From positions 1,408,001 through 1,472,000 of the forward strand of contig OZ242221.1 in assembly GCA_965206845.1 (NCBI GenBank): DNA of 64,000 nt, in the 5' to 3' direction. Both the position numbers and the translations under genes were made by a program. The notes below the pieces were generated by a model, which was given only the letters and a program-made list of their open reading frames with translations, did no database searches and was not told where the DNA came from. Origin of the DNA: Cenarchaeum sp. (GTDB lineage Archaea > Thermoproteota > Nitrososphaeria > Nitrososphaerales > Nitrosopumilaceae). Below are positions 1 through 64,000 of this stretch, in pieces (positions within the stretch are counted from its first letter, which is position 1; every line of letters starts with the position of its first letter).

Positions 1-127
1 CCAACGAGGACAACCGCAATCCGGACGCCTAGCATGCCTGGCGCGCACCCGGACTTTAGAAAGCAGCCTTGACGTATGCAGATATGTTGCCAGGGTATGA
101 CGTCCTGCCAGAAGTGATGCGGCGCCG

Positions 128-628
128 CTATACTCCCAGGCGCGTCCTTGCGCTGTCGGGAATTATTAGCAGTATCCTTCTCTTGGCCCCTGGGTCCAGT
201 CCGGCGACTATGTCCCTGACGGTTCCGGCTATGGTGTCTCTCTCCCCGGGCTTGAGCATGCCGTATATCTCCAGTATGCCGTCTAGGTTGAACCGGATGA
301 GCGCCTGCGGATCCTTGGCTGCGGCGTCGATGTACCTGGCAAAGATCTGCCGCCTCTGATCCTCTGAGAGCGTGCAGAGCACCTCAAGCCACGTCTGAAA
401 CAGCCTGGCAAAGTTGGGAAACGGTATGGTGGGGCCCGCCTCCAGCGCGTTGCCGACTATCTCGTCCTTCTCTGCCTCTGACATTCCAAAGAACTCCAGC
501 AGCCTCCTCCTCAACATCGGCCTTCTGAGAAAGTCCGGAAGGCTGGCAAGGTTCACTATGATGTTGCCCGCGTAGTTTTGGCCTTCCAATGCAGAGTCCC
601 CGGGCACGTTCGAAATAAACTCTGGCAT
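128..628 (-). CDS. Conserved hypothetical protein (thaumarchaeal type)
   Basis: 166-aa ORF with protein-like composition, 24 bp downstream of the 653-1444 gene on the same strand. Confidence 0.75.
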   Translation of the reverse strand: MPEFISNVPGDSALEGQNYAGNIIVNLASLPDFLRRPMLRRRLLEFFGMSEAEKDEIVGNALEAGPTIPFPNFARLFQTWLEVLCTLSEDQRRQIFARYIDAAAKDPQALIRFNLDGILEIYGMLKPGERDTIAGTVRDIVAGLDPGAKRRILLIIPDSARTRLGV

Positions 629-652
629 CTCTTTACGCTGCGGGCGGCAGCT

Positions 653-1444
653 CTAGTCCCGGAACCGCTCCTTGTTGTACTCGAACATCTCCAGGCCCCT
701 CAGGCGCACGGCTCGGGATGCATTGCCCCTGACATAGAGATATGCGTCCTTTTCGTGGTGTACGTACAACGGCTTGCTTGCAGGGCGCACACTGATTATG
801 CATATGGCCTTGCCCTCCCTCTCTGTGAATCCTATGTCGACCTTGTTTAGGACAAACACCCTGTCCTGCAGGATGCCTGTCAGGGTGTCGTAGATGTGGT
901 TTGCAAATTTGTCATTGTAGTCTGCAAAGCTACCTATCTCCTTGTCTCTCTCCAGACCGGCGACTATGCCGTCGTCTCTTACCCCCAGGTACACGAATCC
1001 TCCGTCGCGGTCGTTGCCCAGTGAGCACACCGCAACGGCTATCCTCTCCCTGCCCGGCCGCTTCTTCTTCTCGATTATCTCCATTCTTTGGCCCTTTGGC
1101 ACCGAGGCCGGAATCTCCTCCATGCTCTTGTCATACTGGTAGAACTCCTTGAACTCGTTGTGTTTGTCCTCTGACTGCGGGATCAACATTTTGTCCAGAT
1201 CGGAGTGCGGCGGCATGTCGGTGATCCCGCCGTTGCCATGCGCATCGGCATCGAGAATCCTCTTGACGCGGCCGATGTGGCCACCGTCCAGCTCTACCTT
1301 GATGCCGTGGGGATGGAACTTGGAGGACGTCAGGATCCTTTTGACTGTGCCGGTGGTTAGCCTGCCGGTTCCTTGGTTCCGCTTTGTCTCTATGCCGACC
1401 TTCTGCTCCTTCCTGATGTCAGAGTTGTTTCTGCCGTCTGTCAA
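653..1444 (-). CDS. YwbE/DUF2196-like domain fused to Schlafen/AlbA_2 domain
   Basis: N-terminal TGRLTTGTVKRILT..HPHGIKVEL..GHIGRV is YwbE-like; C-terminal EDKHNEFKE and AVCSLGN..GGFVYLGVRDDG are AlbA_2 motifs. Confidence 0.75.
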   Translation of the reverse strand: MTDGRNNSDIRKEQKVGIETKRNQGTGRLTTGTVKRILTSSKFHPHGIKVELDGGHIGRVKRILDADAHGNGGITDMPPHSDLDKMLIPQSEDKHNEFKEFYQYDKSMEEIPASVPKGQRMEIIEKKKRPGRERIAVAVCSLGNDRDGGFVYLGVRDDGIVAGLERDKEIGSFADYNDKFANHIYDTLTGILQDRVFVLNKVDIGFTEREGKAICIISVRPASKPLYVHHEKDAYLYVRGNASRAVRLRGLEMFEYNKERFRD

Positions 1445-1547
1445 GCATGTGGCGCTATGGCGATAGGATACAAAAGCGTATTTGTCGGCGCGGATCTTCC
1501 TGCCCTGATCGATTCAGCTTAAATAAACGGCAATCTGCCCGTATGGC

Positions 1548-2555
1548 ATGCCTTGTACCGTTGTCGTGGGCGGATTCTTTGGTGACGAGGGAAAGGGAAA
1601 GATCATCTCGTATCTTGCGCTGCAGGACAAGCCCGACATAGTGGTGAGGGGCGGCGCCGGCCCCAACGCGGGGCACACCATAAGGGACGGCTCCCGAACC
1701 TACAAGGTGAGGATGCTGCCCAGCGGGTTTCTCAGCGCCTCTTCCCGTGTCATGGTGGGGCCAGGCGTGGTGGTGGACCCGCAGGTGTTCCTCGGGGAGG
1801 TGAGTGACTTTGGCGTGCAGGGCAGGGCGTTTGTTGACCGGAACGCAGGCATCATCGAGGACGAGCACAGGCGCCAGGACTCACAGGGCAGGCTGCAAAA
1901 GAAGATTGGAAGCACCGGATCGGGCACGGGGCCGGCAAACGCCGCCCGGGCGATGAGGACGCTGGGGCTGGCGCGGGATCGCGACGGGCTGTCGGCGTAC
2001 ATCGTGGACGTTCCAGCCGAGGTCAACTCGGCGCTGGATTTGGGACGCGGCGTGCTGGTGGAGGGGACACAGGGCACGTTTCTGTCCCTGTGGCACGGAA
2101 CGTACCCATTTGTGACCTCCAAGGACGTGACCGCCTCGGGCATTTGTGCAGACATAGGCCTGGGCCCCACGCGCGTCGACGAGGTCATGGTTGTGTTCAA
2201 GTCGTACGTTACGCGGGTGGGTACGGGCCCGCTCGCCGGAGAGATGGACGCAGGCTCCGTCGCCGAGAGGGGCTGGGGCGAGTTCGGCACGGTAACGGGT
2301 AGGCCGCGGCGAGCGGCAGACTTTGACTTTGACCTTGCGGCAAGGGCCGTGATGCTCAACGGCGCGACACAGCTTGCTATCACAAAGCTGGACACCAGGT
2401 TTCCAGAGTGCGCCGGCGTGACCTCGTATGACGGGCTGACACCGGAGGCCCGCTCATTCATCGATGCCGTGGAGAAACGACTGGGGGTTCCGGTCGTCCT
2501 GATAGGCACGGGCCCCATGGTCGAGCAGGTCGTGGACCGGCGCGTTGATGCATGA
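1548..2555 (+). CDS. purA: Adenylosuccinate synthetase (short archaeal type)
   Basis: GDEGKGK, GPNAGHT, EGTQG, GTVTGRPRR and TKLD motifs; TTAAATA box about 25 bp upstream. Confidence 0.97.
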   Translation: MPCTVVVGGFFGDEGKGKIISYLALQDKPDIVVRGGAGPNAGHTIRDGSRTYKVRMLPSGFLSASSRVMVGPGVVVDPQVFLGEVSDFGVQGRAFVDRNAGIIEDEHRRQDSQGRLQKKIGSTGSGTGPANAARAMRTLGLARDRDGLSAYIVDVPAEVNSALDLGRGVLVEGTQGTFLSLWHGTYPFVTSKDVTASGICADIGLGPTRVDEVMVVFKSYVTRVGTGPLAGEMDAGSVAERGWGEFGTVTGRPRRAADFDFDLAARAVMLNGATQLAITKLDTRFPECAGVTSYDGLTPEARSFIDAVEKRLGVPVVLIGTGPMVEQVVDRRVDA

Positions 2556-3070
2556 AGGACAGACCACCTTCTGCCAAAAGGGTGTCAAAGCTGCCGGCAT
2601 TCATCCATGCAACTGCCTTCTTCTCCGGCAGAGGCCAGTCACCGGTCAAATGCTGGCCGTATGCAGGATCGGCGCCATGCGCATGACAGGAGACGTTATG
2701 GAACCACTGAGTGTCCAGACCGTGCCGGCTCAGGATTGCTCCAGGCTGGCTATTTGTGAACTGGGCCCAATGGCCTGCATGATGCCGGCGGATCGTGTGT
2801 TCCTTTAGACAGGTGCCGCCCGGATCATGAGGTATGGCAGGGAAGCATTCCAGATGCCAGCCGTCGGGCCCTCAAGATCGGTTCATCTGCGCTGTTGGAG
2901 CTTGGCCGGGCATCCCCTGACGCTACGGGCGGTGCTATGCTACCTGCTGTGGATTCGGATATTCCCGCAGGCTGGGATGGCTCAAAGCTCACGCAGGATA
3001 TGGAGGACTCTGGCCAAGTCCAGATAATGCGGCGGAGCCAAGCGTTCCGCCAACCAGCATGGGCGCAAGA

Positions 3071-3508
3071 CTAGATTTTTGACCTGACAAAATCATAATC
3101 ATAACAGGTAACCTCCAGCTTGTTTCCGTCAGGATCGTCAAAGTAAACTGAATATGATATATCGTGATCTACCAAATCCTCTTTAGCGGTTTTATGCTTT
3201 AGGTAAAACACATCCATGCTGTCTAAACGGTTAATAAAACCTACAAATTTCTCTCCGGAAGCTCTAAAGGCCATCCGGTTGATGGATCCGTCGTTCTCTT
3301 TTGTACCATTTATCAAAGCAATCTTGACTGACCTGTCTTTGTTTCCAATGAACAAGGGGCCAATCTTTGACCATATGTCCATTTCCGTAATTGGGATTAA
3401 CCCAAAAACATGTTCATACCATTTTGCGGCTTTGATCCTGTCCCTCACAAAAACCTCAATGTGATCGATATCATCTATGGAAAAATCAGTCATAACATTC
3501 CCCGCCAT
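3071..3508 (-). CDS. VOC/glyoxalase family protein
   Basis: IDHIEVFV..WY..VFGL and YFDDPDGNKLE motifs; visibly AT-rich compared with flanks. Confidence 0.85.
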   Translation of the reverse strand: MAGNVMTDFSIDDIDHIEVFVRDRIKAAKWYEHVFGLIPITEMDIWSKIGPLFIGNKDRSVKIALINGTKENDGSINRMAFRASGEKFVGFINRLDSMDVFYLKHKTAKEDLVDHDISYSVYFDDPDGNKLEVTCYDYDFVRSKI

Positions 3509-3944
3509 TTTGTGGATGGCGCTTTTTTCGAAAACCTAGCATAGTCGCAAACAATCAAACTGGTTTAGCCTTAATAACAGCATCGGCATGGTGCCGCTTG
3601 CCGCACGGGATCTGGCGCGAAGATTCTTCCAAATGCGCACACGCATACCTGAATGAAGGATGTGGCCTCATATACAGATCACTCCTGCGGGGCGGGTTCC
3701 GGGAACAGGCATGGCATCAGGCGGGAAATGCGGCCGCGTCCGGTACCGGCAGCCACTGGAGATCGGCACGGCCCGTATGAACATAACCGGTGCGGAACCC
3801 GGACCGCGCGGACAGCCGTACCTAGGCTGGCCGCCGGGATGTCATACCTGTAGGATGCTGGATGCGGGGGGCGTGATGCCAGGAGTTCCCACAGGGCAGC
3901 TTTTTCGGGTTAGGTTTAATTTGTCTGCGCGTGCCCGTACCCGT

Positions 3945-4607
3945 ATGGTCGGCAGTCCCAGATACGTGGAGTTGGAGTCGCGCCTTGACTTCTCCCGCTT
4001 GGTGTGCGCGCTGGAGGCCGCCCCCAGGATATCATTTCTGCACGAGCATATGGGCAGAATGGTCATGTCGGCGCATCTTGATGTGCTGGTGGACAGGCCG
4101 GTAGTCTACTACACCCCGGTGGAGCAGACTGGCCGGTACCTTTCCTACGGAATCAGGGGGGGCCGGGAGGAGACAGACATCGTGGACTCGATATCTGACA
4201 GGTCAAAGATGTACTCCCCGCTCATCAGGATAAAGTCACTCCCGGAGAGCCTGAGGCCGGGGAAGGGGGATGATGACAGGTATATGCGCCTTGAGCTAGA
4301 GGACTTGGACAGCCTTGCAAAGCTCAGCTACGGCGCCGAGAACTCGCTTCCGCTGTTCCTGTTTCCCGAAGGCAATGGGTGGTACTTGGGGGCGTTCATG
4401 AACTTTGGCGAGGATGACGACGATGCGTACTTTTGCTATGTTTCACTTGGTGAGGATCCCAAGAAGCCGTTCCTTAAGCATTCGGCCAACAACGGCGCCG
4501 AGCCGTCGTTTGTTGACAGTCCTGCGGATCACGGCTACTCCTACGTCAAGATCATAAGGTTGAGGGACGCGCACCCGCTGATCGAGCATGTCAAGCTTCA
4601 AAACTAG
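3945..4607 (+). CDS. Conserved hypothetical protein upstream of pyrF
   Basis: ATG at 3945 in frame with the 3660 ORF, TTTAAT box at about 3915; overlaps the pyrF start. Confidence 0.7.
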   Translation: MVGSPRYVELESRLDFSRLVCALEAAPRISFLHEHMGRMVMSAHLDVLVDRPVVYYTPVEQTGRYLSYGIRGGREETDIVDSISDRSKMYSPLIRIKSLPESLRPGKGDDDRYMRLELEDLDSLAKLSYGAENSLPLFLFPEGNGWYLGAFMNFGEDDDDAYFCYVSLGEDPKKPFLKHSANNGAEPSFVDSPADHGYSYVKIIRLRDAHPLIEHVKLQN

Positions 4608-5313
4608 GCTGAGCCGGGCCGCGGGGCGCGGCGGGCGCATAATTCTTGCATGTGACTACGCTGCTGGCGCCGAAACCCGTGCGGTAGGGGACATAGGGCT
4701 GCTCTCAGATCATATCTGCGGGATAAAGCTGAATCTTCACCTGCTGCTCCCTCTGGGGGCGGGTGACGTGGCCAGGATAACCCGGAAGGCGCACGACTGC
4801 GGACTTGAGTGCATCGCCGACATCAAGCTCAACGACATCGGCAGCACGAACCGCGTCGCGCTGCAGGCGCTGTGGGGCATGGGCTTTGATGCCGTAATAG
4901 CAAACCCCATCATGGGCGCAGCAAGCCTGAAGGATGTGGCGGATCTCTCCCATGACGGCGGGCGCGGCGTCATATCCCTGTGCCATATGAGCGCGCCTCA
5001 GGCCGCTGGCATGTACGAGATGGACGTGCGCCACGATGGCCGCCTGGTGCCGCTGTATCGCGCGTTTCTTGATGTGGCAGCATCCTGCCGGGTCGACGGC
5101 ATCGTCGTGGGTGCCACGTTCCCGGAGATGATCCGTACCTGCAAGGAGTCGTACCCGGACCTGCCGGTCTTCTCGCCCGGCGTGGGCATCCAGGGCGGTA
5201 GCGCCGGAGATGCAGTGTCTGCCGGCTCGGACTACTTGATTGTGGGCAGGAGCATCCTGGAGTCAGACGATCCTGTTAGGGCTGCTGCGGAACTAAGGGC
5301 CCAGAGTCTCTGA
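4588..5313 (+). CDS. pyrF: Orotidine 5'-phosphate decarboxylase
   Basis: DIKLNDIGSTN (DxKxxDIxxT), PGVGIQGG and IVGRSI motifs. Confidence 0.95.
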   Translation: MSSFKTRLSRAAGRGGRIILACDYAAGAETRAVGDIGLLSDHICGIKLNLHLLLPLGAGDVARITRKAHDCGLECIADIKLNDIGSTNRVALQALWGMGFDAVIANPIMGAASLKDVADLSHDGGRGVISLCHMSAPQAAGMYEMDVRHDGRLVPLYRAFLDVAASCRVDGIVVGATFPEMIRTCKESYPDLPVFSPGVGIQGGSAGDAVSAGSDYLIVGRSILESDDPVRAAAELRAQSL

Positions 5314-5721
5314 GAGATGGGCAACTGCCTTGCTCAGGGTGTTTCTTGCGTTGTCATATGTTGTCTTCTTGACTGCGCCCTCAAAGTCCAGCCAGACGTA
5401 CCCGGTGTGCTCGTGGGAGATGGTTACCTTCTTGGTGCGCGACTCGGCCAGAAAGAAGATCACCCTCTTGTGGATTGTCCTGCTGCCTCGTGTAAAATCG
5501 TACCTGATGACCTCCTGGAACCCGTTGACAAACTGCAGGTCGCGTATACCGGTCTCCTCCCGGGCCTCCCTTATTACGGTCTGGCGGGGCGTCTCGCCCT
5601 TCTCCATCTTGCCCTTGACGAGATCCCAGTGTCCTGCCGGGTAGTGCAGCAGCAGGTACACCAGCCCGCCCTGCTCCTTCCTGAAGATTACCGTTCCTGC
5701 CGATACAGTCAGTGCCGTCAC
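5293..5721 (-). CDS. NUDIX hydrolase (Ap4A hydrolase-like)
   Basis: HWDLVKGKMEKGETPRQTVIREAREETG Nudix box; SHEH motif. Confidence 0.9.
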   Translation of the reverse strand: MTALTVSAGTVIFRKEQGGLVYLLLHYPAGHWDLVKGKMEKGETPRQTVIREAREETGIRDLQFVNGFQEVIRYDFTRGSRTIHKRVIFFLAESRTKKVTISHEHTGYVWLDFEGAVKKTTYDNARNTLSKAVAHLSETLGP

Positions 5722-6500
5722 CTGCCCAGCCTGCGCCTGCGCTTCTGGTATGTCCGTATGGCCCTCATGAGATCGATCTTCCTGAACTCGGGCCAGAAGA
5801 TATCTGTGAACATGAGCTCGCTGTAGGCGCTCTGCCAGAGGAGAAACCCGCTGAGCCGCTTCTCGCCGGAGGTCCGGAGTATCAGGTCGGGGGCCGCCTG
5901 GGGCAGGTGCGACGTGTACAGGTTGGACTCGATCTCCTCCTTGCTTATGTCGTCCACGCTCAGGTCCCCCCGCTGTATTTTGTTCCCTATCTTCCTTACT
6001 GCATCCACCAGCTCGTCCTGGCCCCCGTACGCCATGGCTATGTTGAGAAAGTGGTCGCTGTACTCCCTTGTGGCCTCATCGAGCCTGTCCAGCACGTCCC
6101 GGATCGACTGTGGGAGGAGCTCGAGCCTGCCCATGGCCTTTACCCTCATGCGGTTCCTGTGTATCCTGGGATCCCTGTACAGCTTCTCCAGCCGGGACCG
6201 GATTAGCTCGTAGAGGTGCTGCAGCTCCTCGTCATTGCGCGACAGGTTCTCAGCCGAGAGAGCGTACAGCGTGATTATCTTTATGTCAAACTCCTCGCAC
6301 CAGTCCAGGAGGTTCTCCACGGCGTCCGCCCCCCTCCAGTGGCCCGCCCTTGCCAGGGCAAAGTTCTTTTTTGCCCACCGCCTGTTGCCGTCAAGTATGA
6401 GCGCCACGTGGCCTGGCCTGTCGTCCCTCTTTATCTCGTTCTCCAGCCTGCGGGAGTACAGCCGGTACAGGCCGGGAAGGATAGATGTAAATCTGGTCAT
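5718..6500 (-). CDS. uppS: cis-prenyltransferase (polyprenyl diphosphate synthase)
   Basis: HVALILDGNRRWA, SAENLSR and RTSGEKRLSGFLLWQ motifs. Confidence 0.96.
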   Translation of the reverse strand: MTRFTSILPGLYRLYSRRLENEIKRDDRPGHVALILDGNRRWAKKNFALARAGHWRGADAVENLLDWCEEFDIKIITLYALSAENLSRNDEELQHLYELIRSRLEKLYRDPRIHRNRMRVKAMGRLELLPQSIRDVLDRLDEATREYSDHFLNIAMAYGGQDELVDAVRKIGNKIQRGDLSVDDISKEEIESNLYTSHLPQAAPDLILRTSGEKRLSGFLLWQSAYSELMFTDIFWPEFRKIDLMRAIRTYQKRRRRLGR

Positions 6501-6872
6501 CTGATCTCCGGTATGTGTTCTAGCTCATGTGTACTTATCAGTTTTTGTTCTATGTGCGATTGTCTATTGTACGAAAATTAGGCCCACATAAGATCAGACG
6601 TAGCATAAAGGATTGCTTTGTCCTTCACTGATCAAGAGAAAGAGTGGTAAAACGACTGACTGCAGATGCCATACGATATGCAATAAGGTAGCACAAGAGG
6701 GACAAAAGTGTATTATAATGGCATCAGAACCACGTGCTACATCTAGGCATACTAGGAGGCTGCGTGCCGGGTAAGAGTCCCGGCTGGAATTACTTTATGA
6801 AAGCGATCTGACGTCTGAACATCTGTCATGTCCACTACGCTCATAACTCATACCTGAATCCACACATGTTGT

Positions 6873-8306
6873 CTATGGCAGCAATTCTACATTAAATCCA
6901 TAATCTCTACAGTTTGTGTAATGATGAATGATCTCTGACTCCCACCCACTTCCAATGTTTAACATATCCAGAGATATTTTGAACTTACGAACCGTATCGT
7001 AATACCTCACGTTTCTCTTAATCAACTCGTCTCTAAACTCTGGCTGTGCAAGCGAGTTGCTTTTTTTACAGTTGCATTTCTGGCAAGCCAGAACCAAGTT
7101 CCATACGCTGTCATCAAAGATGTATGACCACGGGATAAAGTGATCTACGTGTATGGAGTCCATCTCAAGCATGCTACAACAGTAAAAGCAGTGATTACTG
7201 TGCTGCAAGAGTACAGTTCTCGAATTTATCAAGGATCCTCTTTGTACATGAGCTGCCTCAATCTTTGCTACCAGTTTGGGTATTGTGTTGATCCTCTCTA
7301 GATACCTGGTCCATTCTACTAGAACTACTCTTAATAGCAAGCCATAATTTGCACTAAAAAATTCAAACGCCTCTGGCCTTAGGTAGATCTTCTTCTTGTT
7401 GTCATCATAATCATAAAAGAGCTTACGCTCCTCTGCACTGACGCCCACACGTATCTTTTGAAATTTGGGAACCACTAGTGATGTATTATTTCTAGCATGG
7501 CCGAAGACTTTCCTGAGTATTTTTTCCTCCGCTGTTTTTACATCCTCTTCCTTGAGAAGATCAAAGGAGTGAGGAGCATTCTCATCAAAAACATCTTGGA
7601 TTGTTTTGATTACCCACAGTCTGCTGTTTGTCTTAAAAGTCTGTTTTATCTTGAATATGCACTCCTGATGCCAGTAGTATCTTAGAAAACGGCTTGCGAG
7701 ATATTCGTAGGGTATGCTGCAATAGTCGGATGTACTGTGCGTGACATTGGTCTCGTGGCAATAGTCTAGAATGGCCCTGGCAAGTGCAAACTTGTATGTG
7801 CCGTCCTTGCGCCCACTCGTCAGTATAGACAAGAATGCTTGCCTCATTTCGGCATCAGAGGCGCGTCCCGTCGTGTCTGATTGGTGGGTTTGCACATGTG
7901 GTCTCTCCATGATGCTCATCTTCAGCTCATCCACTGGCGAGCCAGATGTCTGTGCAAGCCGCCATATTCCAAAACTACTGTTGCCTTTCCAGTCTTTTAG
8001 TAAACCGGCGTGTCTCAACTTAGATATTCGTCGTGATATGGCGGTGGGAAAGTCATTTGATGCTCTCTTTGGTCCCCACAGGCTGGGATGCATCTTCAGA
8101 CTTGCTGCTACGAATATGTTGAGATCTTTCTTGTTGTGCCATACAGACCTGTTACGATACTCCATCTGGGATGCATCTCCATTATATTTACGGCCTCGTT
8201 CTGCCTCGATCATACCTATAGTTTTGCCTTTTTGATTTAGTGCCTTCATTACAAGATCTGGTATTAATTCATACGGGATCCTGCTTGGCGTTCTTGCAAA
8301 TGCCAT
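6873..8306 (-). CDS. HNH endonuclease with N-terminal winged-helix-like region (putative restriction/defence nuclease)
   Basis: C-terminal CFYC..HVDHFIPW..NLVLACQKCNCKKSN; middle TYKFALARAIL segment; AT-rich. Confidence 0.85.
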   Translation of the reverse strand: MAFARTPSRIPYELIPDLVMKALNQKGKTIGMIEAERGRKYNGDASQMEYRNRSVWHNKKDLNIFVAASLKMHPSLWGPKRASNDFPTAISRRISKLRHAGLLKDWKGNSSFGIWRLAQTSGSPVDELKMSIMERPHVQTHQSDTTGRASDAEMRQAFLSILTSGRKDGTYKFALARAILDYCHETNVTHSTSDYCSIPYEYLASRFLRYYWHQECIFKIKQTFKTNSRLWVIKTIQDVFDENAPHSFDLLKEEDVKTAEEKILRKVFGHARNNTSLVVPKFQKIRVGVSAEERKLFYDYDDNKKKIYLRPEAFEFFSANYGLLLRVVLVEWTRYLERINTIPKLVAKIEAAHVQRGSLINSRTVLLQHSNHCFYCCSMLEMDSIHVDHFIPWSYIFDDSVWNLVLACQKCNCKKSNSLAQPEFRDELIKRNVRYYDTVRKFKISLDMLNIGSGWESEIIHHYTNCRDYGFNVELLP

Positions 8307-8507
8307 ACATGTGTGTGGATTATCGGATTTAAAAAATAACTGGTGTATAGCTCAATGGACATACGCTGTCACAACTAAGTTTGAGATCACTTCATCGTGA
8401 TTTTGAGCACTATTGCTCACAAATTTAGTCGTAGTGGCACAGGTGCAGGCTTGTTATGGTCTCTGACTGCTATGCATGGGACTGTTGTATGAAATACATC
8501 TTCATAA

Positions 8508-10118
8508 ATGCGATCGGTCGCAAGATATGTGGTGGCAAAATGGACAACGCTGGGACTGGCACTCCTTGCAGCGGGATTCAGCACGGCTCTGGCACTTGGG
8601 GAGCTCGAACCGTTCCAGTCGCCCTACGAGCAGTACGCGCAGGGCACGCCGATATGGGAGATTCAGTGTGCAGACTCGAAGGTCCTGATGCAGTCTCCCG
8701 GTGGGGCGCCGGCTTGTGCGTACCACTCCTCCGCTGACCGGTTGGTGCAGAGCGGATTCACCATAGTGGGGCCTGCCGGATCCGGGGATCTCACACCACA
8801 GGAGACGCCGGCAGGGCACGCCTATGCGGGCGGCGGGCAGGTTCCCGACGGCGAGGGTGTCAAAGAGGGCGTGTCCGTGATGCACAGGGTGGTAGTTCCG
8901 GATTCTATCGATATAGGACAGACGGCATCCATAACGTACACCTTCTCCTGGTTTTATCCGAACGGAACGCCCGTACCAGGGGAGGATCTGTTCTGGGTAC
9001 CGGAGTGCATACACGAGTCCGGGGGCATATGCTGGGAAGTCCCCACGCCTGAGGAGCTGCGAGAGAAGCCCAGGCGCAACGTGCTAAACAGGATTCTGAT
9101 CTTCGTCCCAGACGAGTTTACCGTCCTGAACGGGGACAAGCGGGCCGTGGACAGGCGGGTTGATACTCACACTCCCCACGGCGGCACCTATTACAGGATC
9201 GACGTACCGCAGTCTGACATCACGGTGGGCAATATCGACATAAGACTGGACAGGCAGCTGTACCACAACAGGGACATGATGAAGATCGTCGTCGAGGGCG
9301 GCCATGAGTACTACTTCCAGACACAAAGAACGGATGACGGCGCCAGGCTGGTTGGGCGCGGCGCGCTGACTGACCAGTATGACATCCGGCAGGCCAACTA
9401 CACAACCCACGGATACCTGTCCGAGTACGGATCCGCTGATCCCTATGGCAGGTATGACGAGACACATTACGTGCGTCCTGACTACAAGCCTGACAGAACA
9501 GTCGCCGTGGCATCCGAACCTGATCAAGCGGCCATGTACCCTCCTAGGGAAGACTGGGCCCATCTTGCCGAGTTTGTGCGCTCCCAGATACAGCCCAGAA
9601 GCATTGCCGATGCAGGCGCTTGGCTGCTGGCAAGCGGCCTGTCCGAGGAGTTTGTGCACGACTTTTCTGCAGAGTATCCGGAGCTTGACATGGCACGGGA
9701 CAGCCCAGTTTACCCAACCGGTGCTGCTCCTCCTCCGATACCCTTTGTTCCCGGTCACCACATGTCACTAGTCACAGACAAGCAGGTCTACAAGCAGGGC
9801 GAGCCGGTCACCGTCCGCATCATAAACACCGGAACACGTACCCTGAGCTTTCCCACCACCGGCTATGGGTTTGGGGGCACCGATGCGTACGGCTCCGTCA
9901 CATTTTGGAGCGGCGGCGGAGAGGTGATAACGAACATCGCGCCCGGCTCGGAGGCACCGCGCGTGTGGTGCCCAACGGCAGATTATGCAAACCCGGCCCC
10001 GCCGGGCGTCTATCACCTGCACTCGCTATCATACTCGACCGGAGCATCGGTCACCATCACGGTTGAACAGGCTCCGGCCGCGTCCCCGTGCGAGGGGATC
10101 GACTGGCCGATGTGGTGA
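8508..10118 (+). CDS. Secreted protein with SPxxQ/Cys N-terminal module and C-terminal Ig-like domain
   Basis: Hydrophobic signal peptide; SPYEQYAQG..IQC..PAC module; LVTDKQVYKQGEPVTVRIINTG..PGVY Ig-like segment. Confidence 0.7.
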   Translation: MRSVARYVVAKWTTLGLALLAAGFSTALALGELEPFQSPYEQYAQGTPIWEIQCADSKVLMQSPGGAPACAYHSSADRLVQSGFTIVGPAGSGDLTPQETPAGHAYAGGGQVPDGEGVKEGVSVMHRVVVPDSIDIGQTASITYTFSWFYPNGTPVPGEDLFWVPECIHESGGICWEVPTPEELREKPRRNVLNRILIFVPDEFTVLNGDKRAVDRRVDTHTPHGGTYYRIDVPQSDITVGNIDIRLDRQLYHNRDMMKIVVEGGHEYYFQTQRTDDGARLVGRGALTDQYDIRQANYTTHGYLSEYGSADPYGRYDETHYVRPDYKPDRTVAVASEPDQAAMYPPREDWAHLAEFVRSQIQPRSIADAGAWLLASGLSEEFVHDFSAEYPELDMARDSPVYPTGAAPPPIPFVPGHHMSLVTDKQVYKQGEPVTVRIINTGTRTLSFPTTGYGFGGTDAYGSVTFWSGGGEVITNIAPGSEAPRVWCPTADYANPAPPGVYHLHSLSYSTGASVTITVEQAPAASPCEGIDWPMW

Positions 10119-10620
10119 TGGGCGGTCTTGTGAATCCTGTCCGCGGCAGGCGGGGGCATGCATGCCATACTCGGAGACCACATTCGGCGCGGCTCTGCGG
10201 CTCCGACGTCTGTAGCAAGGTGTGTCATTGCGATCCCTGCCCTGCACGCCACATCTGCTCACCGTCATTATCCGAATCGGCGCCACTCCGGCGGGGTTCA
10301 CACTGGCGCCCGTAAGCGTATTGTGCGGCAGCCGCGAGTGCCACGCATTACCTGCTGCCTGCCCTGCCAAGGATCCTCCCCCGAGAGGATGCGGCCCTGA
10401 TCTTTTACTCGCACCTTATGTCTTTGGCGTGCTTGAGAACCCTGCGGCTAAGCTGCCTGAAGACTGGGTGCAGGGGGATCTTCGTCCGGGGGCGCCTGCG
10501 AACCCTACGGTTGCAGCAGTTGCAGAACCAGACCCTGGAATCGTCGGTGGCCGGCAGGCAGTCCCCTGTGTGCGCCCCCCGGCAGTCAATCCATACGCCG
10601 CACGTCTCGCACCTGCCCTG

Positions 10621-10758
10621 AGATGTGATTCGTAATTAGCACGCAGGCACATTAGAGCACGATCTTTGGCATAATCATACGAAAGTTGCATGCTTTGGAG
10701 CACACATCTGTAAGATTATGGGCATCGAAGGCCCGATTCTTAATTGCAGATCATGTCT
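10621..10758 (+). mobile_element. 138-bp MITE, copy 1
   Basis: Imperfect terminal inverted repeats AGATGTGATTCGTAATTA / TAATTGCAGATCATGTCT; CTG duplicated on both sides; near-identical copies at 57077 and 58150. Confidence 0.92.
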
Positions 10759-10944
10759 CTGTCCTGCCTCGAATCCTCTACCGCTGGCGGGCATTTTTAC
10801 ACCAAATCTACTGCATATCCTGCCGCATGCTCTCCCCTTCCCCAAGATGCCTGTGGATGGCTTGCAAGCTATATGGGGATCATGTCCGGGACTCCTCTGG
10901 GGATTGAAGCTTTCGCAATCCGGGAAATCACGACATGCAGATGT

Positions 10945-11394
10945 CTAGAGCACCCTTATCAGGAACCTGGCCACCATGTCGCCCATCTCGGCCACCCGCG
11001 TCAGTGTATCCGCAAAGTCCTGCTGGTTGAACCTCTCCTCGTCATCGATTACGCCATAAACCCCGACTATGATCCTGCCAGACTCGTGCATTACCCTGCC
11101 TATTGCCCCGATGGAACGGCAGTAGTCCGCCACATCCTTCTCGAACCTGCTCCTCCGTGACTCGACGAGCCTCAGGTACCTGGCATGCTGGTTGTTCCTC
11201 AGGGGCACCATGCTGCCCGCCACCAGCGCGACACTTTGCTGTACCGGCTGGAACACCTCGATCTGGTGCCCAAAGGAGCCCGCATGCCTTATCAGTACGG
11301 TGAACACGTTCCTGTCATTCTCCTGATGCGAGAACCTATAGTTCTCGTGCGTCAGCCACCGCTCTACGTCACGCTGCAGCCGTGCCGGATCCAT
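10945..11394 (-). CDS. Conserved hypothetical protein (DUF2299-like)
   Basis: 149-aa ORF beginning ..VERWLTHENY; resembles archaeal DUF2299 proteins. Confidence 0.6.
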   Translation of the reverse strand: MDPARLQRDVERWLTHENYRFSHQENDRNVFTVLIRHAGSFGHQIEVFQPVQQSVALVAGSMVPLRNNQHARYLRLVESRRSRFEKDVADYCRSIGAIGRVMHESGRIIVGVYGVIDDEERFNQQDFADTLTRVAEMGDMVARFLIRVL

Positions 11395-11445
11395 ACGGTA
11401 CGGTGCGCGGCGGTCTTCTTATGGCTGTTGTTATCGATCCCTGTG

Positions 11446-12507
11446 CTATGACCGCTCGCGGAGCCAGCGCCCCAGCTCCGGCAGGACAGTCCTCTGGGAG
11501 AGCGAGCTGGCGATCATGCCCACGTGGCCTATGGGGTATATCCTCATTGCCTTGTCGGCGCTTCCCACGGCATAGTACAGCGGCATGCTGCACTCTGGTG
11601 ACACCAGGTGATCACCCGCTGCGACCTGTATGAATATCGGCATGGTGATATTCTGCAGGGATACGCGCTCCCCGCTCACATGCATCTCGTTCTTTATCAG
11701 GAGGTTGTCCTGATAGATGTTCTTTATCCACTGACGGAACAGCTCCCCGGCTATGGGCGGCGTGTCCATCAGCCACTTCTCCACTCGGATAAAGTTGTCC
11801 ACAAAGCGCTTGTTCTCTATATTGTCGAAAAAGTTGATGTACTTTGTTATTCCCTGCTCGAACGGCTTTAGCACCGAAAAGCAGTAGTACATGAACTCCG
11901 GCGGCATGTTACCGATTGTAGAGAACATCTTGTCCACATCCACATGCTTTGCCAGGTTGCTGATTACCGTGGTGTCGCGCCATCCGTCGATGACTGGCGC
12001 GGTGGCTACCAGGTTCCGCACATTCTCCGGATGCAGTGCAGTGTACGCGGCGGCAATGGTGCCGCCTGTGCAGTACCCCTGCAGGGATACGCTGTCCACG
12101 TTGGCATCTCGTTGCACAAATCTGATGCAGTGATCCAGGTACCCGTTCACATAGTCGTCCAAGCCCAGGTACTTGTCAGTCTGGCCCGGCGTTCCCCAGT
12201 CTATCATGTACACGTCAAACCCCTGATCCAGAAGGTTGCGTACCCAGCTCCTCTCGGGGTGTATGTCAAGTATGTGGTATCTGTTTACTATGGCGTATGA
12301 TATGACCAGCGGGGTTCTGTGTTGCTTCTCCGTGCGTCTCTTGTAGTGTAGCAGTCGGATCATGTCTTCTTGGTACGCCACATCGTACTCTGTGGTCTCG
12401 AGGGACACTTCGTCTAGCGCGGCAACCATCTTTGGCGCATCGGCAACGTGCCTGCCAAATCTTAAGGCGTCCTCAATTATCTTGGGATCAACGCTTACCT
12501 GCATCAT
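11446..12507 (-). CDS. phaC: Class III polyhydroxyalkanoate synthase subunit PhaC
   Basis: Lipase-box-like GYCTGG, IDWG, DHLV and GHVG motifs; adjacent to phaE. Confidence 0.95.
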   Translation of the reverse strand: MMQVSVDPKIIEDALRFGRHVADAPKMVAALDEVSLETTEYDVAYQEDMIRLLHYKRRTEKQHRTPLVISYAIVNRYHILDIHPERSWVRNLLDQGFDVYMIDWGTPGQTDKYLGLDDYVNGYLDHCIRFVQRDANVDSVSLQGYCTGGTIAAAYTALHPENVRNLVATAPVIDGWRDTTVISNLAKHVDVDKMFSTIGNMPPEFMYYCFSVLKPFEQGITKYINFFDNIENKRFVDNFIRVEKWLMDTPPIAGELFRQWIKNIYQDNLLIKNEMHVSGERVSLQNITMPIFIQVAAGDHLVSPECSMPLYYAVGSADKAMRIYPIGHVGMIASSLSQRTVLPELGRWLRERS

Positions 12508-13189
12508 CTGACCTCACACGCAGTTTGGGTTCTGCCTTGGACGCTTCTGTGACGTCTGCCTTGCTCTGTCTCCCAGGCGCGGCTTCGGCGGCCTTTGCGC
12601 CATCTGCCATACCCCGTCCTTTGGGCCCTGCTGCGATCCTGGAGGTCTTTGCGTCATCCGTCTTGCTCTCTCTTTTAAACAACAGCTGCGACTCGAGAGC
12701 CGATATCCGTTTCTTCAGATCGTGGATCTGCCGGCACACTCCATCGATCTCCTTCTTGTCTGGCAGGTTTGCCGACTTTAGCAGCATGCCTGTTATGTTG
12801 TTCCAGTGGTTGGCAAGTTCCATCTCCTGCGCCACCAGCTTTCCGTAGTTCTTGCCAAACCTTTTCGAGCCAAAAAGCTCGGTAAAGTCGTTGTCCAGTA
12901 TGGCCGTCCAGACTCCCTTGTACGCCTTGAACTGTTCTGCATCCTGTGGCACCTGCGGCACCTTTGCGTTGACCTTCTTCTGGGCATCAAACCAGGTGTC
13001 TGCCAGCTGCTTGTAGTATAGCAGCAGCGAGTCGTTGAACTCCTTGAGCTGGGCAGTCGACTCTGCCACCTCTGCTGCGATCCTCTTTGAGTACTCGGCG
13101 TAGTTGCCTATGGGTCCCATCGGTGCTAGGATCTGTGGCTTGCCGGACATCATGCGAACCAAGCCTGCCCAGAGGAACGGCGGATGCAT
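12488..13189 (-). CDS. phaE: PHA synthase subunit PhaE (start uncertain)
   Basis: Helical protein with NLPDKKEIDGV..IHDLKKRI C-terminal motif; overlaps phaC. Confidence 0.8.
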   Translation of the reverse strand: MHPPFLWAGLVRMMSGKPQILAPMGPIGNYAEYSKRIAAEVAESTAQLKEFNDSLLLYYKQLADTWFDAQKKVNAKVPQVPQDAEQFKAYKGVWTAILDNDFTELFGSKRFGKNYGKLVAQEMELANHWNNITGMLLKSANLPDKKEIDGVCRQIHDLKKRISALESQLLFKRESKTDDAKTSRIAAGPKGRGMADGAKAAEAAPGRQSKADVTEASKAEPKLRVRSDDAGKR

Positions 13190-13439
13190 GTGGCACTCTT
13201 TGGGATCTGCCGGATCCAGATGGGTGTCACTTTCAGTTTTACTGTCATTAAGAAATGTCTAATATGAGCAATATATATTCCTCTCGGTACATACGCCAAA
13301 TGGAACTGCTCTGTCACGTGGACGGCTCTGCCGTATCCACGGCAGGTGCCCTGGCGCTGATCCGTCTTTTGCGGCCATGATCCGGCCGGGTAGGGGACGC
13401 GAGCGCCGGTGCAATACAAGCGGCGGCCCCTGGCCGATA

Positions 13440-14258
13440 CTACACTTGGTACTTCTCCAGTACTCCGGACTTGTTCCTGTAGGCGTGTCCGAACTCGGCG
13501 TTTGCCATGAGGTGCTCCCCGTCAAAGACTGTTCCATCCTTGCATACGAGATCCTCACCTATGCAGCAGCTGCCGCATATCCCGACCCCGCACTTCATCA
13601 TGCGCTCAAGGCTGGCCTGGACAAAGATTCCCCTGGAGTGCGCAGACCGCACGGTCTTGTACATCATAAGCTCGGGCCCACAGACGTACACCCCGTCATA
13701 ACGGGTTCTGCCGACCATCTCCTCTACCAGGTCGGTCACAAGTCCTCTCACCCCGCAGCTCCCGTCGTCTGTGGTGACGATCACCCTGTGGGGGTTCTCT
13801 GGCAGGAGCCCCTCTGCCAGGCCGTCAAAGAAGACCTCGTCTTTTGACCTCGCCCCTATGAGGACCGTGATGTCATCCTCCGGCCTGACCGCAGTCAGCA
13901 GCCGCATCATGGGAACAAGTCCCGTCCCGCCCCCGACCAGCAAGATCCTTCCACTTTTGAGATCAAACGAGTTTCCATAGGGGCCCCGGACCCCGATCTG
14001 CCCCCCGACGCCCGTGTGGAACAGTCCCGATGAGGCGATCCCGTGCCGCCTTATCGTGAATGCCGCCTTGCCGGACACCTTGGCGATCATCACGCTCATG
14101 GGCAGCTCGCCGACTCCGGGAACCCAGACCATCGCAAACTGCCCGGGAAGGGCCTCTGCCATTACGCGATCAGAGAAGACCAGCGTCCTGACCGTGGGGG
14201 TCTCGTCGATAACCTCCTCGACTGTGACGATCGTCGGGTGGTTACGATCCCTTCGCAA
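13440..14258 (-). CDS. pyrK: Dihydroorotate dehydrogenase electron transfer subunit
   Basis: RGPYGN, GGGTG, CGPE and CGVGICGSC..C 2Fe-2S motifs. Confidence 0.95.
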   Translation of the reverse strand: MRRDRNHPTIVTVEEVIDETPTVRTLVFSDRVMAEALPGQFAMVWVPGVGELPMSVMIAKVSGKAAFTIRRHGIASSGLFHTGVGGQIGVRGPYGNSFDLKSGRILLVGGGTGLVPMMRLLTAVRPEDDITVLIGARSKDEVFFDGLAEGLLPENPHRVIVTTDDGSCGVRGLVTDLVEEMVGRTRYDGVYVCGPELMMYKTVRSAHSRGIFVQASLERMMKCGVGICGSCCIGEDLVCKDGTVFDGEHLMANAEFGHAYRNKSGVLEKYQV

Positions 14259-15153
14259 GCCCCACCATCTCCTCTATCCTTGTGATCCCCTTTCCCTTCA
14301 TGTATTCCAGTATTCCGTGGTTGATCGACCCAAAGACATCGATCCAGTTGGTGCCCACGGCGCTCCCTAGCTGCACGGCGCTTGCCCCGGCCAAAAAGAG
14401 CTCCACTGTGTCCTCCCACGAGGATATGCCGCCGCACCCGATGACCGGGATGTCGTACCTGGAGGATATCTCGTAGACGCATCGGAGCGCGATCTGCTTG
14501 ATGGGGGTTCCCGACAGTCCGCCGAACCTGTTGCTGAGGATCGGCCTCTGGGTCTGGACATCTATTGCCATTGCGCGAACCGTGTTGATTGCGGTTACGG
14601 CATCGGCCCCCGAGTCCACCGCAGCCCCCACGGTGTCTAGGTAGTGCGTTGTGCCTAGGCCGACCTTGGCTATGACCGGAATACCGGTGGCGCCCTTGAC
14701 GGCCGCTATGATCCTCCCGACCAGCTCTGGATCGTCGCCGACCTCCAGGCCGACCCTTGCCACATGGGGGCACGACAGGTTCAGCTCGTACGCCGCGACC
14801 CGACATCCCTCAAACTGCCCTATCATGTCGGTAAAGTCCTCGGGTGTGGAGCCCACCAAGCTGACGACTATCGGGACGCTGCGGTTGGGCCTGATCATCC
14901 CTGCAAAGGCTGGAGCCCCGGGGTTGGACAGCCCCACCGCGTTGATCCAGCCCCCGCCCTTTACGCTGATTACGGTGGGATTGGGATATCCCTCCCACGG
15001 CTCCCTGCTCAGCGACTTTGTCACCACGGCCCCGGCGCCGGCGCGGTAAACCCTTCTGAACACGTCCAGAGAGATTCCCAGGATCCCTGATGCCAGCATC
15101 ACGGGCCCGTCCAGGCGCATCGATCCTATGGAAGTTGCCAGACTGGGCTCCAT
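14242..15153 (-). CDS. pyrD: Dihydroorotate dehydrogenase, family 1B catalytic subunit
   Basis: NAVGLSNPG, ELNLSCPH, GGLSG and IGCGGI motifs. Confidence 0.96.
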   Translation of the reverse strand: MEPSLATSIGSMRLDGPVMLASGILGISLDVFRRVYRAGAGAVVTKSLSREPWEGYPNPTVISVKGGGWINAVGLSNPGAPAFAGMIRPNRSVPIVVSLVGSTPEDFTDMIGQFEGCRVAAYELNLSCPHVARVGLEVGDDPELVGRIIAAVKGATGIPVIAKVGLGTTHYLDTVGAAVDSGADAVTAINTVRAMAIDVQTQRPILSNRFGGLSGTPIKQIALRCVYEISSRYDIPVIGCGGISSWEDTVELFLAGASAVQLGSAVGTNWIDVFGSINHGILEYMKGKGITRIEEMVGLAKGS

Positions 15154-15438
15154 CTTGATCCGTTGACCACGCTTTGAATATAACGTTTGGCTGCGGGTTG
15201 CGGTGTTTGCTGCCTGATCGCCCTAGATCTGCCAATGCGCTTTATGATCGCAGCAAACGCAAGTATTGCAGTGCTCGTACTAGAGATCCAGCAGCCGATC
15301 CGACGAATCGGTATCCATTTTGGAAAATTTTTTGTGGAAAACAGACTTGAACCGAAGACTGTGTTGTATAGATCAGAATTAAATAGCAATCATATTTGCT
15401 TGAACACTATTAAGTAAGATTGTGCCATATACAAAACT

Positions 15439-16320
15439 ATGATTGTAGGGGAGGGAATCGTAGAGCAGATAGAGATAAAGAGAATAAACTCCACAGCGCT
15501 GTTGGTTAGGCCCGACAACGCCTCTACAAAACAGAACAAGTCGGTACGGGAACTCGTTTTGAGCATCAGGGAGCACGGACTTATCCAGCCAATAACGGTT
15601 CGGCCCATGAATTCCGGTTTTGAGGTTGTAGCCGGGCACAGGAGGCTAAAGGCATGCAAACTTCTTCGGTGGAAGAGAATCCCGTGCACCGTGCGATCGC
15701 TGTCCGACAAGGCCGCATTTGAAATCCAGCTGGTGGAGAACATACAGAGGGAGAGTCTTGATCCTATCGAGGAAGCCGAGTCGTTTAAAAAATATGTTCT
15801 GGACTATGGCTGGGGCGGAGTTAGCCACCTAGCCCGGGTTATTTCAAAGAGCGAGCAATATGTTTCGGGCAGAATTCAGATACTCCGACTGCCAGAAGGG
15901 ATCCTGACCGAGATTGCACAAAAGAACCTGAGTGTCTCCCATGCAATAGAACTGATCAACCTGGATGAAAACAACCAGCAGGTTATGACGAACGCCGTCA
16001 TAAACAAGAGTTTAACCGTGCGAGGTCTCAGGGAGATGATCCGCCCCAACAGGGGCCAAGAGTCCCAAGAATACTTTGACCATTCACCATCGTCTGAGAA
16101 CAGGGTGACGGTGAAAAAGATCAAGATGTTCAAAAAATCCCTGACCGTCTTGAGAATGTCACTGGCAAATATGGACAGCTTGATCAACGAGGTCAACAAC
16201 ACTCTGAGCAGTGAGGAGAAGGTCGATCTTGTAAGAGCTCTGATGGCATACAGAATCCAGATTCATTCAATGATTGACGAGTGCCTCAGGTCAACCAGTG
16301 CTCTAAAAAGAAAACTCTGA
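15439..16320 (+). CDS. ParB/Spo0J-family protein
   Basis: SIREHGLIQPITVRP, VAGHRRLKA and ENIQRESLDPIEEA motifs followed by an HTH. Confidence 0.92.
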   Translation: MIVGEGIVEQIEIKRINSTALLVRPDNASTKQNKSVRELVLSIREHGLIQPITVRPMNSGFEVVAGHRRLKACKLLRWKRIPCTVRSLSDKAAFEIQLVENIQRESLDPIEEAESFKKYVLDYGWGGVSHLARVISKSEQYVSGRIQILRLPEGILTEIAQKNLSVSHAIELINLDENNQQVMTNAVINKSLTVRGLREMIRPNRGQESQEYFDHSPSSENRVTVKKIKMFKKSLTVLRMSLANMDSLINEVNNTLSSEEKVDLVRALMAYRIQIHSMIDECLRSTSALKRKL

Positions 16321-16329
16321 TCCTGGTAA

Positions 16330-16740
16330 TTAGACTCCTGAGCCGCACAGGCAGCGCCTGCGTTACCGGTAGTCTGCAACCGCGTTCCTGCCCATCCGTG
16401 TCGGCGATGATCCCCTTCCGGTTTCCCGAGGAGTCCTCTCAGGATGTCTTTTGTTTTGGACGCGATCCAAAAGGACTGCGGGCGCACTGATTACGGAGTG
16501 GGGCCGGCTCCTGGCTGCCACGTTGTAGCCTGTCAGCCCGTGGATCTTCTTTGGAACCACTTCTGCCCCCGCCGCCACGGGCAGGCTCCTCCCTTGGAGC
16601 ATCTCCCAAACGTCGCCGATGCCTCTCCTGTGCACCGGGGTGTGCGCCATCGCGAGGCCCTTCCTCTTCCGTACGGCGGGTCTCTGCTCGTGGATGAAAC
16701 CTGCAACATTGACTTTTCATGCATTGCCGATCCTCTCTAG
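16330..16740 (-). pseudogene. Possible degenerate IS6-like transposase remnant
   Basis: Fragments in different frames (QKWFQR; FWIASKTKDIL) weakly recall archaeal IS6 transposases; no intact ORF. Confidence 0.25.
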
Positions 16741-16910
16741 GGTGCCCGCTATCTCGGGTCGGCCTCGTCCGTTAGTGCCCTGTCCGCTCCAAGTGGCCTG
16801 AAGGCCAGAGCCACATGATGTAGACCACTTGCTCGCGCGCTACCCATGGGCTTGTGCCCTACCGCAGGGGCTCCCGGCTGTTGGCATGCGCCCGAATTGG
16901 CAGGAGAATC

Positions 16911-17267
16911 TCAGACAAGCTGCAGACCTGCAAAATAGTCCAAAACCATCGATATGTCCCCCCAAACTGACTTTTCGTCCATCCCTATTATGATGCTGTT
17001 CTCGTTTGTGTTGACGACAACAGTCTTTATGTCATTCATCTCTACTAGCATGAATTTTACGTTCTCAAATGCCAGGACGCTGGTGGAAAAAGACAATTTT
17101 CTAAACTGCTCTTGGATCTCATCGCCAGAGATACCTGCGGATTCATGCATGTTTTGGTAGACCAGTTCCCCATACAGATTAATTATAGCAATTGAGCATA
17201 TGCTACCACTCAAGGAAAGAATGTCATCGGCCATCTTGGAATAAAGAACAGTTTGCTGATTTGGCAT
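16911..17267 (-). CDS. Small roadblock/LC7-like protein
   Basis: ILSLSGSICSIAIINLYGELV start resembles the 49302 protein; follows the Lrp gene. Confidence 0.6.
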   Translation of the reverse strand: MPNQQTVLYSKMADDILSLSGSICSIAIINLYGELVYQNMHESAGISGDEIQEQFRKLSFSTSVLAFENVKFMLVEMNDIKTVVVNTNENSIIIGMDEKSVWGDISMVLDYFAGLQLV

Positions 17268-17311
17268 TATACACTACTATATGCGAGTTAATCTATTTTA
17301 AGATTTGTTTT

Positions 17312-17920
17312 TCAGGAAGTGTCACTTCCTTGTATGGCATTTTTCAAGGAAATTCTTTCCTTTATAGAAGTGTCTCCTATCCACGTTTCAAGAAATTGGT
17401 AAAACTCCTTCTTCGAGTGGTTTGCCGCATGGGCAAAGTCAGGTCCCTTGATCGGGGTCAGATCAAATGCCACATATTTGTCTATGACGTCTCCAAACAG
17501 GGTTCGATAGAAGTCACTTTCCAGATTTGCCACTTTTGTGTTTGGAAAAACCTTGATGTTGATCCAGTCGTACTCCCCTCTTGTCCTGGCGGCAAAGGCG
17601 GCAAATGGGGCAGCGCTGAGATAACTTGTAAACATTGCCACGCGTTCCTCAAACAGTTTGGAAGTCTTGAAGGATATCAGTATAAACCGAATAACCTTTC
17701 TCCCGTAATCCTGGGGTCCGGTCTTTAGGGTATACCCGGAGATGGCCCCCTCCTGTTCCAGTCGATGAATTCTTCCCAGGATGGCCCGTTCAGTTCGGTC
17801 TATGCCGTTGCGCCTAAACTCGACTGCAATCTCCTTGGTGGACACCTTTGCGTTTTTAGAAAGACATGACAGAATGATCTCGTCCATCTTGGAGATTACC
17901 AACGAATGCATTACCCGCAA
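17312..17920 (-). CDS. Lrp/AsnC-family transcriptional regulator
   Basis: MDEIILSCLSKNAKVSTKEIA..RIHRLEQEGAISGY HTH; TRGEYD RAM-domain motif. Confidence 0.85.
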   Translation of the reverse strand: MRVMHSLVISKMDEIILSCLSKNAKVSTKEIAVEFRRNGIDRTERAILGRIHRLEQEGAISGYTLKTGPQDYGRKVIRFILISFKTSKLFEERVAMFTSYLSAAPFAAFAARTRGEYDWINIKVFPNTKVANLESDFYRTLFGDVIDKYVAFDLTPIKGPDFAHAANHSKKEFYQFLETWIGDTSIKERISLKNAIQGSDTS

Positions 17921-18312
17921 CTGATATTAACACTTTACCAATTCCGGGCTTTTGAACTAGCGTGACTTGGTTCCAGATCCCATGATCCCATACGTGATCC
18001 CTGATCCATACTTGGTTTGCAGGCATGCCCGAGTCTGTCACGGGAACATGGCGACCAGAAAAAGCAGACTCTGGCTCCCTGCTGCACTTGCATGCTGTCG
18101 CGCCCGCCGCCCATTCAGGAGTAGGTGCACGCATTCGCTACGCTTGGCTCAACGCGGCATGTGGCCCCGTATTCACATTTTGTGTAGTCGGGCTTCTGCC
18201 CGCGATCATGCGAGCGGATCTGGGAGAACTCCAGCAAGTCACGTTAACACAAGAGAACCCGGCAACTAAGAGTTAAATAAAATACTGTTACCTTCTGAAT
18301 GGAATCAAAAAA

Positions 18313-18423
18313 ATGAAGGATGACTCAAAAAAGAAAAAGACATCGGGAAAGTTTTGGAAGATTTATGGGATTATCTTTGTCACAGGGGCAGTGATCCTGT
18401 TCCTGTTGGGCTGGGTAGTCTAG
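18313..18423 (+). CDS. 36-aa single-pass membrane protein (not in ORF track)
   Basis: MKDDSKKKKTSGKFWKIYGIIFVTGAVILFLLGWVV: basic N-terminus plus one hydrophobic helix; TTAAATAAA box at about 18273. Confidence 0.6.
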   Translation: MKDDSKKKKTSGKFWKIYGIIFVTGAVILFLLGWVV

Positions 18424-18617
18424 GCTGGAGAGAGCATACATGAAAAAAGACCGGTTTTGGCGGTAGCCGGTGCAAAGGTGGCACGCGGGGACCCTGCCAG
18501 GCCGGCTGTGGCGGGTAGTACCGCTGCCTCAATGCCGAAAGGCCAACGGGTCTCTTTGCGCCAGATGATCGGCCAAATAATCTGTTAAATACCGAAAGTT
18601 GGGTAACTCTTTTTGGG

Positions 18618-19478
18618 TTGAAGTATGACATTTTAGAGGATCGGGAAGATGTTGATGTCCTGTGGAAGGGCGTAGTAAAACTGGATCAGAGCTTTATTGA
18701 CTGCATGTCGGAGCCAGTCACACAGGATGGACTGAAGATCTATGCCGCCTACGACCGCAGGTTTGGCAGGGAAGACAATGCCCAGTTTGACAATCCCGGA
18801 CTATCTAGAGACTTTCCCAACGAGGTAACCATAGTCCTCAAGGGCGACAGGCACATGAAGTTTATGATGTGCTCCGTGTTCAGGAGACAGGAAGATTTTG
18901 AGGCAGGAGGACTCTTGCAAAAAACCGTCAAAAAGAAGAGAACTGTGACCAAGGGATTCCTTCTGGAGCCGTTGCCGAATACGACCATATCGGATCATGC
19001 CTGTCTGTCCACATTCCAGTTTGACAACGAAAACTCGGACAACCAAACGACAATCCAGTTTGACACGGTGGAGCAAAAATCATCCCTGATTCTGGAAAAG
19101 ATGGGCTGTGCTGCCTTTGCCTCTGGCTCGCAGGGGACCCACATCACCTTTGCAAAGGATCCAAAAAAATCGGTAACCGTCTTCTTTGTAGCATCAGACC
19201 AAAAACCCTTCATTGCAAGATTGGATGCAAACCTGGGTAGAAGGAGGATCATTTGCAGAAGCGGCGGGATGAGATCGGAGGAGATAAAGCCGGCAGACCG
19301 CTTGCAGGCCCCGGCACCAAGCCAGCGCCAGTCCGTGCTGGCACCGCCGCTTGATGAACCGTTAAAAATTCTCAACAACAGGCTCGCTAAGGGAGAAATT
19401 ACGATTTACGAGTATGAGAGTATTCGAAAGGCAATGGAGAGCAAAGCGGGTCAGTCCTCCACCGATTGGTGGGCATAG
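18618..19478 (+). CDS. Hypothetical protein with C-terminal SHOCT motif
   Basis: PLKILNNRLAKGEITIYEYESIRKAM SHOCT-like motif; TTAAATA box upstream. Confidence 0.75.
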   Translation: MKYDILEDREDVDVLWKGVVKLDQSFIDCMSEPVTQDGLKIYAAYDRRFGREDNAQFDNPGLSRDFPNEVTIVLKGDRHMKFMMCSVFRRQEDFEAGGLLQKTVKKKRTVTKGFLLEPLPNTTISDHACLSTFQFDNENSDNQTTIQFDTVEQKSSLILEKMGCAAFASGSQGTHITFAKDPKKSVTVFFVASDQKPFIARLDANLGRRRIICRSGGMRSEEIKPADRLQAPAPSQRQSVLAPPLDEPLKILNNRLAKGEITIYEYESIRKAMESKAGQSSTDWWA

Positions 19479-19550
19479 ACAGCTGAAACAATCCGGACAC
19501 AGGATAATTCCCCAAGTTGTGGCACGGTTCGTATCTGTGAGGGTGGCTAT

Positions 19551-19645
19551 GCGTAGCGGGGGCCATAAAGATCCGTCGTTTTTCAAGCGAAACGTACTTC
19601 AAATCGGACGTAGAAATGACGGATCAATGTGGCCGCCACTATGAG
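19551..19645. repeat. Long imperfect inverted repeat (hairpin or MITE-like)
   Basis: CGTAGCGGGGGCCATAAAGATCCGTCGTTTTTC matches the reverse complement of GTAGAAATGACGGATCAATGTGGCCGCCACTATG with some mismatches. Confidence 0.65.
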
Positions 19646-19954
19646 CAGTCATGCCACTCCAACAGGCTGCGGCTCCGCCCCGAAAACTAGCCAGTTCACG
19701 GTTTGCCGCCTGACAGGATCATCTGCGACACCTGGTGCCTAGTCTGTACTTGTCCAGCAGGCTGCGCGTCCGGTTGACGATGCAGGCTCCCGCTCCGGAT
19801 CCATTCAGTTCCTCAGATGTTGCCTCACTCCACTCACAAGGGCAGGCCCTTTGGATCATGTGCAGTTGGGGATCGGAGTGTCGCGCGGATGGGTGCCGTC
19901 ATGCCTTCACGGGAACCAAGGAAAACTGGTTGTCTCCCAAAATGGGAGGGCGGC

Positions 19955-21247
19955 CTACTTCGGCGGAATCTTGTACCAGGGCTTTCTTGGCATCAGGACC
20001 CATTTCACAATCAGAGAAGTGACGACTAGGTAGATCAGGATTCCAATCGGCTCTATCCAGTTTGGATCGTTTGTGCCGGGGAGTATTCCCAAGGCGGGCT
20101 CTACGGCGTAGACGAATATCAGTCCGGCCATCAGTGGCGCCATTGCGACAAAGAATATCATGAGAGACCACGTGTCCCGGATTGCCCTTACCAGATCCCT
20201 GTATGTCCCGTGCGGCTGCTTCCACTTGTTCGGCCCAACCCATGACTGCATTCCGCCCGCATACCAGTACACCATGCCCTGCAACAGCATCGCACCGATA
20301 ATGTTGCCGAGCGTTACGGGAACGAGGTTCTTGAGCCATGCCTCTCCCCATGTATAGTCTGCACCGGCCCAGATTCCCGCAGGCAGGGCAAAGTGGTTTA
20401 CTATGCTGTGCTCGAACCCGGTGGCAAAGAATATGGATACGGGTATGCCGATCAGGACAATCTTGGCAATGACCTCCTGGGTTCTAAACGCCCCCCACAC
20501 GCCCATGCCAATCATCCAGTTCGCAAAGATTCCCCTATAGAATAGCTGATCCCATTCAAGCACGTTGACCTTGGTATTGCCAATGCCTGCCAGCATTTCC
20601 ATCAATGCAGAGCCGGCAGGTCCAGCTTGATCTGCGCCAATAATTATCATCCACGAGATTACAAATCCAGCTACCCAGTGCCCAGAGTGGGTAATCGTCC
20701 ACTGCCACAGCACCTCCCGCCATTTGGCCTGGCCTGTCATCAGCGATATTCCCGAGGTCATATAATCCCCGGTTACAAGGTTGGAGCCATAGATGATCAC
20801 AAGGGCTAGAGCGGAGAAGCCAAATACGCCAAACATCAGGAACTTTCCAAGTCCGGGTGAGAGATCCGGTGCGACCGTGGACATTATCATCCACGAGAAG
20901 AATGCCGCAAAGGCGAGGTAGCTCATTGACTGCCAGCCCATGAGAATTCCCTGCGCGGGGTTCACCTTGGTTTTGGCGAGTCCAAGATTGCTTAGCGTCT
21001 TTATCGTGTCTGCAATGCCAAGCAGTCCTGGCAACATGCGTGGTGGTGGTGGTGTTTCTTCAGTGGCACTTTCTGCCTGTGCAGAGGATGCAGGAGTGCC
21101 AAGGCTAGCTGCGTTTGCAACGGGCGGCGGTGTTGCCTTGGCCGGGGGCATTGACGGTGCAGAGGGGGTTGAAGGCGTTGCAATGGCGCCCAAACCAGCG
21201 GTTGATACGGCGCCAGGCACGTTTATTATATCACCGGGGGTACTCAT
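19955..21247 (-). CDS. Formate/nitrite transporter (FNT) family protein, candidate cyanate transporter
   Basis: GSNLVTGD, GIFANWMI, GFEHSIVN and NLVPVTLGNIIG FNT motifs; Pro/Ala-rich N-tail and extra C-terminal helices. Confidence 0.92.
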   Translation of the reverse strand: MSTPGDIINVPGAVSTAGLGAIATPSTPSAPSMPPAKATPPPVANAASLGTPASSAQAESATEETPPPPRMLPGLLGIADTIKTLSNLGLAKTKVNPAQGILMGWQSMSYLAFAAFFSWMIMSTVAPDLSPGLGKFLMFGVFGFSALALVIIYGSNLVTGDYMTSGISLMTGQAKWREVLWQWTITHSGHWVAGFVISWMIIIGADQAGPAGSALMEMLAGIGNTKVNVLEWDQLFYRGIFANWMIGMGVWGAFRTQEVIAKIVLIGIPVSIFFATGFEHSIVNHFALPAGIWAGADYTWGEAWLKNLVPVTLGNIIGAMLLQGMVYWYAGGMQSWVGPNKWKQPHGTYRDLVRAIRDTWSLMIFFVAMAPLMAGLIFVYAVEPALGILPGTNDPNWIEPIGILIYLVVTSLIVKWVLMPRKPWYKIPPK

Positions 21248-21874
21248 TCTTAGAACAATTATTCCGTTTAGCGAATTAAGTGTTAGTCGTTATGTTAGTT
21301 TATCTAGTCCAAAAAATACAATTCCTGCCATCCGGGCATCCAAGACGATGGAGGCACACTCCTTGGTACTGGCACCGCGGCCAGGCAGAATTACGTAACA
21401 GCTCCTCTTAGTGGTGTCTTGTGCGCATGTTTGTGGATGCCACACTGGCTGTTCCCACATGCGAGACCTGCGGCGGCTGTATCGTGCCATGGGCATATCC
21501 GTTGGCACACCTGCGCGCCGCACCATGCCCTTAATCTCGGTTCGTTTGTACCGAGTTCCATCTCATGGCCCTTCTGCCTGTTGTCGGTCTTCTGATGCCT
21601 GCCAAAATCTGGCAGATGTCCAGGCTCTGTGGACTCCTTTCCAAACCCCGATGTGCCTTTTCTGCCTCTGGTGCATTGGAATGGAGCCGCGGCCGGCTGC
21701 AACCAGAGCCAGTTTGCAGCCCAGACGGGGACTGATTCACCCCAATGCCTCTCAAAAATTGTCCAACGCGGTGCCTTAACCTGAAAGTTACCAGACATCG
21801 GGTAATCTTATAGGCATAACTCTCACGTTTTTTCCTTAAAAGCAAATTAATCAGTATGGTGCTTTCTAAAACAA

Positions 21875-22852
21875 TTGTTTGTTAATCCATACTTGCTACT
21901 GGCATCCACTCTGTTCTTGATGCCGTTTGCGATGACCGAGGTTCTGGGAAGCGTAGTCATCAACGAGATTGAGTTTGATCCGGCTGGAGGGGAGGCCCAG
22001 TGGATCGAACTGCACAACCCAACCAACTCATCTGTGTCCTTGGATGGTTTTGAGCTGCAACTCCATGACGGCAATGCGGCCGTGGCGACTATTCCCGTTC
22101 CTCTTTTCTCTGGGGACACGCTTCGGCCGGGGGGATATTACGTGGTGCCCATGGGCGACTCCCTGCAGCATTTTTCTGATGAGGTGCAGAACCTTGCCGC
22201 CGTACTGTCCTTTGAAATGAAGACTTTGGACAACGTCCAAGGACTAAACGACGCACTTGGAAGTGACAAAACCTGGCAGCGGTTTCCCGACGGGACAGAT
22301 TCTGGGACATTCGGAGACTGGACATTCAGGGCTGCTACAAAGGGGCTGGATAATGGCAATTTGGGCCAGGTGGTGGCTGAATGCACCCTTGACCCGTTTT
22401 GCTGGGGGAAGCTGGACGTATTTTTTCATAACGAGCACCCTATCCAAGCCGACGGGCGTCTTTTCTTGATCGAGACCTTCTATGACTCGAAGAGGATAGA
22501 GGCGGATTTTGTTCTCGAGGAGAAAAAGATTCTGATATCGCTGATTTCTCCAGATTTTCCACAGCTGGGGGCGAGCTCGCCATTCTTGCATGTGACCATC
22601 CCTGACGAGCTTTTGGGCGGCTCGTATTCTGTCCTTGCAGACGGCGAACCAAAACCGTTCCATCAGATAGCCAATCAGACAAACACCCGCCTGATTATCG
22701 ATCACTTGGCAGACGAGAAGCTCATAGAGATTATGGGCACAAGGGTCATTCCTGAATTTCCAGTGGGATCCCTGATGGTGGTCACAGTTTCGGTCTTTTC
22801 CATACTGGTCCTATGCCGCTGCTGCGGTTCAAAATATTTTTGGAAGGTATAG
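21875..22852 (+). CDS. Secreted lamin-tail-domain protein with PEF-type C-terminal sorting signal
   Basis: Signal peptide; VVINEIEFDP..QWIELHNP..L.PGGYYVV LTD motif; GTRVIPEFP followed by a TM helix and basic tail. Confidence 0.85.
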   Translation: MFVNPYLLLASTLFLMPFAMTEVLGSVVINEIEFDPAGGEAQWIELHNPTNSSVSLDGFELQLHDGNAAVATIPVPLFSGDTLRPGGYYVVPMGDSLQHFSDEVQNLAAVLSFEMKTLDNVQGLNDALGSDKTWQRFPDGTDSGTFGDWTFRAATKGLDNGNLGQVVAECTLDPFCWGKLDVFFHNEHPIQADGRLFLIETFYDSKRIEADFVLEEKKILISLISPDFPQLGASSPFLHVTIPDELLGGSYSVLADGEPKPFHQIANQTNTRLIIDHLADEKLIEIMGTRVIPEFPVGSLMVVTVSVFSILVLCRCCGSKYFWKV

Positions 22853-23279
22853 GCCACCCATGGCATCTATTGTGGCATAACAGTCGGCATGCGGACGAAA
22901 TTCGGCCTGTCCTTGGAGTGTATTGGAAGGCTGCTTCTTCTGGCATGCGGGCGCGGATTCTCCCCGACAAGTGTGACTATCACACCAATCAGGAAGGCAG
23001 TCTCGCGGGAGTGTTCCAAGCGGCGGTCCGGCCAGTAATGCGGATGTCTGCAGTGCCTGTCCATTGCGGCATATGCGCGGCTGCAGTCAAGTAGTGTGAT
23101 AGGTAGGCTCTGGCGTGCTCAGGGAGGGATATCGCAGTAACCATGCCCTAAGATAAACTGTTATTGGTTAGCATACAGTGTAAAGGTATTATGCAATGTG
23201 AAGGGGGAAACACTTTCTGGATTTCCCATCGTTTTTAGCCATCAGGAAGGATTTTTTAAACCTCAGCCATGCACGAAGC

Positions 23280-25034
23280 TTGGATTTTTTTGGATTCTCC
23301 TATCTGAAAAAATGGGTAATCATCGGGACGATGATAGGAATTGTTGCGGGTCTTGGTTCGGTGGCCTTTTTTCTTATGCTCCAGGCGGCAACATTTGTCT
23401 TCCTAGGCCTTGGGGCAGGTTATGTCCCTCCAAATTTTGAGATAATCGCCACATCGTACACCTCTGTTGCCGAAAGACCGTGGATGATTCCCCTGATCAC
23501 CGGCGGCGGGGGTCTTGTAGTGGGGTTGCTTACAACCAGGTTTGCTCCAGAGTCTGCAGGACACGGAACCGAGGCCGTGATAGATGCGTTTCATAACAAA
23601 GAAGGGGTAATACGCCCTCGGATTCCACTACTGAAGGCTGTAACCGCCTCGATAACAATAGGCACTGGTGGGAGCGGGGGAAGGGAGGGGCCGGCAGCCC
23701 AAATTGCCGCCGGCTTTGGCTCAATAGTCAGCAGGCTTCTAAAACTGGGCGTCGAGGATCGCAGAATTGCAGTGGCAACGGGACTTGGGGCCGGAATTGG
23801 AAGCTTGTTCAAGGCTCCCCTTGGCGCAGCCCTGCTAAGCACGGAAATCTTCTACCGCCGGGATTTTGAGGTCAGGGCCCTGCTTCCGGCGCTGATTGCA
23901 TCTGTAACCGGGTTCGTAATATTTGGCTCAGTTTTTGGATGGCTCCCGATATTTTCAATATCTGAATCCGCCGCGGAGTTCAACCAGCCCCTGCACTTCA
24001 TACTGTATGCCGTAGTCGGGGTCTGCTGTGCAGTGACAGGCAGGCTGTACGTGACCTCTTTTTATGGAATCCAGGACCTCTTTCAAAAATGGAGCATTCC
24101 CAGATTCATCAAACCTGCCATAGGCGGACTGCTGGTGGGAATTATCGGCATGTTTCTTCCCCAGATTTTAGGCGGGGGGTACGGGTGGCTGCAGGTGGGG
24201 ATATTTGACGATGTGAAGCTGTTCCCAATTTGGATTCTAATAGCCATTCTGCTTCTCAAGATTCTGGCCACCTCCCTGTCCATAGGATCCGGCGGAAGTG
24301 CCGGCGTCTTTGGACCCGGCCTGGTAATAGGGGGGTTTGTAGGTGCAGTAGTGGGGGAGATCTTTCACTCGTTTGCCCTGTTTACGGACATCCAGATTTC
24401 AACGATAGCCATTGTCAGCATGATTGCGTTTTTTGGAGCCGTCTCCAAGGCCCCAATCTCGACCATAATCATGGGCAGTGAAATGACGGGAGGATATGCA
24501 TTGCTGCCAGCCATGATTCTTGCCTCTGTGGTCTCCTATGGGCTGATTGGCTTGAAGTCCAGCATATACAGGAGTCAGCCAATGGACAGGACAGAGTCCC
24601 CGGCACACAAGCACGAATACCACGCCCTGCTAAAAAAGCGCCCAATCAGTGATGCCATTGACATCAGTTTCAATAAGATACGCCATGACAGGACAGTGGG
24701 TGAGGCAATTCAGATCTTGAAGGACTCAAAACCAGACAGCATTGCAATAGTCGATGCCGACGGCAAATACGTCGGTTTTGCGGACTCGGATGGCCTGGCG
24801 AAACTGGGCAGTCCGGATGCTCTCCTGTCGGAGATAATTCCGTCAATTGTGGCTGCGCCAGGGGTTGGCACCGGGGATTCCCTGTACGATGCGGTCAAAA
24901 AAATGTCTGATTCAAAGATGATGGAACTGCCGGTCATAAGCGAGGAGAATGTCGTGGTGGGGACAGTCTCCATGTCCGGCATTATGGAGGCATACGATCA
25001 AAAGCTTGCAGATTCGGATGATGTGAGGGACTAA
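23280..25034 (+). CDS. ClC chloride channel/antiporter with C-terminal CBS pair
   Basis: GHGTE, GREGP and GVFGP motifs; multiple TM helices; two CBS domains. Confidence 0.93.
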   Translation: MDFFGFSYLKKWVIIGTMIGIVAGLGSVAFFLMLQAATFVFLGLGAGYVPPNFEIIATSYTSVAERPWMIPLITGGGGLVVGLLTTRFAPESAGHGTEAVIDAFHNKEGVIRPRIPLLKAVTASITIGTGGSGGREGPAAQIAAGFGSIVSRLLKLGVEDRRIAVATGLGAGIGSLFKAPLGAALLSTEIFYRRDFEVRALLPALIASVTGFVIFGSVFGWLPIFSISESAAEFNQPLHFILYAVVGVCCAVTGRLYVTSFYGIQDLFQKWSIPRFIKPAIGGLLVGIIGMFLPQILGGGYGWLQVGIFDDVKLFPIWILIAILLLKILATSLSIGSGGSAGVFGPGLVIGGFVGAVVGEIFHSFALFTDIQISTIAIVSMIAFFGAVSKAPISTIIMGSEMTGGYALLPAMILASVVSYGLIGLKSSIYRSQPMDRTESPAHKHEYHALLKKRPISDAIDISFNKIRHDRTVGEAIQILKDSKPDSIAIVDADGKYVGFADSDGLAKLGSPDALLSEIIPSIVAAPGVGTGDSLYDAVKKMSDSKMMELPVISEENVVVGTVSMSGIMEAYDQKLADSDDVRD

Positions 25035-25114
25035 ACCCCACGGCAGCATGATGTGCCAGCAGACTTGTCGACCCTGTACCGGATCGGGCACGATACCGCA
25101 ACGTCTGGGTGGGT

Positions 25115-25136
25115 GAATAAAAAAAATAAAAAAAAT
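25115..25136 (-). terminator. Poly-T archaeal terminator downstream of cynS
   Basis: Long A-run on + strand (T-run on - strand) immediately after the stop codon. Confidence 0.6.
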
Positions 25137-25141
25137 GGGTG

Positions 25142-25726
25142 TTAAGACACGAAGGCCTTGAAGTTTAGCCACTTTCCGTCCATGACGATCGTGACTCTTT
25201 CGTTGATCTGCGGAGTTGCCTCCTGGAGCGTCATTTCAGGCAGTGTGTTGCCTTCTGAGCGCCTAAACATATGGAAGCTGAAGTCTATTGCACTCATAAT
25301 TCCGTCGTTTCCACGTCCCGGCGCGTCGCCTGGTAGTGAGAACGTTGCGAAGAGTTCACCGATGATCTCCCTTATCGGATCCCCATAGTTTGCAAGTACT
25401 TCAATCAACCTGTAGTTGAAGGGATCGTTTGGTATTTCTGCGAACTTTCTTACTGGCGGGCGATCATACTCTGCCGTTTGTTCAGCTGATAGGCCAAGGG
25501 TGTCACAAATTGCATGCCTGTCAGCCTCACTCGGGCGGTGTACTCCGTTGATAAACCCGGCAACAAATACGGGGTTCTTGTTTATCACTGCCGCCAATGA
25601 TTTTGTTCCTGGGGCTGTACCGGTGTAGGAAAAGCCTTTCTCTTCCATTGCCATCTTTGCAGCCGTTATTGTCTCATCAGATACTTTGAAGCTTGTCATT
25701 ACGAATGTGGAAGCAGATGTCCTCAT
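25142..25726 (-). CDS. cynS: Cyanate hydratase (cyanase), divergent with insertions
   Basis: PNDPFNYRLIE..YG, DGIMSAIDF and RVTIVMDGKWL match the cyanase catalytic domain (Arg, Glu, Ser retained); TTTAAA box about 25 bp upstream. Confidence 0.92.
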   Translation of the reverse strand: MRTSASTFVMTSFKVSDETITAAKMAMEEKGFSYTGTAPGTKSLAAVINKNPVFVAGFINGVHRPSEADRHAICDTLGLSAEQTAEYDRPPVRKFAEIPNDPFNYRLIEVLANYGDPIREIIGELFATFSLPGDAPGRGNDGIMSAIDFSFHMFRRSEGNTLPEMTLQEATPQINERVTIVMDGKWLNFKAFVS

Positions 25727-26980
25727 AACTTTACAGCCGCCACAAAACTTTAAACATCAATTATCGTGTTGCGCAACCAACATCGCAGAGAGGAGTGGCA
25801 TGACCGCGGCGACCGCCGCCTCCAAGATGCCACCTGCCGTGCACCGGGCGTTCAAGGAAAGAAAAGAGCATGTCCCGCATCGCTGCGGAGCCGCGTCCGC
25901 GCTGGCCCTATTGAGCGAAGTCCCAGTCTTTGCAATTGCGGCTTGCTCTAGCAAAAGGATGGAGGGGGACAGTGGGAAAATCCTCTAATGGGCATGTGCC
26001 AGAAATTCGTCCTACGGCCGACTGGCTAGCAGGCGCTCATTGCAGAGGATACCTCCCACATGCCAAAGACGCCTTGGGCGCTTGCCGGCCCAGAACATGG
26101 ATGTGGAACCACATCCCCACCCGAAGAGGATCGGCGGGATCAGAATGGCATGCAGCATACATTCTGGCGGCGTATGTATTCGGATCTGCCACAGGATCAG
26201 GATTATCGAAATAATCTATATGGTATTGTAATAAAGCATTGCTTTACCTAGAAACAGATAGAAAATTTAGCAATGAATATAGTGGGAATTACACCAGTAA
26301 TCCAGAGGTTGGGCAGCCCTGACGCATGCGGATCAATTGGCACGTCGTCGGGTTTACCTTGACACAAAGAGCATGCCTGCGCAAACTTTCATACGGTTCG
26401 ATGCAATGCGCTACGTTATGCAGCTATGTGCTGCAGGTAAATATCCCAAAATGGCGGCCTGGGAGTCTGCATCCGGATGACACCTTTGCACATTCTTAGG
26501 ATCCGGCCTCTCATTGAGACATTCCCAGATCTCTCGCCGGTTTGCAGCTGCGGCGTTACCTCAGTTCCGCCACACGGCACGCAGGCTCCGCTACATGCGG
26601 CGCCGGCTGTCTTCGCGCCTGGCAGGTAACTGCCGCTCTTACCATGTCGGATGCAGGTCTGCCGCCATTTATCTGGAATCGGGATCCCTCTGTGCTAGCT
26701 TGCCCCTTGACATGGAGATCATCCCTGGGCAGGCCGTGACTGCCTCGTTCATGCAGCCTACCACACCCAATGCGCGGGGCAGCTCTGTGCGCAGCAGGGT
26801 CTGCTCATGTCTGCCCATGCGTAGGCGCCGTATCCTTTGCGATCAGAGCCTTTTGGTCACATGCGGTGCACCAAGGTGGCATGACAGGCGTGTAGTACGA
26901 GTGGTGGGATCCAAACGGTAGCCTGCGGGACACAGCCGGCGCAGGCAAAAAGCTCAAATGCCGACACGGCAAAGTATGCT

Positions 26981-27682
26981 ATGCCATACCTCTTTGTGGA
27001 TATCGAGACCGTACCGAACCTGACTGCCGACGAGTATTTTGATCTCCGGCAGCAGGTCGACTCGGGCGCCATCTCAAAGGATACGGGGAACCGGGATCTG
27101 TTCTGGAAGTTCAAGAACGGGGCGCTCAACCCGCTGGACGGCAGGGTATCCATGATAACGTACAGCGTCGGCGGCTCCCACACCTTCCGGCTCAAGGAGT
27201 GGGAGCTGGGGGAACGGGAGACGTTGCTCCGGTTTTACCGCCTTCTGGGGGATCTGCTGCGGGGCACGGGCGAGACATGCACCATAGTGGGGCACAACGT
27301 GTTGAGCTTTGATCTGCTATTCCTGCACGGCAGGATGAGGCACCATGGCATCGACGACGACAAGTGGCTGTACCAGAGGGTATTTCGCGGGCCGGTAATA
27401 ATCGACCTGCTTCAGCTGCACCTTCCGCTGAACGGCTACCGGCTCAGGGGCCTCAAGCACGACGTCTTGGCCCATGCCTACGGATTTCAGGTCAAGTCCT
27501 CCACCGGGGCTGGAGCCATAGAACACTACTTTCAGGGAGACTATGACAGCATCCTACAGTACTCGGAGCGCGAGTTCATCTATCCTGATATGTTTGCAAA
27601 GATACAGAGGGACGGGCTGGTCACAAGGGAACAGCTGCAGGACTCGATCGAGCACTACAACCTGGAGCACGGGCTGACGTGA
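26981..27682 (+). CDS. DEDD 3'-5' exonuclease / RNase H-like domain protein
   Basis: VDIETVP, VGHNVLSFDL and IDL motifs. Confidence 0.8.
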   Translation: MPYLFVDIETVPNLTADEYFDLRQQVDSGAISKDTGNRDLFWKFKNGALNPLDGRVSMITYSVGGSHTFRLKEWELGERETLLRFYRLLGDLLRGTGETCTIVGHNVLSFDLLFLHGRMRHHGIDDDKWLYQRVFRGPVIIDLLQLHLPLNGYRLRGLKHDVLAHAYGFQVKSSTGAGAIEHYFQGDYDSILQYSEREFIYPDMFAKIQRDGLVTREQLQDSIEHYNLEHGLT

Positions 27683-27811
27683 GGCTACCTGCCGCACCAA
27701 CCCTGACGTAGAGATTCCCCGGAACGCGTGCATATGCGCCTAAATGCAGCAGAGCCTGACCTCATTCCACTTGGACGGTCCATGCAGAAAATGGCTAAAG
27801 TGGCGTGGCAA

Positions 27812-28501
27812 TCACGCAGGGCCGGCAGGTCTGGAGTCCGATTCCGCGTCAGGCTCCTCAATCTTGAGCTTCGTCATGGGGATCCTGCCCACCGGAATGA
27901 ACAGGAATATCAGTCCTGCAATCTTTGAGGATATGGAGACATAGTACAGGATGAATCCGGGAAAGACAAACGAGTACCACCCGATGAACTCCCCAAATGC
28001 CAGCAGCCCGAGGCCGGATCCCACCAGTATGGCCCCCTTCTTTCGGCTGGCAAAGTATGACATTATCGTCTCGATCGCCGCATATATCAGCAAGATGAAC
28101 GAGACGGAGCGGAATATGTACTCGATGTGTATGGTCGACACAAGAAACAGGGGCAGGACTCCCACGGACCTCAGGTATCTTGACTTGGGAAAGAACGACT
28201 TGATGCCGTGGGAGAACGCGATGAAAAAGTAGCCTACCGTCTGCATCACTATGCCCACCGTCTGGATTCCCCGGTTTATGCCCCCGTCATGAAACACAAA
28301 GTCCTCCAGCGTGAACCCGACCCAGACCACAAAGAATCCCGCACTGATCGAGAAGAACGCCACACTCAGGCGAAACAGCGTCGGGCTTCCGGTATTCCTG
28401 AATCCGATATACGACATTATTCCTATGACGAGGCCTACCAAAAATCCGATCAGGTTCAGTATGTTCTCAAAGAGAAACTCCAATGCGTCCCGTACGCACA
28501 T
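27812..28501 (-). CDS. Multi-pass membrane protein
   Basis: About seven hydrophobic segments; start uncertain. Confidence 0.75.
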   Translation of the reverse strand: MCVRDALEFLFENILNLIGFLVGLVIGIMSYIGFRNTGSPTLFRLSVAFFSISAGFFVVWVGFTLEDFVFHDGGINRGIQTVGIVMQTVGYFFIAFSHGIKSFFPKSRYLRSVGVLPLFLVSTIHIEYIFRSVSFILLIYAAIETIMSYFASRKKGAILVGSGLGLLAFGEFIGWYSFVFPGFILYYVSISSKIAGLIFLFIPVGRIPMTKLKIEEPDAESDSRPAGPA

Positions 28502-28763
28502 CTGTTTATTTTAGTTTGGGATTGGCCGGCCATCCGTCCAGCGCTCCGACGGCCTAGTCCTTTGCCGCCTTTGTATGGGGCCTGGGGTGCCGGGTTCCTG
28601 CGTGTCGGGCATCTGGCATGCCTGCCACGGCCCATCCCAAGGTGATAGCCACAGCGCCTGACGGCTGCAAAGCCGGACGTGAGCTCCGATGCCCCTTGCG
28701 CCCTACCGTGCGTCATGCGGCCCGCCGCGGCTGCTGCCATCAGGTTATATGAACACTGTCGGC

Positions 28764-29924
28764 CTAGTCTTGGCTACTGTCCTCCGCGTCTGCGCTCTCC
28801 ACCTTGTGCCTCTTGAACCTGCGGAATAGCACGGTGGCCGAGACCAGCGTTATGGCCAGGCCTATCAGCAGCGGCGGAACCAGAGTAAACGAGCTCTCAT
28901 CGTGCAGCAGGGTGCCGACGAACTGGAAGACAGTGGGGTACAGCGCTCCCAACACTATCAGCCTCAGCAGGTCGATGAACTGGCTCCGGTTGTCGGTCAT
29001 CCAGTTGCTCAGCAAGGTGCCTGCAAATATGGATCCCAGCCCGATCCAGAGTATCGGAAGGGCGCCTGATGCGAACTGTCCCACGATGGTCTGGTTGGTG
29101 ATTGCGTTGATCAGCCATGCGTCCCCAACGTCGACTGGTGTCTCGACCTGCGCGATTCCCGCTGGAATTGATGACAGGATCAGGATTGCGCCTGCAATGA
29201 ACGTGAATATCCTCACAAACCCTGCCGGCGTGGGCTTGGTCCACTTGGCCCAGGCTCTGTCGATGTCAAACGCTCTGACGATGAACGCGCCACCCAGTAT
29301 GCTGGCCAGCACGGCCAGGATCTCTGTGGTGTACCCCAGCACGGTGGAGACCCCGGCGATGAGGAGCAGTATGCCCGGTACCCCCAGAAAGAACTTGGAG
29401 TACTTCGAGTCGTAGACGATCGTCTTTAGGTACCTGCCAAACACTGCGTACGAGTACTCGACACTCCTGCTGACCTTCATGACGACCCTTTGAACCGATA
29501 TGACCGGGAGTATGTTCTGCACCGAGGGAATCACGCTCTCGTCGTCCTCGCCGTCAGAGACGATCACCGCGCCGTCGGCTGCGAACTTTTCCAGGGCGGC
29601 TTTTATCTCCCGCGCAATCTTCTGGTCTGCCTCGATTCCCCTTCTGGACACTCCGGCTACTGTGATTACTTGGGCCTCGTATCCCCTACTTACAAGATCC
29701 TCGTACGTCTTGATGGCGGCAAAGATCGAGTTCGAGTCGGCATCCTCGGGATCCTCCAGGGCCAGCCGCTGGGCCGCCTCGATGCAGGCATCCCTTCCCA
29801 CCGCGGGTGTGATGATGCCCGTCTTGTCGCCTACGTCATTGTCCCTGTCAACGCAGATAACAAGCAGCTTGCTGGCAGACGAGGCGTGAACGTCCTTCTC
29901 TACTTTGTCGGCCGTTTGAGACAC
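28764..29924 (-). CDS. DUF373 family membrane protein
   Basis: LVICVDRDNDVG, DPEDADSN and SDGEDDE motifs with C-terminal TM helices. Confidence 0.9.
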   Translation of the reverse strand: MSQTADKVEKDVHASSASKLLVICVDRDNDVGDKTGIITPAVGRDACIEAAQRLALEDPEDADSNSIFAAIKTYEDLVSRGYEAQVITVAGVSRRGIEADQKIAREIKAALEKFAADGAVIVSDGEDDESVIPSVQNILPVISVQRVVMKVSRSVEYSYAVFGRYLKTIVYDSKYSKFFLGVPGILLLIAGVSTVLGYTTEILAVLASILGGAFIVRAFDIDRAWAKWTKPTPAGFVRIFTFIAGAILILSSIPAGIAQVETPVDVGDAWLINAITNQTIVGQFASGALPILWIGLGSIFAGTLLSNWMTDNRSQFIDLLRLIVLGALYPTVFQFVGTLLHDESSFTLVPPLLIGLAITLVSATVLFRRFKRHKVESADAEDSSQD

Positions 29925-29989
29925 TGTATCTTGGTGCCGTTTGTCTCTTTTTAATCATTTCCTATAATTCCAATTAGTAGAGATGTGTC

Positions 29990-30568
29990 TTACGGTCTCG
30001 CACCATCAGATAGCTCGACAAGCCCCTCCATCTGCTCCCTGTACCCCTCGGCGCCGCTTATGATGCTGGAGAGCTCCTGCTCGGATCCGCCCTCCTGCAC
30101 CAGCTTGGCGTACACTATGGTCTCCCGTATGTATGAGTTAAAGTTCCTCAGCGAGTCGGCGTATGCGGCGTAGCTGGCCACCCATTTCTCCGCGGGGCTG
30201 CTGGATATCAGACCGGTTATCTGGGCGCTGCTCTGGCTTGTCGCCGTCTCGGCCATGCCGACATATTCCGCCGGGTCGAGGCTTCCGCTGACTACCATCT
30301 TAAAGTCCTCCTTCAGGCTGGCGTCTAGAGTGCGATGGATCGCCTTTGTGGCATCCAGGTGGCCCTCAAAGTCCGTCACGTTGAATGCGGTCTGGCTGTT
30401 CTGCGGAATGTACCACACAATAAAGCTGGCAGCCGTGATCACGATCAGGATTGCCGCTGTTATGACAACCCCCTTTCTTGGCGCCATGTGTTTCGGGGTG
30501 CGTTGTGCGTATTTATACTTGGGGCTGTCCTGCCCGGTGGAGCCGTGAGCCTGCTTGGCCGCGCTCAA
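29990..30568 (-). CDS. Membrane-anchored hypothetical protein
   Basis: Single TM helix GVVITAAILIVITAASFIVW followed by a helical domain. Confidence 0.7.
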   Translation of the reverse strand: MSAAKQAHGSTGQDSPKYKYAQRTPKHMAPRKGVVITAAILIVITAASFIVWYIPQNSQTAFNVTDFEGHLDATKAIHRTLDASLKEDFKMVVSGSLDPAEYVGMAETATSQSSAQITGLISSSPAEKWVASYAAYADSLRNFNSYIRETIVYAKLVQEGGSEQELSSIISGAEGYREQMEGLVELSDGARP

Positions 30569-30826
30569 GCGTACGTTCCTTCAAAAAGCATCCTGCACGG
30601 AGCCCGCGGGCACGCACGGAGCGCGAGGAAGCGGTGGCGCCGGGGGCGGCCCGCTACCACAGGCAAGCTCCACCGTCACTGCCGTATCTCCACGACATCT
30701 GGCTGTATGGGCGACAGGCTCTGATGTCTGCCCCTAACCGTCTTGTCTTGCTTAAAATATTGAGCACAAAGTTAACTATTTTTCACTGACACTTTCTAAA
30801 TAGGGCTGTTTCCATTGTCTATTAGA

Positions 30827-30970
30827 ATGGTTCAAGCATACTGTGTAAAGTGCAGAGATAAGAGAGACATAAAAAGTCCTGAGCAGACGACGCTGAAGAA
30901 CGGCCGTCCTGCAGTAAAGGGCACATGCCCCAAATGTGGGACTAAAGTCTTCCGAATCGGAAGCATGTAG
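30827..30970 (+). CDS. 47-aa zinc-ribbon protein (DUF5679-like, not in ORF track)
   Basis: MVQAYCVKCRDKRDIKSPEQTTLKNGRPAVKGTCPKCGTKVFRIGSM with two CxxC pairs. Confidence 0.88.
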   Translation: MVQAYCVKCRDKRDIKSPEQTTLKNGRPAVKGTCPKCGTKVFRIGSM

Positions 30971-31030
30971 AGGGGCTTCTACACATATTTTTTAAAAAAC
31001 CCATATAGGGTATTTTTCTACTATTTTTAG

Positions 31031-31453
31031 TTGAGCAAAACAGAGTATGAAAAGCTGCTAAACCGCATCAGGGAACACCTCTCTGAGGACGGGCAGCAGG
31101 ATCAGTCCAGGTTTGAGATTCCTGTGGTGGACGTGATGTGGGAGGGCCAGAAGACGTTCCTGCGCAACTTTGCCGAGTTTCCCAAGATCCTGCGGCGGGA
31201 TCCCGAGAAGGTCCTGCAGTACCTCTCCAAGGAGTTTGCAGTGCCTGCAGAGAGGATCGGCGACAAGGCCATGTTCATCGGCAAGAGGGATCCGCAGGAC
31301 TTTACTCGACTGTTCCGGATATACCTCAAGGACTATGTCGAGTGCCCCACCTGCAAGAGCCCGGACACCAGGGTCGTAAAGGAGAATCGCATCCCGTTTC
31401 TCATATGCGAGGCATGCGGGGCCAAGTCCACGATAAAAGGCAAGTACGCATAA
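31031..31453 (+). CDS. eif2b: Translation initiation factor 2 subunit beta
   Basis: YEKLL.R, RFEIP and CPTCKSPDT..CEACGA zinc ribbon. Confidence 0.95.
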   Translation: MSKTEYEKLLNRIREHLSEDGQQDQSRFEIPVVDVMWEGQKTFLRNFAEFPKILRRDPEKVLQYLSKEFAVPAERIGDKAMFIGKRDPQDFTRLFRIYLKDYVECPTCKSPDTRVVKENRIPFLICEACGAKSTIKGKYA

Positions 31454-31746
31454 TGTTCTCCGTCCGCGTTGTGAGGCACCAGCAGATCTCGATGCTCAAC
31501 ATATGTGATGCGGATCTGCTGGGACAGGATCTTGACCAGGACGGCCTGCGGATCAGCATCAGTCGCAGCTACTATGGCCAGAGGCTTGTGGATGCAGAGG
31601 AGGCAGGGCGGCTACTCAGGGAGTCTGCAGTGATCAACATTGCGGGAAGGGAGTCGGTCCGGCTCTCCACGGGTCTGGACATAGGCTCCCTGAATGACGT
31701 GAAGACCGTCAAGGATGTGCCGTTTCTTATCGTCTTCAAGATGTAG
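31453..31746 (+). CDS. DUF424 family protein
   Basis: MLNICDADLLG..YYG..INIAG..SV; ATG overlaps the eif2b stop. Confidence 0.85.
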   Translation: MFSVRVVRHQQISMLNICDADLLGQDLDQDGLRISISRSYYGQRLVDAEEAGRLLRESAVINIAGRESVRLSTGLDIGSLNDVKTVKDVPFLIVFKM

Positions 31747-31939
31747 GCTTTCGGATCGGAGGCTCGGTTGTGTGTTGTTTTGTGGGAATTAATCTTATGT
31801 GCGCCGATCAAAGCATTCAGAAAATAGCAGCTGTGAGACTGCTACTCCTAGGATCGGCCGTCAGGAAGGGGACAAACCCGGGAGGACGCGACAGGGGAAG
31901 AATGTAAACAAAATCATTACCTACCGCAAAAGGAAGGGC

Positions 31940-32040
31940 ATGATCTATGTGGGGATCGATCTGCACAAGAAGACTGCCCAGATAGCGGCGATGGATGAGC
32001 ACGGAAAGGTTCTCACGAATAGGAGGATTCCGCATACGTG
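31940..32040 (+). pseudogene. IS110-family transposase N-terminal fragment
   Basis: MIYVGIDLHKKTAQIAAMDEHGKVL is the DEDD start motif; similarity is lost after about 33 codons. Confidence 0.8.
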
Positions 32041-32389
32041 TAGTCGAGGCCAAAGTGTTTCGCTAATTTACCATCTGAATTTTTAGATGCCTGTGTCCAT
32101 TAGCCGAAAGATTTTGATCCGGGAGGCCTGCTCAGCCGTCTGGCCCGCTGGGCTGGAGCAAAAACCCGTCTGCATGCGCAGACCCGTGCTAGGATGAGTG
32201 CAAATCCGGCCTGGCACAGGCCGGCGATCCCGGTCTGAACGGACGGCGCGCCGAAGACGGTGGATGGCAGCGTAAGGCGGACAGAAGAGGCATCTCTAGC
32301 CTCCTGTCGTGCGTGGGCGCGTCTGTGCAGCCAACTCTGTTTCCTAATTATGCGGCACACAGACACCCGCCTGTGCGACTCTGTCTACG

Positions 32390-33568
32390 TCACTGCCTCC
32401 CCTCCTGTCTTGCTGTCTTCGGGGCCGGTTTTACAGACGGATACACCACCCTTGGCGTGCCATACCCGTTGTCGATTGCCGTGTCAATCAGGTGGTTGTA
32501 CAGCCACACCTTGCCGTATATCTCGGTCTTGACGTTCTCCCACTTTCGTGCGTTCACGCACTCACCGAGGACCCGTTTGAATGTGGAGAAGGCGATCTCG
32601 ACTGCCCACCTGTCGTTGTATCCTGACTCTTTCCGCCATGCCTTCTGGAGCTCCCTCTTTTGCTCGCGCGTAAGATCTGCAAACCCTTGCTCTGTCTTCT
32701 TGTCTATGTGGTCAAAACCGCCAAGCTGCCTGAATCCTGCCTCCTTGCGGGGCATGCACCCGTTTGCGTTTCCGGCAAAATCAATGCGGACGGGAATCAA
32801 CGGGTTGGTTCCGCGCTCGTTGCAGTAGCTGCGGATATTCTTGGTATCGTACGCACCGTCAGCTGCGATTCCGGTGTCTGCGGACGTACCCACGTTTGGC
32901 GATTTTTCCGCATTTGCAAAAGCCTGCCCTACCAGCTCCTCAAACTGTGGGGAGTCTCCGCACTTGTCGTCAGTTATGACCACGGCATAGATCTTCTTGG
33001 TCCTAGTGTCTACGCCCACGTGCAGCTTTATGAATCCGCGCCTCGTGCCCCACTTTTCTGTCATCCAGTCACCGCGGTTTGTAGGCTTGAGCCCGGTGGA
33101 GTCAAAGGCAAACAGGCTTATCTCGGTTCTCGTGCTGCCGTCTGAGAACCATGCGGCAGCCGTATTGCCACTGCCTTTCTCATCAAAAGTGCAGTCAAGT
33201 TTTGTCATCCTCTTCTGGAATGCCGAGTATGTGGGTGCGTTTACCTTGCCGACGATTGCCTCTGCCAGGCCCTGCAGCTGCCTGTACTTTATGCCCGTGG
33301 CGTTTCTGAACAGGGATGCTGCCGCAAAGCATGCGTTTGAAAAGCCAAACGGACGGCCGACCTTTCCATGATTTAGCTCCTCCAGGCCCTGTTTTAGGAT
33401 CGCCATGCTTATCTGAAGCACGTACAGCTGGCCACGGTCTATGTACTTGCGGTCATCGTACTGGAATCTGCATTTTTTCGGATTGAAAGATTTTTTAGTA
33501 TTATGTGGGTCGGATGTATTCGGAGAGGAGGTGTTTGTGGTCATGTTTGGTATCCTGACTACCGGCAC
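32390..33568 (-). mobile_element. IS5-family transposase, apparently intact; element ends not resolved
   Basis: FDSTGLK, FIKLHVGVD, ADGAYD and RWAVEIAFSTFKR DDE motifs. Confidence 0.9.
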
Positions 33569-33751
33569 GCCTCTCTGATCAATATGGCTTCTTGTTGAAA
33601 ATGCCTGATGTGAAGCTCAAATTCAGTTGGCTTGCCTAGTCTGGCCTGATTTTGGAGCCACTAGGCGTGACTGGAAATAATTAGGAAACAGAGTTGTGCA
33701 GCCGAAGACAATACAAAAGAACCTTATATGTAAAAAACTTGCAAGCCTGCT

Positions 33752-34063
33752 ATGGGAAAGCGCAAGGTTCTCAACGAGAGCGAGCTGAAGGAGATCAGGC
33801 TGCCCGAGGAGGGCGAGCTCTTGGGCCGTGTGATGAAGCTCCTTGGAAGCGATCAGGTTCTGGTAAAATGCTCCGACGATATTACGAGACGTGGAAGAAT
33901 ACGCGGAAAGCTGAAGCGAAGAATCTGGATCCGGGACAACGACATTGTGATTATTGCCCCCTGGGACTTTAAAGAGAAGGAGCGCGGCGACATCGTGTGG
34001 CGCTTTACTCTGCCTCAGGTGGACTGGCTCAAGAACAACGGACACCTGGCACGCGACCTTTAG
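33752..34063 (+). CDS. eif1a: Translation initiation factor 1A
   Basis: RGRIRGKLKRRIWIRDNDIVIIAPWD motif. Confidence 0.96.
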   Translation: MGKRKVLNESELKEIRLPEEGELLGRVMKLLGSDQVLVKCSDDITRRGRIRGKLKRRIWIRDNDIVIIAPWDFKEKERGDIVWRFTLPQVDWLKNNGHLARDL

Positions 34064-34074
34064 CATCCGGTGAA

Positions 34075-34854
34075 ATGTCTGACGATCTGAGCAAAAAGCT
34101 GGAATCCAAGATAGACTCCGAGCTGAGGGCAAAATCAAGCCGTGGCGGACTGGAGGACGGCTTCAAAAAGAACAAGGTGATGAACGAGGTTCTGGACAAG
34201 CCTGCCATGCTCACCATATATGGCATGATAAACGCGCACATCATATCCTACGTAAACGGTGTGGTGAGCGCCGGCAAGGAGTCTGTCGTGTTCTGGGCCG
34301 TTGACGGTGACGGGTGCGATGTGGCCCTCAAGGTGTACTTGGTGACCGCCTCAAACTTCAAGCGGCGCTGGCCCTACATACTGGGGGATCCCAGATTCGG
34401 CAGGATAAGGAGCGGCACCAGAAACCTGATAAAGCTGTGGGCGCGAAAAGAGTACCGGAACATGCTGCAGTGCTTTGAGGCCGGCATTCCGGTGCCAAGG
34501 CCCATCCACGTATCTGGTAGCGTGCTGGCCATGAGCTTTGTGGGCGACGGCGGAAGCCCGGCCAGGACGCTGCAGACCTCGGAGGTGGATGCGGCAGACT
34601 ACGACATGGCGTTCTCCATCATGTCACAGATGTATCACGGTGCCAGGCTGGTGCACGGAGACTACTCCGGGTACAACATCTTCAAGACTGACGGCGGCCT
34701 TGTGGCATTTGACCTGGGGTCTGCAGTGGATGTGCGACACGCCAGCGCAGATGTGCTGCTCAGACGGGACATCGACAACATGACCAGATTCTTTGTGAGA
34801 AAAGGACTGACGGTGCCGGATCCCGAGGACGCGTACCGGGAGATAAGGGGATGA
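34075..34854 (+). CDS. rio1: RIO1-family Ser/Thr kinase
   Basis: SAGKESVVF, VALKVY, LVHGDYSGYNI and FDLGSAV motifs; conserved context. Confidence 0.9.
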   Translation: MSDDLSKKLESKIDSELRAKSSRGGLEDGFKKNKVMNEVLDKPAMLTIYGMINAHIISYVNGVVSAGKESVVFWAVDGDGCDVALKVYLVTASNFKRRWPYILGDPRFGRIRSGTRNLIKLWARKEYRNMLQCFEAGIPVPRPIHVSGSVLAMSFVGDGGSPARTLQTSEVDAADYDMAFSIMSQMYHGARLVHGDYSGYNIFKTDGGLVAFDLGSAVDVRHASADVLLRRDIDNMTRFFVRKGLTVPDPEDAYREIRG

Positions 34855-35420
34855 TCTTTGAGAAGACCATCCGGGTGCCGACGGATCGCGTAGGCGTGAT
34901 CATAGGCAGATCCGGCAGGACCAAGTCCGAGATAGAGCGGGCCTGTACGGTGTGTATAGGGGTAGACAGCAAGTCCGGCGAGATCAAGATAAGCGCCAGC
35001 GGCGATGTGGAGCGCATGCAGCCCTTCAAGGCGGCGGAGATCGTCTCTGCCATGGGCCGCGGTTTTTCACCCTCCAGGGCCATGAAGCTGCTGGAAGGTG
35101 AGAACGCCCTGTACGTCATAGACCTACGGGAGTTTGCCGGCAGATCCCCTGCCCAGATTGAAAGAATAAAAGGTAGACTCATAGGGGAAGGTGGCAAGGC
35201 AAGAAGAAACATGGAACGTCTCTCTGATACACTGATCTCAGTATACGGCAGGACGGTCTCGATTATAGGCGAGGCCGGCAGGCTCAAGATAGCGGTGGAT
35301 GCAGTGACACTGCTGTGCAACGGAAGGATGCACGGCGCCGTATACGGCAGGCTCGAGTCCGTCCGGCGCCGGGACAAGATGGAGAGGGCAAAGCTGTGGG
35401 AGGGGCAGAATGTCTTCTAA
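34851..35420 (+). CDS. KH-domain RNA-processing protein (Dim2/Pno1)
   Basis: VIIGRSG, GRGFSP, RIKGRLIGEGG and HGAVY motifs. Confidence 0.92.
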   Translation: MIFEKTIRVPTDRVGVIIGRSGRTKSEIERACTVCIGVDSKSGEIKISASGDVERMQPFKAAEIVSAMGRGFSPSRAMKLLEGENALYVIDLREFAGRSPAQIERIKGRLIGEGGKARRNMERLSDTLISVYGRTVSIIGEAGRLKIAVDAVTLLCNGRMHGAVYGRLESVRRRDKMERAKLWEGQNVF

Positions 35421-37245
35421 GGAAAAGTTCAACCAGATATCCCCCAGTGAGTTCTTCTACCGGAACAGGGATCTTGCCGGATTTAGCAACCCCACGCGTT
35501 CCCTGTACACGGCCGTCCGTGAGTTCATGGAGAACGGCCTTGACGCGTGCGACCAGGGAGGAGTCCTGCCCAGCATACACCTGTCAATAAAGGCAGTCGA
35601 GCCGGAAAAACCGGATCCAAAGCCGTACATACTCACGGTGAAGGACAACGGCCCAGGTGTGGACTCGCAGCACATTCCGCTGGCGTTTGGGACTGTCTTG
35701 TACGGATCCAAGTTCGGCCTCAAGCAGGCCCGCGGCATGTTCGGTCTGGGAGCCACCATGGCAATACTGTACGGCCAGATCACGACCAACCGCCCGGTCT
35801 CCGTCAAGAGCTCCACTGACGGGGAGATCAGGCACGACTACGAGATGCTTCTGGACATACAGAGGAACAAGCCCGTGATCCTCAAGCACACGACGGAGAA
35901 GATCGCCAAGTCCGGCCTATCTGTGAGCATATGCTTGGAGGGGGACTACTCCAAGGCGGGCTCCCGCATACGGGACTATGTCTACCAGACATCGCTGATC
36001 ACCCCGTACGCCACAATCTCGTTTGACGATCCCCGGGATCAAAAGTTCCGGTACACGAGGTTGATCAAGTCGATGCCGACCCCGCCCACCGTGATCAACC
36101 CGCACCCCTACGGCGTGGACGTTGAGACCATCCGGAGGATGATGACCGATGCGGTCTTTGAGATCCCCACGGTGGACGACAAGATGATCGAGAAGGTGAA
36201 GAGGGATCTCGTCATCAGGGGCAACGCATCGGTGGAGGGCATGCTCAAGAGGGTTGCCAAAAAGTGGAAGTCGCTAAACAGGCAGGTCCGGCTGGTGGGG
36301 GCCCTGATGTTCTTCACCGGGCTTGATCTGAAGCAGCTCTCCAAGATACGGATAGATGATGTGGATGTGGCAAACAACCGGCTGACGTACTGGGACTTTG
36401 GCATGTCAGACTCTGTCACGGTGCAGCTTGACCCTTCAAGCGTATACTACAGGCAGATTGCAAATACTGTCATGGGTGAGACCCTGACCACGTTTCTGGT
36501 AAGGAGGTTCCAGCGGGTGGGGCGCACCACCGCAGAGAAGTTTGCCCGTTTTGCAGGGTTCAAGCCGGAGAAGCGGCTGGGCTCGATGACAAACCAGGAG
36601 CTGGTCAAGCTCAGCGACGCACTGCAAAATTTCGGCGAGTTCATGCCCCCGGACTCGAAGTGTCTTGCCCCCCTGGGTGAGGAGCCGCTGAAGGCAGGAA
36701 TCAAAAAGTTCTTCAACTCTGACTTTTCTGCCGTGGTACGGAGACCGGCATCTGCATACTCGGGATTTCCATTCGTGGTGGAGATGGGCGTGGCCTACGG
36801 CGGCAGCATCCATTCGGGCGGCATCAGGGTGTTCCGGTTTGCCAACAGGATACCGCTCCTCTACGACGAGGGCAGCGACGTGGTGGTGAAGGTGATAAAC
36901 GAGATTGACTGGAACCGGTACAAGATCAAGGATTCCAGCTCCCCGATGGTAATAGTCTCACATATCTGCTCCACACGTATTCCGTACAAGACGGTGGGCA
37001 AGGAGAACGTGGCAGACCGGCAGGAGATCGAACGGGAGCTCCGGCTGGCCCTGCAGTTCCTTTCAAGAAAGCTGTCATCGTACATGTCGCGGAGGGGCCA
37101 GGCAGAGGCTGCAAAGAAGAGGGCAAACCTGTATGCAAAGTACATTCCGCTCATAGCTCAGTTCAGCACAGAGCTTGCCGGGAAGGGCAGGGAGCCTGAC
37201 TACAAAAAGGTGCTTGAGGAGACCATGGTTGTCAAAGAAGAGTAG
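35410..37245 (+). CDS. top6B: DNA topoisomerase VI subunit B
   Basis: EFMENGLDA, DNGPG and RGMFGLG GHKL motifs; RFANRIPLLY. Confidence 0.97.
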   Translation: MSSKEKFNQISPSEFFYRNRDLAGFSNPTRSLYTAVREFMENGLDACDQGGVLPSIHLSIKAVEPEKPDPKPYILTVKDNGPGVDSQHIPLAFGTVLYGSKFGLKQARGMFGLGATMAILYGQITTNRPVSVKSSTDGEIRHDYEMLLDIQRNKPVILKHTTEKIAKSGLSVSICLEGDYSKAGSRIRDYVYQTSLITPYATISFDDPRDQKFRYTRLIKSMPTPPTVINPHPYGVDVETIRRMMTDAVFEIPTVDDKMIEKVKRDLVIRGNASVEGMLKRVAKKWKSLNRQVRLVGALMFFTGLDLKQLSKIRIDDVDVANNRLTYWDFGMSDSVTVQLDPSSVYYRQIANTVMGETLTTFLVRRFQRVGRTTAEKFARFAGFKPEKRLGSMTNQELVKLSDALQNFGEFMPPDSKCLAPLGEEPLKAGIKKFFNSDFSAVVRRPASAYSGFPFVVEMGVAYGGSIHSGGIRVFRFANRIPLLYDEGSDVVVKVINEIDWNRYKIKDSSSPMVIVSHICSTRIPYKTVGKENVADRQEIERELRLALQFLSRKLSSYMSRRGQAEAAKKRANLYAKYIPLIAQFSTELAGKGREPDYKKVLEETMVVKEE

Positions 37246-38623
37246 GGCCGGTACGACAGAGCCTAGTGCCAGGAGCAGGAAGGCCCGGGCAAAGCCCAAG
37301 ACCGCCGCAAGGCGGGGCGGCAAGGTGCCGGCAGACCAGGCCACCTTGACGCCGGACAGAAAGCCGGCAGGGTCCAAGACCGCCGCAAGGCAGGATGGCA
37401 AGAAGATCCGGGCAAAACCCAAGACCGCCGCAAGGCGGGGCGGCAAGGTGTCGGCAGACCGGACGATCCCGGCGCCGGACAGAAAGTCGGCAAGACCCAA
37501 GGTTGCCGCAGGAAGAAAGGCGACAGCCGCAAAGCAGAGCAGGGAGAAGAAGACAGTCGTCAAGCAGAAGGCCCTGCTGCAGTCCCTTGCAACACTGGGC
37601 TCGGACATATATAACGATCTTGATCGCGGCAGATTTCCAAAGTTCTCGGTGCCCAGCAGATCCGTCAAGAACATAGTGTACGATCAAAGGCTCCGCCAAT
37701 ACATACTGGGAGACAACAGCTCCGTTCGAAGCTCCCGTAACACGTCCCAGCTGCGCTCGTTTACCCAGCTGATGTGGCTGGCGTTCTTTGCCAACAGGCT
37801 GTCCCAGGCGAAAAAGTCGTCCACCCTGAGGGATGTCTACTACTCTTCCCAGGCGTTTGCCATAGACTTTAAGAACCAGTCCGAGTCCGACAGCATAATC
37901 GTGGATCTCGAGGCAGTCATCACCAAGCCCCGGGAGGACTTTCACGTATTTCCGGAGGAGCGGAGCGCCATCTTCGGCGATCTGGACATCGAGTACACGG
38001 TGCCCGGCTACGAGGGCAAGAGGATGAACCTCTCAAACCACCCAGACGGGTACGCCATCGGGCCCAGCCTTACCACTGCGGAGCTGGTGGACTCGAGCGC
38101 GGAGGTCATCATTGCCATAGAGAAGGGTGGGCTCTTTACCCGCTTTGTGGAGGAGCAGGTGGACAAAAAATTCAAGGCCATAATAGTGGACACCGGCGGG
38201 CAGGCACCGCGCTCAACCAGGACGCTCCTACGGAGGCTGCACGACGAGCTCTCGCTGCCTGTAGTAATTCTGACCGACGGCGACGTGTACGGCGAGCACA
38301 TCGCGATGGTGATCAAGTCAGGCTCGGCAAACGCGGCGCACCTGCGCGAGCTTACGGTTCCAGATGCCAAGTGGGTCGGCGTGTGGGCTTCAGACATTGA
38401 CAAGTACAAGCTTCCGACCATTCCGATGACAGTCACAGACATCAAGCGGTGCCACGACCTGCTCAAGGATCCACGGTACCAGGAGGGCCTGTGGAAGAAG
38501 GAGCTTGACATATTCCTGAAGATAAAGAAGAAGGCCGAGCTGGAGGCGTTCTCAAAGTATGGGCTGACAAACATTACCGACAAGTACCTGCCGGCTAAGC
38601 TGGAGATGGCAAAGAGCCTCTAG
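37229..38623 (+). CDS. top6A: DNA topoisomerase VI subunit A with long basic N-terminal extension
   Basis: STLRDVYY catalytic Tyr, IEK and TDGDVYG TOPRIM motifs; probable TTG start at 37229 overlapping top6B. Confidence 0.95.
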   Translation: MSKKSRAGTTEPSARSRKARAKPKTAARRGGKVPADQATLTPDRKPAGSKTAARQDGKKIRAKPKTAARRGGKVSADRTIPAPDRKSARPKVAAGRKATAAKQSREKKTVVKQKALLQSLATLGSDIYNDLDRGRFPKFSVPSRSVKNIVYDQRLRQYILGDNSSVRSSRNTSQLRSFTQLMWLAFFANRLSQAKKSSTLRDVYYSSQAFAIDFKNQSESDSIIVDLEAVITKPREDFHVFPEERSAIFGDLDIEYTVPGYEGKRMNLSNHPDGYAIGPSLTTAELVDSSAEVIIAIEKGGLFTRFVEEQVDKKFKAIIVDTGGQAPRSTRTLLRRLHDELSLPVVILTDGDVYGEHIAMVIKSGSANAAHLRELTVPDAKWVGVWASDIDKYKLPTIPMTVTDIKRCHDLLKDPRYQEGLWKKELDIFLKIKKKAELEAFSKYGLTNITDKYLPAKLEMAKSL

Positions 38624-38699
38624 ATTGCAGGTTGTACGCACAGCCGGGCCTGCCATCGGGTCATTTTGTGCCGTGCACACACCCCTGACGGATCTGGAA

Positions 38700-39164
38700 C
38701 TATAATGACTCTTTTATCCGCAGGGTAAGCACGCCGTTCCTGTACTTGAAATCGACCACCTGCATGTTGTCCGATCCCTCGATGGGGATCTCCCTCACAA
38801 ATCCGCCGCTGCCGCGTATGTGCAGCGTGCCGTTTACGAGCCTGACTGCGATTCTGTCCTCCGGTCCAGGAACCTCGGCCACAAAGGTGAACTCGTCGTA
38901 CCCCTTGATGAGATCGTATATCCAGTTCTTGGTCTCCTGCTCCCTGGCGGTGTACTTTGGCTTCTGCTCCCTTGCCAACTTTTTGAGCACCCTGGCCCAG
39001 TAAAACATGGTGACGGCCGCGGCTCCCACCAGAATAAAGCTGACATAGTTCGAGTCTGCCCTCTGGGACATGACGTACACAACGATCAGAAACAGGATTA
39101 TCACTATGGGAATCACAAAGTTTAGCGACTGCTCATTTGAGTATGTGCCCTTGTAGGTTGACAA
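38700..39164 (-). CDS. Membrane-anchored Hsp20/alpha-crystallin domain protein
   Basis: Two N-terminal TM helices; VAEVPG and YRNGVLTLRI motifs. Confidence 0.85.
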   Translation of the reverse strand: MSTYKGTYSNEQSLNFVIPIVIILFLIVVYVMSQRADSNYVSFILVGAAAVTMFYWARVLKKLAREQKPKYTAREQETKNWIYDLIKGYDEFTFVAEVPGPEDRIAVRLVNGTLHIRGSGGFVREIPIEGSDNMQVVDFKYRNGVLTLRIKESL

Positions 39165-39413
39165 TTACACTTGAATGCATTCACTCCAAATATAACGTTA
39201 TGCGATAGGACAAATGAATGCGCTGAGAGCGGCCTAGCCTCTTGCCGACTGCCCAGAGTCGCGATGGTACCATCCCACCAACCATCCATGGGGGGCGGTA
39301 CTGTACCCATTGCTGTTAAAATGTCGCATATGGCTTTTACAGCCGTTTTGATCGGTATATTTATCAAGACCATGCGGATAAACGCATCGATGCACCGCGG
39401 GCTTGCCCAAACC

Positions 39414-41905
39414 ATGGGCCTCAAAGTTACGCTTTTGTCGGTGATTACAATTTTGGCTGGAGCAGTCTCCATCGACGTAGTGTATGCCGACGCTGCTGAC
39501 TATCCATCCCCATTCCAGCAGCAGCAGGACGGAATTTCACTTGACAACATACAGTGCAACGTACCAAGGGAGCTGTACATAAGGGACTCCCAGGTTCCTG
39601 TTTGTATCTCTGCATCCACGTATGATATTCTCTTGGGGTATGGCGTGGATCTGGCTCCCTCTGGGTCACTTGCCAGCACCATAAACTCGATTACTGACAC
39701 CGGAGATCTTAAGGTTCAACGTGTAGTTGAGGCGACCGTCAGCATGTATGACTCCGACAAGGAGAACGCGTTTGCCAGCATCAACTCCCTATCTGAGATC
39801 ATCGTTCCACACTACCCGTTTGTGCTAGATCCTGACACACGTAACGTTGTGGCGCATGGGGCGTTTCTGGACAGGATTGGCACCCAATCGGTGGTTTTTA
39901 GCGATGCAGACAAGCCGTACGACGTGATTATCGACGAGCTGCAAAACAGCGACGGCACCTGGGTGGAGTACGTGTTTCTGGATCCCGTGACCGAGACGGA
40001 GCTGGTCAAGCGGTCCTGGCTCACCCTGCACGACGGGTACGTCTTTGGCTCTGGATATTATTATCCGATCGAGGAGAAGATATATCGCGTGGTCAGCGAG
40101 GCCATCGCGCTGTACGAGCCGGGCAGCGAGAGTCCGTTTGCCGCCATCGACGCGATGGCCGAGAGCGTCGTCCCGCACTACCCGTTTGTGCTAGATCCTG
40201 ACACACGTAACGTTGTGGCGCATGGGGCGTTTCTGGACAGGATTGGCACCCAATCGGTGGTTTTTAGCGATGCAGACAAGCCGTACGACGTGATTATCGA
40301 CGAGCTGCAAAACAGCGACGGCACCTGGGCGGAGTACGTGTTTCTGGATCCCGTGACCGAGACGGAGCTGGTCAAGCGGTCCTGGTTCACCCTGCACGAC
40401 GGTTACGTCTTTGGCTCTGGATATTATTATCCGATCGAGGAGAAGATATATCGCGTGGTCAGCGAGGCCATCGCGCTGTACGAGCCGGGCAGCGAGAGTC
40501 CGTTTGCCGCCATCGACGCGATGGCCGAGAGCGTCGTCCCGCACTACCCGTTTGTGCTAGACCTTGACGGGAACATTGTGGCGCATGGCGCGTTCCCAGA
40601 CGTAATTGGCACATCTGCGGCTTCCGTACTGGAAACTGCAGACAAGCAGTACGACGTGATTATCGACGAGCTGCAAAACAGCGACGGCACCTGGGCGGAG
40701 TACGTGTTTCTGGATCCCGTGACCGAGACGGAGCTGGTCAAGCGGTCCTGGTTCACCCTGCACGACGGTTACGTCTTTGGCTCTGGATATTATTATCCGA
40801 TCGAGGAGAAGATATATCGCGTGGTCAGCGAGGCCATCGCGCTGTACGAGCCGGGCAGCGAGAGTCCGTTTGCCGCCATCGACGCGATGGCCGAGAGCGT
40901 CGTCCCGCACTACCCGTTTGTGCTAGACCTTGACGGGAACATTGTGGCGCATGGCGCGTTCCCAGACGTAATTGGCACATCTGCGGCTTCCGTACTGGAA
41001 ACTGCAGACAAGCAGTACGACGTGATTATCGACGAGCTGCAAAACAGCGACGGCACCTGGGCGGAGTACGTGTTTCTGGATCCCGTGACCGAGACGGAGC
41101 TGGTCAAGCGGTCCTGGTTCACCCTGCACGACGGTTACGTCTTTGGCTCTGGATATTATTATCCGATCGAGGAGAAGATATATCGCGTGGTCAGCGAGGC
41201 CATCGCGCTGTACGAGCCGGGCAGCGAGAGTCCGTTTGCCGCCATCGACGCGATGGCCGAGAGCGTCGTCTTTCGCACTACCCGTTTGTGCTAGACCTTG
41301 ACGGGAACATTGTGGCGCATGGCGCGTTCCCAGACGTAATTGGCACATCTGCGGCTTCCGTACTGGAAACTGCAGACAAGCAGTACGACGTGATTATCGA
41401 CGAGCTGCAAAACAGCGACGGCACCTGGGCGGAGTACGTGTTTCTGGATCCCGTGACCGAGACGGAGCTGGTCAAGCGGTCCTGGTTCACCCTGCACGAC
41501 GGTTACGTCTTTGGCTCTGGATATTATTATCCGATCGAGGAGAAGATATATCGCGTGGTCAGCGAGGCCATCGCGCTGTACGAGCCGGGCAGCGAGAGTC
41601 CGTTTGCCGCCATCGACGCGATGGCCGAGAGCGTCGTCCCGCACTACCCGTTTGTGCTAGATCCTGACACACGTAACGTTGTGGCGCACGGGGCGTTTCC
41701 GGACAGGATTGGCGGCCAGTCGGTGGTTCTGAACGATGCGGACAAGCCGTACGACGTGATTATCGACGAGCTGCAAAACAGCGACGGCACCTGGGTGGAG
41801 TACGTGTTTCTGGATCCCGTGACCGAGACGGAGCTGGTCAAGCGGTCCTGGCTCACCCTGCACGACGGGTACGTCTTTGGCTCCGGATACTATTTGACCG
41901 AGTAG
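39414..41905 (+). CDS. Secreted protein with six tandem single-Cache domains; +2 frameshift at about 41271
   Basis: Signal peptide; repeated YPFVLD..VAHGAF..IG..GTW.EY.F.DP..KRSW..YVFGSGYY; ORFs 39171-41294 and 41288-41905 join across the indel. Confidence 0.85.
39808..41893 (+). repeat. 366-bp tandem repeat, six units (last partial)
   Basis: CACTACCCGTTTGTGCTAGA recurs at about 39808, 40176, 40542, 40908, 41276 and 41642. Confidence 0.95.
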
Positions 41906-42024
41906 TATATTTTTGGGCACCACGCCCCGTCGCAGATTCAAACATGCCTGCAAACCAAGTATGGGTCAGGGATCACGTATAGGATCTGGAACCAAATCAC
42001 GTTAATTCAAGAGAATCAGTTTTC

Positions 42025-42114
42025 TAGTTTGTTGCATAACTCCGAATCTCAGGCACGAAATGCCTGTTCTTCAGCAACCGTCTAGGCACGTTTGAGAAGG
42101 TTGTGCAACTAACT
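42025..42114. mobile_element. 90-bp MITE related to the adjacent IS5
   Basis: Ends TAGTTTGTTGCATAAC and GTTGTGCAACTAACT resemble the IS5 TIR; flanked by CAGTTTTC at 42017 and 42115. Confidence 0.85.
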
Positions 42115-42122
42115 CAGTTTTC

Positions 42123-43548
42123 TAGTTAGTTTCACAACATTGTCTTCTACCAAGGCATCACCGCCTCAAGCAGGCTATCCCGCATGCCAGACTCCCAGAG
42201 GCCAACAGAATTCAAGCTGATGGTTGATTGTTTTAATCCGAAAAGTACTAGGATCAGATCAACGGTGTCACATCCATGGACAAAACCGGGACAGGCCCGA
42301 CCAAACAGAAATCGCGACTGAAGATAACCCACGCCCAGAACGACGCCAGGTACGTGGAGATGGGAAAGCTGCTGCATCTGACGAAGGATCCCAGCTCGGA
42401 CAGGGAGCTTGAGGGCATGAACATGAACAAGAACGGGCGCCCCTACAGTTACCCCGACACCGTCATAATGTCTATCGCGGGAATACGGGCCATTCACGGC
42501 CCCCTGCCGTACCGCATGTGCCAGGGAATGGCCGAATCGGCCCTAGGCGAGGAGGATGCCCCTGACCATGTCACCCTGTGGCGGAGAATAAATGCCATGG
42601 AGATACGGCAGGAAGACAACATAACCACGGTCAGGAACGGCAACGACGTTCTCTGCCTGATACCGGACGCCACCGGGCTGGCACCGGCCACGCGAAGCGA
42701 CTGGATACACCACAAGCACAGGAAGGCGCGCGGGTTCATCAAGCTGAGCGTCATGATAAACCAAGAGACCCGGGAGATCCTGGCGTTCCGCGTAACGGAC
42801 GAGCGGAAGGGCGACTCGTCCCAGTTCAAGGATCTGGTGGACGGTTCGCTGGAGGCGCTCGGCCTGGATTCGGAGAGCCTCAGGGCGGGGGTCCTGGCGA
42901 AGGGGGCAGCCAATGCACAAGGTACCGATGCCGCGGCGGCCGGGAGTCGCGCCGAAAGATCCGCAGCGGGAGGCACGAGGGCCACAGACACCGCGGGATC
43001 CGCAGAACGGTACGGCATGCTGCCTTTCTGCCCTGCAATGCATGCCGGAGGGCAGTCTGTGATAGAGCTGCGGGCAGATGCCGGATACGATACGAGGCAG
43101 ATATTTGAATACTGCAAGAATCTGGGAATAGTGCCGCTCATCAGGATAAAGAAGAACGCCAACAGCAGAGCCGGCGGGGTGGGCAGGACGCGCGGCCTGG
43201 CCGCCCAAGATCAGCTGTGCGGTAGCGATCCCGGCCCGAAAAGACTCGCCGCGCTGGACGAGTGCGAGCGCGTCCAGAACCAGAAGGACTGGAAGAGGCG
43301 GGTCGGCTACGGCCGGCGGTGGCTGGTGGAGATCGTGTTCTCGTCGCTCAAGCGGATGTTCGGCGGTTCCGTGAACGCGGTAAAGATGGAAAACATCGTC
43401 CAGGAGATCGCAATAAGGATCAACATGTACAACAGGCTGTTGGCGGTGGCACGGGAGGCGATCGCAGGAGCATGAACGTAGAGTTGTCGCAAGCGCCCGC
43501 GCTTGGATCAAGGAGGTGCCATTAAGACCTAGGTTGTGAAACTAACTA
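42123..43548 (+). mobile_element. Complete IS5-family element (transposase 42276-43475)
   Basis: Perfect 16-bp TIR TAGTTAGTTTCACAAC; 8-bp duplication CAGTTTTC (42115-42122, 43549-43556); PDATGL, ADAGYD and RWLVEIVFSSLKR motifs. Confidence 0.95.
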
Positions 43549-43588
43549 CAGTTTTCATAAAATTTAAATCAGTATCTAAAACCACTCG

Positions 43589-44758
43589 TTGAGGGTTAAC
43601 ATAACTACAAAAAAGTCTAGGCATTCTGGAAAGTTTGGAAAGCTTGTCCTTGATGACGGCACGGTCATGGATGGGATGGGCTTTGGTGGTTCGGCCACCG
43701 TGTTTGGTGAGATCGTGTTCAATACAGGAATGGTGGGGTACACCGAGACCCTCACGGATCCCTCCTACAACGGCCAGATTCTCATGCTTACGTACCCCCT
43801 TATAGGAAACTACGGAGTTCCGGATCCTGCAGCAAAGGACGGCAACGGTGTATCAAAGTACTTCGAGTCCTCCAGGATACAGGCCAGGGGGCTTGTGGTG
43901 CACGAGCTGTCAGATACGGCAAGCCACTGGAACTTGGAGATGACTCTGGACGAGTGGCTCTACCGCGAGCACGTTCCCGGGATCTCAGGCATCGACACTA
44001 GGGAGCTTACAAAGAAGCTGCGCACCGACGGAGTCCGGATGGCGGCACTGGCGGTATCTGACGAGGCGATAGATACAGCAGATCTGCAAAGACGGCTGGA
44101 CTCAGCTCCAGGCTACGACTCGGAGCAGTTCATGGATGCGGTATCTGTCAAGTCACCAGAGGTGTACGGCACCCGGCCCGAGTCGGTGGTGGTCATCGAC
44201 ACCGGGGCAAAAAATGCAATAATGAGGAACATCATCGACATCGGCTATAAGGTGATCAGGGTGCCATGGAATGCAACTGTGGAGGAGGTGATGTCGTACC
44301 GGCCCCGTGGAGTGGTGATAAGCAACGGTCCGGGCGATCCGCAAAAGTGTCCCGATACGGTGCGGACGGCGAGGGCCCTGATCGAGAGGAACGTGCCCAC
44401 GCTGGGAATCTGCTTAGGCGCGCAGATAATGGGCATTGCGGGCAACGCCCACACCTACAAGCTCAAGTACGGCCACAGGGGGCAGAACAAGCCGTGCATA
44501 AACCTGGACAACGGCCAGGTGTACGTGACCAGCCAGAACCACGGATACGGGATACTTCCCGAGTCGCTTGAGGACTCGGAGTTTGACTTATGGTTTACAA
44601 ACGCAGACGACAAGACGATTGAGGGAATAAGGCACAAAAACAGGAACTGCATCGCCGTGCAGTTCCATCCCGAGGCATCACCCGGACCCTACGACTGCAA
44701 GTACGTCTTTGAAGAGCTCAGGCACCTTATGGGGGAGGAAAAGGCTGCCAAGGAGTGA
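43589..44758 (+). CDS. carA: Carbamoyl-phosphate synthase small subunit
   Basis: GEIVFNTGMVGY, SNGPGDP, GICLG and QFHPEASPGP motifs. Confidence 0.97.
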   Translation: MRVNITTKKSRHSGKFGKLVLDDGTVMDGMGFGGSATVFGEIVFNTGMVGYTETLTDPSYNGQILMLTYPLIGNYGVPDPAAKDGNGVSKYFESSRIQARGLVVHELSDTASHWNLEMTLDEWLYREHVPGISGIDTRELTKKLRTDGVRMAALAVSDEAIDTADLQRRLDSAPGYDSEQFMDAVSVKSPEVYGTRPESVVVIDTGAKNAIMRNIIDIGYKVIRVPWNATVEEVMSYRPRGVVISNGPGDPQKCPDTVRTARALIERNVPTLGICLGAQIMGIAGNAHTYKLKYGHRGQNKPCINLDNGQVYVTSQNHGYGILPESLEDSEFDLWFTNADDKTIEGIRHKNRNCIAVQFHPEASPGPYDCKYVFEELRHLMGEEKAAKE

Positions 44759-47700
44759 ATCGCTAAAGAAGATTCTTGTTCTGGGCAGCGGGGCAATAAA
44801 GATCGGAGAAGCCGGCGAAAGCCGCCAAAAACGGCCGCCAGTTTGACTACTCCGGTAGCCAATGCCTCAAAGCCATCCGGGAGGACGGACTGAAGAGCGT
44901 TCTGATAAATCCGAATATTGCCACCATACAGACGGACACCAGGTTTGCAGACCGGGTGTACCTCCTTCCGGTGACGCCCGAGTACGTCGGATCCGTGATA
45001 GAGAAGGAGCGCCCAGACGGAATCATGCTGGCATACGGCGGACAGACCGCCCTGAACTGCGGCGTCAAGCTGCACGAGGAGGGTACCCTTGACAGATACG
45101 GGGTGGCAGTGCTTGGAACGCAGGTTCCCGGGATTCAGCGTACTGAGGATCGGCAGCTCTTCAAGGATTCCATGGTGCAGTGCGGCGTGCCGGTGCTCAA
45201 AAGCAAGACGGTCACAAGCTTTGTCCAGGCAGCTGCAGCTGCCCGGGATCTGGGATATCCCGTAATAGTCCGCGTGGCCTACACCCTTGGTGGCAAGGGT
45301 GGCGGCGTGGCATACAACGAGATCGAGCTGCACGAGATAGTCGAGCGCGGACTCAAGGCAAGCATGGTGGGACAGGTTCTTATCGAGGAGTATGTCGGCG
45401 ACTGGAAGCAGATCGAGTACGAGGTCATCCAAGACTACGCAAGCAACGGCGCCATCATCTGCAACATGGAGAACGTGCTGGCCATGCGGGTTCACACCGG
45501 GGACAACATTGTCGTGGCGCCATCCCAGACCATAGACAACCACGAGTACCATATGCTGCGCTCAGCGTCGCTGCGGGCCACAAAGCATGTGGGAATTGCG
45601 GGCGAGTGCAACATCCAGTTTGCGCTGGATCCAGACTCGGACGAGTACGCAGCAATAGAGCTCAACCCGCGGCTGTCCCGCTCATCGGCCTTGGCAAGCA
45701 AGGCGACCGGATACCCGCTGGCTTACATGTCTGCAAAGATAGGGATCGGCTATACCCTGCCGGAACTGGTAAACAGCATCACCCAATCCACCACCGCATG
45801 CTTTGAGCCGTCACTTGATTACGTCGTGTGCAAGCACCCCCGGTGGGACTTTGCAAAGTTTGAGCTGGCAAAGAGAAATCTGGGGCCCACCATGAAGTCA
45901 GTGGGGGAGGTGATGGCGGTGGGCCGTACCTTTGAGGAATCCCTGCAAAAGTCGATACGCATGCTGGATATGGGATACGACGGCCTTGTACTCAACCGCT
46001 CCGGCGAGGCGGCATACGACGAGGAGGATCTGGAGGAGAAGCTGTCACATCCCGACGACCGCATACTGTTCCACGTGGTGTCGGCGCTAAAGAAGGGCTT
46101 TGACACGCAGCGAATCTGCCGGCTGTCGGCCATCGACGCGTGGTTCGTAGAGAAGATAAGAAACATCGTCGGGATCGAGTCTGGCCTGGCGCGGCCGCTA
46201 AACGGTCCCGGACTGCTGGTGGCCAAGAAGGCAGGCTTCGCTGATAGCCAGATCGCCAGGGCCACGGACAAGACGCCAAAGGAGATCCGTGACATGCGCA
46301 AGGAGTGCGGCATAACACCCAGCATCAAGCAGATAGATACACTGGCGGCCGAGTGGCCTGCCAAAACCAACTACCTGTATGCCACCTACGGCGGGGACGG
46401 CCACGATCTGCAGATACCAAAGGGGGAGCGGGGCGTGGTGGTCATAGGCGCCGGCCCCTACCGCATAGGAAGCAGTGTGGAGTTTGACTGGGGAACGGTG
46501 AACATGGTCTGGGGCCTGCAGGAGAACGGCATAAAGAACATCGCGGTGGTAAACTGCAACCCAGAGACGGTATCCACGGATTATGACATATGCAGCAGGC
46601 TGTACTTTGAGGAGCTTACCTACGAGCGGATCATGGACATTGCCGAGTTTGAGAACCCACAGGGAGTGGTCACCTGCGTCGGCGGGCAGACCGCCAACAA
46701 CCTGACCCCGGCGCTCGCCAGAAGCGGCATCAGAATACTGGGAACTGCAGCAGCAGACGTGGATCGGGCCGAGAACCGCTCCAGATTCAGCGCCGAGCTT
46801 GACCGCCTGCACATACAGCAGCCGCGGTGGCAGGCATTTACCAGCCTGGCAGACGCGAGGCAGTTTGCCCAGGATGTGGGCTTTCCTGTTATCGTGCGGC
46901 CGTCGTACGTGTTGTCGGGGGCCGCCATGAAGGTGGTCTGGTCCCGGGATCAGCTGAAGAAGTACATCAGGGATGCCACCGAACTCTCCCCTGACCATCC
47001 GGTGGTCATCTCCAAGTTCATGCTCAACTCCCTGGAGGTGGATGTCGACGGGGTCAGCAACGGCACCGATGTGGTAATCGGCGCCATAGTGGAGCACATC
47101 GAGAGCGCCGGAGTGCACTCGGGCGACGCGATGATGTGCATACCGCCTTGGCGCATCAGCAACAAGAACATCCAGACCATAACAGACCACGCCACAAGGA
47201 TCGCCAGAACGTTCAACGTTTGCGGCCCATTCAACCTGCAGTTCCTGATACACGACGACCACGTGTATGTCATTGAGTTGAACATCCGGGCCTCTCGCTC
47301 GATGCCCTTTGTCTCAAAGATGGTCAAGGTCAACCTGATATCCCTGGCGTCCCGGGCCATACTGGGCAAGCCGCTGCCGCAGGTGTCCGCAGACAGGTGG
47401 CACCAGATCCGCAACTTTGGAATCAAGGTGCCGCAGTTCTCGTTCATGCAGCTGGAGGGCGCCGACATATCACTGGGGGTCGAGATGCAGTCCACCGGCG
47501 AGGCCGCGTGTTTTGGCACCAGCTTTTACGACGCACTCTCTAAGGGACTGACATCCGTGGGATACAGCCTGCCGCGGGGGGGAACCGCCCTAGTCACGGT
47601 GGGCGGGATCCAAAACAAGGAGAAGCTGCTCCAGACCGTATCCCGGCTCAAGGATCTGGGCTTTAACATATTGGCAACAGAGCACACGGCAGAGTTCTTT

Positions 47701-48003
47701 GAGGAGAAGATGGGCAGGATCCAGGTGGCCTACAAGATATCCGAGCCGGATAGAAAGCCCAACATTGCGGATCTGTTGTACCAGCAGAAGATCGACTTTA
47801 TCATAAACATTCCCAGTACGTCAACCCTAGAGAAGTACCTGGGCATGCTTGATGACGAGTACCAGATAAGGAGAAAGGCGCTGGAGCTGGGAATCCCGGT
47901 GCTGACGACCATCGAGCTGGCCGACTCGTTTGTGAAGACGCTCGAGTGGCTGAAGCACAACAAGACCACACGGGAGCCGCTGGATCCATACGATCCGTTC
48001 TAG
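44745..48003 (+). CDS. carB: Carbamoyl-phosphate synthase large subunit in two exons (44745-44819, 44842-48003; 1078 aa if joined)
   Basis: Exon 1 (L/M)PRSESLKKILVLGSGAIKIGEAGE with putative CTG start after GGAGG; exon 2 FDYSGSQCLKA..NPNIATIQTD runs in frame into the 44956 ORF. Confidence 0.95.
44820..44841 (+). other. Candidate 22-nt bulge-helix-bulge/loop intron in carB mRNA
   Basis: AGCCGCCAAAAACGGCCGCCAG lies between codons GAA and TTT; central helix GGCG/CGCC, AAA bulge, inner stem GCCG/CGGC. Confidence 0.85.
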
Positions 48004-48752
48004 AGCACCTGGCCCAGAGCCGACTCGTTGCCTATGATGGTGCCGTTTAGCGTGACTATCTTTGCCGATGACGTGTCCCTTACCCGCTGGATTATGGGCG
48101 AGATGGATCTTCGGCGGCTGTTCCTATGTGTGGCAAAGAGGTACCGGTTGAAGGACGGAACCACGGTGATCTCGATGTCGCCGGGCCTGTCTGGAAATAT
48201 CCTCTCCTTTGCGGCCCTGAGATACACCCAGACGTACTGCCCATTGACCACGGAGCTCCGGGAGAAGAAGGTCGGATGTATGTGGCCCATGACGATCCGG
48301 TTCACGTAGGAGAGGCTGCTCGGCGGCACGGCATGGCCGTGGGTCAGCAGCGTATCCTCCAGGATCAGCCCCGCGGGGGCGGTGAGTGTGACTTGGGACG
48401 GCACCAGCCTGTCGATGCCCGCGTCGTGATTTCCCGGCACCAGTATGACATCGGCTGCGCGGCACACCTCCTCAAGAAAGAGCGGAACGTCGCGCCACTC
48501 GCTGCTTGATATCGACCTTATTGTGGACTTGACGTCCCCCAGGAGTATGAGGTTGTCTATTGCGTGCTCCCTGATCAGCGACACCACACTGCTGGTGAGC
48601 TCGCCGGTGGAGGTGCTCTTGCCCAGAAAGACGCTGTTTGCTGCAAAACCGCCCTCAAAGCCGATGTGCAGATCTGCTATCACCATACTCCTGTCCCCAC
48701 CATCCAGGGTCAGCGCCGGCTGATCCGGAATCATGCCAAATTGTAGCATCAA
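48000..48752 (-). CDS. Metallophosphoesterase
   Basis: DLHIG, GD, GNHD, HGH and GHIHP motifs. Confidence 0.92.
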   Translation of the reverse strand: MMLQFGMIPDQPALTLDGGDRSMVIADLHIGFEGGFAANSVFLGKSTSTGELTSSVVSLIREHAIDNLILLGDVKSTIRSISSSEWRDVPLFLEEVCRAADVILVPGNHDAGIDRLVPSQVTLTAPAGLILEDTLLTHGHAVPPSSLSYVNRIVMGHIHPTFFSRSSVVNGQYVWVYLRAAKERIFPDRPGDIEITVVPSFNRYLFATHRNSRRRSISPIIQRVRDTSSAKIVTLNGTIIGNESALGQVL

Positions 48753-48783
48753 AGATATACCGCAGGGTGCGGATTAAACCCTT

Positions 48784-49149
48784 GTGAGCAAGGATGCCGC
48801 GGACTCGCCGTGGGGATCCCCTGGACGGGCCGCACCATCCCGTGTAGACAGGGCCCGCCGGGCCGCATCGGCCGGATGCGTAAAGCTGCACATATTCGTG
48901 CCCAGCGGGAGGGAGATCTGGACGGTGGTCGGAAGGGGGGCCGAACACTGGCAGAGTCCACACCTGGGCTTCTGCACGTGTTCCGGATTTTACTTTGACA
49001 GGGTGAATATCCAGAGGAGCTGCTACCACCTTGAGGCCATCAGGCTGGCCCTCGGGGATGATGCCGTGGAGACTATTCGGTTTGGCGACGACGAGTTTGG
49101 CGGCTTTGTCGCGGGGCTGATCCTGCTCCTGCAGCAGGCAGAGGAGTGA
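48784..49149 (+). CDS. SWIM zinc-finger protein
   Basis: FCTCSGF..CYHL (CxC..CxH). Confidence 0.8.
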   Translation: MSKDAADSPWGSPGRAAPSRVDRARRAASAGCVKLHIFVPSGREIWTVVGRGAEHWQSPHLGFCTCSGFYFDRVNIQRSCYHLEAIRLALGDDAVETIRFGDDEFGGFVAGLILLLQQAEE

Positions 49150-49301
49150 CTGTCTACGTGTGGCGCGAGATCGTTTAGTACTGTCTGTATGTGAGAGCCC
49201 GGATCGGCTGTGCAATTCAGTGTTCGGGCAAAGCGAGATCTGACCTCACACCGGGAGTCCAACCCAACTGTTATATTTTGGCACCTTGGACTAAAAGACA
49301 A

Positions 49302-49676
49302 TTGGCGTCACAAACCAAACTTAAACAAGCAGCAGAGGGCATCATCTCCGCAGATCTAAAGATGCGCTTTGTGGGAATCATCGCCTTGAACGGTGAGATC
49401 GTAGAGGGCATAATGAAGGCGGGAAAGACGTCCCTTGAGTCGCAGAAGGAGAGTGAGCACTTTTGCAAGCAGGTGGCAGAACGAAGGGAGATGAGGCAGG
49501 AGTTTGACGAGAGCCTGGGCAAGGTGCGCTACGTCCACGTGGAGAGGGAGAAGGTTACACAGCTGGTGGTCTACACCAAAAAGTACACCATATTCGTAAC
49601 CGTTGAGCCCGAGCTTAGCATCACAAGGAAGATAAAACTGATAAACACAATCAAGGACATATCGTCCGTACTCTAG
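49302..49676 (+). CDS. Roadblock-like thaumarchaeal protein (DUF6659-like)
   Basis: MRFVGIIALNGEIV and FDESLGKVRYVHVEREKV; TTG start after a TTATAT box. Confidence 0.75.
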   Translation: MASQTKLKQAAEGIISADLKMRFVGIIALNGEIVEGIMKAGKTSLESQKESEHFCKQVAERREMRQEFDESLGKVRYVHVEREKVTQLVVYTKKYTIFVTVEPELSITRKIKLINTIKDISSVL

Positions 49677-49829
49677 GCTGCTTGCGCATTCTGCACACTC
49701 CGGTTTCTGTAATTTTGGTACGGCGCCTGCGCAAAAATGATCCACTGGCATGCGCAGCAGCCTCGATGCGGCCCTGCGCAGGCCAAGTATCACCTCAAGC
49801 TGCCGCGCGCAGGCACTGCTAGCACCTGG

Positions 49830-50126
49830 CTACAGCGGGATCGTGAACAGATCGTCCTTTGATACCCCGCGCCACAGTCCGGTCATGCCTTCCGGCTCGA
49901 CGGGTTCCACCCGGGTTATCCTTTGGATCTTGATGTGGTCCGGATTTGGCGGCACCCACAGCATCGCCATGTAGTCGCCTTCACTGCCCACGCTGGCGGG
50001 ATCCGCCATTATGATCCTCTTCTTTTGGAATCCTCGGGAGACCAGTGCAGTGGTTGCCTTGCCGTTCAGATCCATTCTGCCGTGCAGAAACAGGTACACG
50101 CTCTTCTGAGAGTCGATCTCTGACAT
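49830..50126 (-). CDS. Conserved hypothetical protein
   Basis: 98-aa ORF with protein-like composition, directly downstream of the giant gene. Confidence 0.7.
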   Translation of the reverse strand: MSEIDSQKSVYLFLHGRMDLNGKATTALVSRGFQKKRIIMADPASVGSEGDYMAMLWVPPNPDHIKIQRITRVEPVEPEGMTGLWRGVSKDDLFTIPL

Positions 50127-50147
50127 GCACTGGGTTGGATGGGCTCC

Positions 50148-53100
50148 TTAATCAACCCTTTCGACTGTGTATGTGTGATCTGTTCCGGTGGTAGGAACGG
50201 TGTTGGTCAGCGGGTTGCTTGCAGTGTCGGCGATGCCGTGGCCTGATGACACGAGATCAAGGTTGTATGTCCCGTTCTGAGATACACGAACTAACAAATC
50301 GTACACTCTGCCAGAACCGCCGACTAAAACGACAGTGCTGGTACCGTCACCTGCCCTCCCAGTACTGCTAGGGGACAGGACAAAGTCAGCTATGTCCACT
50401 CCCATTACGTCCTCGCTGAAGGTCACCGCATAGAACAGCACCCATTTGTCTGTACTTTTGTCTGTGTGATGGTATCTCTCAATTGACGCAAGCGCGGGAG
50501 CAGTGCTGTCTATGACGGGAGTGCCGATTGTGTATGTGTGATCTGTTCCGGTGGTGGGGACGGTGTTGGTCAGTGGGTTGCTTGCAGTGTCGGCGATGCC
50601 GTGGCCTGATGACACGAGATCAAGGTTGTATGTCCCGTCCTGCAATGCAATGACTTTCACCCTGTACACGCTGCCAGAACCGGCGATGGCGACGACAGGG
50701 TTGGTACCGTCGCTTGGCCCTCCCGTACTGCCAGGGGACAGGACAAAGTCTGTCTTATCCACTCCCCTTACTTTCTCGCTGAAGGTCACCTTATAGACCA
50801 GCAACAATTCGTCGGTATTTTCGGCGGTGGGCCTGTGTCTCTCAATTGACGCAAGCGTGGGGACAATGCTGACTGTATATGTGTGATCTGTTCCGGTGGT
50901 GGGGACGGTGTTGGTCAGTGGGTTGCTTGCAGTGTCGGCGATGCCGTGGCCTGATGACACGAGAACAAGGTTGTATGTCCCGTCCTGAGATGCACGGGCT
51001 GTCACATCGTACACGCTGCCAGAACCGGTGATGCCGGCGACCGGGCTGGTACCGCTGCTTGCCCCTTCCGTACTGCCAGGAGACAGGACAAAGTCAGCCG
51101 TGTCCACTCCCGTCACGTCCTCGCTGAAGGTCACCTTGTAGACCAGCGTCTGGATGTCGGTTGTTGCGCTTGATGGGTTGCTTCTCTCAATTGACGCAAG
51201 CGTGGGGGCAATGCTGACGGTGTATGTGTGATCTGTTCCGGTGGTGGAGACGGTGTTGGTCAGTGGGTTGCTGGCAGTGTCAGCGATGCCGTGGCCTGAT
51301 GACACGAGATCAAGGTTGTATGTTCCGTCCTGGGATGCAGAGACTGTCACATTGTATACGCTGCCAGAACCGGTGATGCCGGCGACCGGGCTGGTACCGC
51401 TGCCTGCCCCTCCTGTACTGCCAGGAGACAGGACAAAGTCAGCCGTGTCCACTCCCGTCACGTCCTCGCTGAAGGTCACCTTGTAGACCAGCGTCTGGCT
51501 GTCGGTTGTTGCGCTTGATGGGTTGCTTCTCTCAATTGACGCAAGCGTGGGGGCAGTGATGTCTATGACGGCAGTGCTGACTGTGTATGTGTGATCTGTT
51601 CCGGTGATGGGAGCGGCGCTAGTCAGTGGGTTGCTTGCAGTGTCGGCGATGCCGTGGCCTGATGACACGAGAACAAGGTTGTATGTCCCGTTCTGGGATG
51701 CAGAGACTATCGCATAGTACACGCTGCCAGAACCGGTGATGCCGGTGACAGGACTGATAGTTGTGGTGGTAGTGGTGGTGTTATAATTGACCGTGAGTGT
51801 CCAGCTGTTCAGGATGCCAGGATCATCATTAAAGTCATCATCTATTTGCAGGGTCCAGTTGCCTGCGATTGGGATGTTGCCAAAGGATGGAGTGTACGTC
51901 GCGACTATGTCGTCTGCGCTACCGCCTATACGGTCGTGCAGCGTTCTGGCCGTGCCGTCGGGGGCAATGAGTTCCACCAGGAGATCGCCGATGAAGGTAT
52001 GCTCGATGTCTATTGTGACAGAGACAGACGTGGCAGTCCCGGAATCAGAGACTGTGATGATGTCGGACACTGTTTGGAGGTCGGGTATGGCAAGAGCCGG
52101 TGATCTTGTCTGCATGAACTGTCCTGAAGTGACGTAGGTATTGGTATTGGTACTGGTACTTTCTCCCGTACTGCCAGGAGACAGGACAAAGTCAGCCGTG
52201 TCCACTCCCGTCACGTCCTCGCTGAAGGTCACCTTGTAGACCAGCGTCTGGCTGTCGGTATTTTCGGCGGTGGGGCTGTGTCCCTCGATTGACGCAAGTG
52301 CGGGGGCGGTGATGTCTATGACGGCAGTGCTGACTGTGTATGTGTGATCTGTTCCGGTGGTAGGAATAGTGTTGGTCAGTGGGTTGCTTGCAGTGTCGGC
52401 GATGCCGTGGCCTGATGACACGAGATCAAGGTTGTATGTCCCGTTCTGTGATGCAGGGACTATCACATAGTACACGCTGCCAGAACCGATGATGTCGACA
52501 GGACTGACAGTTGTGGTGGTGTTATAATCGACCGTTAGTGTCCAGCTGTTCAGGATGCCAGGATCATCATTATCGTTGTCATTTATTTGCAGGATCCAAT
52601 TGCCTGCGACTGATATGTTGCCAAAGGATGGAGTGTACGTTGCGACTATGTCGTCTGCGCTACCGCCTATACGGTCGTGCAGCGTTCTGGCCGTGCCATC
52701 GGGGGCAATGAGTTCCACTAGGAGCTCGCCGATGAAGGTATGCTCGATGTCTATTGTGACAGAGACAGATGTGGCAGTCCCGGAATCAGAGATTGTGATG
52801 GTGTCGGACACTGTTTGGAGGTCGTGTATGGCAAGAGCCGGTGATCTTGTCTGCGTGACCTGCCCGGAAGTGACGTAGGTATTGGTACTGGTACTTTCTT
52901 CCGTACTGCCAGGAGACAGGACAAAGTCAGCCGTGTCCACTCCCGTCACGTCCTCGCTGAAGGCCACCTTGTAGACCAGCGTCTGGCTGTCGGTATTTTC
53001 GGCGGTGGGGCTGTGTCCCTCGATTGACGCGACTGCCGGAGCCGTGCGGTCCACCGTGTACGACTGGTCCGCCCCGGTCGGGGCCACGCTGGAGAGTCCC

Positions 53101-56100
53101 GTGCCCGCCAGGTCCTCAATGTCGTGGCCGCCTGCGATGTCCAGGTTGAATGTCCCGTCCGTATTTACGGCAACGGTTGCGTTGTACGTGTCGCCTGATA
53201 CCTCGGATACCGTGATGGAGCCCGCGCCGGAGCCTGACAGCTCAAAGTCTGTGGCATCCACGTCCTGCACCGCCTCGCTGAACGTGACCTCAAATACCAG
53301 GGTCGACTCCGAGGTGAGCTCTCCTGACGGGTCGCTCCTCTCGATTGACGCGACTGCCGGAGCCGTGCGGTCCACCGTGTACGACTGGTCCGCCCCGGTC
53401 GGGGCCACGCTGGAGAGTCCCGTGCCCGCCAGGTCCTCAATGTCGTGGCCGCCTGCGATGTCCAAGTTGAACGTCCCGTCCGTATTTACGGCAACGGTTG
53501 CGTTGTACGTGTCGCCTGATACCTCGGATACCGTGATGGAGCCCGCGCCGGAGCCTGACAGCTCAAAGTCTGTGGCATCCACGTCCTGCACCGCCTCGCT
53601 GAACGTGACCCCAAATACCAGGGTCGACTCCGAGGTGAGCTCTCCTGACGGGTCGCTCCTCTCGATTGACGCGACTGCCGGGGCCGTGCGGTCCACCGTG
53701 TACGACTGGTCCGCCCCGGTCGGGGCCACGCTGGAGAGTCCCGTGCCCGCCAGGTTCTCGATGTCGTGGCCGCTTGCGATGTTCAGGTTGAACGTTCCGT
53801 CGGCAGTCGCGGTAACGGTGACGTTGTACGCGCTGCCGGAGCCGGTCAGGCCCGTCACGCTGCCCGTCCCGGTGCCGTCGGTGGACAGCACAAAGTCTGC
53901 CTGGTCCACGCCGGTGACGTCCTCGCTGAAGGTCACCGCAAAGACAAGGGTGATTTTGATGGTGAACTCTGCTGTCGGGTCGCTCCTCTCGATTGACGCG
54001 ACTGCCGGGGCGGTCAGGTTCACTGTGTACGACTCGTCTGTCCCCTCGGCTGGCGTGGTGCCGGATAATGGGTTGCCCGCCGCATCTTCGACTCCGTGAC
54101 CTGATACCATGTCCAGGTTGAATGTCCCGTCCATATCCACGGCAACGGTGGCATTGTACGTGCTGTCAGATATCCTGGATACCGTGATGGAGCCCGTGCC
54201 AGTACTGGAGTCTGACAGCTCAAAGTCTGCCTGGTCCACGCCGGTGACGTCCTCGCTGAAGGTCACCTTGTAGATCAGCGTCTGGCTGTTGGTTGTTGCG
54301 CTTGATGGGTTGCTCCTCTCAATTGACGCAAGCGTCGGGGCAGTGTTGTCTGTTACAGCGGTGCTGACGGTGTATGTGTGGTCTGTTCCGGTGGGGGCGG
54401 TGTCAGTCAGTGGGTTGCTTGCAGTGTCGGCGATGCCGTGGCCTGACGACGCGAGATCAAGGTTGAACGTCCCGTCGGCAGTCGCGGTAACGGTGACGCT
54501 GTACGCGCTGCCGGAGCCGGTCAGGCCCGTCACGCTACCCGACCCGGTGCCGTCGGTGGACAGCACAAAGTCTGCCTGGTCCACGCCGGTGACACTCTCG
54601 CTAAACGTCACCGCAAAGACAAGGGTGGTTCCGGTGGTGGACTCCTCTACCGGGTTGCTCCTCACGATCGACGTGACTGCCGGGGCGGTGCGGTCCACCG
54701 TGTACGACTGGTCCGCCCCGGTCGGGGCCACGCTGGAGAGTCCCGTGCCCGCCAGGTCCTCGATGTCGTGGCCGCCTGCGATGTCCAGGTTGAACGTCCC
54801 GTCCGTATTTACGGCAACGGTTGCGTTGTACGTGTCGCCTGATACCTCGGATACCGTGATGGAGCCCGTGCCAGTACTGGAGTCTGACAGCTCAAAGTCT
54901 GCCTGGTCCACGCCGGTGACGTCCTCGCTGAAGGTCACCTTGTAGATCAGCGTCTGGCTGTTGGTTGTTGCGCTTGATGGGTTGCTCCTCTCAATTGACG
55001 CAAGCGTCGGGGCAGTGTTGTCTGTTACAGCGGTGCTGACGGTGTATGTGTGGTCTGTTCCGGTGGGGGCGGTGTCAGTCAGTGGGTTGCTTGCAGTGTC
55101 GGCGATGCCGTGGCCTGACGACGCGAGATCAAGGTTGAACGTCCCGTCGGCAGTCGCGGTAACGGTGACGCTGTACGCGCTGCCGGAGCCGGTCAGGCCC
55201 GTCACGCTACCCGACCCGGTGCCGTCGGTGGACAGCACAAAGTCTGCCTGGTCCACGCCGGTGACACTCTCGCTAAACGTCACCGCAAAGACAAGGGTGG
55301 TTCCGGTGGTGGACTCCTCTACCGGGTTGCTCCTCACGATCGACGTGACTGCCGGGGCGGTGCGGTCCACCGTGTACGACTGGTCCGCCCCGGTCGGGGC
55401 CACGCTGGAGAGTCCCGTGCCCGCCAGGTCCTCGATGTCGTGGCCGCCTGCGATGTCCAGGTTGAACGTCCCGTCCGTATTTACGGCAACGGTTGCGTTG
55501 TACGTGTCGCCTGATACCTCGGATACCGTGATGGAGCCCGCGCCGGAGCCTGACAGCTCAAAGTCGCTGGCGTCCACGTTCTGCACCGCCTCGCTGAACG
55601 TGACCTCAAATACCAGGGTCGACTCCGAGGTGAGCCCGCCTGACGGGTCGCTCCTCGCAATTGACGCAAGCGTCGGGGCGGTGCTGTCTGTTACAGCGGT
55701 GCCGACGGTGTATGTTTGGTCGTCTTCGGTGGGGACAGTGTTAGTCAGGGGGACGTAGTTTACAATGTCGTTAATGTCGTGGCCTGATGACACGAGATCA
55801 AGGTTGTATGTCCCGTCTTGGGATGCGGAGACCGTCACATAGTACACGGTGCCGAAACCTCTGACGCGGGTAACAGGGCTGGTACCGTCGCTTGGCCCTC
55901 CCGTACTGTTAGGGGACAGGACAAAGTCTGTCCTATCCACTCCCCTTACATCCTCGCTGAAGGTCACCCGGTAGACCAGTGTCTGGCTGTCGGTGTTTGC
56001 GTCGCCGGGGTCGTATCGCCTAATTGATGTGACCATTGGGGGAGTATCGGGCGGAGGTAAGGTTTCTACGAGATGAACTTTAAGATACTCACGATCAAAG

Positions 56101-56843
56101 CGGCTTGCTTCATCTGTACATACATACGTCACTAAAACTATTCTGGGAAGATCTTCAGGCTCAATATCAGTTATAATAACGTCATCAGTAACAGCATCAT
56201 AAGACTCGGTACGAAGCAAGACATCGTCGTCATAGACTTTATCGGTACATGTGATATCGGGCTCGACGTAAGGTTGTTTTATTATTACATATTGCCTATA
56301 GGTACCATCGCCAGCCAGATACTCGTCAGGAATTTTTATTTCGGGTGCATGCAGATCAGTCCTAATGGTAGTTTCCGTTGCGCTGTTGGTATTGCCTGAT
56401 GTATCAGACACCACATCTGCAGGAATCCGTAGTGTGATGATACTGTCGGTGCCACTGTAATGATGATATTTGAAAGTACCATATTCATCAATTAGAACCC
56501 CCCGTGAATCAATGTCAATTAATGTCACATCTTCCACTTCAAACGTGCCGCGAATTATTGGCGAACTAAAACTTATTTCAAATGTTAGGCTAGTGGTGAT
56601 TCCAATAAGGCAAGTAGGGTCGGGAGGTCTCGAAGGGCAAGGGTCACTCACAAGAGCGATCGTCGGGACAATTGACTGTGAAGATTGAGCATGAGCAATG
56701 TTGGTGGCAGATGCAAATACAACGGAGAACGAAACAAAAAGTAAAACACACGAAATCGCACAAATAATCCGCTTTACATCATGTTCTCCCACATTCCTAC
56801 CTGCCGTGTTAGTTTCATGGCATAATTTAGAATAACGAGCCAA
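50148..56843 (-). CDS. Giant secreted repetitive surface protein (Ig-like repeats plus two proprotein-convertase P-like domains)
   Basis: Signal-like hydrophobic stretch; many roughly 105-120-aa VTFSEDVTGVD..DF.L..DGT(Y/F)NLD repeats; two IEHTFIG(D/E)L.VELIAPDG..GNW.L.I.D..D.G.LNSW.L domains. Confidence 0.9.
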   Translation of the reverse strand: MARYSKLCHETNTAGRNVGEHDVKRIICAISCVLLFVSFSVVFASATNIAHAQSSQSIVPTIALVSDPCPSRPPDPTCLIGITTSLTFEISFSSPIIRGTFEVEDVTLIDIDSRGVLIDEYGTFKYHHYSGTDSIITLRIPADVVSDTSGNTNSATETTIRTDLHAPEIKIPDEYLAGDGTYRQYVIIKQPYVEPDITCTDKVYDDDVLLRTESYDAVTDDVIITDIEPEDLPRIVLVTYVCTDEASRFDREYLKVHLVETLPPPDTPPMVTSIRRYDPGDANTDSQTLVYRVTFSEDVRGVDRTDFVLSPNSTGGPSDGTSPVTRVRGFGTVYYVTVSASQDGTYNLDLVSSGHDINDIVNYVPLTNTVPTEDDQTYTVGTAVTDSTAPTLASIARSDPSGGLTSESTLVFEVTFSEAVQNVDASDFELSGSGAGSITVSEVSGDTYNATVAVNTDGTFNLDIAGGHDIEDLAGTGLSSVAPTGADQSYTVDRTAPAVTSIVRSNPVEESTTGTTLVFAVTFSESVTGVDQADFVLSTDGTGSGSVTGLTGSGSAYSVTVTATADGTFNLDLASSGHGIADTASNPLTDTAPTGTDHTYTVSTAVTDNTAPTLASIERSNPSSATTNSQTLIYKVTFSEDVTGVDQADFELSDSSTGTGSITVSEVSGDTYNATVAVNTDGTFNLDIAGGHDIEDLAGTGLSSVAPTGADQSYTVDRTAPAVTSIVRSNPVEESTTGTTLVFAVTFSESVTGVDQADFVLSTDGTGSGSVTGLTGSGSAYSVTVTATADGTFNLDLASSGHGIADTASNPLTDTAPTGTDHTYTVSTAVTDNTAPTLASIERSNPSSATTNSQTLIYKVTFSEDVTGVDQADFELSDSSTGTGSITVSRISDSTYNATVAVDMDGTFNLDMVSGHGVEDAAGNPLSGTTPAEGTDESYTVNLTAPAVASIERSDPTAEFTIKITLVFAVTFSEDVTGVDQADFVLSTDGTGTGSVTGLTGSGSAYNVTVTATADGTFNLNIASGHDIENLAGTGLSSVAPTGADQSYTVDRTAPAVASIERSDPSGELTSESTLVFGVTFSEAVQDVDATDFELSGSGAGSITVSEVSGDTYNATVAVNTDGTFNLDIAGGHDIEDLAGTGLSSVAPTGADQSYTVDRTAPAVASIERSDPSGELTSESTLVFEVTFSEAVQDVDATDFELSGSGAGSITVSEVSGDTYNATVAVNTDGTFNLDIAGGHDIEDLAGTGLSSVAPTGADQSYTVDRTAPAVASIEGHSPTAENTDSQTLVYKVAFSEDVTGVDTADFVLSPGSTEESTSTNTYVTSGQVTQTRSPALAIHDLQTVSDTITISDSGTATSVSVTIDIEHTFIGELLVELIAPDGTARTLHDRIGGSADDIVATYTPSFGNISVAGNWILQINDNDNDDPGILNSWTLTVDYNTTTTVSPVDIIGSGSVYYVIVPASQNGTYNLDLVSSGHGIADTASNPLTNTIPTTGTDHTYTVSTAVIDITAPALASIEGHSPTAENTDSQTLVYKVTFSEDVTGVDTADFVLSPGSTGESTSTNTNTYVTSGQFMQTRSPALAIPDLQTVSDIITVSDSGTATSVSVTIDIEHTFIGDLLVELIAPDGTARTLHDRIGGSADDIVATYTPSFGNIPIAGNWTLQIDDDFNDDPGILNSWTLTVNYNTTTTTTTISPVTGITGSGSVYYAIVSASQNGTYNLVLVSSGHGIADTASNPLTSAAPITGTDHTYTVSTAVIDITAPTLASIERSNPSSATTDSQTLVYKVTFSEDVTGVDTADFVLSPGSTGGAGSGTSPVAGITGSGSVYNVTVSASQDGTYNLDLVSSGHGIADTASNPLTNTVSTTGTDHTYTVSIAPTLASIERSNPSSATTDIQTLVYKVTFSEDVTGVDTADFVLSPGSTEGASSGTSPVAGITGSGSVYDVTARASQDGTYNLVLVSSGHGIADTASNPLTNTVPTTGTDHTYTVSIVPTLASIERHRPTAENTDELLLVYKVTFSEKVRGVDKTDFVLSPGSTGGPSDGTNPVVAIAGSGSVYRVKVIALQDGTYNLDLVSSGHGIADTASNPLTNTVPTTGTDHTYTIGTPVIDSTAPALASIERYHHTDKSTDKWVLFYAVTFSEDVMGVDIADFVLSPSSTGRAGDGTSTVVLVGGSGRVYDLLVRVSQNGTYNLDLVSSGHGIADTASNPLTNTVPTTGTDHTYTVERVD

Positions 56844-56897
56844 ATCTAAAAATATTGGTCAAATGATCAAATATTCTTCCCTAATATACATCAGGAA

Positions 56898-57070
56898 TCA
56901 GCGTTCTGGCAAAGGCCCTTGTGGACTACAACGAGGACAGGATCCGCTCTGCGCCAGGCTACCATGCTCCCAACGAGTCTGTCTGCAGGTTGGAGAGTGG
57001 GAATAAATGAAGAACGTGCCCATTCGGAAAAAGATGCAGAAAGCGGTATCAAGAGCAGGGATCCGGATCA
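56898..57070 (+). pseudogene. IS3/IS481-type transposase C-terminal remnant with probable right end
   Basis: ALVDYNEDRIRSAPGYHAPNE resembles YNxxRxHSxLGYxxP; segment ends ..GGGATCCGGATCA. Confidence 0.55.
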
Positions 57071-57076
57071 TTGCTG

Positions 57077-57214
57077 AGACATGATCCGCAATTAAGAATC
57101 GGGTCTTCGATGCCCATAATCTTACAGATGTGCGCTCCAAAGCATGCAACTTTCGTATGATTATGCCAAAGATCGTGCTCTAATGTGCCTGCGTGCTAAT
57201 TACGAATCACATCT
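57077..57214 (-). mobile_element. 138-bp MITE, copy 2 (inverted)
   Basis: Reverse complement of 10621-10758; CTG duplicated at 57074-57076 and 57215-57217. Confidence 0.92.
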
Positions 57215-57285
57215 CTGGATTCATTACCACCAACATGTTTTTCGTCCACTTCGACGGGACCTTTCATGGAATCAAACCCCCGCTA

Positions 57286-58773
57286 CAGTAATCCCAGATG
57301 TGCTCACGGAGCCACGGGATCTGGCGGTGGCTCGGGCTGAATCGTAATATTCCGATAGATTGCTATTAGCGTGGCAATTTTCATATACAGTTGCGTCACC
57401 GGAAGGACTCCGCCACGCAGCTTCAGAAAGCTTGCCAGCTGCGCGTTTACCAGCGCCCATGCGTTAAACAGCGTCAGCGAGTACAGAAAGCAGAAAAGCC
57501 TGGCAGGCCTATTGCTGCCGAACGACTTTGCCCTGGCGTTCTCTACCAGTCTGTAGCATGTCTCGATGGTCCACCTTTTGGAATATTCTTTCACGTCCAT
57601 CCACGGGGCATTGGTGGCAAACGCAATGTATCGATCTTCCGGCGCATCTGCCTTCTTCGCCTTCTTGTCCCCGTTCTTCGTCCTCTCACTTTCTTTCCTT
57701 ACTCTCTTCTTCTTTGTTATGATCATGTGGTACTGAACCGTTACCTTGTCAGAATTCGTCATGTCGGATTTTGAGATGGGGCCGAGCGTCTTGACCACGA
57801 ACTTGCGCAGCGAGTCTTTCACCCTACTGGTTCTGGTGCACGGCATCAGGTACTCAAGGCTAAGGCGCTCAATCTCGGATATCGAGTTCACTGAAAAGAA
57901 ACCCCTGTCAATCAGGATCAGTCCCAGCCTGGATCCGACGGCGGAGACGTTTTCTAGGCACAAATTGATGATTCTACGCAGGGATTCGTGCACGGATGAG
58001 GACTTGTCCATGTATAGGGCCGCAAGGATAAGCCGCGATTTGGAGTTGACGCACTGCGCCGTAATGTACGCCTCGAATCTGTTGGTGCCGCTCTTGCGCT
58101 CACCGCCCCTCAGGTCAGAGCCAAGTTTCTTGCTGTGGCATGGTATCAGAGATGTGATTCGTAATTAGCACGCAAGCACATTAGAGCATGATCTTTGGCA
58201 CAATCATACGAAAGTTGCATGCTTTGGAGCACACATCTGTAAGATTATGGGCATCGAAGGCTCGATTCTTAATTGCGGATCATGTCTCAGGTGCATGTCG
58301 ATGGCCACATCAAGCACATCAGGCAACCTGCCAAGCAGGCAAATCTCATCCAGCTGTGCCCTCACCACCTAGTTAAAAGTCTCAAGCGCCTTGCACTCGT
58401 CCGTCTTGGACAGGATGTTGCGAAACCACTCGTCGCTTGGAGAATGGCGCGAATATCTTGGATTCTCGATGGACTGCGCCGTGATTTCTCTCATGACGAG
58501 GCCGCATCCGCCGACCGAAGTGTCAAGCATCGCGGCATGCAGCATACCGACGTTAAAGTCGCTTGCTCCATATGTCGCGTTGTACCTTTTGGAGACTTCG
58601 GCGGACGGCACGATGCTTTCTCCCAACATCTTCTCAACAGATTCATATATTTTGCCATTGTTCATCATATCGCGTCTCAGGCGATCTTTTTGGTGAAGCA
58701 TGAGGATCGTCTGGGCGCGCCCCCATTGATCTGTTTGCATCAGGTGCCAGATCTGGCACATCTGGGATTACTG
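57286..58773 (-). mobile_element. ISH3-family element with inactivated transposase
   Basis: Perfect 18-bp TIR CAGTAATCCCAGATGTGC; 5-bp duplication CGCTA; VAIDMHLIP, IDRGFFS and YSKRWTIETCYR motifs; in-frame TAG at 58369-58371. Confidence 0.93.
58150..58287 (+). mobile_element. 138-bp MITE, copy 3, inside the ISH3 transposase
   Basis: CAG duplicated at 58147-58149 and 58288-58290; removal restores DMHL-IPCHSKK in frame. Confidence 0.93.
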
Positions 58774-59308
58774 CGCTAGGGTCTTCCAAGACTCCCGCAG
58801 GCGATGAACCATGAACCGTGCCGACTTTTGCGTTATGACCAGATCACGGTGCATCTTCATGGAGGACACTCCCCTGAGATTCGTGGCAAACTGATAGGCA
58901 GCTATCGCCAATTTTTGATACGGTATCTTGGAAGACTCCACCACCGTTCCCACCTTGACGGAGAAATACTTGTGGCATTCGGCGCACCTGTACCTCATGG
59001 TCGGGCGTGGCTCTTTCTCGGACTCGGCAGATCCACAGTGGGAGCACTTGCGCCCATCCTTCCAGATGCGATTTTCGAACCACCTTTAGGCTGATTCGTC
59101 ATCTGGAAACATCTGGAAGAGTTCGACTAGACTGACCCCTTTGCGGAATGATTTGCTGGTGCCTGCTGTGGCATACACCATATGCGTGACTAGTGCACAT
59201 AAATGCTACTTGTGTATATAATTCCCGAAAAAGGCTAGAGTCTACTCAAGTATGTAATTTCTCGACATTGCCGTAAAAAGTTAAATTACAACGGAAGACA
59301 CGCGCGGT

Positions 59309-59602
59309 ATGAAGATAGTCACGGTGGGCAGCAGGTCGTTTGTGACCAGCTTTCAACTGGCGGGTATATCTGGCGTGATATCTGACACTCCAGAGCAGGC
59401 CTTGGACAGGATCAAGGAGATCACAGACGAGTCTGATGTGGGCCTAGTGCTGATAAGCGACGACATATCCGAGCCGATCAGCGACCAGCTGACGAAGCTC
59501 CGGGCCGAAAAGTCCACCCTGGTGTTTGCGCTGCCGGCAGCCGGTAGCAAAAAGGTCGATGTCGACTACAGGGTCATGCTCAAGAAGATACTCGGCGTCT
59601 AG
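59309..59602 (+). CDS. atpF: A/V-type ATP synthase subunit F
   Basis: KIVTVGSRSFVTSFQLAGI..DVGLVLI; TTAAAT box upstream. Confidence 0.9.
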   Translation: MKIVTVGSRSFVTSFQLAGISGVISDTPEQALDRIKEITDESDVGLVLISDDISEPISDQLTKLRAEKSTLVFALPAAGSKKVDVDYRVMLKKILGV

Positions 59603-59701
59603 ATCGCTGGGATAGCGCAGTACATCCTGCTATGCCATCTGGCGGGATTGCGACACGCACGATGTGTTTTTGGTGAATCGGCAGAACAGTATTTAACTAG
59701 A

Positions 59702-60841
59702 ATGGGCAAATATCAAGAAGTAATGAAAAAGCCCTTTTCAAAGGACGGCCCGCCAGAGGACAGGGAGAAGCCGGGTGTAGTCAAAGACGATACGGCCCTG
59801 ACAGACCCGGATTATCAACTGAAGAAGCTCTTTAAAAAAGGGGTGAACCTGATGGCCGATGAGAAGCTGGAGGAGGCCACCGTCGTCTTTGAGCAGGCGC
59901 TCAGGCTTGATCCAAACAGCATCGAGATCCTGCTGAAGCTGGGCTATGCCAGGTTTCATCTGGATGATCATGTAGAGTCGCTGCGCGTCTATGACAGGGT
60001 TCTGGACATCGACGTGACCAACCCCGAGGCATGGAACCTCAAGGGACTGGTGCACTACGAGCAGAAGAACTATGCCAAGGCGCTGGACTGCGTGGAGAAG
60101 GCAATCGAGACGGATCCCACCTATGACATGGCGTGGTACAACCGGGCATGCTTTCTCTCACTCCTCAACAAGATTCCAGAGTCCATCGAGGCGCTAAAGC
60201 GCTCGATAGAGATCGACGTGAAGAATGCCCGCAAGGCCGTAAAGGACAAGGACTTTGTAAACGTCAGGGTGGAGGAGGGGTTCCGTAGAATCATCGAGGT
60301 CGTGGTGCTCGAGTCCATCCGCCAAGGGTACCATACGATCGGAGCCATAGTGTGGACCACGTTTCTAAGCAAGGCCGACACCGTGGACTCGCTCAGAAAG
60401 CTGCAGGAGAAGGGCCTCATAACAATGAATGAACGGCGCGAAGGACTTCACAGGATACCTGTGTATGACCTGTCGCCGGACATCGCAAGAAAGACCGGTA
60501 CGGAGAGGAAGAGCCTGTTCGGGCTGAGAAGAAAGAAGCTGCCCGGAACGGTAAGGGGACTCAAGGAGCTGAGCCTTGCAATACAGGGAGCCAGGGCCAA
60601 CATCGAGGAGGAGAGCTTGGGGAAGACCCTGGAGAGCTTTGAGGCATTTATAGACGCAAAGCGCTGCGGGCCGCAGATGATCGAGCAGTTCTTTGATATG
60701 CACCGCGAGATCAGGCTGTGGAAGGTAAGGCTGACCGACCGGGGGCTTGAGTACCTACAGAGCAACAAAAAGAAGATGCTGGAGCTCCTTGACAACCTCG
60801 AAGGCACCGTGACCAGGCAGCTGAGAAACGAGGTCGTGTAG
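59702..60841 (+). CDS. Tetratricopeptide repeat protein
   Basis: Consecutive TPR units (AWNLKG, AWYNRA); ATG at 59702 chosen as start. Confidence 0.88.
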   Translation: MGKYQEVMKKPFSKDGPPEDREKPGVVKDDTALTDPDYQLKKLFKKGVNLMADEKLEEATVVFEQALRLDPNSIEILLKLGYARFHLDDHVESLRVYDRVLDIDVTNPEAWNLKGLVHYEQKNYAKALDCVEKAIETDPTYDMAWYNRACFLSLLNKIPESIEALKRSIEIDVKNARKAVKDKDFVNVRVEEGFRRIIEVVVLESIRQGYHTIGAIVWTTFLSKADTVDSLRKLQEKGLITMNERREGLHRIPVYDLSPDIARKTGTERKSLFGLRRKKLPGTVRGLKELSLAIQGARANIEEESLGKTLESFEAFIDAKRCGPQMIEQFFDMHREIRLWKVRLTDRGLEYLQSNKKKMLELLDNLEGTVTRQLRNEVV

Positions 60842-60889
60842 CGGGCATCTGCGCCTGCGGCCGTACATTACAGGAGTGTGATCCCGTGG

Positions 60890-61684
60890 CTACTCTGCCG
60901 ACAGATCCCAGTAGTCTGCGTGCTCTTGCTTCTCGGTGGGCTTTTCCAGCTTCTTCCACTCCTTGAATGAGCGCACGTACAGCTTTACGTTGTGTACCTG
61001 TGCGGACTTTAGGGCATAGTACGCAAGGCCAGAGAGGGTGCCCACGCTTCCGCAGTACGTTATGATCTCGCCGCCCTTGCGGATGCCGCGGTTCTCAAGC
61101 AGCCTCCCCATCTCCGACGGGGATCTGAGAATCTTGTTGTCAGACGCCAGAGTCCGGTACGGGATGTTTACGGCGCCTGGTATGTGCTGCTCAAGGTAGT
61201 TCAGGCGCTCCCTGTTGTCAAGCAGCGTGACGCCGTCACGGCCCTTTGCCTGCTCCAGGTAGTCTGACGTTGCCAGTATGCTGGGGTTCAGATTTATCGA
61301 GTGCGTTCCTGGCCGGATCTCCGGGGTGCCGCTCTCGCTCCCAAGTCCTAGGGCCTTCCACCCGCCGTACGTCGTATCCAGCAGGGAGACGCTGCCGTGC
61401 CCCAGATACTCCAGGGTCCACGCCATCCGGGACGCCAAGGCGCCAAAGGTGTCATCGTATACCGCCACTGCAGTCTCGTCGCCAATTCCAATGTGCCCCA
61501 CAAGCTCCGCCACGCGCCCGGGGGAGTCGTCCTTGAGCAGGCTGGCAAGCGGGAGGTTTACGGCGCCCGGGATGTGATCCCGCAGGTACTCGTCCCTCTT
61601 TCTTACGTCCACCACCCGGACGCTCCTGTCACGGATCTCAGAGTCTAGCGAGTCTGCGTCTACCGTGATGCGCCCGGCGGTCAA
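60890..61684 (-). CDS. Tandem-domain rhodanese/sulfurtransferase
   Basis: Two HIPGAVN motifs and active-site loop YCGSVG; TTG start overlaps the reductase stop. Confidence 0.92.
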   Translation of the reverse strand: MTAGRITVDADSLDSEIRDRSVRVVDVRKRDEYLRDHIPGAVNLPLASLLKDDSPGRVAELVGHIGIGDETAVAVYDDTFGALASRMAWTLEYLGHGSVSLLDTTYGGWKALGLGSESGTPEIRPGTHSINLNPSILATSDYLEQAKGRDGVTLLDNRERLNYLEQHIPGAVNIPYRTLASDNKILRSPSEMGRLLENRGIRKGGEIITYCGSVGTLSGLAYYALKSAQVHNVKLYVRSFKEWKKLEKPTEKQEHADYWDLSAE

Positions 61685-63480
61685 GCAGCACACTCACCCT
61701 TTCCGGTTCTTGTGTGATACGAGCCGTCGCTGCCAAAGTCGGCGTAAAAGTCCGCATCGTCCTTGATGTCAGGCGGAACCATGAACTCCTGCAGGAGTGA
61801 CCTGATGTCGCCTACGGATCCAACTTCGGAGTCCTCGTTTCCGCTGACTATCCGGTGTATCCACGACTTGAGGCTGTCGCCTGGCTTTTTGTTCTGCCGA
61901 AAGACGTCGATTACCTTCAGTATGGACGGGATTACCCGCTTTGCGGGGACTCTTGCGCAGTGGACGCCCAGCATCGTGTTCCCGTCGGAGCGGCCTCCCA
62001 GGGACATCTGGTACACCGGGTACATGTTCCTGCCAACCCTGCCACCGCCACCATGGAATCCTATTGTGGCTATCTCGTGCTGTCCGCAGGAGTTGGGGCA
62101 TCCGCTGATCTTTATGGTCGAGTCCCGGAGGTCATCGTCCCGATCCAGTCCGAGTTCCAGAAACTTTCTCTGAATCTCCTTTGCCAGCCTGTGGGAGTTT
62201 GTCAGCGCCAGGTTGCATGATGTGGTGCCAGAGCAGCCCACAGGCGTCGCCATGGTAAGGCCGCCGGACTTTGCAAGGCTGAACTCCCGCAGCCTAGAGT
62301 ACACCGCCGCGAGATCGTCCTCGCGGATGTAGCGCACTACAATGTCCTGGCTGAAGCCGGCTCTGGCGGATCCCTCGGCGGAGTAGTCGCGGCAGACGCC
62401 TGCCAGCGTCCGCAGCTGGTTTGCCGTAATGTCACCCGCCTCCAGCGTAATGAATGCGGTGCGGAACCCATCCTGCTTCTGTTTGGTGGTGTTGGACTTG
62501 AGCCACCTTGCGAACCCTGCCGGCTCTGCCGTACTCTCGCCGGAGACCCGGACGGGGTTTGTCACCAGCGCCGGCTCCTCCGTCTGGAGGGTGGCAATGA
62601 GTGACTGCGTGGCCCTCACTATGGCCCGTTCCTTTAGTACCAGGTTCTGGAACCTGTCCCATCCCATCTCGTGAACCAGGTACCGCATCCTGTTTCGGGC
62701 CATGTTTTTCCTCTCTCCCAGCCGGTCAAAGATTCGAAGCACGGCCACCGACGTGTACAGCAGGTCCTCCTCCGGGGTAAACTCCTCTAGCAGGTGCCCC
62801 ACAAACGACTTGTTTCCTAGGCCGCCACCAAGAAATATCTTGAATCCCCGCTGCTCTCCTGCATCGGTGCTCCGGATCTGGGGAAGCAGTCCCACGTCCA
62901 CCATCCGGATCATGCCGTGCTCCTCGCAGCAGGTAAAGTTAAACTTGAACTTCCTTGGCAGGTTCTGGCACAGGGGGTTGCGCAGGAAGAACTTTGCGGC
63001 AGACACCGCGTATGGTGTGGCGTCAAAGGACTCTGCCGGGCATACGCCGGATACGGGGCTGCACATCACGTTTCTCACGGTGTTGCCGCATGCCTCGCGG
63101 GACGTCAGCCCGACCTCTGCCAGCTCCCTGATTATCTCCGATACGTCCTCCAGGATCACCCAGTGCAGCTGGACGTTCTCCCGGGTCGAGACGTGTGCGC
63201 TCCCGATCGAGTACGTCTCGCTGAGTCTGGCCAGCCGCTCCAGCTGCGCGGGGTGAACCTCACCGGCGGGCAGCTTTACCCTGACCATGGCATAGTCGCT
63301 GGTCATTCTCGTGCCGTAGGCGCCGTGTTGTAGGCGGTACCTGCGGAAGCTGTCCGCGTCGTACTTTCCTTGGCGGAAGAGCCTGACCGTTCTTGCAAAG
63401 TCCTCTGCCTCCTTCAGGCTACCCCACATGTTCCGTACAGGTGGATCACGATGCAGATGCTGCAAATCAGAGACTGTCAA
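61681..63480 (-). CDS. Ferredoxin-dependent sulfite/nitrite reductase
   Basis: STRENVQ, LPRKFK, CSGTTSC and SGCPNSCG siroheme/4Fe-4S motifs; TTG start about 25 bp after a TTTATA box. Confidence 0.93.
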   Translation of the reverse strand: MTVSDLQHLHRDPPVRNMWGSLKEAEDFARTVRLFRQGKYDADSFRRYRLQHGAYGTRMTSDYAMVRVKLPAGEVHPAQLERLARLSETYSIGSAHVSTRENVQLHWVILEDVSEIIRELAEVGLTSREACGNTVRNVMCSPVSGVCPAESFDATPYAVSAAKFFLRNPLCQNLPRKFKFNFTCCEEHGMIRMVDVGLLPQIRSTDAGEQRGFKIFLGGGLGNKSFVGHLLEEFTPEEDLLYTSVAVLRIFDRLGERKNMARNRMRYLVHEMGWDRFQNLVLKERAIVRATQSLIATLQTEEPALVTNPVRVSGESTAEPAGFARWLKSNTTKQKQDGFRTAFITLEAGDITANQLRTLAGVCRDYSAEGSARAGFSQDIVVRYIREDDLAAVYSRLREFSLAKSGGLTMATPVGCSGTTSCNLALTNSHRLAKEIQRKFLELGLDRDDDLRDSTIKISGCPNSCGQHEIATIGFHGGGGRVGRNMYPVYQMSLGGRSDGNTMLGVHCARVPAKRVIPSILKVIDVFRQNKKPGDSLKSWIHRIVSGNEDSEVGSVGDIRSLLQEFMVPPDIKDDADFYADFGSDGSYHTRTGKGECAA

Positions 63481-64000
63481 CTTGTATATTCCTTCTCGCG
63501 CAGATATAAATTTTTGATCCGCGTTGCGGCATGCGGTCAGCAGACTAGGCCGCCTCCGCCAGGTTAAGCGCAAAGCTGGTATGGGATGTGGGGGACTGGG
63601 CAGACCTGTGCCAAGTTTCCGCATTCTGCCGTATCTGCTATTGTCGCGCCTAGATCTTCACATAGAAACATTCGCGCCTGCATGGCCTGTTGCCGGTTTT
63701 GTCCCGTGCCGGTGCATGCTTTCATGCCATCCCTGGGCGCGTCCGGGCAGGCGCTTCGCCGGGCACCCTCAAACGGCCCTGCCTGTTCTGCACCGGCAGC
63801 CTGGCTACGGGGGGGGGGGCGGAACCGGCTGTACCAGATAGCAACACATGCAGGGCGAATAGTGGACTCCCGCGGTACGCCTCTTCTAGCGACTCCCAGA
63901 ACAGCCTGATTGCAGCAGTGGCAATCAGCGCAGAGAGGATAATCTGAAGATGCCTGCCCCCAGCCTCTGGGACAGCCTGACTCCCAGCAGTCCGCCGCTA

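Follow-up and report, generated by a model that had tools for sequence, protein, structure and literature searches.

An intact cyanase gene cluster of unusual divergence is present in a marine ammonia-oxidising archaeon of the Nitrosopumilaceae. We put at about 0.68 the probability that this cluster is a working module turning cyanate into ammonia in a sponge-associated ammonia oxidiser, homologous as a whole to the locus of the Nitrososphaera gargensis type, and that it is old and has moved among Nitrosopumilaceae. Positions refer to the window (the whole stretch of 64,000 nucleotides that was analysed) unless a genome position is given. Pfam and NCBIfam profile searches found all eight genes that the earlier note had listed. 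The features are:

13440-14258: pyrK, which comes after pyrD
14242..15153, minus strand: pyrD, the native left flank (DHO_dh 193.6 bits; GC3 0.776; present in 39 of 41 relatives)
15.2-27.0 kb: the island region, with the ParB-like, roadblock-like, Lrp-like, SHOCT, FNT, LTD, ClC-CBS and CynS genes and a decayed Trm56 fragment
15439..16320, plus strand: ParB-like protein (Pfam ParB_N and HTH_ParB, 72.3 and 60.2 bits)
16363..16716, minus strand: Trm56 relic, what is left of a decayed gene for the tRNA methyltransferase aTrm56
16911..17267, minus strand: p118, a 118-aa protein, DUF6659/roadblock-like as a lead only (Pfam gives only a weak Profilin match)
17312..17920, minus strand: Lrp/AsnC-like winged-helix protein (NCBIfam LrpA/AsnC/Lrp, E 4e-8 to 1e-3, all under the cut-offs)
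18618..19478, plus strand: SHOCT protein of 286 aa (SHOCT 23.3 bits, under the cut-off of 27)
19955..21247, minus strand: FNT, an extended anion channel (Form_Nir_trans 176.4 bits)
21875..22852, plus strand: secreted lamin-tail-domain (LTD) surface protein (LTD 45.8 bits)
23280..25034, plus strand: ClC-CBS, a ClC-type anion/proton exchanger (Voltage_CLC 296.6 bits, CBS 37.2 bits)
25142..25726, minus strand: CynS (Cyanate_lyase C-domain PF02560, 63.9 bits, cut-off 25)
25727..26980, no strand: spacer of 1.25 kb between cynS and the next native gene, with no gene recognised
26981..27682, plus strand: native right-flank gene of 233 aa (GC3 0.791)

The host genome is closed, a single contig of 1.65 Mb that is 99.99% complete with 0.02% contamination. 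It had been called Nitrosopumilaceae-like, which agrees with same-family relatives of 1.1-1.8 Mb, close loci in Nitrosopumilus sp. MAGs and the presence of archaeal amoA. Beyond that, the genome encodes one Amt, a complete urease operon and a pair of SSS (DUR3-like) transporters; its close relatives were found in sponge data. Its GC content of 57% is atypical for Nitrosopumilaceae. The marine ammonia-oxidising group to which it belongs has been described as lacking cyanase, and the expectation that cynS would be unusual in the family held: it occurs in one of 24 other same-family genomes and, in another count, in none of 40.

The block was also described as more AT-rich than the core, with pyrD as its left neighbour, and both points stand. 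The GC content of 15154-25726 is 51.3% (genome 57.1%), at the 1.4th percentile among the genome's 10.5-kb windows. The eight island genes have a GC3 of 0.51-0.62, against 0.69-0.79 in the flanks and a genome mean of 0.72 (sd 0.08, 748 long genomic ORFs), and the breaks in GC and GC3 coincide exactly with gene borders. The right edge, previously set at 25,726, moves to the compositional border at 26,980, where the next native gene starts; this gene is 99% identical in a closely similar contig (L004), where it directly adjoins cynS. The spacer holds five ORFs with no Pfam match, and neither an Rfam family nor a tRNA was found in it; its segment 26041-26607 matched no RNA-library contig in three runs.

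Seven of the eight island genes have syntenic counterparts at the cynS locus of a 2,833,868-bp Nitrososphaeraceae genome, probably that of N. gargensis, and in soil Nitrososphaeraceae MAGs. The block is therefore ancient among ammonia-oxidising archaea rather than a bacterial import, and it is no loose assortment of cargo. The gene order in the 2,833,868-bp genome is FNT, LTD, CynS, SHOCT, ParB, p118, Lrp. No archaeon other than N. gargensis is known to grow on cyanate. The trees of CynS, ParB and Lrp gave no sign of a bacterial origin; in each, marine and soil copies form sister clades with long branches between them. The earlier claim of horizontal acquisition thus survives in part: foreign composition and a different genomic place in each of four lineages speak for movement, but the trees point to no bacterial source and the synteny is with another archaeal family. 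These data fit an old archaeal block that disappeared from most lineages and was reshuffled or handed on among them.

Movement between genomes is nevertheless not the only way to read this. The island may instead be ancestral and vertically inherited, with loss from most Nitrosopumilaceae and no more than rearrangement inside the genome, an account that we regard as a real possibility, if on balance a doubtful one. The reciprocal monophyly of marine and soil copies is consistent with it, as is the divergence between lineages, which is of similar size for island proteins and for the small number of core genes in the flanks: in two other cynS loci (L005 and L006), island proteins share 61-90% identity (p118 about 54%) and flanking core genes 32-75%, and in a 95% complete genome that carries the cynS block (G003) the values are 45-77% and 45-80%. 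Neither an integrase, a tRNA nor flanking repeats were found at the island, and the surroundings of pyrD are rearranged in any case. Vertical descent sits poorly, however, with the low GC3 and its sharp borders, with the same deficit in L005 and L006, where island GC is also below that of the flanks, and with the four locations. The island ParB and Lrp are also nearer to the Nitrososphaeraceae copies (50% and 60% identity) than to the host's own urease-linked pair (41% and 34%). The Trm56 fragment (36.5 bits, matching positions 24-113 of a 119-position profile) shares only 44% identity over 66 aa with the host's intact copy (genome 791134-791481, 152 bits) and, as far as this comparison goes, is not derived from it. 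Finally, a same-genus genome (G001, 96% complete) has no match.

The ParB-like and Lrp-like genes have paralogues in a gene pair found next to the urease operon, and are hence probably a regulator rather than partition or mobile-element genes. In 201 genomes, the 41 top-scoring ParB matches comprise 38 at 2.4-13.1 kb from ureC, two linked to cynS and one on a short contig; the host's second, urease-linked ParB is at genome 313928-314740. Urease-linked and cynS-linked copies of both proteins form separate clades, and the island ParB (support 82/99) and Lrp (95/93) group with the cynS-linked copies of other loci. Beside Lrp, p118 is kept in 10 loci at 29-97% identity; in the ESM Atlas its nearest clusters, from Nitrososphaerota, are DUF6659/roadblock-like (score 0.92, 190 of 256 features shared).

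FNT consists of a low-complexity N-terminus, a core at residues 81-329 and, beyond it, roughly 100 further aa at the C-terminus, and its central His (GFEHS) and Thr align with those of solved FNTs. It belongs to a Thaumarchaeota-labelled subfamily with 63-99% identity, beyond which identity falls to 35% or less. It adjoins cynS in 11 of 13 loci; of the remaining two, one is truncated where its contig stops and one is a distant match in Thermoproteota. Two of the five FNT-bearing genomes in the order sample (G160 and G016; leaving aside a 30% FNT match in G194) carry this FNT type without cynS, and clustering at 90% identity gives about 100 clusters for the FNT subfamily and 15 for archaeal-type CynS. 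The earlier note had made FNT the cyanate importer. Because FNT occurs without cynS, in G160 as an LTD-FNT-SHOCT group, and its nearest solved relative is the algal LCIA, cyanate import is something we infer.

The LTD gene adjoins FNT in eight loci, and its product ends in a PEFG-CTERM-like anchor (21.1 bits, under the cut-off of 25). Wherever a locus has sufficient flank (L004-L014, L031, L032), the SHOCT gene adjoins cynS or FNT; its product has a beta-rich N-terminal domain and a C-terminal SHOCT motif, and the model (pLDDT 68) has fold matches for the C-terminal helices only. ClC-CBS, in which GHGTE replaces GSGIP while the gating Glu, the proton Glu and the Tyr are kept, is found among cynS loci only in L004-L006, in none of 40 other same-family genomes and in 11 of 40 from another family (f15) at 49-55% identity. 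By these comparisons it is the sole island gene specific to the host lineage.

The earlier note's second idea, detoxification, bears on the same genes. The module would then be a housekeeping safeguard against cyanate formed spontaneously from urea or carbamoyl phosphate in a urea-using symbiont, rather than a means of external harvest. The urease operon and the DUR3-like transporters are compatible with this, the paralogous ParB/Lrp modules of the cyanase and urease loci suggest linked physiology, and FNT without cynS leaves import less certain. We nonetheless think it unlikely, since a channel gene beside cynS in most loci fits membrane traffic and G003 has the cynS block but no ureC match, so that cyanase is kept without urease there. 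The homologous N. gargensis locus also supports growth on cyanate, according to PMC10432482 and PMC6790972, which cite Palatinszky 2015.

The cyanase itself is genuine and intact, and several lines of sequence and structural evidence support this. R106, E109 and S145 of CynS are invariant in 20 aligned cyanase sequences and align with R96, E99 and S122 of E. coli CynS (1dw9), the catalytic Arg, Glu and Ser. The 17 best Foldseek matches of the CynS model are all cyanases (E 5.5e-6 to 4.9e-4), with a pLDDT of only 46-62 in the C-terminal domain when modelled as a monomer. Modelled as a homodimer, CynS scored 0.59, while none of three controls exceeded 0.00. It passed its controls at a mark that 20 of the 30 solved one-chain pairs attained, as did 1 of the 23 single chains, although cyanase complexes are already solved and the pass may hence reflect structures known to the model. 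Dimer runs had at least 91% of contacts in common and a partner pLDDT of at least 80, with a predicted interface at residues 101-129, 142-156 and 175-186. The true start may be Met10. Closed genomes with a CynS of at least 90% identity exist.

A change of function, to another substrate or a non-catalytic role, nonetheless deserves mention. CynS falls under both NCBIfam cyanase equivalog cut-offs (74.3 vs 150; 60.6 vs 113.3), has three insertions next to the catalytic strand and belongs to a small, long-branched clade whose stem measures 0.92 substitutions per site; only two representatives among 1.84 billion match it at E 1e-30 or better. Such a change seems improbable to us given 21 invariant alignment columns, which take in the three catalytic residues and the GDGIMSAI motif, the dimer interface kept in the model, the conserved linkage to the same neighbours, and the fact that N. 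gargensis-type CynS (GRGGDGIMSA) already holds part of the main insertion.

That the block is a misassembly or stems from another organism is scarcely credible. The 96-99% identical L004 is filed under a Poribacteria bin, but a binning error is the more likely source of that label. The host genome is a single, near-complete contig, and in L004 cynS is joined to the genes of the native right flank, which are 98-99% identical there. Six runs drawn from four studies contain 95-97% of the words sampled from 19900-25800, and all eight island proteins have their nearest relatives in Nitrososphaerota.

Three sponge metatranscriptome runs from one study hold contigs 95-99% identical to cynS and FNT. 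Per bin, word depth was 62-204 across cynS (one contig 357) and 19-93 in the 5' half of FNT (two contigs, 135 and 169), with 0-0.6 for ClC and 1-15 for pyrD/pyrK; these depths are of assembled contigs, cannot rank genes and may include DNA in the library. They are a hint of expression.

Taken as a cyanate-to-ammonia module, the island would work as follows. CynS would be a two-domain cyanase forming the usual intertwined dimer and, with bicarbonate, would split cyanate inside the cell into ammonia and CO2; as in N. gargensis, this ammonia would supply both assimilation and ammonia monooxygenase. The extended FNT would most likely carry cyanate itself or else a co-substrate or product anion, bicarbonate or nitrite for example. 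The ClC-CBS exchanger, added in the host lineage, would probably handle an additional anion. The ParB-like, Lrp-like and roadblock-like genes may form a dedicated control module, paralogous to that of the urease locus. The block would be old within ammonia-oxidising archaea, surviving in few lineages and moved or passed on among Nitrosopumilaceae.

Among known systems, the LCIA/NAR1-type channels of green algae give the best solved match to the FNT core (LCIA 9v2a, E 3.7e-29; FocA 5.7e-19; NirC 1.3e-13), with the central His and Thr kept, although the archaeal protein extends far beyond it at both termini. LCIA has a role with bicarbonate. The urease/DUR3 locus of ammonia-oxidising archaea likewise has its ParB-like/Lrp-like pair directly beside enzyme and transporter genes and likewise frees ammonia from a small organic nitrogen compound, but with another enzyme and other transporters (SSS, not FNT); p118, SHOCT and LTD genes were not detected there. 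E. coli CynS (1dw9) and T. urticae CynS (5uk3) share the two-domain fold, the catalytic residues and the intertwined dimer modelled here, but island CynS is at most about 30% identical to them and has insertions of about 7, 14 and 15 residues. Unlike the canonical bacterial systems, island cynS lies outside any cynTSX or cynABDS operon.

The locus of N. gargensis Ga9.2 and the soil MAGs has the same seven genes in recognisable order (FNT 59-67%, Lrp 56-65% and ParB about 50% identical) and a CynS with the GRG(G/N)DGIMSA insertion motif in common. PMC10753782 reports that cynS adjoins focA/nirC in N. gargensis. The island differs in its CynS, only 36-40% identical and with two more insertions, in the added ClC-CBS, in an order inverted in places and in the Trm56 relic. 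Both hosts are ammonia oxidisers, but that of the island is a marine, sponge-type member of the Nitrosopumilaceae.

The low-GC block between pyrD and a 233-aa native gene contains all eight genes that the earlier note had named there. The source genome, G000, is a single contig of 1,649,950 bp (99.99% complete).

Genes of the island and its two neighbours (window positions)
14242-15153, minus strand: pyrD, left neighbour of the island
15439-16320, plus strand: ParB-like protein
16363-16716, minus strand: decayed aTrm56 fragment (36.5 bits, partial profile cover)
16911-17267, minus strand: 118-aa protein (p118)
17312-17920, minus strand: Lrp/AsnC-like winged-helix protein
18618-19478, plus strand: 286-aa SHOCT protein
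19955-21247, minus strand: 430-aa FNT channel
21875-22852, plus strand: LTD protein with a PEFG-CTERM-like tail
23280-25034, plus strand: ClC-CBS protein
25142-25726, minus strand: CynS
26981-27682, plus strand: 233-aa native gene, right neighbour of the island

The island has the deviant composition, sharp borders and patchy distribution by which genomic islands are recognised. From 15154 to 25726 the GC content is 51.3% (genome 57.1%; 1.4th percentile of 10.5-kb windows), and GC3 is 0.51-0.62 in the eight island genes, while the left and right neighbours have 0.776 (pyrD) and 0.791 (genome mean 0.72, sd 0.08, 748 long ORFs). This break in composition coincides exactly with the gene borders of the island. 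There are no tRNA genes in the window and no Rfam matches in 14-28 kb, and none of the island genes or spacer ORFs has an integrase-like Pfam match. Border-spanning direct repeats amount only to matches of 15-18 nt at 83-88% identity, none of them convincing. Except for the Trm56 fragment, the ORFs of the 1.25-kb spacer and the other spacers have no Pfam match. The fragment, a ninth element that the earlier note lacks, is only 44% identical over 66 residues to the intact genome copy (C1:791134-791481; 152 bits), and is therefore not a recent internal duplication; a word-indexed search for its donor gave two matches, both the fragment's own clusters. For p118, the ESM Atlas agrees, as a lead, with the "roadblock-like" label it had been given (DUF6659/roadblock-like clusters, Nitrososphaerota, 0.92). 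The Atlas leads for the SHOCT protein score at most 0.80, its model has a pLDDT of 68, and a wide VIA-align search for the fold of its N-terminus was uninformative, matching only the C-terminal helical hairpin (Z at most 5.2).

The host had been called Nitrosopumilaceae-like, and rightly so: its same-family relatives have genomes of 1.1-1.8 Mb, many of them closed, the close loci are titled "MAG: Nitrosopumilus sp.", and G000 carries archaeal amoA, an Amt and a urease operon. Its GC content of 57.1% is unusual for the family. The RNA libraries that contain the island stretch are labelled sponge metagenome. One locus (L004, CBDAOT010000006.1) is 96-99% identical to window 15.4-28.5 kb and is filed under a "Candidatus Poribacteria" MAG, probably because the contig was misbinned within a sponge metagenome. 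A PhaC/PhaE pair (class III PHA synthase) adjoins pyrK at window 11446-13189, and a second copy, 89% and 67% identical in protein sequence, lies about 145 kb away (G000:C1:1566654-1568544).

The C-terminal domain of cyanase (Pfam PF02560, Cyanate_lyase) is matched by CynS with 63.9 bits (cut-off 25), the match spanning about 27 extra residues. Two candidate start codons give the protein a length of 194 or 185 aa. CynS falls below both NCBIfam cut-offs (TIGR00673, 60.6 vs 113.3; NF002773, 74.3 vs 150), which is a measure of its divergence and not a structural feature of the family. It carries insertions at three places relative to canonical cyanases, one of about 7 residues in the N-terminal domain, one of about 14 just before GDGIMSAI and one of about 15 ahead of the last strand. 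An alignment of 20 cyanases has 21 invariant columns, among them R106, E109 and S145, which correspond in a phmmer alignment to R96, E99 and S122 of 1dw9_A, the catalytic residues of the E. coli enzyme. In the monomer model the pLDDT exceeds 90 in the N-terminal domain and is 46-62 in the C-terminal domain, and the 17 best Foldseek matches are all cyanases. A two-copy model scored 0.59, compared with 0.00 for the best of three controls, although solved cyanase complexes exist and the score may reflect memory or likeness only; this mark is attained by 20/30 solved one-chain pairs and by 1/23 single chains. The dimer runs have at least 91% of contacts in common and a partner pLDDT of at least 80, with the interface in the C-terminal domain. 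The cyanase module of G000 is real and probably functional.

The clade to which this CynS belongs is small: a word-indexed search found nine 90%-identity clusters with the same insertions (50-96% identity). Sequences at least 90% identical to the window CynS number 12 cluster members, on contigs of 1.6-2.5 Mb. Among 1.84 billion representatives, 21 matched at E of 0.001 or below, and only two at 1e-30 or below. The N. gargensis-type CynS already has part of the main insertion (DKTGRGGDGIMSA). In the CynS tree, a marine group with the long insertions (13 rows, stem 0.92) joins a Nitrospira/Nitrososphaeraceae group in a 99/95 clade, as its sister and not nested within it.

CynS is rare among the relatives. 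It occurs in two of 41 (G000 and a second genome, G003) and in 1/24 other same-family genomes, and has no match in the same-genus G001 (96% complete). In the order sample, PF02560 was found in 3/201 genomes, namely G000 and two members of a second family (f15), and in 0/40 other same-family genomes. We compared 13 cynS loci, 12 from a scan of GTDB species genomes plus that of G111, using the island proteins as tblastn queries. FNT lies beside cynS in 11 of them, the exceptions being a locus at a contig end (L014) and a distant Thermoproteota match. In the window the two genes are 3.9 kb apart, with the LTD and ClC genes between them, and in 10 other loci they are direct neighbours or at most about 1.5 kb apart. 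SHOCT was detected in 12 loci, ParB in 11, p118 and Lrp in 10 each and LTD in seven, while ClC occurs only in the three closest (L004-L006).

G111, which we take to be N. gargensis Ga9.2, is a closed genome of 2,833,868 bp and carries all seven genes (ClC aside) in the order FNT(-), LTD(-), CynS(+), SHOCT(-), ParB(+), p118(-), Lrp(-). The proteins of the soil loci differ widely in their identity to those of the window (FNT 59-67%, Lrp 56-65%, ParB about 50%, CynS 36-40%, SHOCT 32-36% and p118 about 30%). No tree points to a bacterial source of the island. The proposal of a horizontally acquired cyanate module with FNT as importer is partly supported: the cyanase module is real, but it belongs to an archaeal block of long standing that brings regulators of its own, and FNT is a candidate importer.

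The FNT core (PF01226) scores 176.4 bits, and its central His (GFEHS) and the Thr of LVTG align with solved FNTs. LCIA (9v2a) is the best solved match (E 3.7e-29), followed by FocA (5.7e-19) and NirC (1.3e-13). The protein belongs to a subfamily of about 100 clusters at 63-99% identity, beyond which identity drops to 35% or less; the few source names in it are Thaumarchaeota or Nitrososphaera. This is more diverse than archaeal-type CynS, with its 15 clusters. Besides G000, FNT is present in the order sample at 65-86% identity in G160, G016, G111 and G206. Since G160 and G016 have no PF02560 match, FNT has a role independent of cyanase. Bicarbonate is a co-substrate of cyanase, and cyanate, nitrite and bicarbonate are all candidate substrates of the channel. 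Its residues 1-75 form a low-complexity N-terminus rich in Pro, Ala, Ser and Thr. The C-terminus is extended by about 100 residues that include more hydrophobic stretches, an extension found throughout the archaeal subfamily.

The ClC-CBS protein matches Voltage_CLC with 296.6 bits and CBS with 37.2 bits, and occurs in 11/40 f15 genomes at 49-55% identity but in 0/40 other same-family genomes. The gating Glu, proton Glu and Tyr typical of exchangers are retained: GREGP, the Glu of STE-I and TGGY align with ClC-ec1. The central Ser of GSGIP (ClC-ec1) is absent, the window and L005 having GHGTE at this motif and four soil homologues GHGTD, so that the selectivity of this protein may differ from that of chloride-type ClCs. 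GHGT(E/D) is a feature of this archaeal ClC-CBS subfamily (window, L042-L046), in which the soil copies also read GTEGP at the site of GREGP in the island copy.

Contigs 95-99% identical to the stretch occur in three sponge metatranscriptome runs of one study. The per-bin word depth is 62-204 over cynS (357 in one contig) and 19-93 over the 5' half of FNT (135 and 169 in two contigs), compared with 0-0.6 over ClC, 0 in part of the spacer and 1-15 over pyrD/pyrK, although contig word depth cannot rank genes and RNA libraries may contain DNA. Such unevenness is hard to get from DNA and hints at expression of cynS and FNT. The lack of contigs over ClC and the spacer does not show that they are silent.

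The regulators of the island have counterparts elsewhere in the genome. The island ParB matches ParB_N (72.3 bits) and HTH_ParB (60.2 bits), and reads VAGHRRLKA at the position of the arginine-rich box, in place of the usual GERRxRA. There is no ParA-like gene within the island. In the search for a ParB site, none of the perfect inverted repeats with arms of 7 nt recurs in at least three of 10 loci, and a scan for 11-mers with up to one mismatch yielded nothing but noise in AT-rich loci. A second Lrp/ParB pair, 34% and 41% identical to that of the island, lies at genome 313292-314740, adjoining ureC, ureA and ureE/G/D between two SSS transporters (G000:C1:313292-319737). A 102-aa gene beside the urease-linked Lrp was considered as a relative of p118 and rejected (E 74).

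This association with urease is not confined to G000. In six loci from three families (L035-L040), picked solely because they hold the best ParB matches of genomes lacking cynS, ParB is next to ureC, ureA and SSS genes in every case, and Lrp is present in four. Of the 41 best ParB matches in the order sample, 38 share a contig with ureC at a distance of 2.4-13.1 kb; two of the remaining three are cynS-linked (G000, G111), and the third comes from a short contig. ParB is near ureC in 41/62 ureC-bearing genomes, a count that leaves out the 14 weakest listed and 56 unlisted ParB matches and comes from related genomes, which are not independent samples. In the trees, the cynS-linked ParB (82/99) and Lrp (95/93) clades are apart from the urease-linked ones, with both families in each clade; therefore, two old paralogous ParB/Lrp modules accompany two ammonia-releasing loci. 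We infer a regulatory role for these modules. That the island pair is the cargo of a mobile element is not borne out, given the urease-linked paralogous pair and the separate clades. In open-access article texts, our literature search found nothing on a ParB link to cyanase or urease loci in ammonia-oxidising archaea.

The two loci also meet in position. The cynS block of G003 (L007, 4849-14124) directly follows an M3 peptidase gene and a 102-aa gene, the same genes that precede Lrp-ParB-urease in G000, and ureC has no match in G003 (95% complete); the urease position is here taken by the cynS block. Between the 102-aa gene and FNT of this locus are a TrmB-type regulator and a DUF5718 protein.

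The place of the island differs between lineages: next to pyrD and the 233-aa gene in G000, between orthologues of genes at 1452 kb and 1489 kb of G000 in L005 and L006, and at the urease locus in G003. In G160, a closed genome of the same family, an LTD-FNT-SHOCT trio without cynS, ParB or Lrp (L031, G160:C1:899500-919499; 8211-11507; 58%, 86% and 60% identical) is inserted between genes that in G000 are direct neighbours (near 895.5 kb). The GC content of the island is below that of its flanks in L005 and L006 (0.45-0.50 vs 0.54-0.58) and slightly above it in G003, a 33-35% GC genome. Movement among archaeal genomes is favoured by this variable location in four lineages, the GC offsets, the relic of a foreign Trm56 gene and the duplication of ParB/Lrp, and we put the probability that the G000 lineage acquired the island at about 0.6. 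Vertical descent with loss elsewhere is the less probable but still substantial alternative: it fits the divergence of the island proteins between lineages, which is about that of the few flanking core genes, and the lack of integration machinery. Acquisition by a simple insertion between conserved neighbours at pyrD was rejected, since this site is rearranged in the relatives and is not a clean empty site. The pyrD regions of 15 relatives (L016-L030) contain no island genes apart from one Lrp-like match (32%) in G010. On its far side, pyrD adjoins some 13 kb of unrelated DNA matching nothing in the window, and beyond this, in 9/15, come orthologues of window 34.7-39.2 kb with their relative orientation reversed.

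A wider reading, which we offer tentatively and consider rather unlikely, is that ammonia-oxidising archaea own ammonia-release loci (urease, cyanase), each governed by a paralogous ParB-like (possibly CTP-switched) and Lrp-like pair, that the cyanase locus is an ancient sibling of the urease locus, and that sponge-symbiotic Nitrosopumilaceae directly oxidise cyanate of host origin, with a rapidly evolved cyanase that standard annotation thresholds overlook. If true, the statement that cyanase is lacking in marine and sponge ammonia-oxidising archaea would no longer hold. In published accounts, no genome-sequenced ammonia-oxidising archaeon other than N. gargensis has a known cyanase (PMC10432482), and it is the only archaeon among 70 nitrifier genomes with cynS and focA/nirC, which are adjacent there (PMC10753782). 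Others describe cynS in the soil genera TH5896 and TA-21 (PMC12625717), give cyanase as absent from sponge Thaumarchaeota genomes (PMC7848895, PMC6790972), and describe the sponge symbiont Ca. Nitrosokoinonia as unable to use cyanate, proposing that nitrite oxidisers feed archaea by splitting it (PMC11812461). Our search of open-access article texts yielded no account of a cynS gene in marine or sponge-associated Nitrosopumilaceae. An intact and probably transcribed cyanase module in a sponge-type member of this family would alter the division of labour between archaea and nitrite oxidisers, and would offer cyanate-driven nitrification in marine hosts a definite candidate. The pairing of ParB/Lrp with urease and cyanase loci is in turn a testable handle on the regulation of organic nitrogen use in these archaea.

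Compared with canonical cyanase (1dw9), the window CynS keeps the catalytic Arg, Glu and Ser and has three insertions. The locus resembles that of G111 (L032), of the N. gargensis type, in having cynS near FNT, and LTD, SHOCT, ParB, p118 and Lrp accessories were all detected by tblastn in both. The window lineage has the ClC-CBS protein in addition.

Follow-up and report, generated by a model that had tools for sequence, protein, structure and literature searches.

A candidate tRNA-type mini-intron of relaxed bulge-helix-bulge form within carB of a sponge-associated archaeon

The cbf5 pre-mRNA of Crenarchaeota contains an intron, reportedly described by Watanabe in 2002 and by Yoshinari in 2006. 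According to a 2020 paper (PMC7714728), this is the only mRNA intron of the bulge-helix-bulge (BHB) kind reported besides that paper's own case in a 5' UTR, and in passages of PMC7714728 and PMC2738675 it figures as the only coding-sequence intron of the kind known in Archaea. In Table 1 of PMC2738675, Cenarchaeum symbiosum and Nitrosopumilus maritimus each have an entry of 0 for cbf5 introns. As for the enzymes, passages of two reviews (PMC4090602, PMC5829648) place an (alpha-beta)2 splicing endonuclease EndA in Thaumarchaeota, and name (alpha-beta)2 and epsilon2 as the only types that cut relaxed motifs. An earlier note on the DNA analyzed here had likewise given cbf5 as the well-known archaeal mRNA intron and knew of none in carB. 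No description of a carB intron was found in the full-text literature searched, most subscription journals lying outside it.

The window, i.e. the whole analyzed stretch of 64,000 nucleotides, comes from a sponge-associated archaeon of the ammonia-oxidizing type. In this genome, as in the 29 relatives read for this feature, the end of carA lies directly upstream of carB, and the final 14 nt of carA overlap the probable carB start. This start is probably the CTG at 44745, and the codon aligned to it is ATG, TTG or CTG in relatives. Read without splicing from this CTG, the frame gives LPRSESLKKILVLGSGAIKIGEAGE up to 44819, continues with SRQKRPPV and ends at the TGA after 33 codons. A second frame, +1 relative to the first, opens with FDYSGSQCLK at 44842 and stays open to 48003 (1053 aa), and Pfam finds the full set of CarB domains within it. 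Excision of the 22 nt between the two restores both the frame and the motif GEAGEFDYSG, which is uninterrupted in insert-less relatives. Translation thus bears out what had been seen from the letters alone, namely that the CarB motif is split by 22 nt (GEAGE-FDYSG), that the unspliced frame stops at 44844-44846 after 33 codons (as counted from CTG 44745), and that more than 3 kb of the gene is otherwise intact (a 3.2-kb remainder with all CarB domains). Only one full-length carB copy is present in the one-contig genome, rated 99.99% complete. The possibility that an intact second carB accompanies a decaying copy here consequently falls away, since no second carB was found in that genome. As unspliced translation ends after 33 codons and carB is single-copy, the sole carbamoyl-phosphate synthase would therefore depend on the tRNA-splicing machinery. 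The features are collected in Table 1.

Table 1. Features of the carA-carB region, in window coordinates.
Feature	Position	Strand	Basis
carA (small subunit, carbamoyl-phosphate synthase)	43589..44758	+	ORF list; Pfam CPSase_sm_chain 1.2e-48, GATase 1.7e-46
carB exon 1 (from probable start), 25 codons, LPRSESLKKILVLGSGAIKIGEAGE	44745..44819	+	translation
Outer exon-exon helix, exon-1 strand AUCGGAG	44802..44808	+	fold; pairs with 44850-44856; 92% of cells paired
Central helix (4 bp), 5' strand GGCG, exon 1	44814..44817	+	fold; pairs with 44836-44839; 94.9% of cells paired
5' bulge AAA, 3 nt; cut after second nucleotide, 44819|44820	44818..44820	+	fold; RNA junction
Probable mini-intron, 22 nt	44820..44841	+	missing from RNA contigs X1, X3, X4; present in X9; same-site inserts in relatives
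Intron hairpin: inner stem GCCG 44821-24 / CGGC 44832-35, loop CCAAAAA 44825-31	44821..44835	+	fold; compensatory changes
Central helix, 3' strand CGCC, intron	44836..44839	+	fold; covariation
Relaxed 3' splice-site loop AG|UUUGACUA; cut 2 nt past central helix, 44841|44842	44840..44849	+	fold, consensus fold, RNA junction
carB exon 2, 1053 codons + stop, opens FDYSGSQCLK	44842..48003	+	translation; Pfam CPSase_L_D2, CPSase_L_D1, CPSase_L_D3, MGS
TGA terminating unspliced frame	44844..44846	+	translation
Outer helix, exon-2 strand CUCCGGU	44850..44856	+	fold; covariation data

We consider it probable, at roughly 0.86, that positions 44820-44841 (22 nt) hold a mini-intron of the archaeal tRNA type with a relaxed BHB motif, cut by a two-subunit EndA, the exons being joined by RtcB. 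A tRNA-type (BHB) intron in carB was also what the earlier note had proposed, and that proposal is now supported by RNA contigs, same-site inserts, covariation, precise losses and the presence of EndA paralogs together with RtcB. Before splicing, the bases GGCG close to the end of exon 1 would pair with CGCC near the 3' end of the intron to form a 4-bp central helix. On the 5' side this would be followed by the 3-nt bulge AAA and then by a 4-bp intron hairpin, and the 3' cut site would lie inside a larger loop closed by the exon-exon helix AUCGGAG/CUCCGGU. The two-subunit endonuclease would cut 2 nt past the helix strand on each side, after which RtcB would join the exons into GGC GAA|UUU GAC, so that GEAGEFDYSG and a frame of 1078 codons are restored.

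Removal of the insert is seen in assembled contigs from public runs. Two of these, X3 and X4, belong to one study and are recorded as metatranscriptomic RNA-Seq; X1 comes from a separate study and its type is guessed as RNA, and X9, with no recorded type, is presumed to be DNA. The form with 22 nt left out at 44820 made up all contig depth at the site in X1 (4.81 of 4.81), X3 (12.3 of 12.3) and X4 (5.61 of 5.61), and the gap of the RNA-contig junction can be placed at 44820 only. In the probable DNA run X9, by contrast, the 22 nt are kept in a contig that reaches across the entire stretch at a depth of 98.7, the deletion having 0 of the 98.7, which speaks against an assembly artefact. On these contigs, with the type of X1 guessed and that of X9 unrecorded, the insert is accordingly present in DNA and absent from mature RNA. 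The junction is the one predicted earlier from cuts at AA|A and AG|U, i.e. GGC GAA|UUU GAC, in all of X1, X3 and X4. An unspliced RNA contig was seen in none of the three runs, these being assemblies, from which rare variants are dropped; the outcome that would have counted against splicing, unspliced transcripts only, is thus the reverse of what the contigs contain. Stretches lacking RNA-contig cover were given no meaning. RNA libraries can contain DNA, and an insert-less strain could in principle yield the same contig, though record 3 of X1 is otherwise identical to the genome, with 0 other differences across 44621-44973 (331 nt besides the 22-nt gap).

The minimum-energy fold of 44796-44862 (-22.8 kcal/mol, z = -2.72, equalled in stability by 2 of 200 shuffles) contains all the elements named beforehand: the helix GGCG/CGCC, the bulge AAA, the stem GCCG/CGGC with its 7-nt loop and the outer stem. 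The minimal HBh' motif is present in this fold, with the central helix of 4 bp, the 3-nt bulge at the 5' splice site and the inner stem next to it. The strict hBHBh' form is absent, since the loop that holds the 3' site, some 7-10 nt in size, is asymmetric and closed by the distant exon-exon helix. Because this loop takes the place of a second 3-nt bulge, the motif is a relaxed rather than a canonical bulge-helix-bulge, HBh' in the terms of Marck and Grosjean. Both cuts are at a fixed place, as the RNA junction 44819|44842 is 2 nt beyond each strand of the central helix. The fold additionally pairs AAGC (44809-12) with GUUU (44841-44), a pairing that is not conserved in relatives. Rfam gave no family match in 44650-45000 at E up to 1.

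By reading 50 carB loci, i.e. the own one and 29 plus 20 relatives from two retrievals, we found inserts of 17-30 nt at the same codon boundary in 36, nearly all with a stop or frame shift. Out of 401 genomes of the order, 263 carry an insert of 10-40 nt at this boundary, distributed over the families f1 (97 of 149), f15 (134 of 149), f10 (20 of 47) and f4 (7 of 7), and both the sequence and the length of the loop vary freely between families, with inserts ranging from 16 to 31 nt. Within the order the insert is also often missing, e.g. in genus g13, where 16 of 59 genomes have it, and in g14 (0 of 4). Outside the order, the site is likewise occupied in two further lineages of the phylum and in nine archaeal MAG records from other phyla (DPANN-type). 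A case of precise loss is locus L067, which has no insert and whose exon flanks are identical to those of its insert-bearing congeners L070 and L071; the deletion was therefore exactly at the predicted junction. Where members of g13 have the insert, their likeness to insert-bearing g17 and g22 is confined to about 30 nt on the upstream and about 60 nt on the downstream side of the site; this fits a local constraint on the RNA and speaks neither for nor against horizontal transfer.

The inserts of relatives do not only share the site but also keep the helix geometry by means of compensatory changes, as a tRNA-type intron had been expected to do. In alignment A1 (36 sequences, 34 of them distinct), 94.7% of the cells are paired, compared to 21.8-49.3% when the partners are slid, and changes on both sides occur in 32 cells, a number reached by 0 of 500 shuffles. 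Compensatory changes affect three of the four inner-stem pairs, in 9 to 10 of the 34 distinct sequences, and one C-G pair of the central helix has become U-A in two sequences of A1. Variants of the central helix include GGUG/CACY and GCGG/CCGC, the latter in two distant lineages (G557 and G563) whose exon codons differ (GQAAE); the central helix follows the exon codons. In 36 of the 43 distinct inserts, exon bases -6 to -3 pair with intron bases -6 to -3 at all four positions, whereas the remaining 7 pair at three of four. A G-A mismatch occupies the outermost place of the helix in 7 of the 43. An inner stem of 4 bp or longer is present in 42 of the 43, and the 5' bulge reads AAA in 29, AGA in 13 and AGU in one. 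A cut register of 2 nt past the helix gives the in-frame E|F junction in every one of the 43, at insert lengths of 17-30 nt. Synonymous sites located in the helices hardly vary among genes with the insert but vary freely among those without it, as indicated by third-position entropies of 0.34 versus 1.56 (Ile), 0.29 versus 1.84 (first Gly) and 0.15 versus 0.98 (Tyr). With its recurrence at the same site, its covarying helices and its absence from RNA contigs, the carB insert is more than a product of chance.

Another suggestion of the earlier note, a possible post-transcriptional switch, found no support, since the RNA contigs hold the spliced form only and the loop sequence is unconserved across families. 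Regulated splicing, which would couple the synthesis of arginine and pyrimidines to the condition of the tRNA-splicing machinery, much like HAC1/XBP1 splicing in eukaryotes, would suit a sole carB copy that requires splicing, an intron that most lineages of the order have retained even though it can be lost precisely, and exon flanks constrained at the RNA level. Retention is explained equally well by a low rate of precise deletion, however, and many free-living relatives manage without the intron (see g13 and g14 above). No unspliced RNA contig has turned up either, though contigs hide minor forms, and the loop is free in sequence and length between families (16 to 31 nt), which leaves no conserved binding site beyond the needs of cutting. 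We therefore regard such a switch as improbable. Splicing is presumably constitutive, without a regulatory role, and in all likelihood the carB intron is an old passenger with next to no effect on fitness.

The genome encodes candidate enzymes for BHB splicing. Two PF01974 genes, encoding EndA paralogs of 178 and 183 aa, were identified (107 and 77 bits), the 178-aa protein being closest to the crenarchaeal heterotetramer chains 3p1z_B (1e-40) and 2zyz_B (1e-36), and there is one RtcB ligase. The host accordingly combines what is probably a splicing endonuclease of the type that accepts relaxed motifs with RtcB. Judged by the motif, the cut positions and these genes, EndA would be the nuclease acting on the carB intron. 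That the insert is instead removed by another pair of nuclease and ligase, or that it is skipped by reverse transcriptase in library preparation, we hold to be very unlikely. In its favor, the 3' site has no canonical bulge, and the intron is a stable hairpin of the kind that reverse transcriptase can skip; but the identical junction takes up all contig depth at the site in three runs of two studies, and the ends share no microhomology that could guide a template switch (GAA|AGC versus CAG|UUU). The junction also brings the conserved motif back together and is the same as in alleles that naturally have no insert. Moreover, it lies 2 nt past a 4-bp helix on both sides in 43 of 43 distinct inserts with lengths from 17 to 30 nt, and such a constant register, whatever the insert length, is expected of the fixed-distance measuring of EndA and not of a skip.

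A pseudogene, a 22-nt assembly error or a ribosomal bypass or frameshift would account for a literal frame broken after 33 codons, but is contradicted by the other data. The insert is in a contig of depth 98.7 spanning the whole stretch and is common to 263 of the 401 genomes. No second carB exists, all domains are preserved in the unbroken 3.2-kb remainder, and a bypass would be unneeded when RNA contigs miss the insert and would have no matching take-off and landing codons.

Other classes of element were also considered. Programmed translational bypass or frameshift was ruled out by the RNA contigs lacking the insert, and a self-splicing group I or group II intron by the size of 22 nt, compared to a ribozyme core of hundreds of nucleotides, as well as by the missing Rfam match. 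An orthologous cbf5 intron was likewise dismissed, the host gene being carB; it is the same kind of element but a different intron. A blind genome scan for further mini-introns, based on a 4-bp helix, a 3-nt bulge, an inner stem of at least 4 bp and a removal that joins two long open frames, returned 544 candidates, which were taken as noise of a G+C-rich genome with long spurious frames. ARAGORN, run with its intron option, predicted short inserts of 11-48 nt in several tRNAs, in an output that was noisy and included a false "tRNA-Pyl" with a 901-nt intron.

A possible origin is hinted at by the records from other phyla, where five of the nine archaeal carB loci with the insert have an ORF of homing-endonuclease type (LAGLIDADG_3 or HNH_repeat) directly upstream. 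In collaborative homing, of the type reported for MobA and gene 60 of phage T4, a free-standing homing endonuclease is said to act together with a protective insert. It is conceivable, though doubtful, that the carB mini-intron is the footprint of such a mobile cassette, in which at least two unrelated families of free-standing homing endonucleases target the highly conserved DNA coding for GxAGEFDYSG, whose cut site is shielded by a tiny insert that the host splices out. Such a cassette would have brought the insert from one archaeal phylum to another (DPANN-type lineages, the ammonia-oxidizer order and other Thermoproteota), and the ammonia oxidizers would have lost the endonuclease and kept the orphan intron for very long. 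The source genome differs from a homing cassette in that no endonuclease gene adjoins the intron, which is an orphan here, and neither PF14528 nor PF18780 was found anywhere in this genome.

If this tRNA-type intron is what it seems, carB would be the second archaeal coding-sequence intron of the BHB kind, and a very widespread one. It is present in about two thirds of the genomes sampled from the order, which makes it far commoner than a curiosity, and the order is one that we take to comprise the ammonia-oxidizing archaea driving nitrification in oceans, soils and sponges. Their synthesis of arginine and pyrimidines, an essential pathway, would depend on the tRNA-splicing enzymes. Gene callers will make carB out to be a pseudogene, a frameshifted gene or one truncated at the N-terminus, with possible false calls of auxotrophy in metabolic reconstructions. 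The natural variants, with lengths of 16-31 nt, several helix sequences and precise losses, form a ready series for probing what the two-subunit endonuclease requires. Lastly, the association with homing endonucleases in other phyla is relevant to the question of how protein genes acquire introns, and the cassette reading, if true, would offer a general route for the entry of introns into those of Archaea.

Compared to the cbf5 introns, as treated in Yokobori 2009 (PMC2738675), the carB intron is alike in being short, in its position inside an archaeal coding sequence and in its relaxed BHB motif. Both occur in lineages with a two-subunit splicing endonuclease, are patchily distributed with gains or losses, and are frequently mistaken for a frameshift or for a pair of genes. 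The host gene carB encodes a metabolic enzyme, whereas cbf5 encodes an RNA-modification enzyme, and the carB intron is found in the mesophilic ammonia-oxidizer order and in DPANN-type MAGs as opposed to Crenarchaeota. The carB intron is probably also the shorter one, with 16-31 nt, and the evidence for its splicing is public RNA contigs only, in place of the cDNA cloning and in vitro cleavage available for cbf5. With the BHB introns of archaeal tRNA and rRNA, which are cut by EndA and joined by RtcB, it shares the 4-bp central helix, the 3-nt bulge cut after the second nucleotide and the inner hairpin, and its size is within the range of the genome's own short tRNA introns (as given by ARAGORN, a noisy predictor). 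It differs from these in that the host RNA is an mRNA, that a larger loop stands in for the second bulge and that the outer helix is made of codons. A further mRNA substrate of the splicing endonuclease besides cbf5, as carB would probably be, is HVO_1309 of Haloferax volcanii, which has a BHB intron in its 5' UTR (PMC7714728). That intron belongs to an untranslated leader in a euryarchaeon with a homodimeric enzyme, and was demonstrated by knock-down and in vitro cutting (PMC7714728), whereas the carB intron is situated inside the coding sequence, where its excision is needed to restore the frame.

In the Cenarchaeum sp. genome, which consists of one contig (1.65 Mb, 99.99% complete), carB is split by a 22-nt insert, as the earlier note had described. 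The interrupted motif is universally conserved in CarB. Unspliced translation past 44819 reads SRQKRPPV and then meets a TGA at 44844-44846, 33 codons from CTG 44745, and a complete CarB domain set was identified (Pfam) in the frame of exon 2. The second intact carB that would have pointed to a decaying copy here was absent from the genome, the next matches being weak ATP-grasp relatives (E 3e-11 or worse). CTG 44745 is the sole start-like codon at the conserved N-terminus and lies 14 nt inside the carA end; the aligned start codon in relatives is ATG, TTG or, most commonly, CTG. This suggests either a CTG start or translational coupling. Outside the window, at approximately 107.8-113.4 kb of the same genome (G000:C1), a 45-nt stretch occurs four times, at 107871, 110348, 111875 and 113402, all copies being identical together with their flanks; the last three are spaced 1527 nt apart. 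The copies lie in very long open frames, an arrangement suggestive of tandem repeats within one giant gene.

Features of the carA-carB locus, and contigs crossing the insert site in three public runs recorded or guessed as RNA (window positions)
Feature	Coordinates	Strand	Details
DDE-type transposase ORF	42276-43475	+	PF01609, 2e-21; immediately upstream of carA
carA	43589-44758	+	followed by carB
carB exon 1	CTG 44745 to 44819	+	translation LPRSESLKKILVLGSGAIKIGEAGE
Insert	44820-44841	+	exactly 22 nt; splits GEAGEFDYSG
carB exon 2	44842-48003	+	begins FDYSGSQCLK; +1 frame; open for 1053 codons
X1 contig	44621-44973		record 3; guessed RNA, second study; other differences 0
X3 contig	44301-44982		record 6; metatranscriptomic RNA-Seq, sponge metagenome; other differences 4
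X4 contig	44789-45367		record 11; metatranscriptomic RNA-Seq, study of X3; other differences 10

One run search returned 14 public runs containing the stretch, of which four (X1, X3, X4 and X9) were compared. The sole site-crossing contig in each of X1, X3 and X4 leaves out 22 nt at 44820, exactly the removal that had been predicted, and the insert-less form makes up 100% of contig depth at the site in all three, given that assembled contigs hide minor forms and that RNA libraries may contain DNA. As the gap opens at 44820 without mismatch, and a one-base shift in either direction would alter the joined letters, the junction is fixed as GGCGAA/UUUGAC. In X9, a run of unrecorded type that is probably a DNA source, one contig across the whole stretch retains the 22 nt at a depth of 98.7, which speaks against an assembly artefact. 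A second RNA contig in X4, at 44789-44818 and onward, ends at 44818 and continues as a related strain's carB, either spliced or insert-less; that sponge sample thus expressed more than one strain.

Among 50 carB loci (our own, 29 from 60 relatives and 20 picked from the remaining relatives), 36 carry a 17-30 nt insert at the identical codon boundary and 14 do not. Most inserts measure 21 nt and contain an in-frame TAA; others shift the frame. A pattern search, in which a miss does not show absence, found a 10-40-nt insert in 263 of 401 genomes of the order Nitrososphaerales (a tally including a few unpublished genomes) and in 39 of 401 genomes of the phylum Thermoproteota, only two of the latter (G557 and G563) lying outside the order. 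By family within the order, the counts were 97/149 (f1), 134/149 (f15), 20/47 (f10) and 7/7 (f4), with 1/1 in each of f2, f8 and f11 and 1/3 in f13; the same search gave no insert in the searched genomes of f5, f6, f7, f9, f12, f14, f18 and f19. The exon flanks of one insert-less locus (L067) are identical to those of insert-bearing congeners, indicating that the genome lost the insert precisely at the predicted junction. In genome G028 the carB match is divided into two adjacent pieces (residues 1-669 and 666-1051), and in each of G007, G005, G038 and G047 it contains one in-frame TGA; these may be additional interruptions or errors of sequencing.

The RNA segment 44796-44862 folds at -22.8 kcal/mol, equalled by 2 of 200 shuffles, and contains every helix that the earlier note had listed. 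Both this fold and the consensus fold contain central and inner helices together with a single canonical 3-nt bulge; the second cut site falls within a wider loop, which an exon-exon helix closes. The archaeal splicing endonuclease cuts two bases after a central-helix strand, and both cuts here are situated two bases past such a strand. The structure is a relaxed bulge-helix-bulge (BHB) motif, following definitions in passages of PMC5829648.

Applying the originally proposed structure to an alignment of 36 insert-bearing sequences (34 distinct), we found pairing in 94.7% of cells, versus 21.8-49.3% with partners slid. Changes on both sides occurred in 32 cells, a number reached by 0 of 500 shuffles, so that the stems do covary across relatives as anticipated. 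Three of the four inner-stem pairs had such changes in 9-10 of the 34 distinct sequences, and in two sequences U-A replaces C-G at one central-helix pair. A positional rule holds across 43 distinct inserts among 70 loci, hand-chosen, so that their proportions carry no meaning. Exon positions -6 to -3 pair with intron positions -6 to -3 at 4/4 in 36 inserts and at 3/4 in seven, and 42 of the 43 have an inner stem of 4 bp or longer. At the 5' bulge, AAA occurs in 29 inserts, AGA in 13 and AGU in one; the intron ends in AA (29), AG (10), AU (2) or AC (2), and U is invariably the next base. G557 and G563 encode GQAAE, hence an exon helix strand GCGG, and the intron strand is CCGC. Synonymous sites located in helices are nearly fixed in the 48 insert-bearing loci and free in the 22 insert-less ones. 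At the Ala codon, whose third base is unpaired, that base is variable with and without the insert.

That the insert is missing from the contigs through a skip by reverse transcriptase is unlikely, as its ends lack microhomology, the junction is identical in three runs and matches natural insert-less alleles, and the fixed-distance rule holds across inserts of very different length. As for splicing enzymes, the genome encodes one RtcB and two splicing endonuclease paralogs, the 178-aa one closest to crenarchaeal heterotetramer chains and the 183-aa one more distant. Passages of PMC4090602 and PMC5829648 attribute a two-subunit EndA to Thaumarchaeota, and the cutting of relaxed motifs to two-subunit and epsilon2 types only. 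Given the relaxed motif, the cut rule, the presence of the enzymes and an endonuclease type accepting such motifs, we infer with a probability of about 0.86 that EndA would cut both insert ends and RtcB would join the exons. The suggestion that this splicing acts as a post-transcriptional switch seems improbable and is unsupported: no contig of unspliced RNA was seen, the loop is free to vary in sequence, and the intron is missing from numerous relatives. A pseudogene, an assembly error or ribosomal bypass is contradicted by the RNA contigs without the 22 nt, the single-copy carB, its intact 3.2-kb remainder and the conservation of the insert in relatives.

A scan of public genomes for GQAGE, 12-42 nt and FDYSG matched 60 loci, of which 51 were chance matches outside carB. 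The nine in carB, all from archaeal MAG records, were assigned to Woesearchaeota, Nanoarchaeota, Methanosarcinales (two, by label), Promethearchaeota (one) and an uncultured archaeon (one). The helix rule is obeyed by eight of these nine, versus one of the 51 chance matches. In the Promethearchaeota record (L118:1501-1556) the insert at this boundary is 30 nt long and contains an in-frame stop; in the register fitting all others it forms neither a central helix nor an inner stem. The two Methanosarcinales labels (L085 and L108) may reflect mis-binning: their carB starts and inserts resemble Woesearchaeota records, and the L085 insert is identical to that of L078. Five of the nine loci have a homing-endonuclease-type ORF directly upstream of carB (L102, L106, L111, L078 and L117), with LAGLIDADG_3 in three and the unrelated HNH_repeat in two, and their inserts sit at the same codon boundary. 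In the Cenarchaeum genome carB is directly abutted by carA, and neither family was found anywhere in that genome; its intron is an orphan without an adjoining endonuclease. Descent from a homing-endonuclease cassette is conceivable, albeit doubtful.

Full-text literature searches returned no description of a carB intron. Passages of a 2020 paper (PMC7714728) give the cbf5 intron as the sole earlier report, apart from the 5'-UTR case of its authors. The carB insert would be a second BHB intron in a coding sequence, and is set apart by its widespread occurrence and direct RNA evidence.
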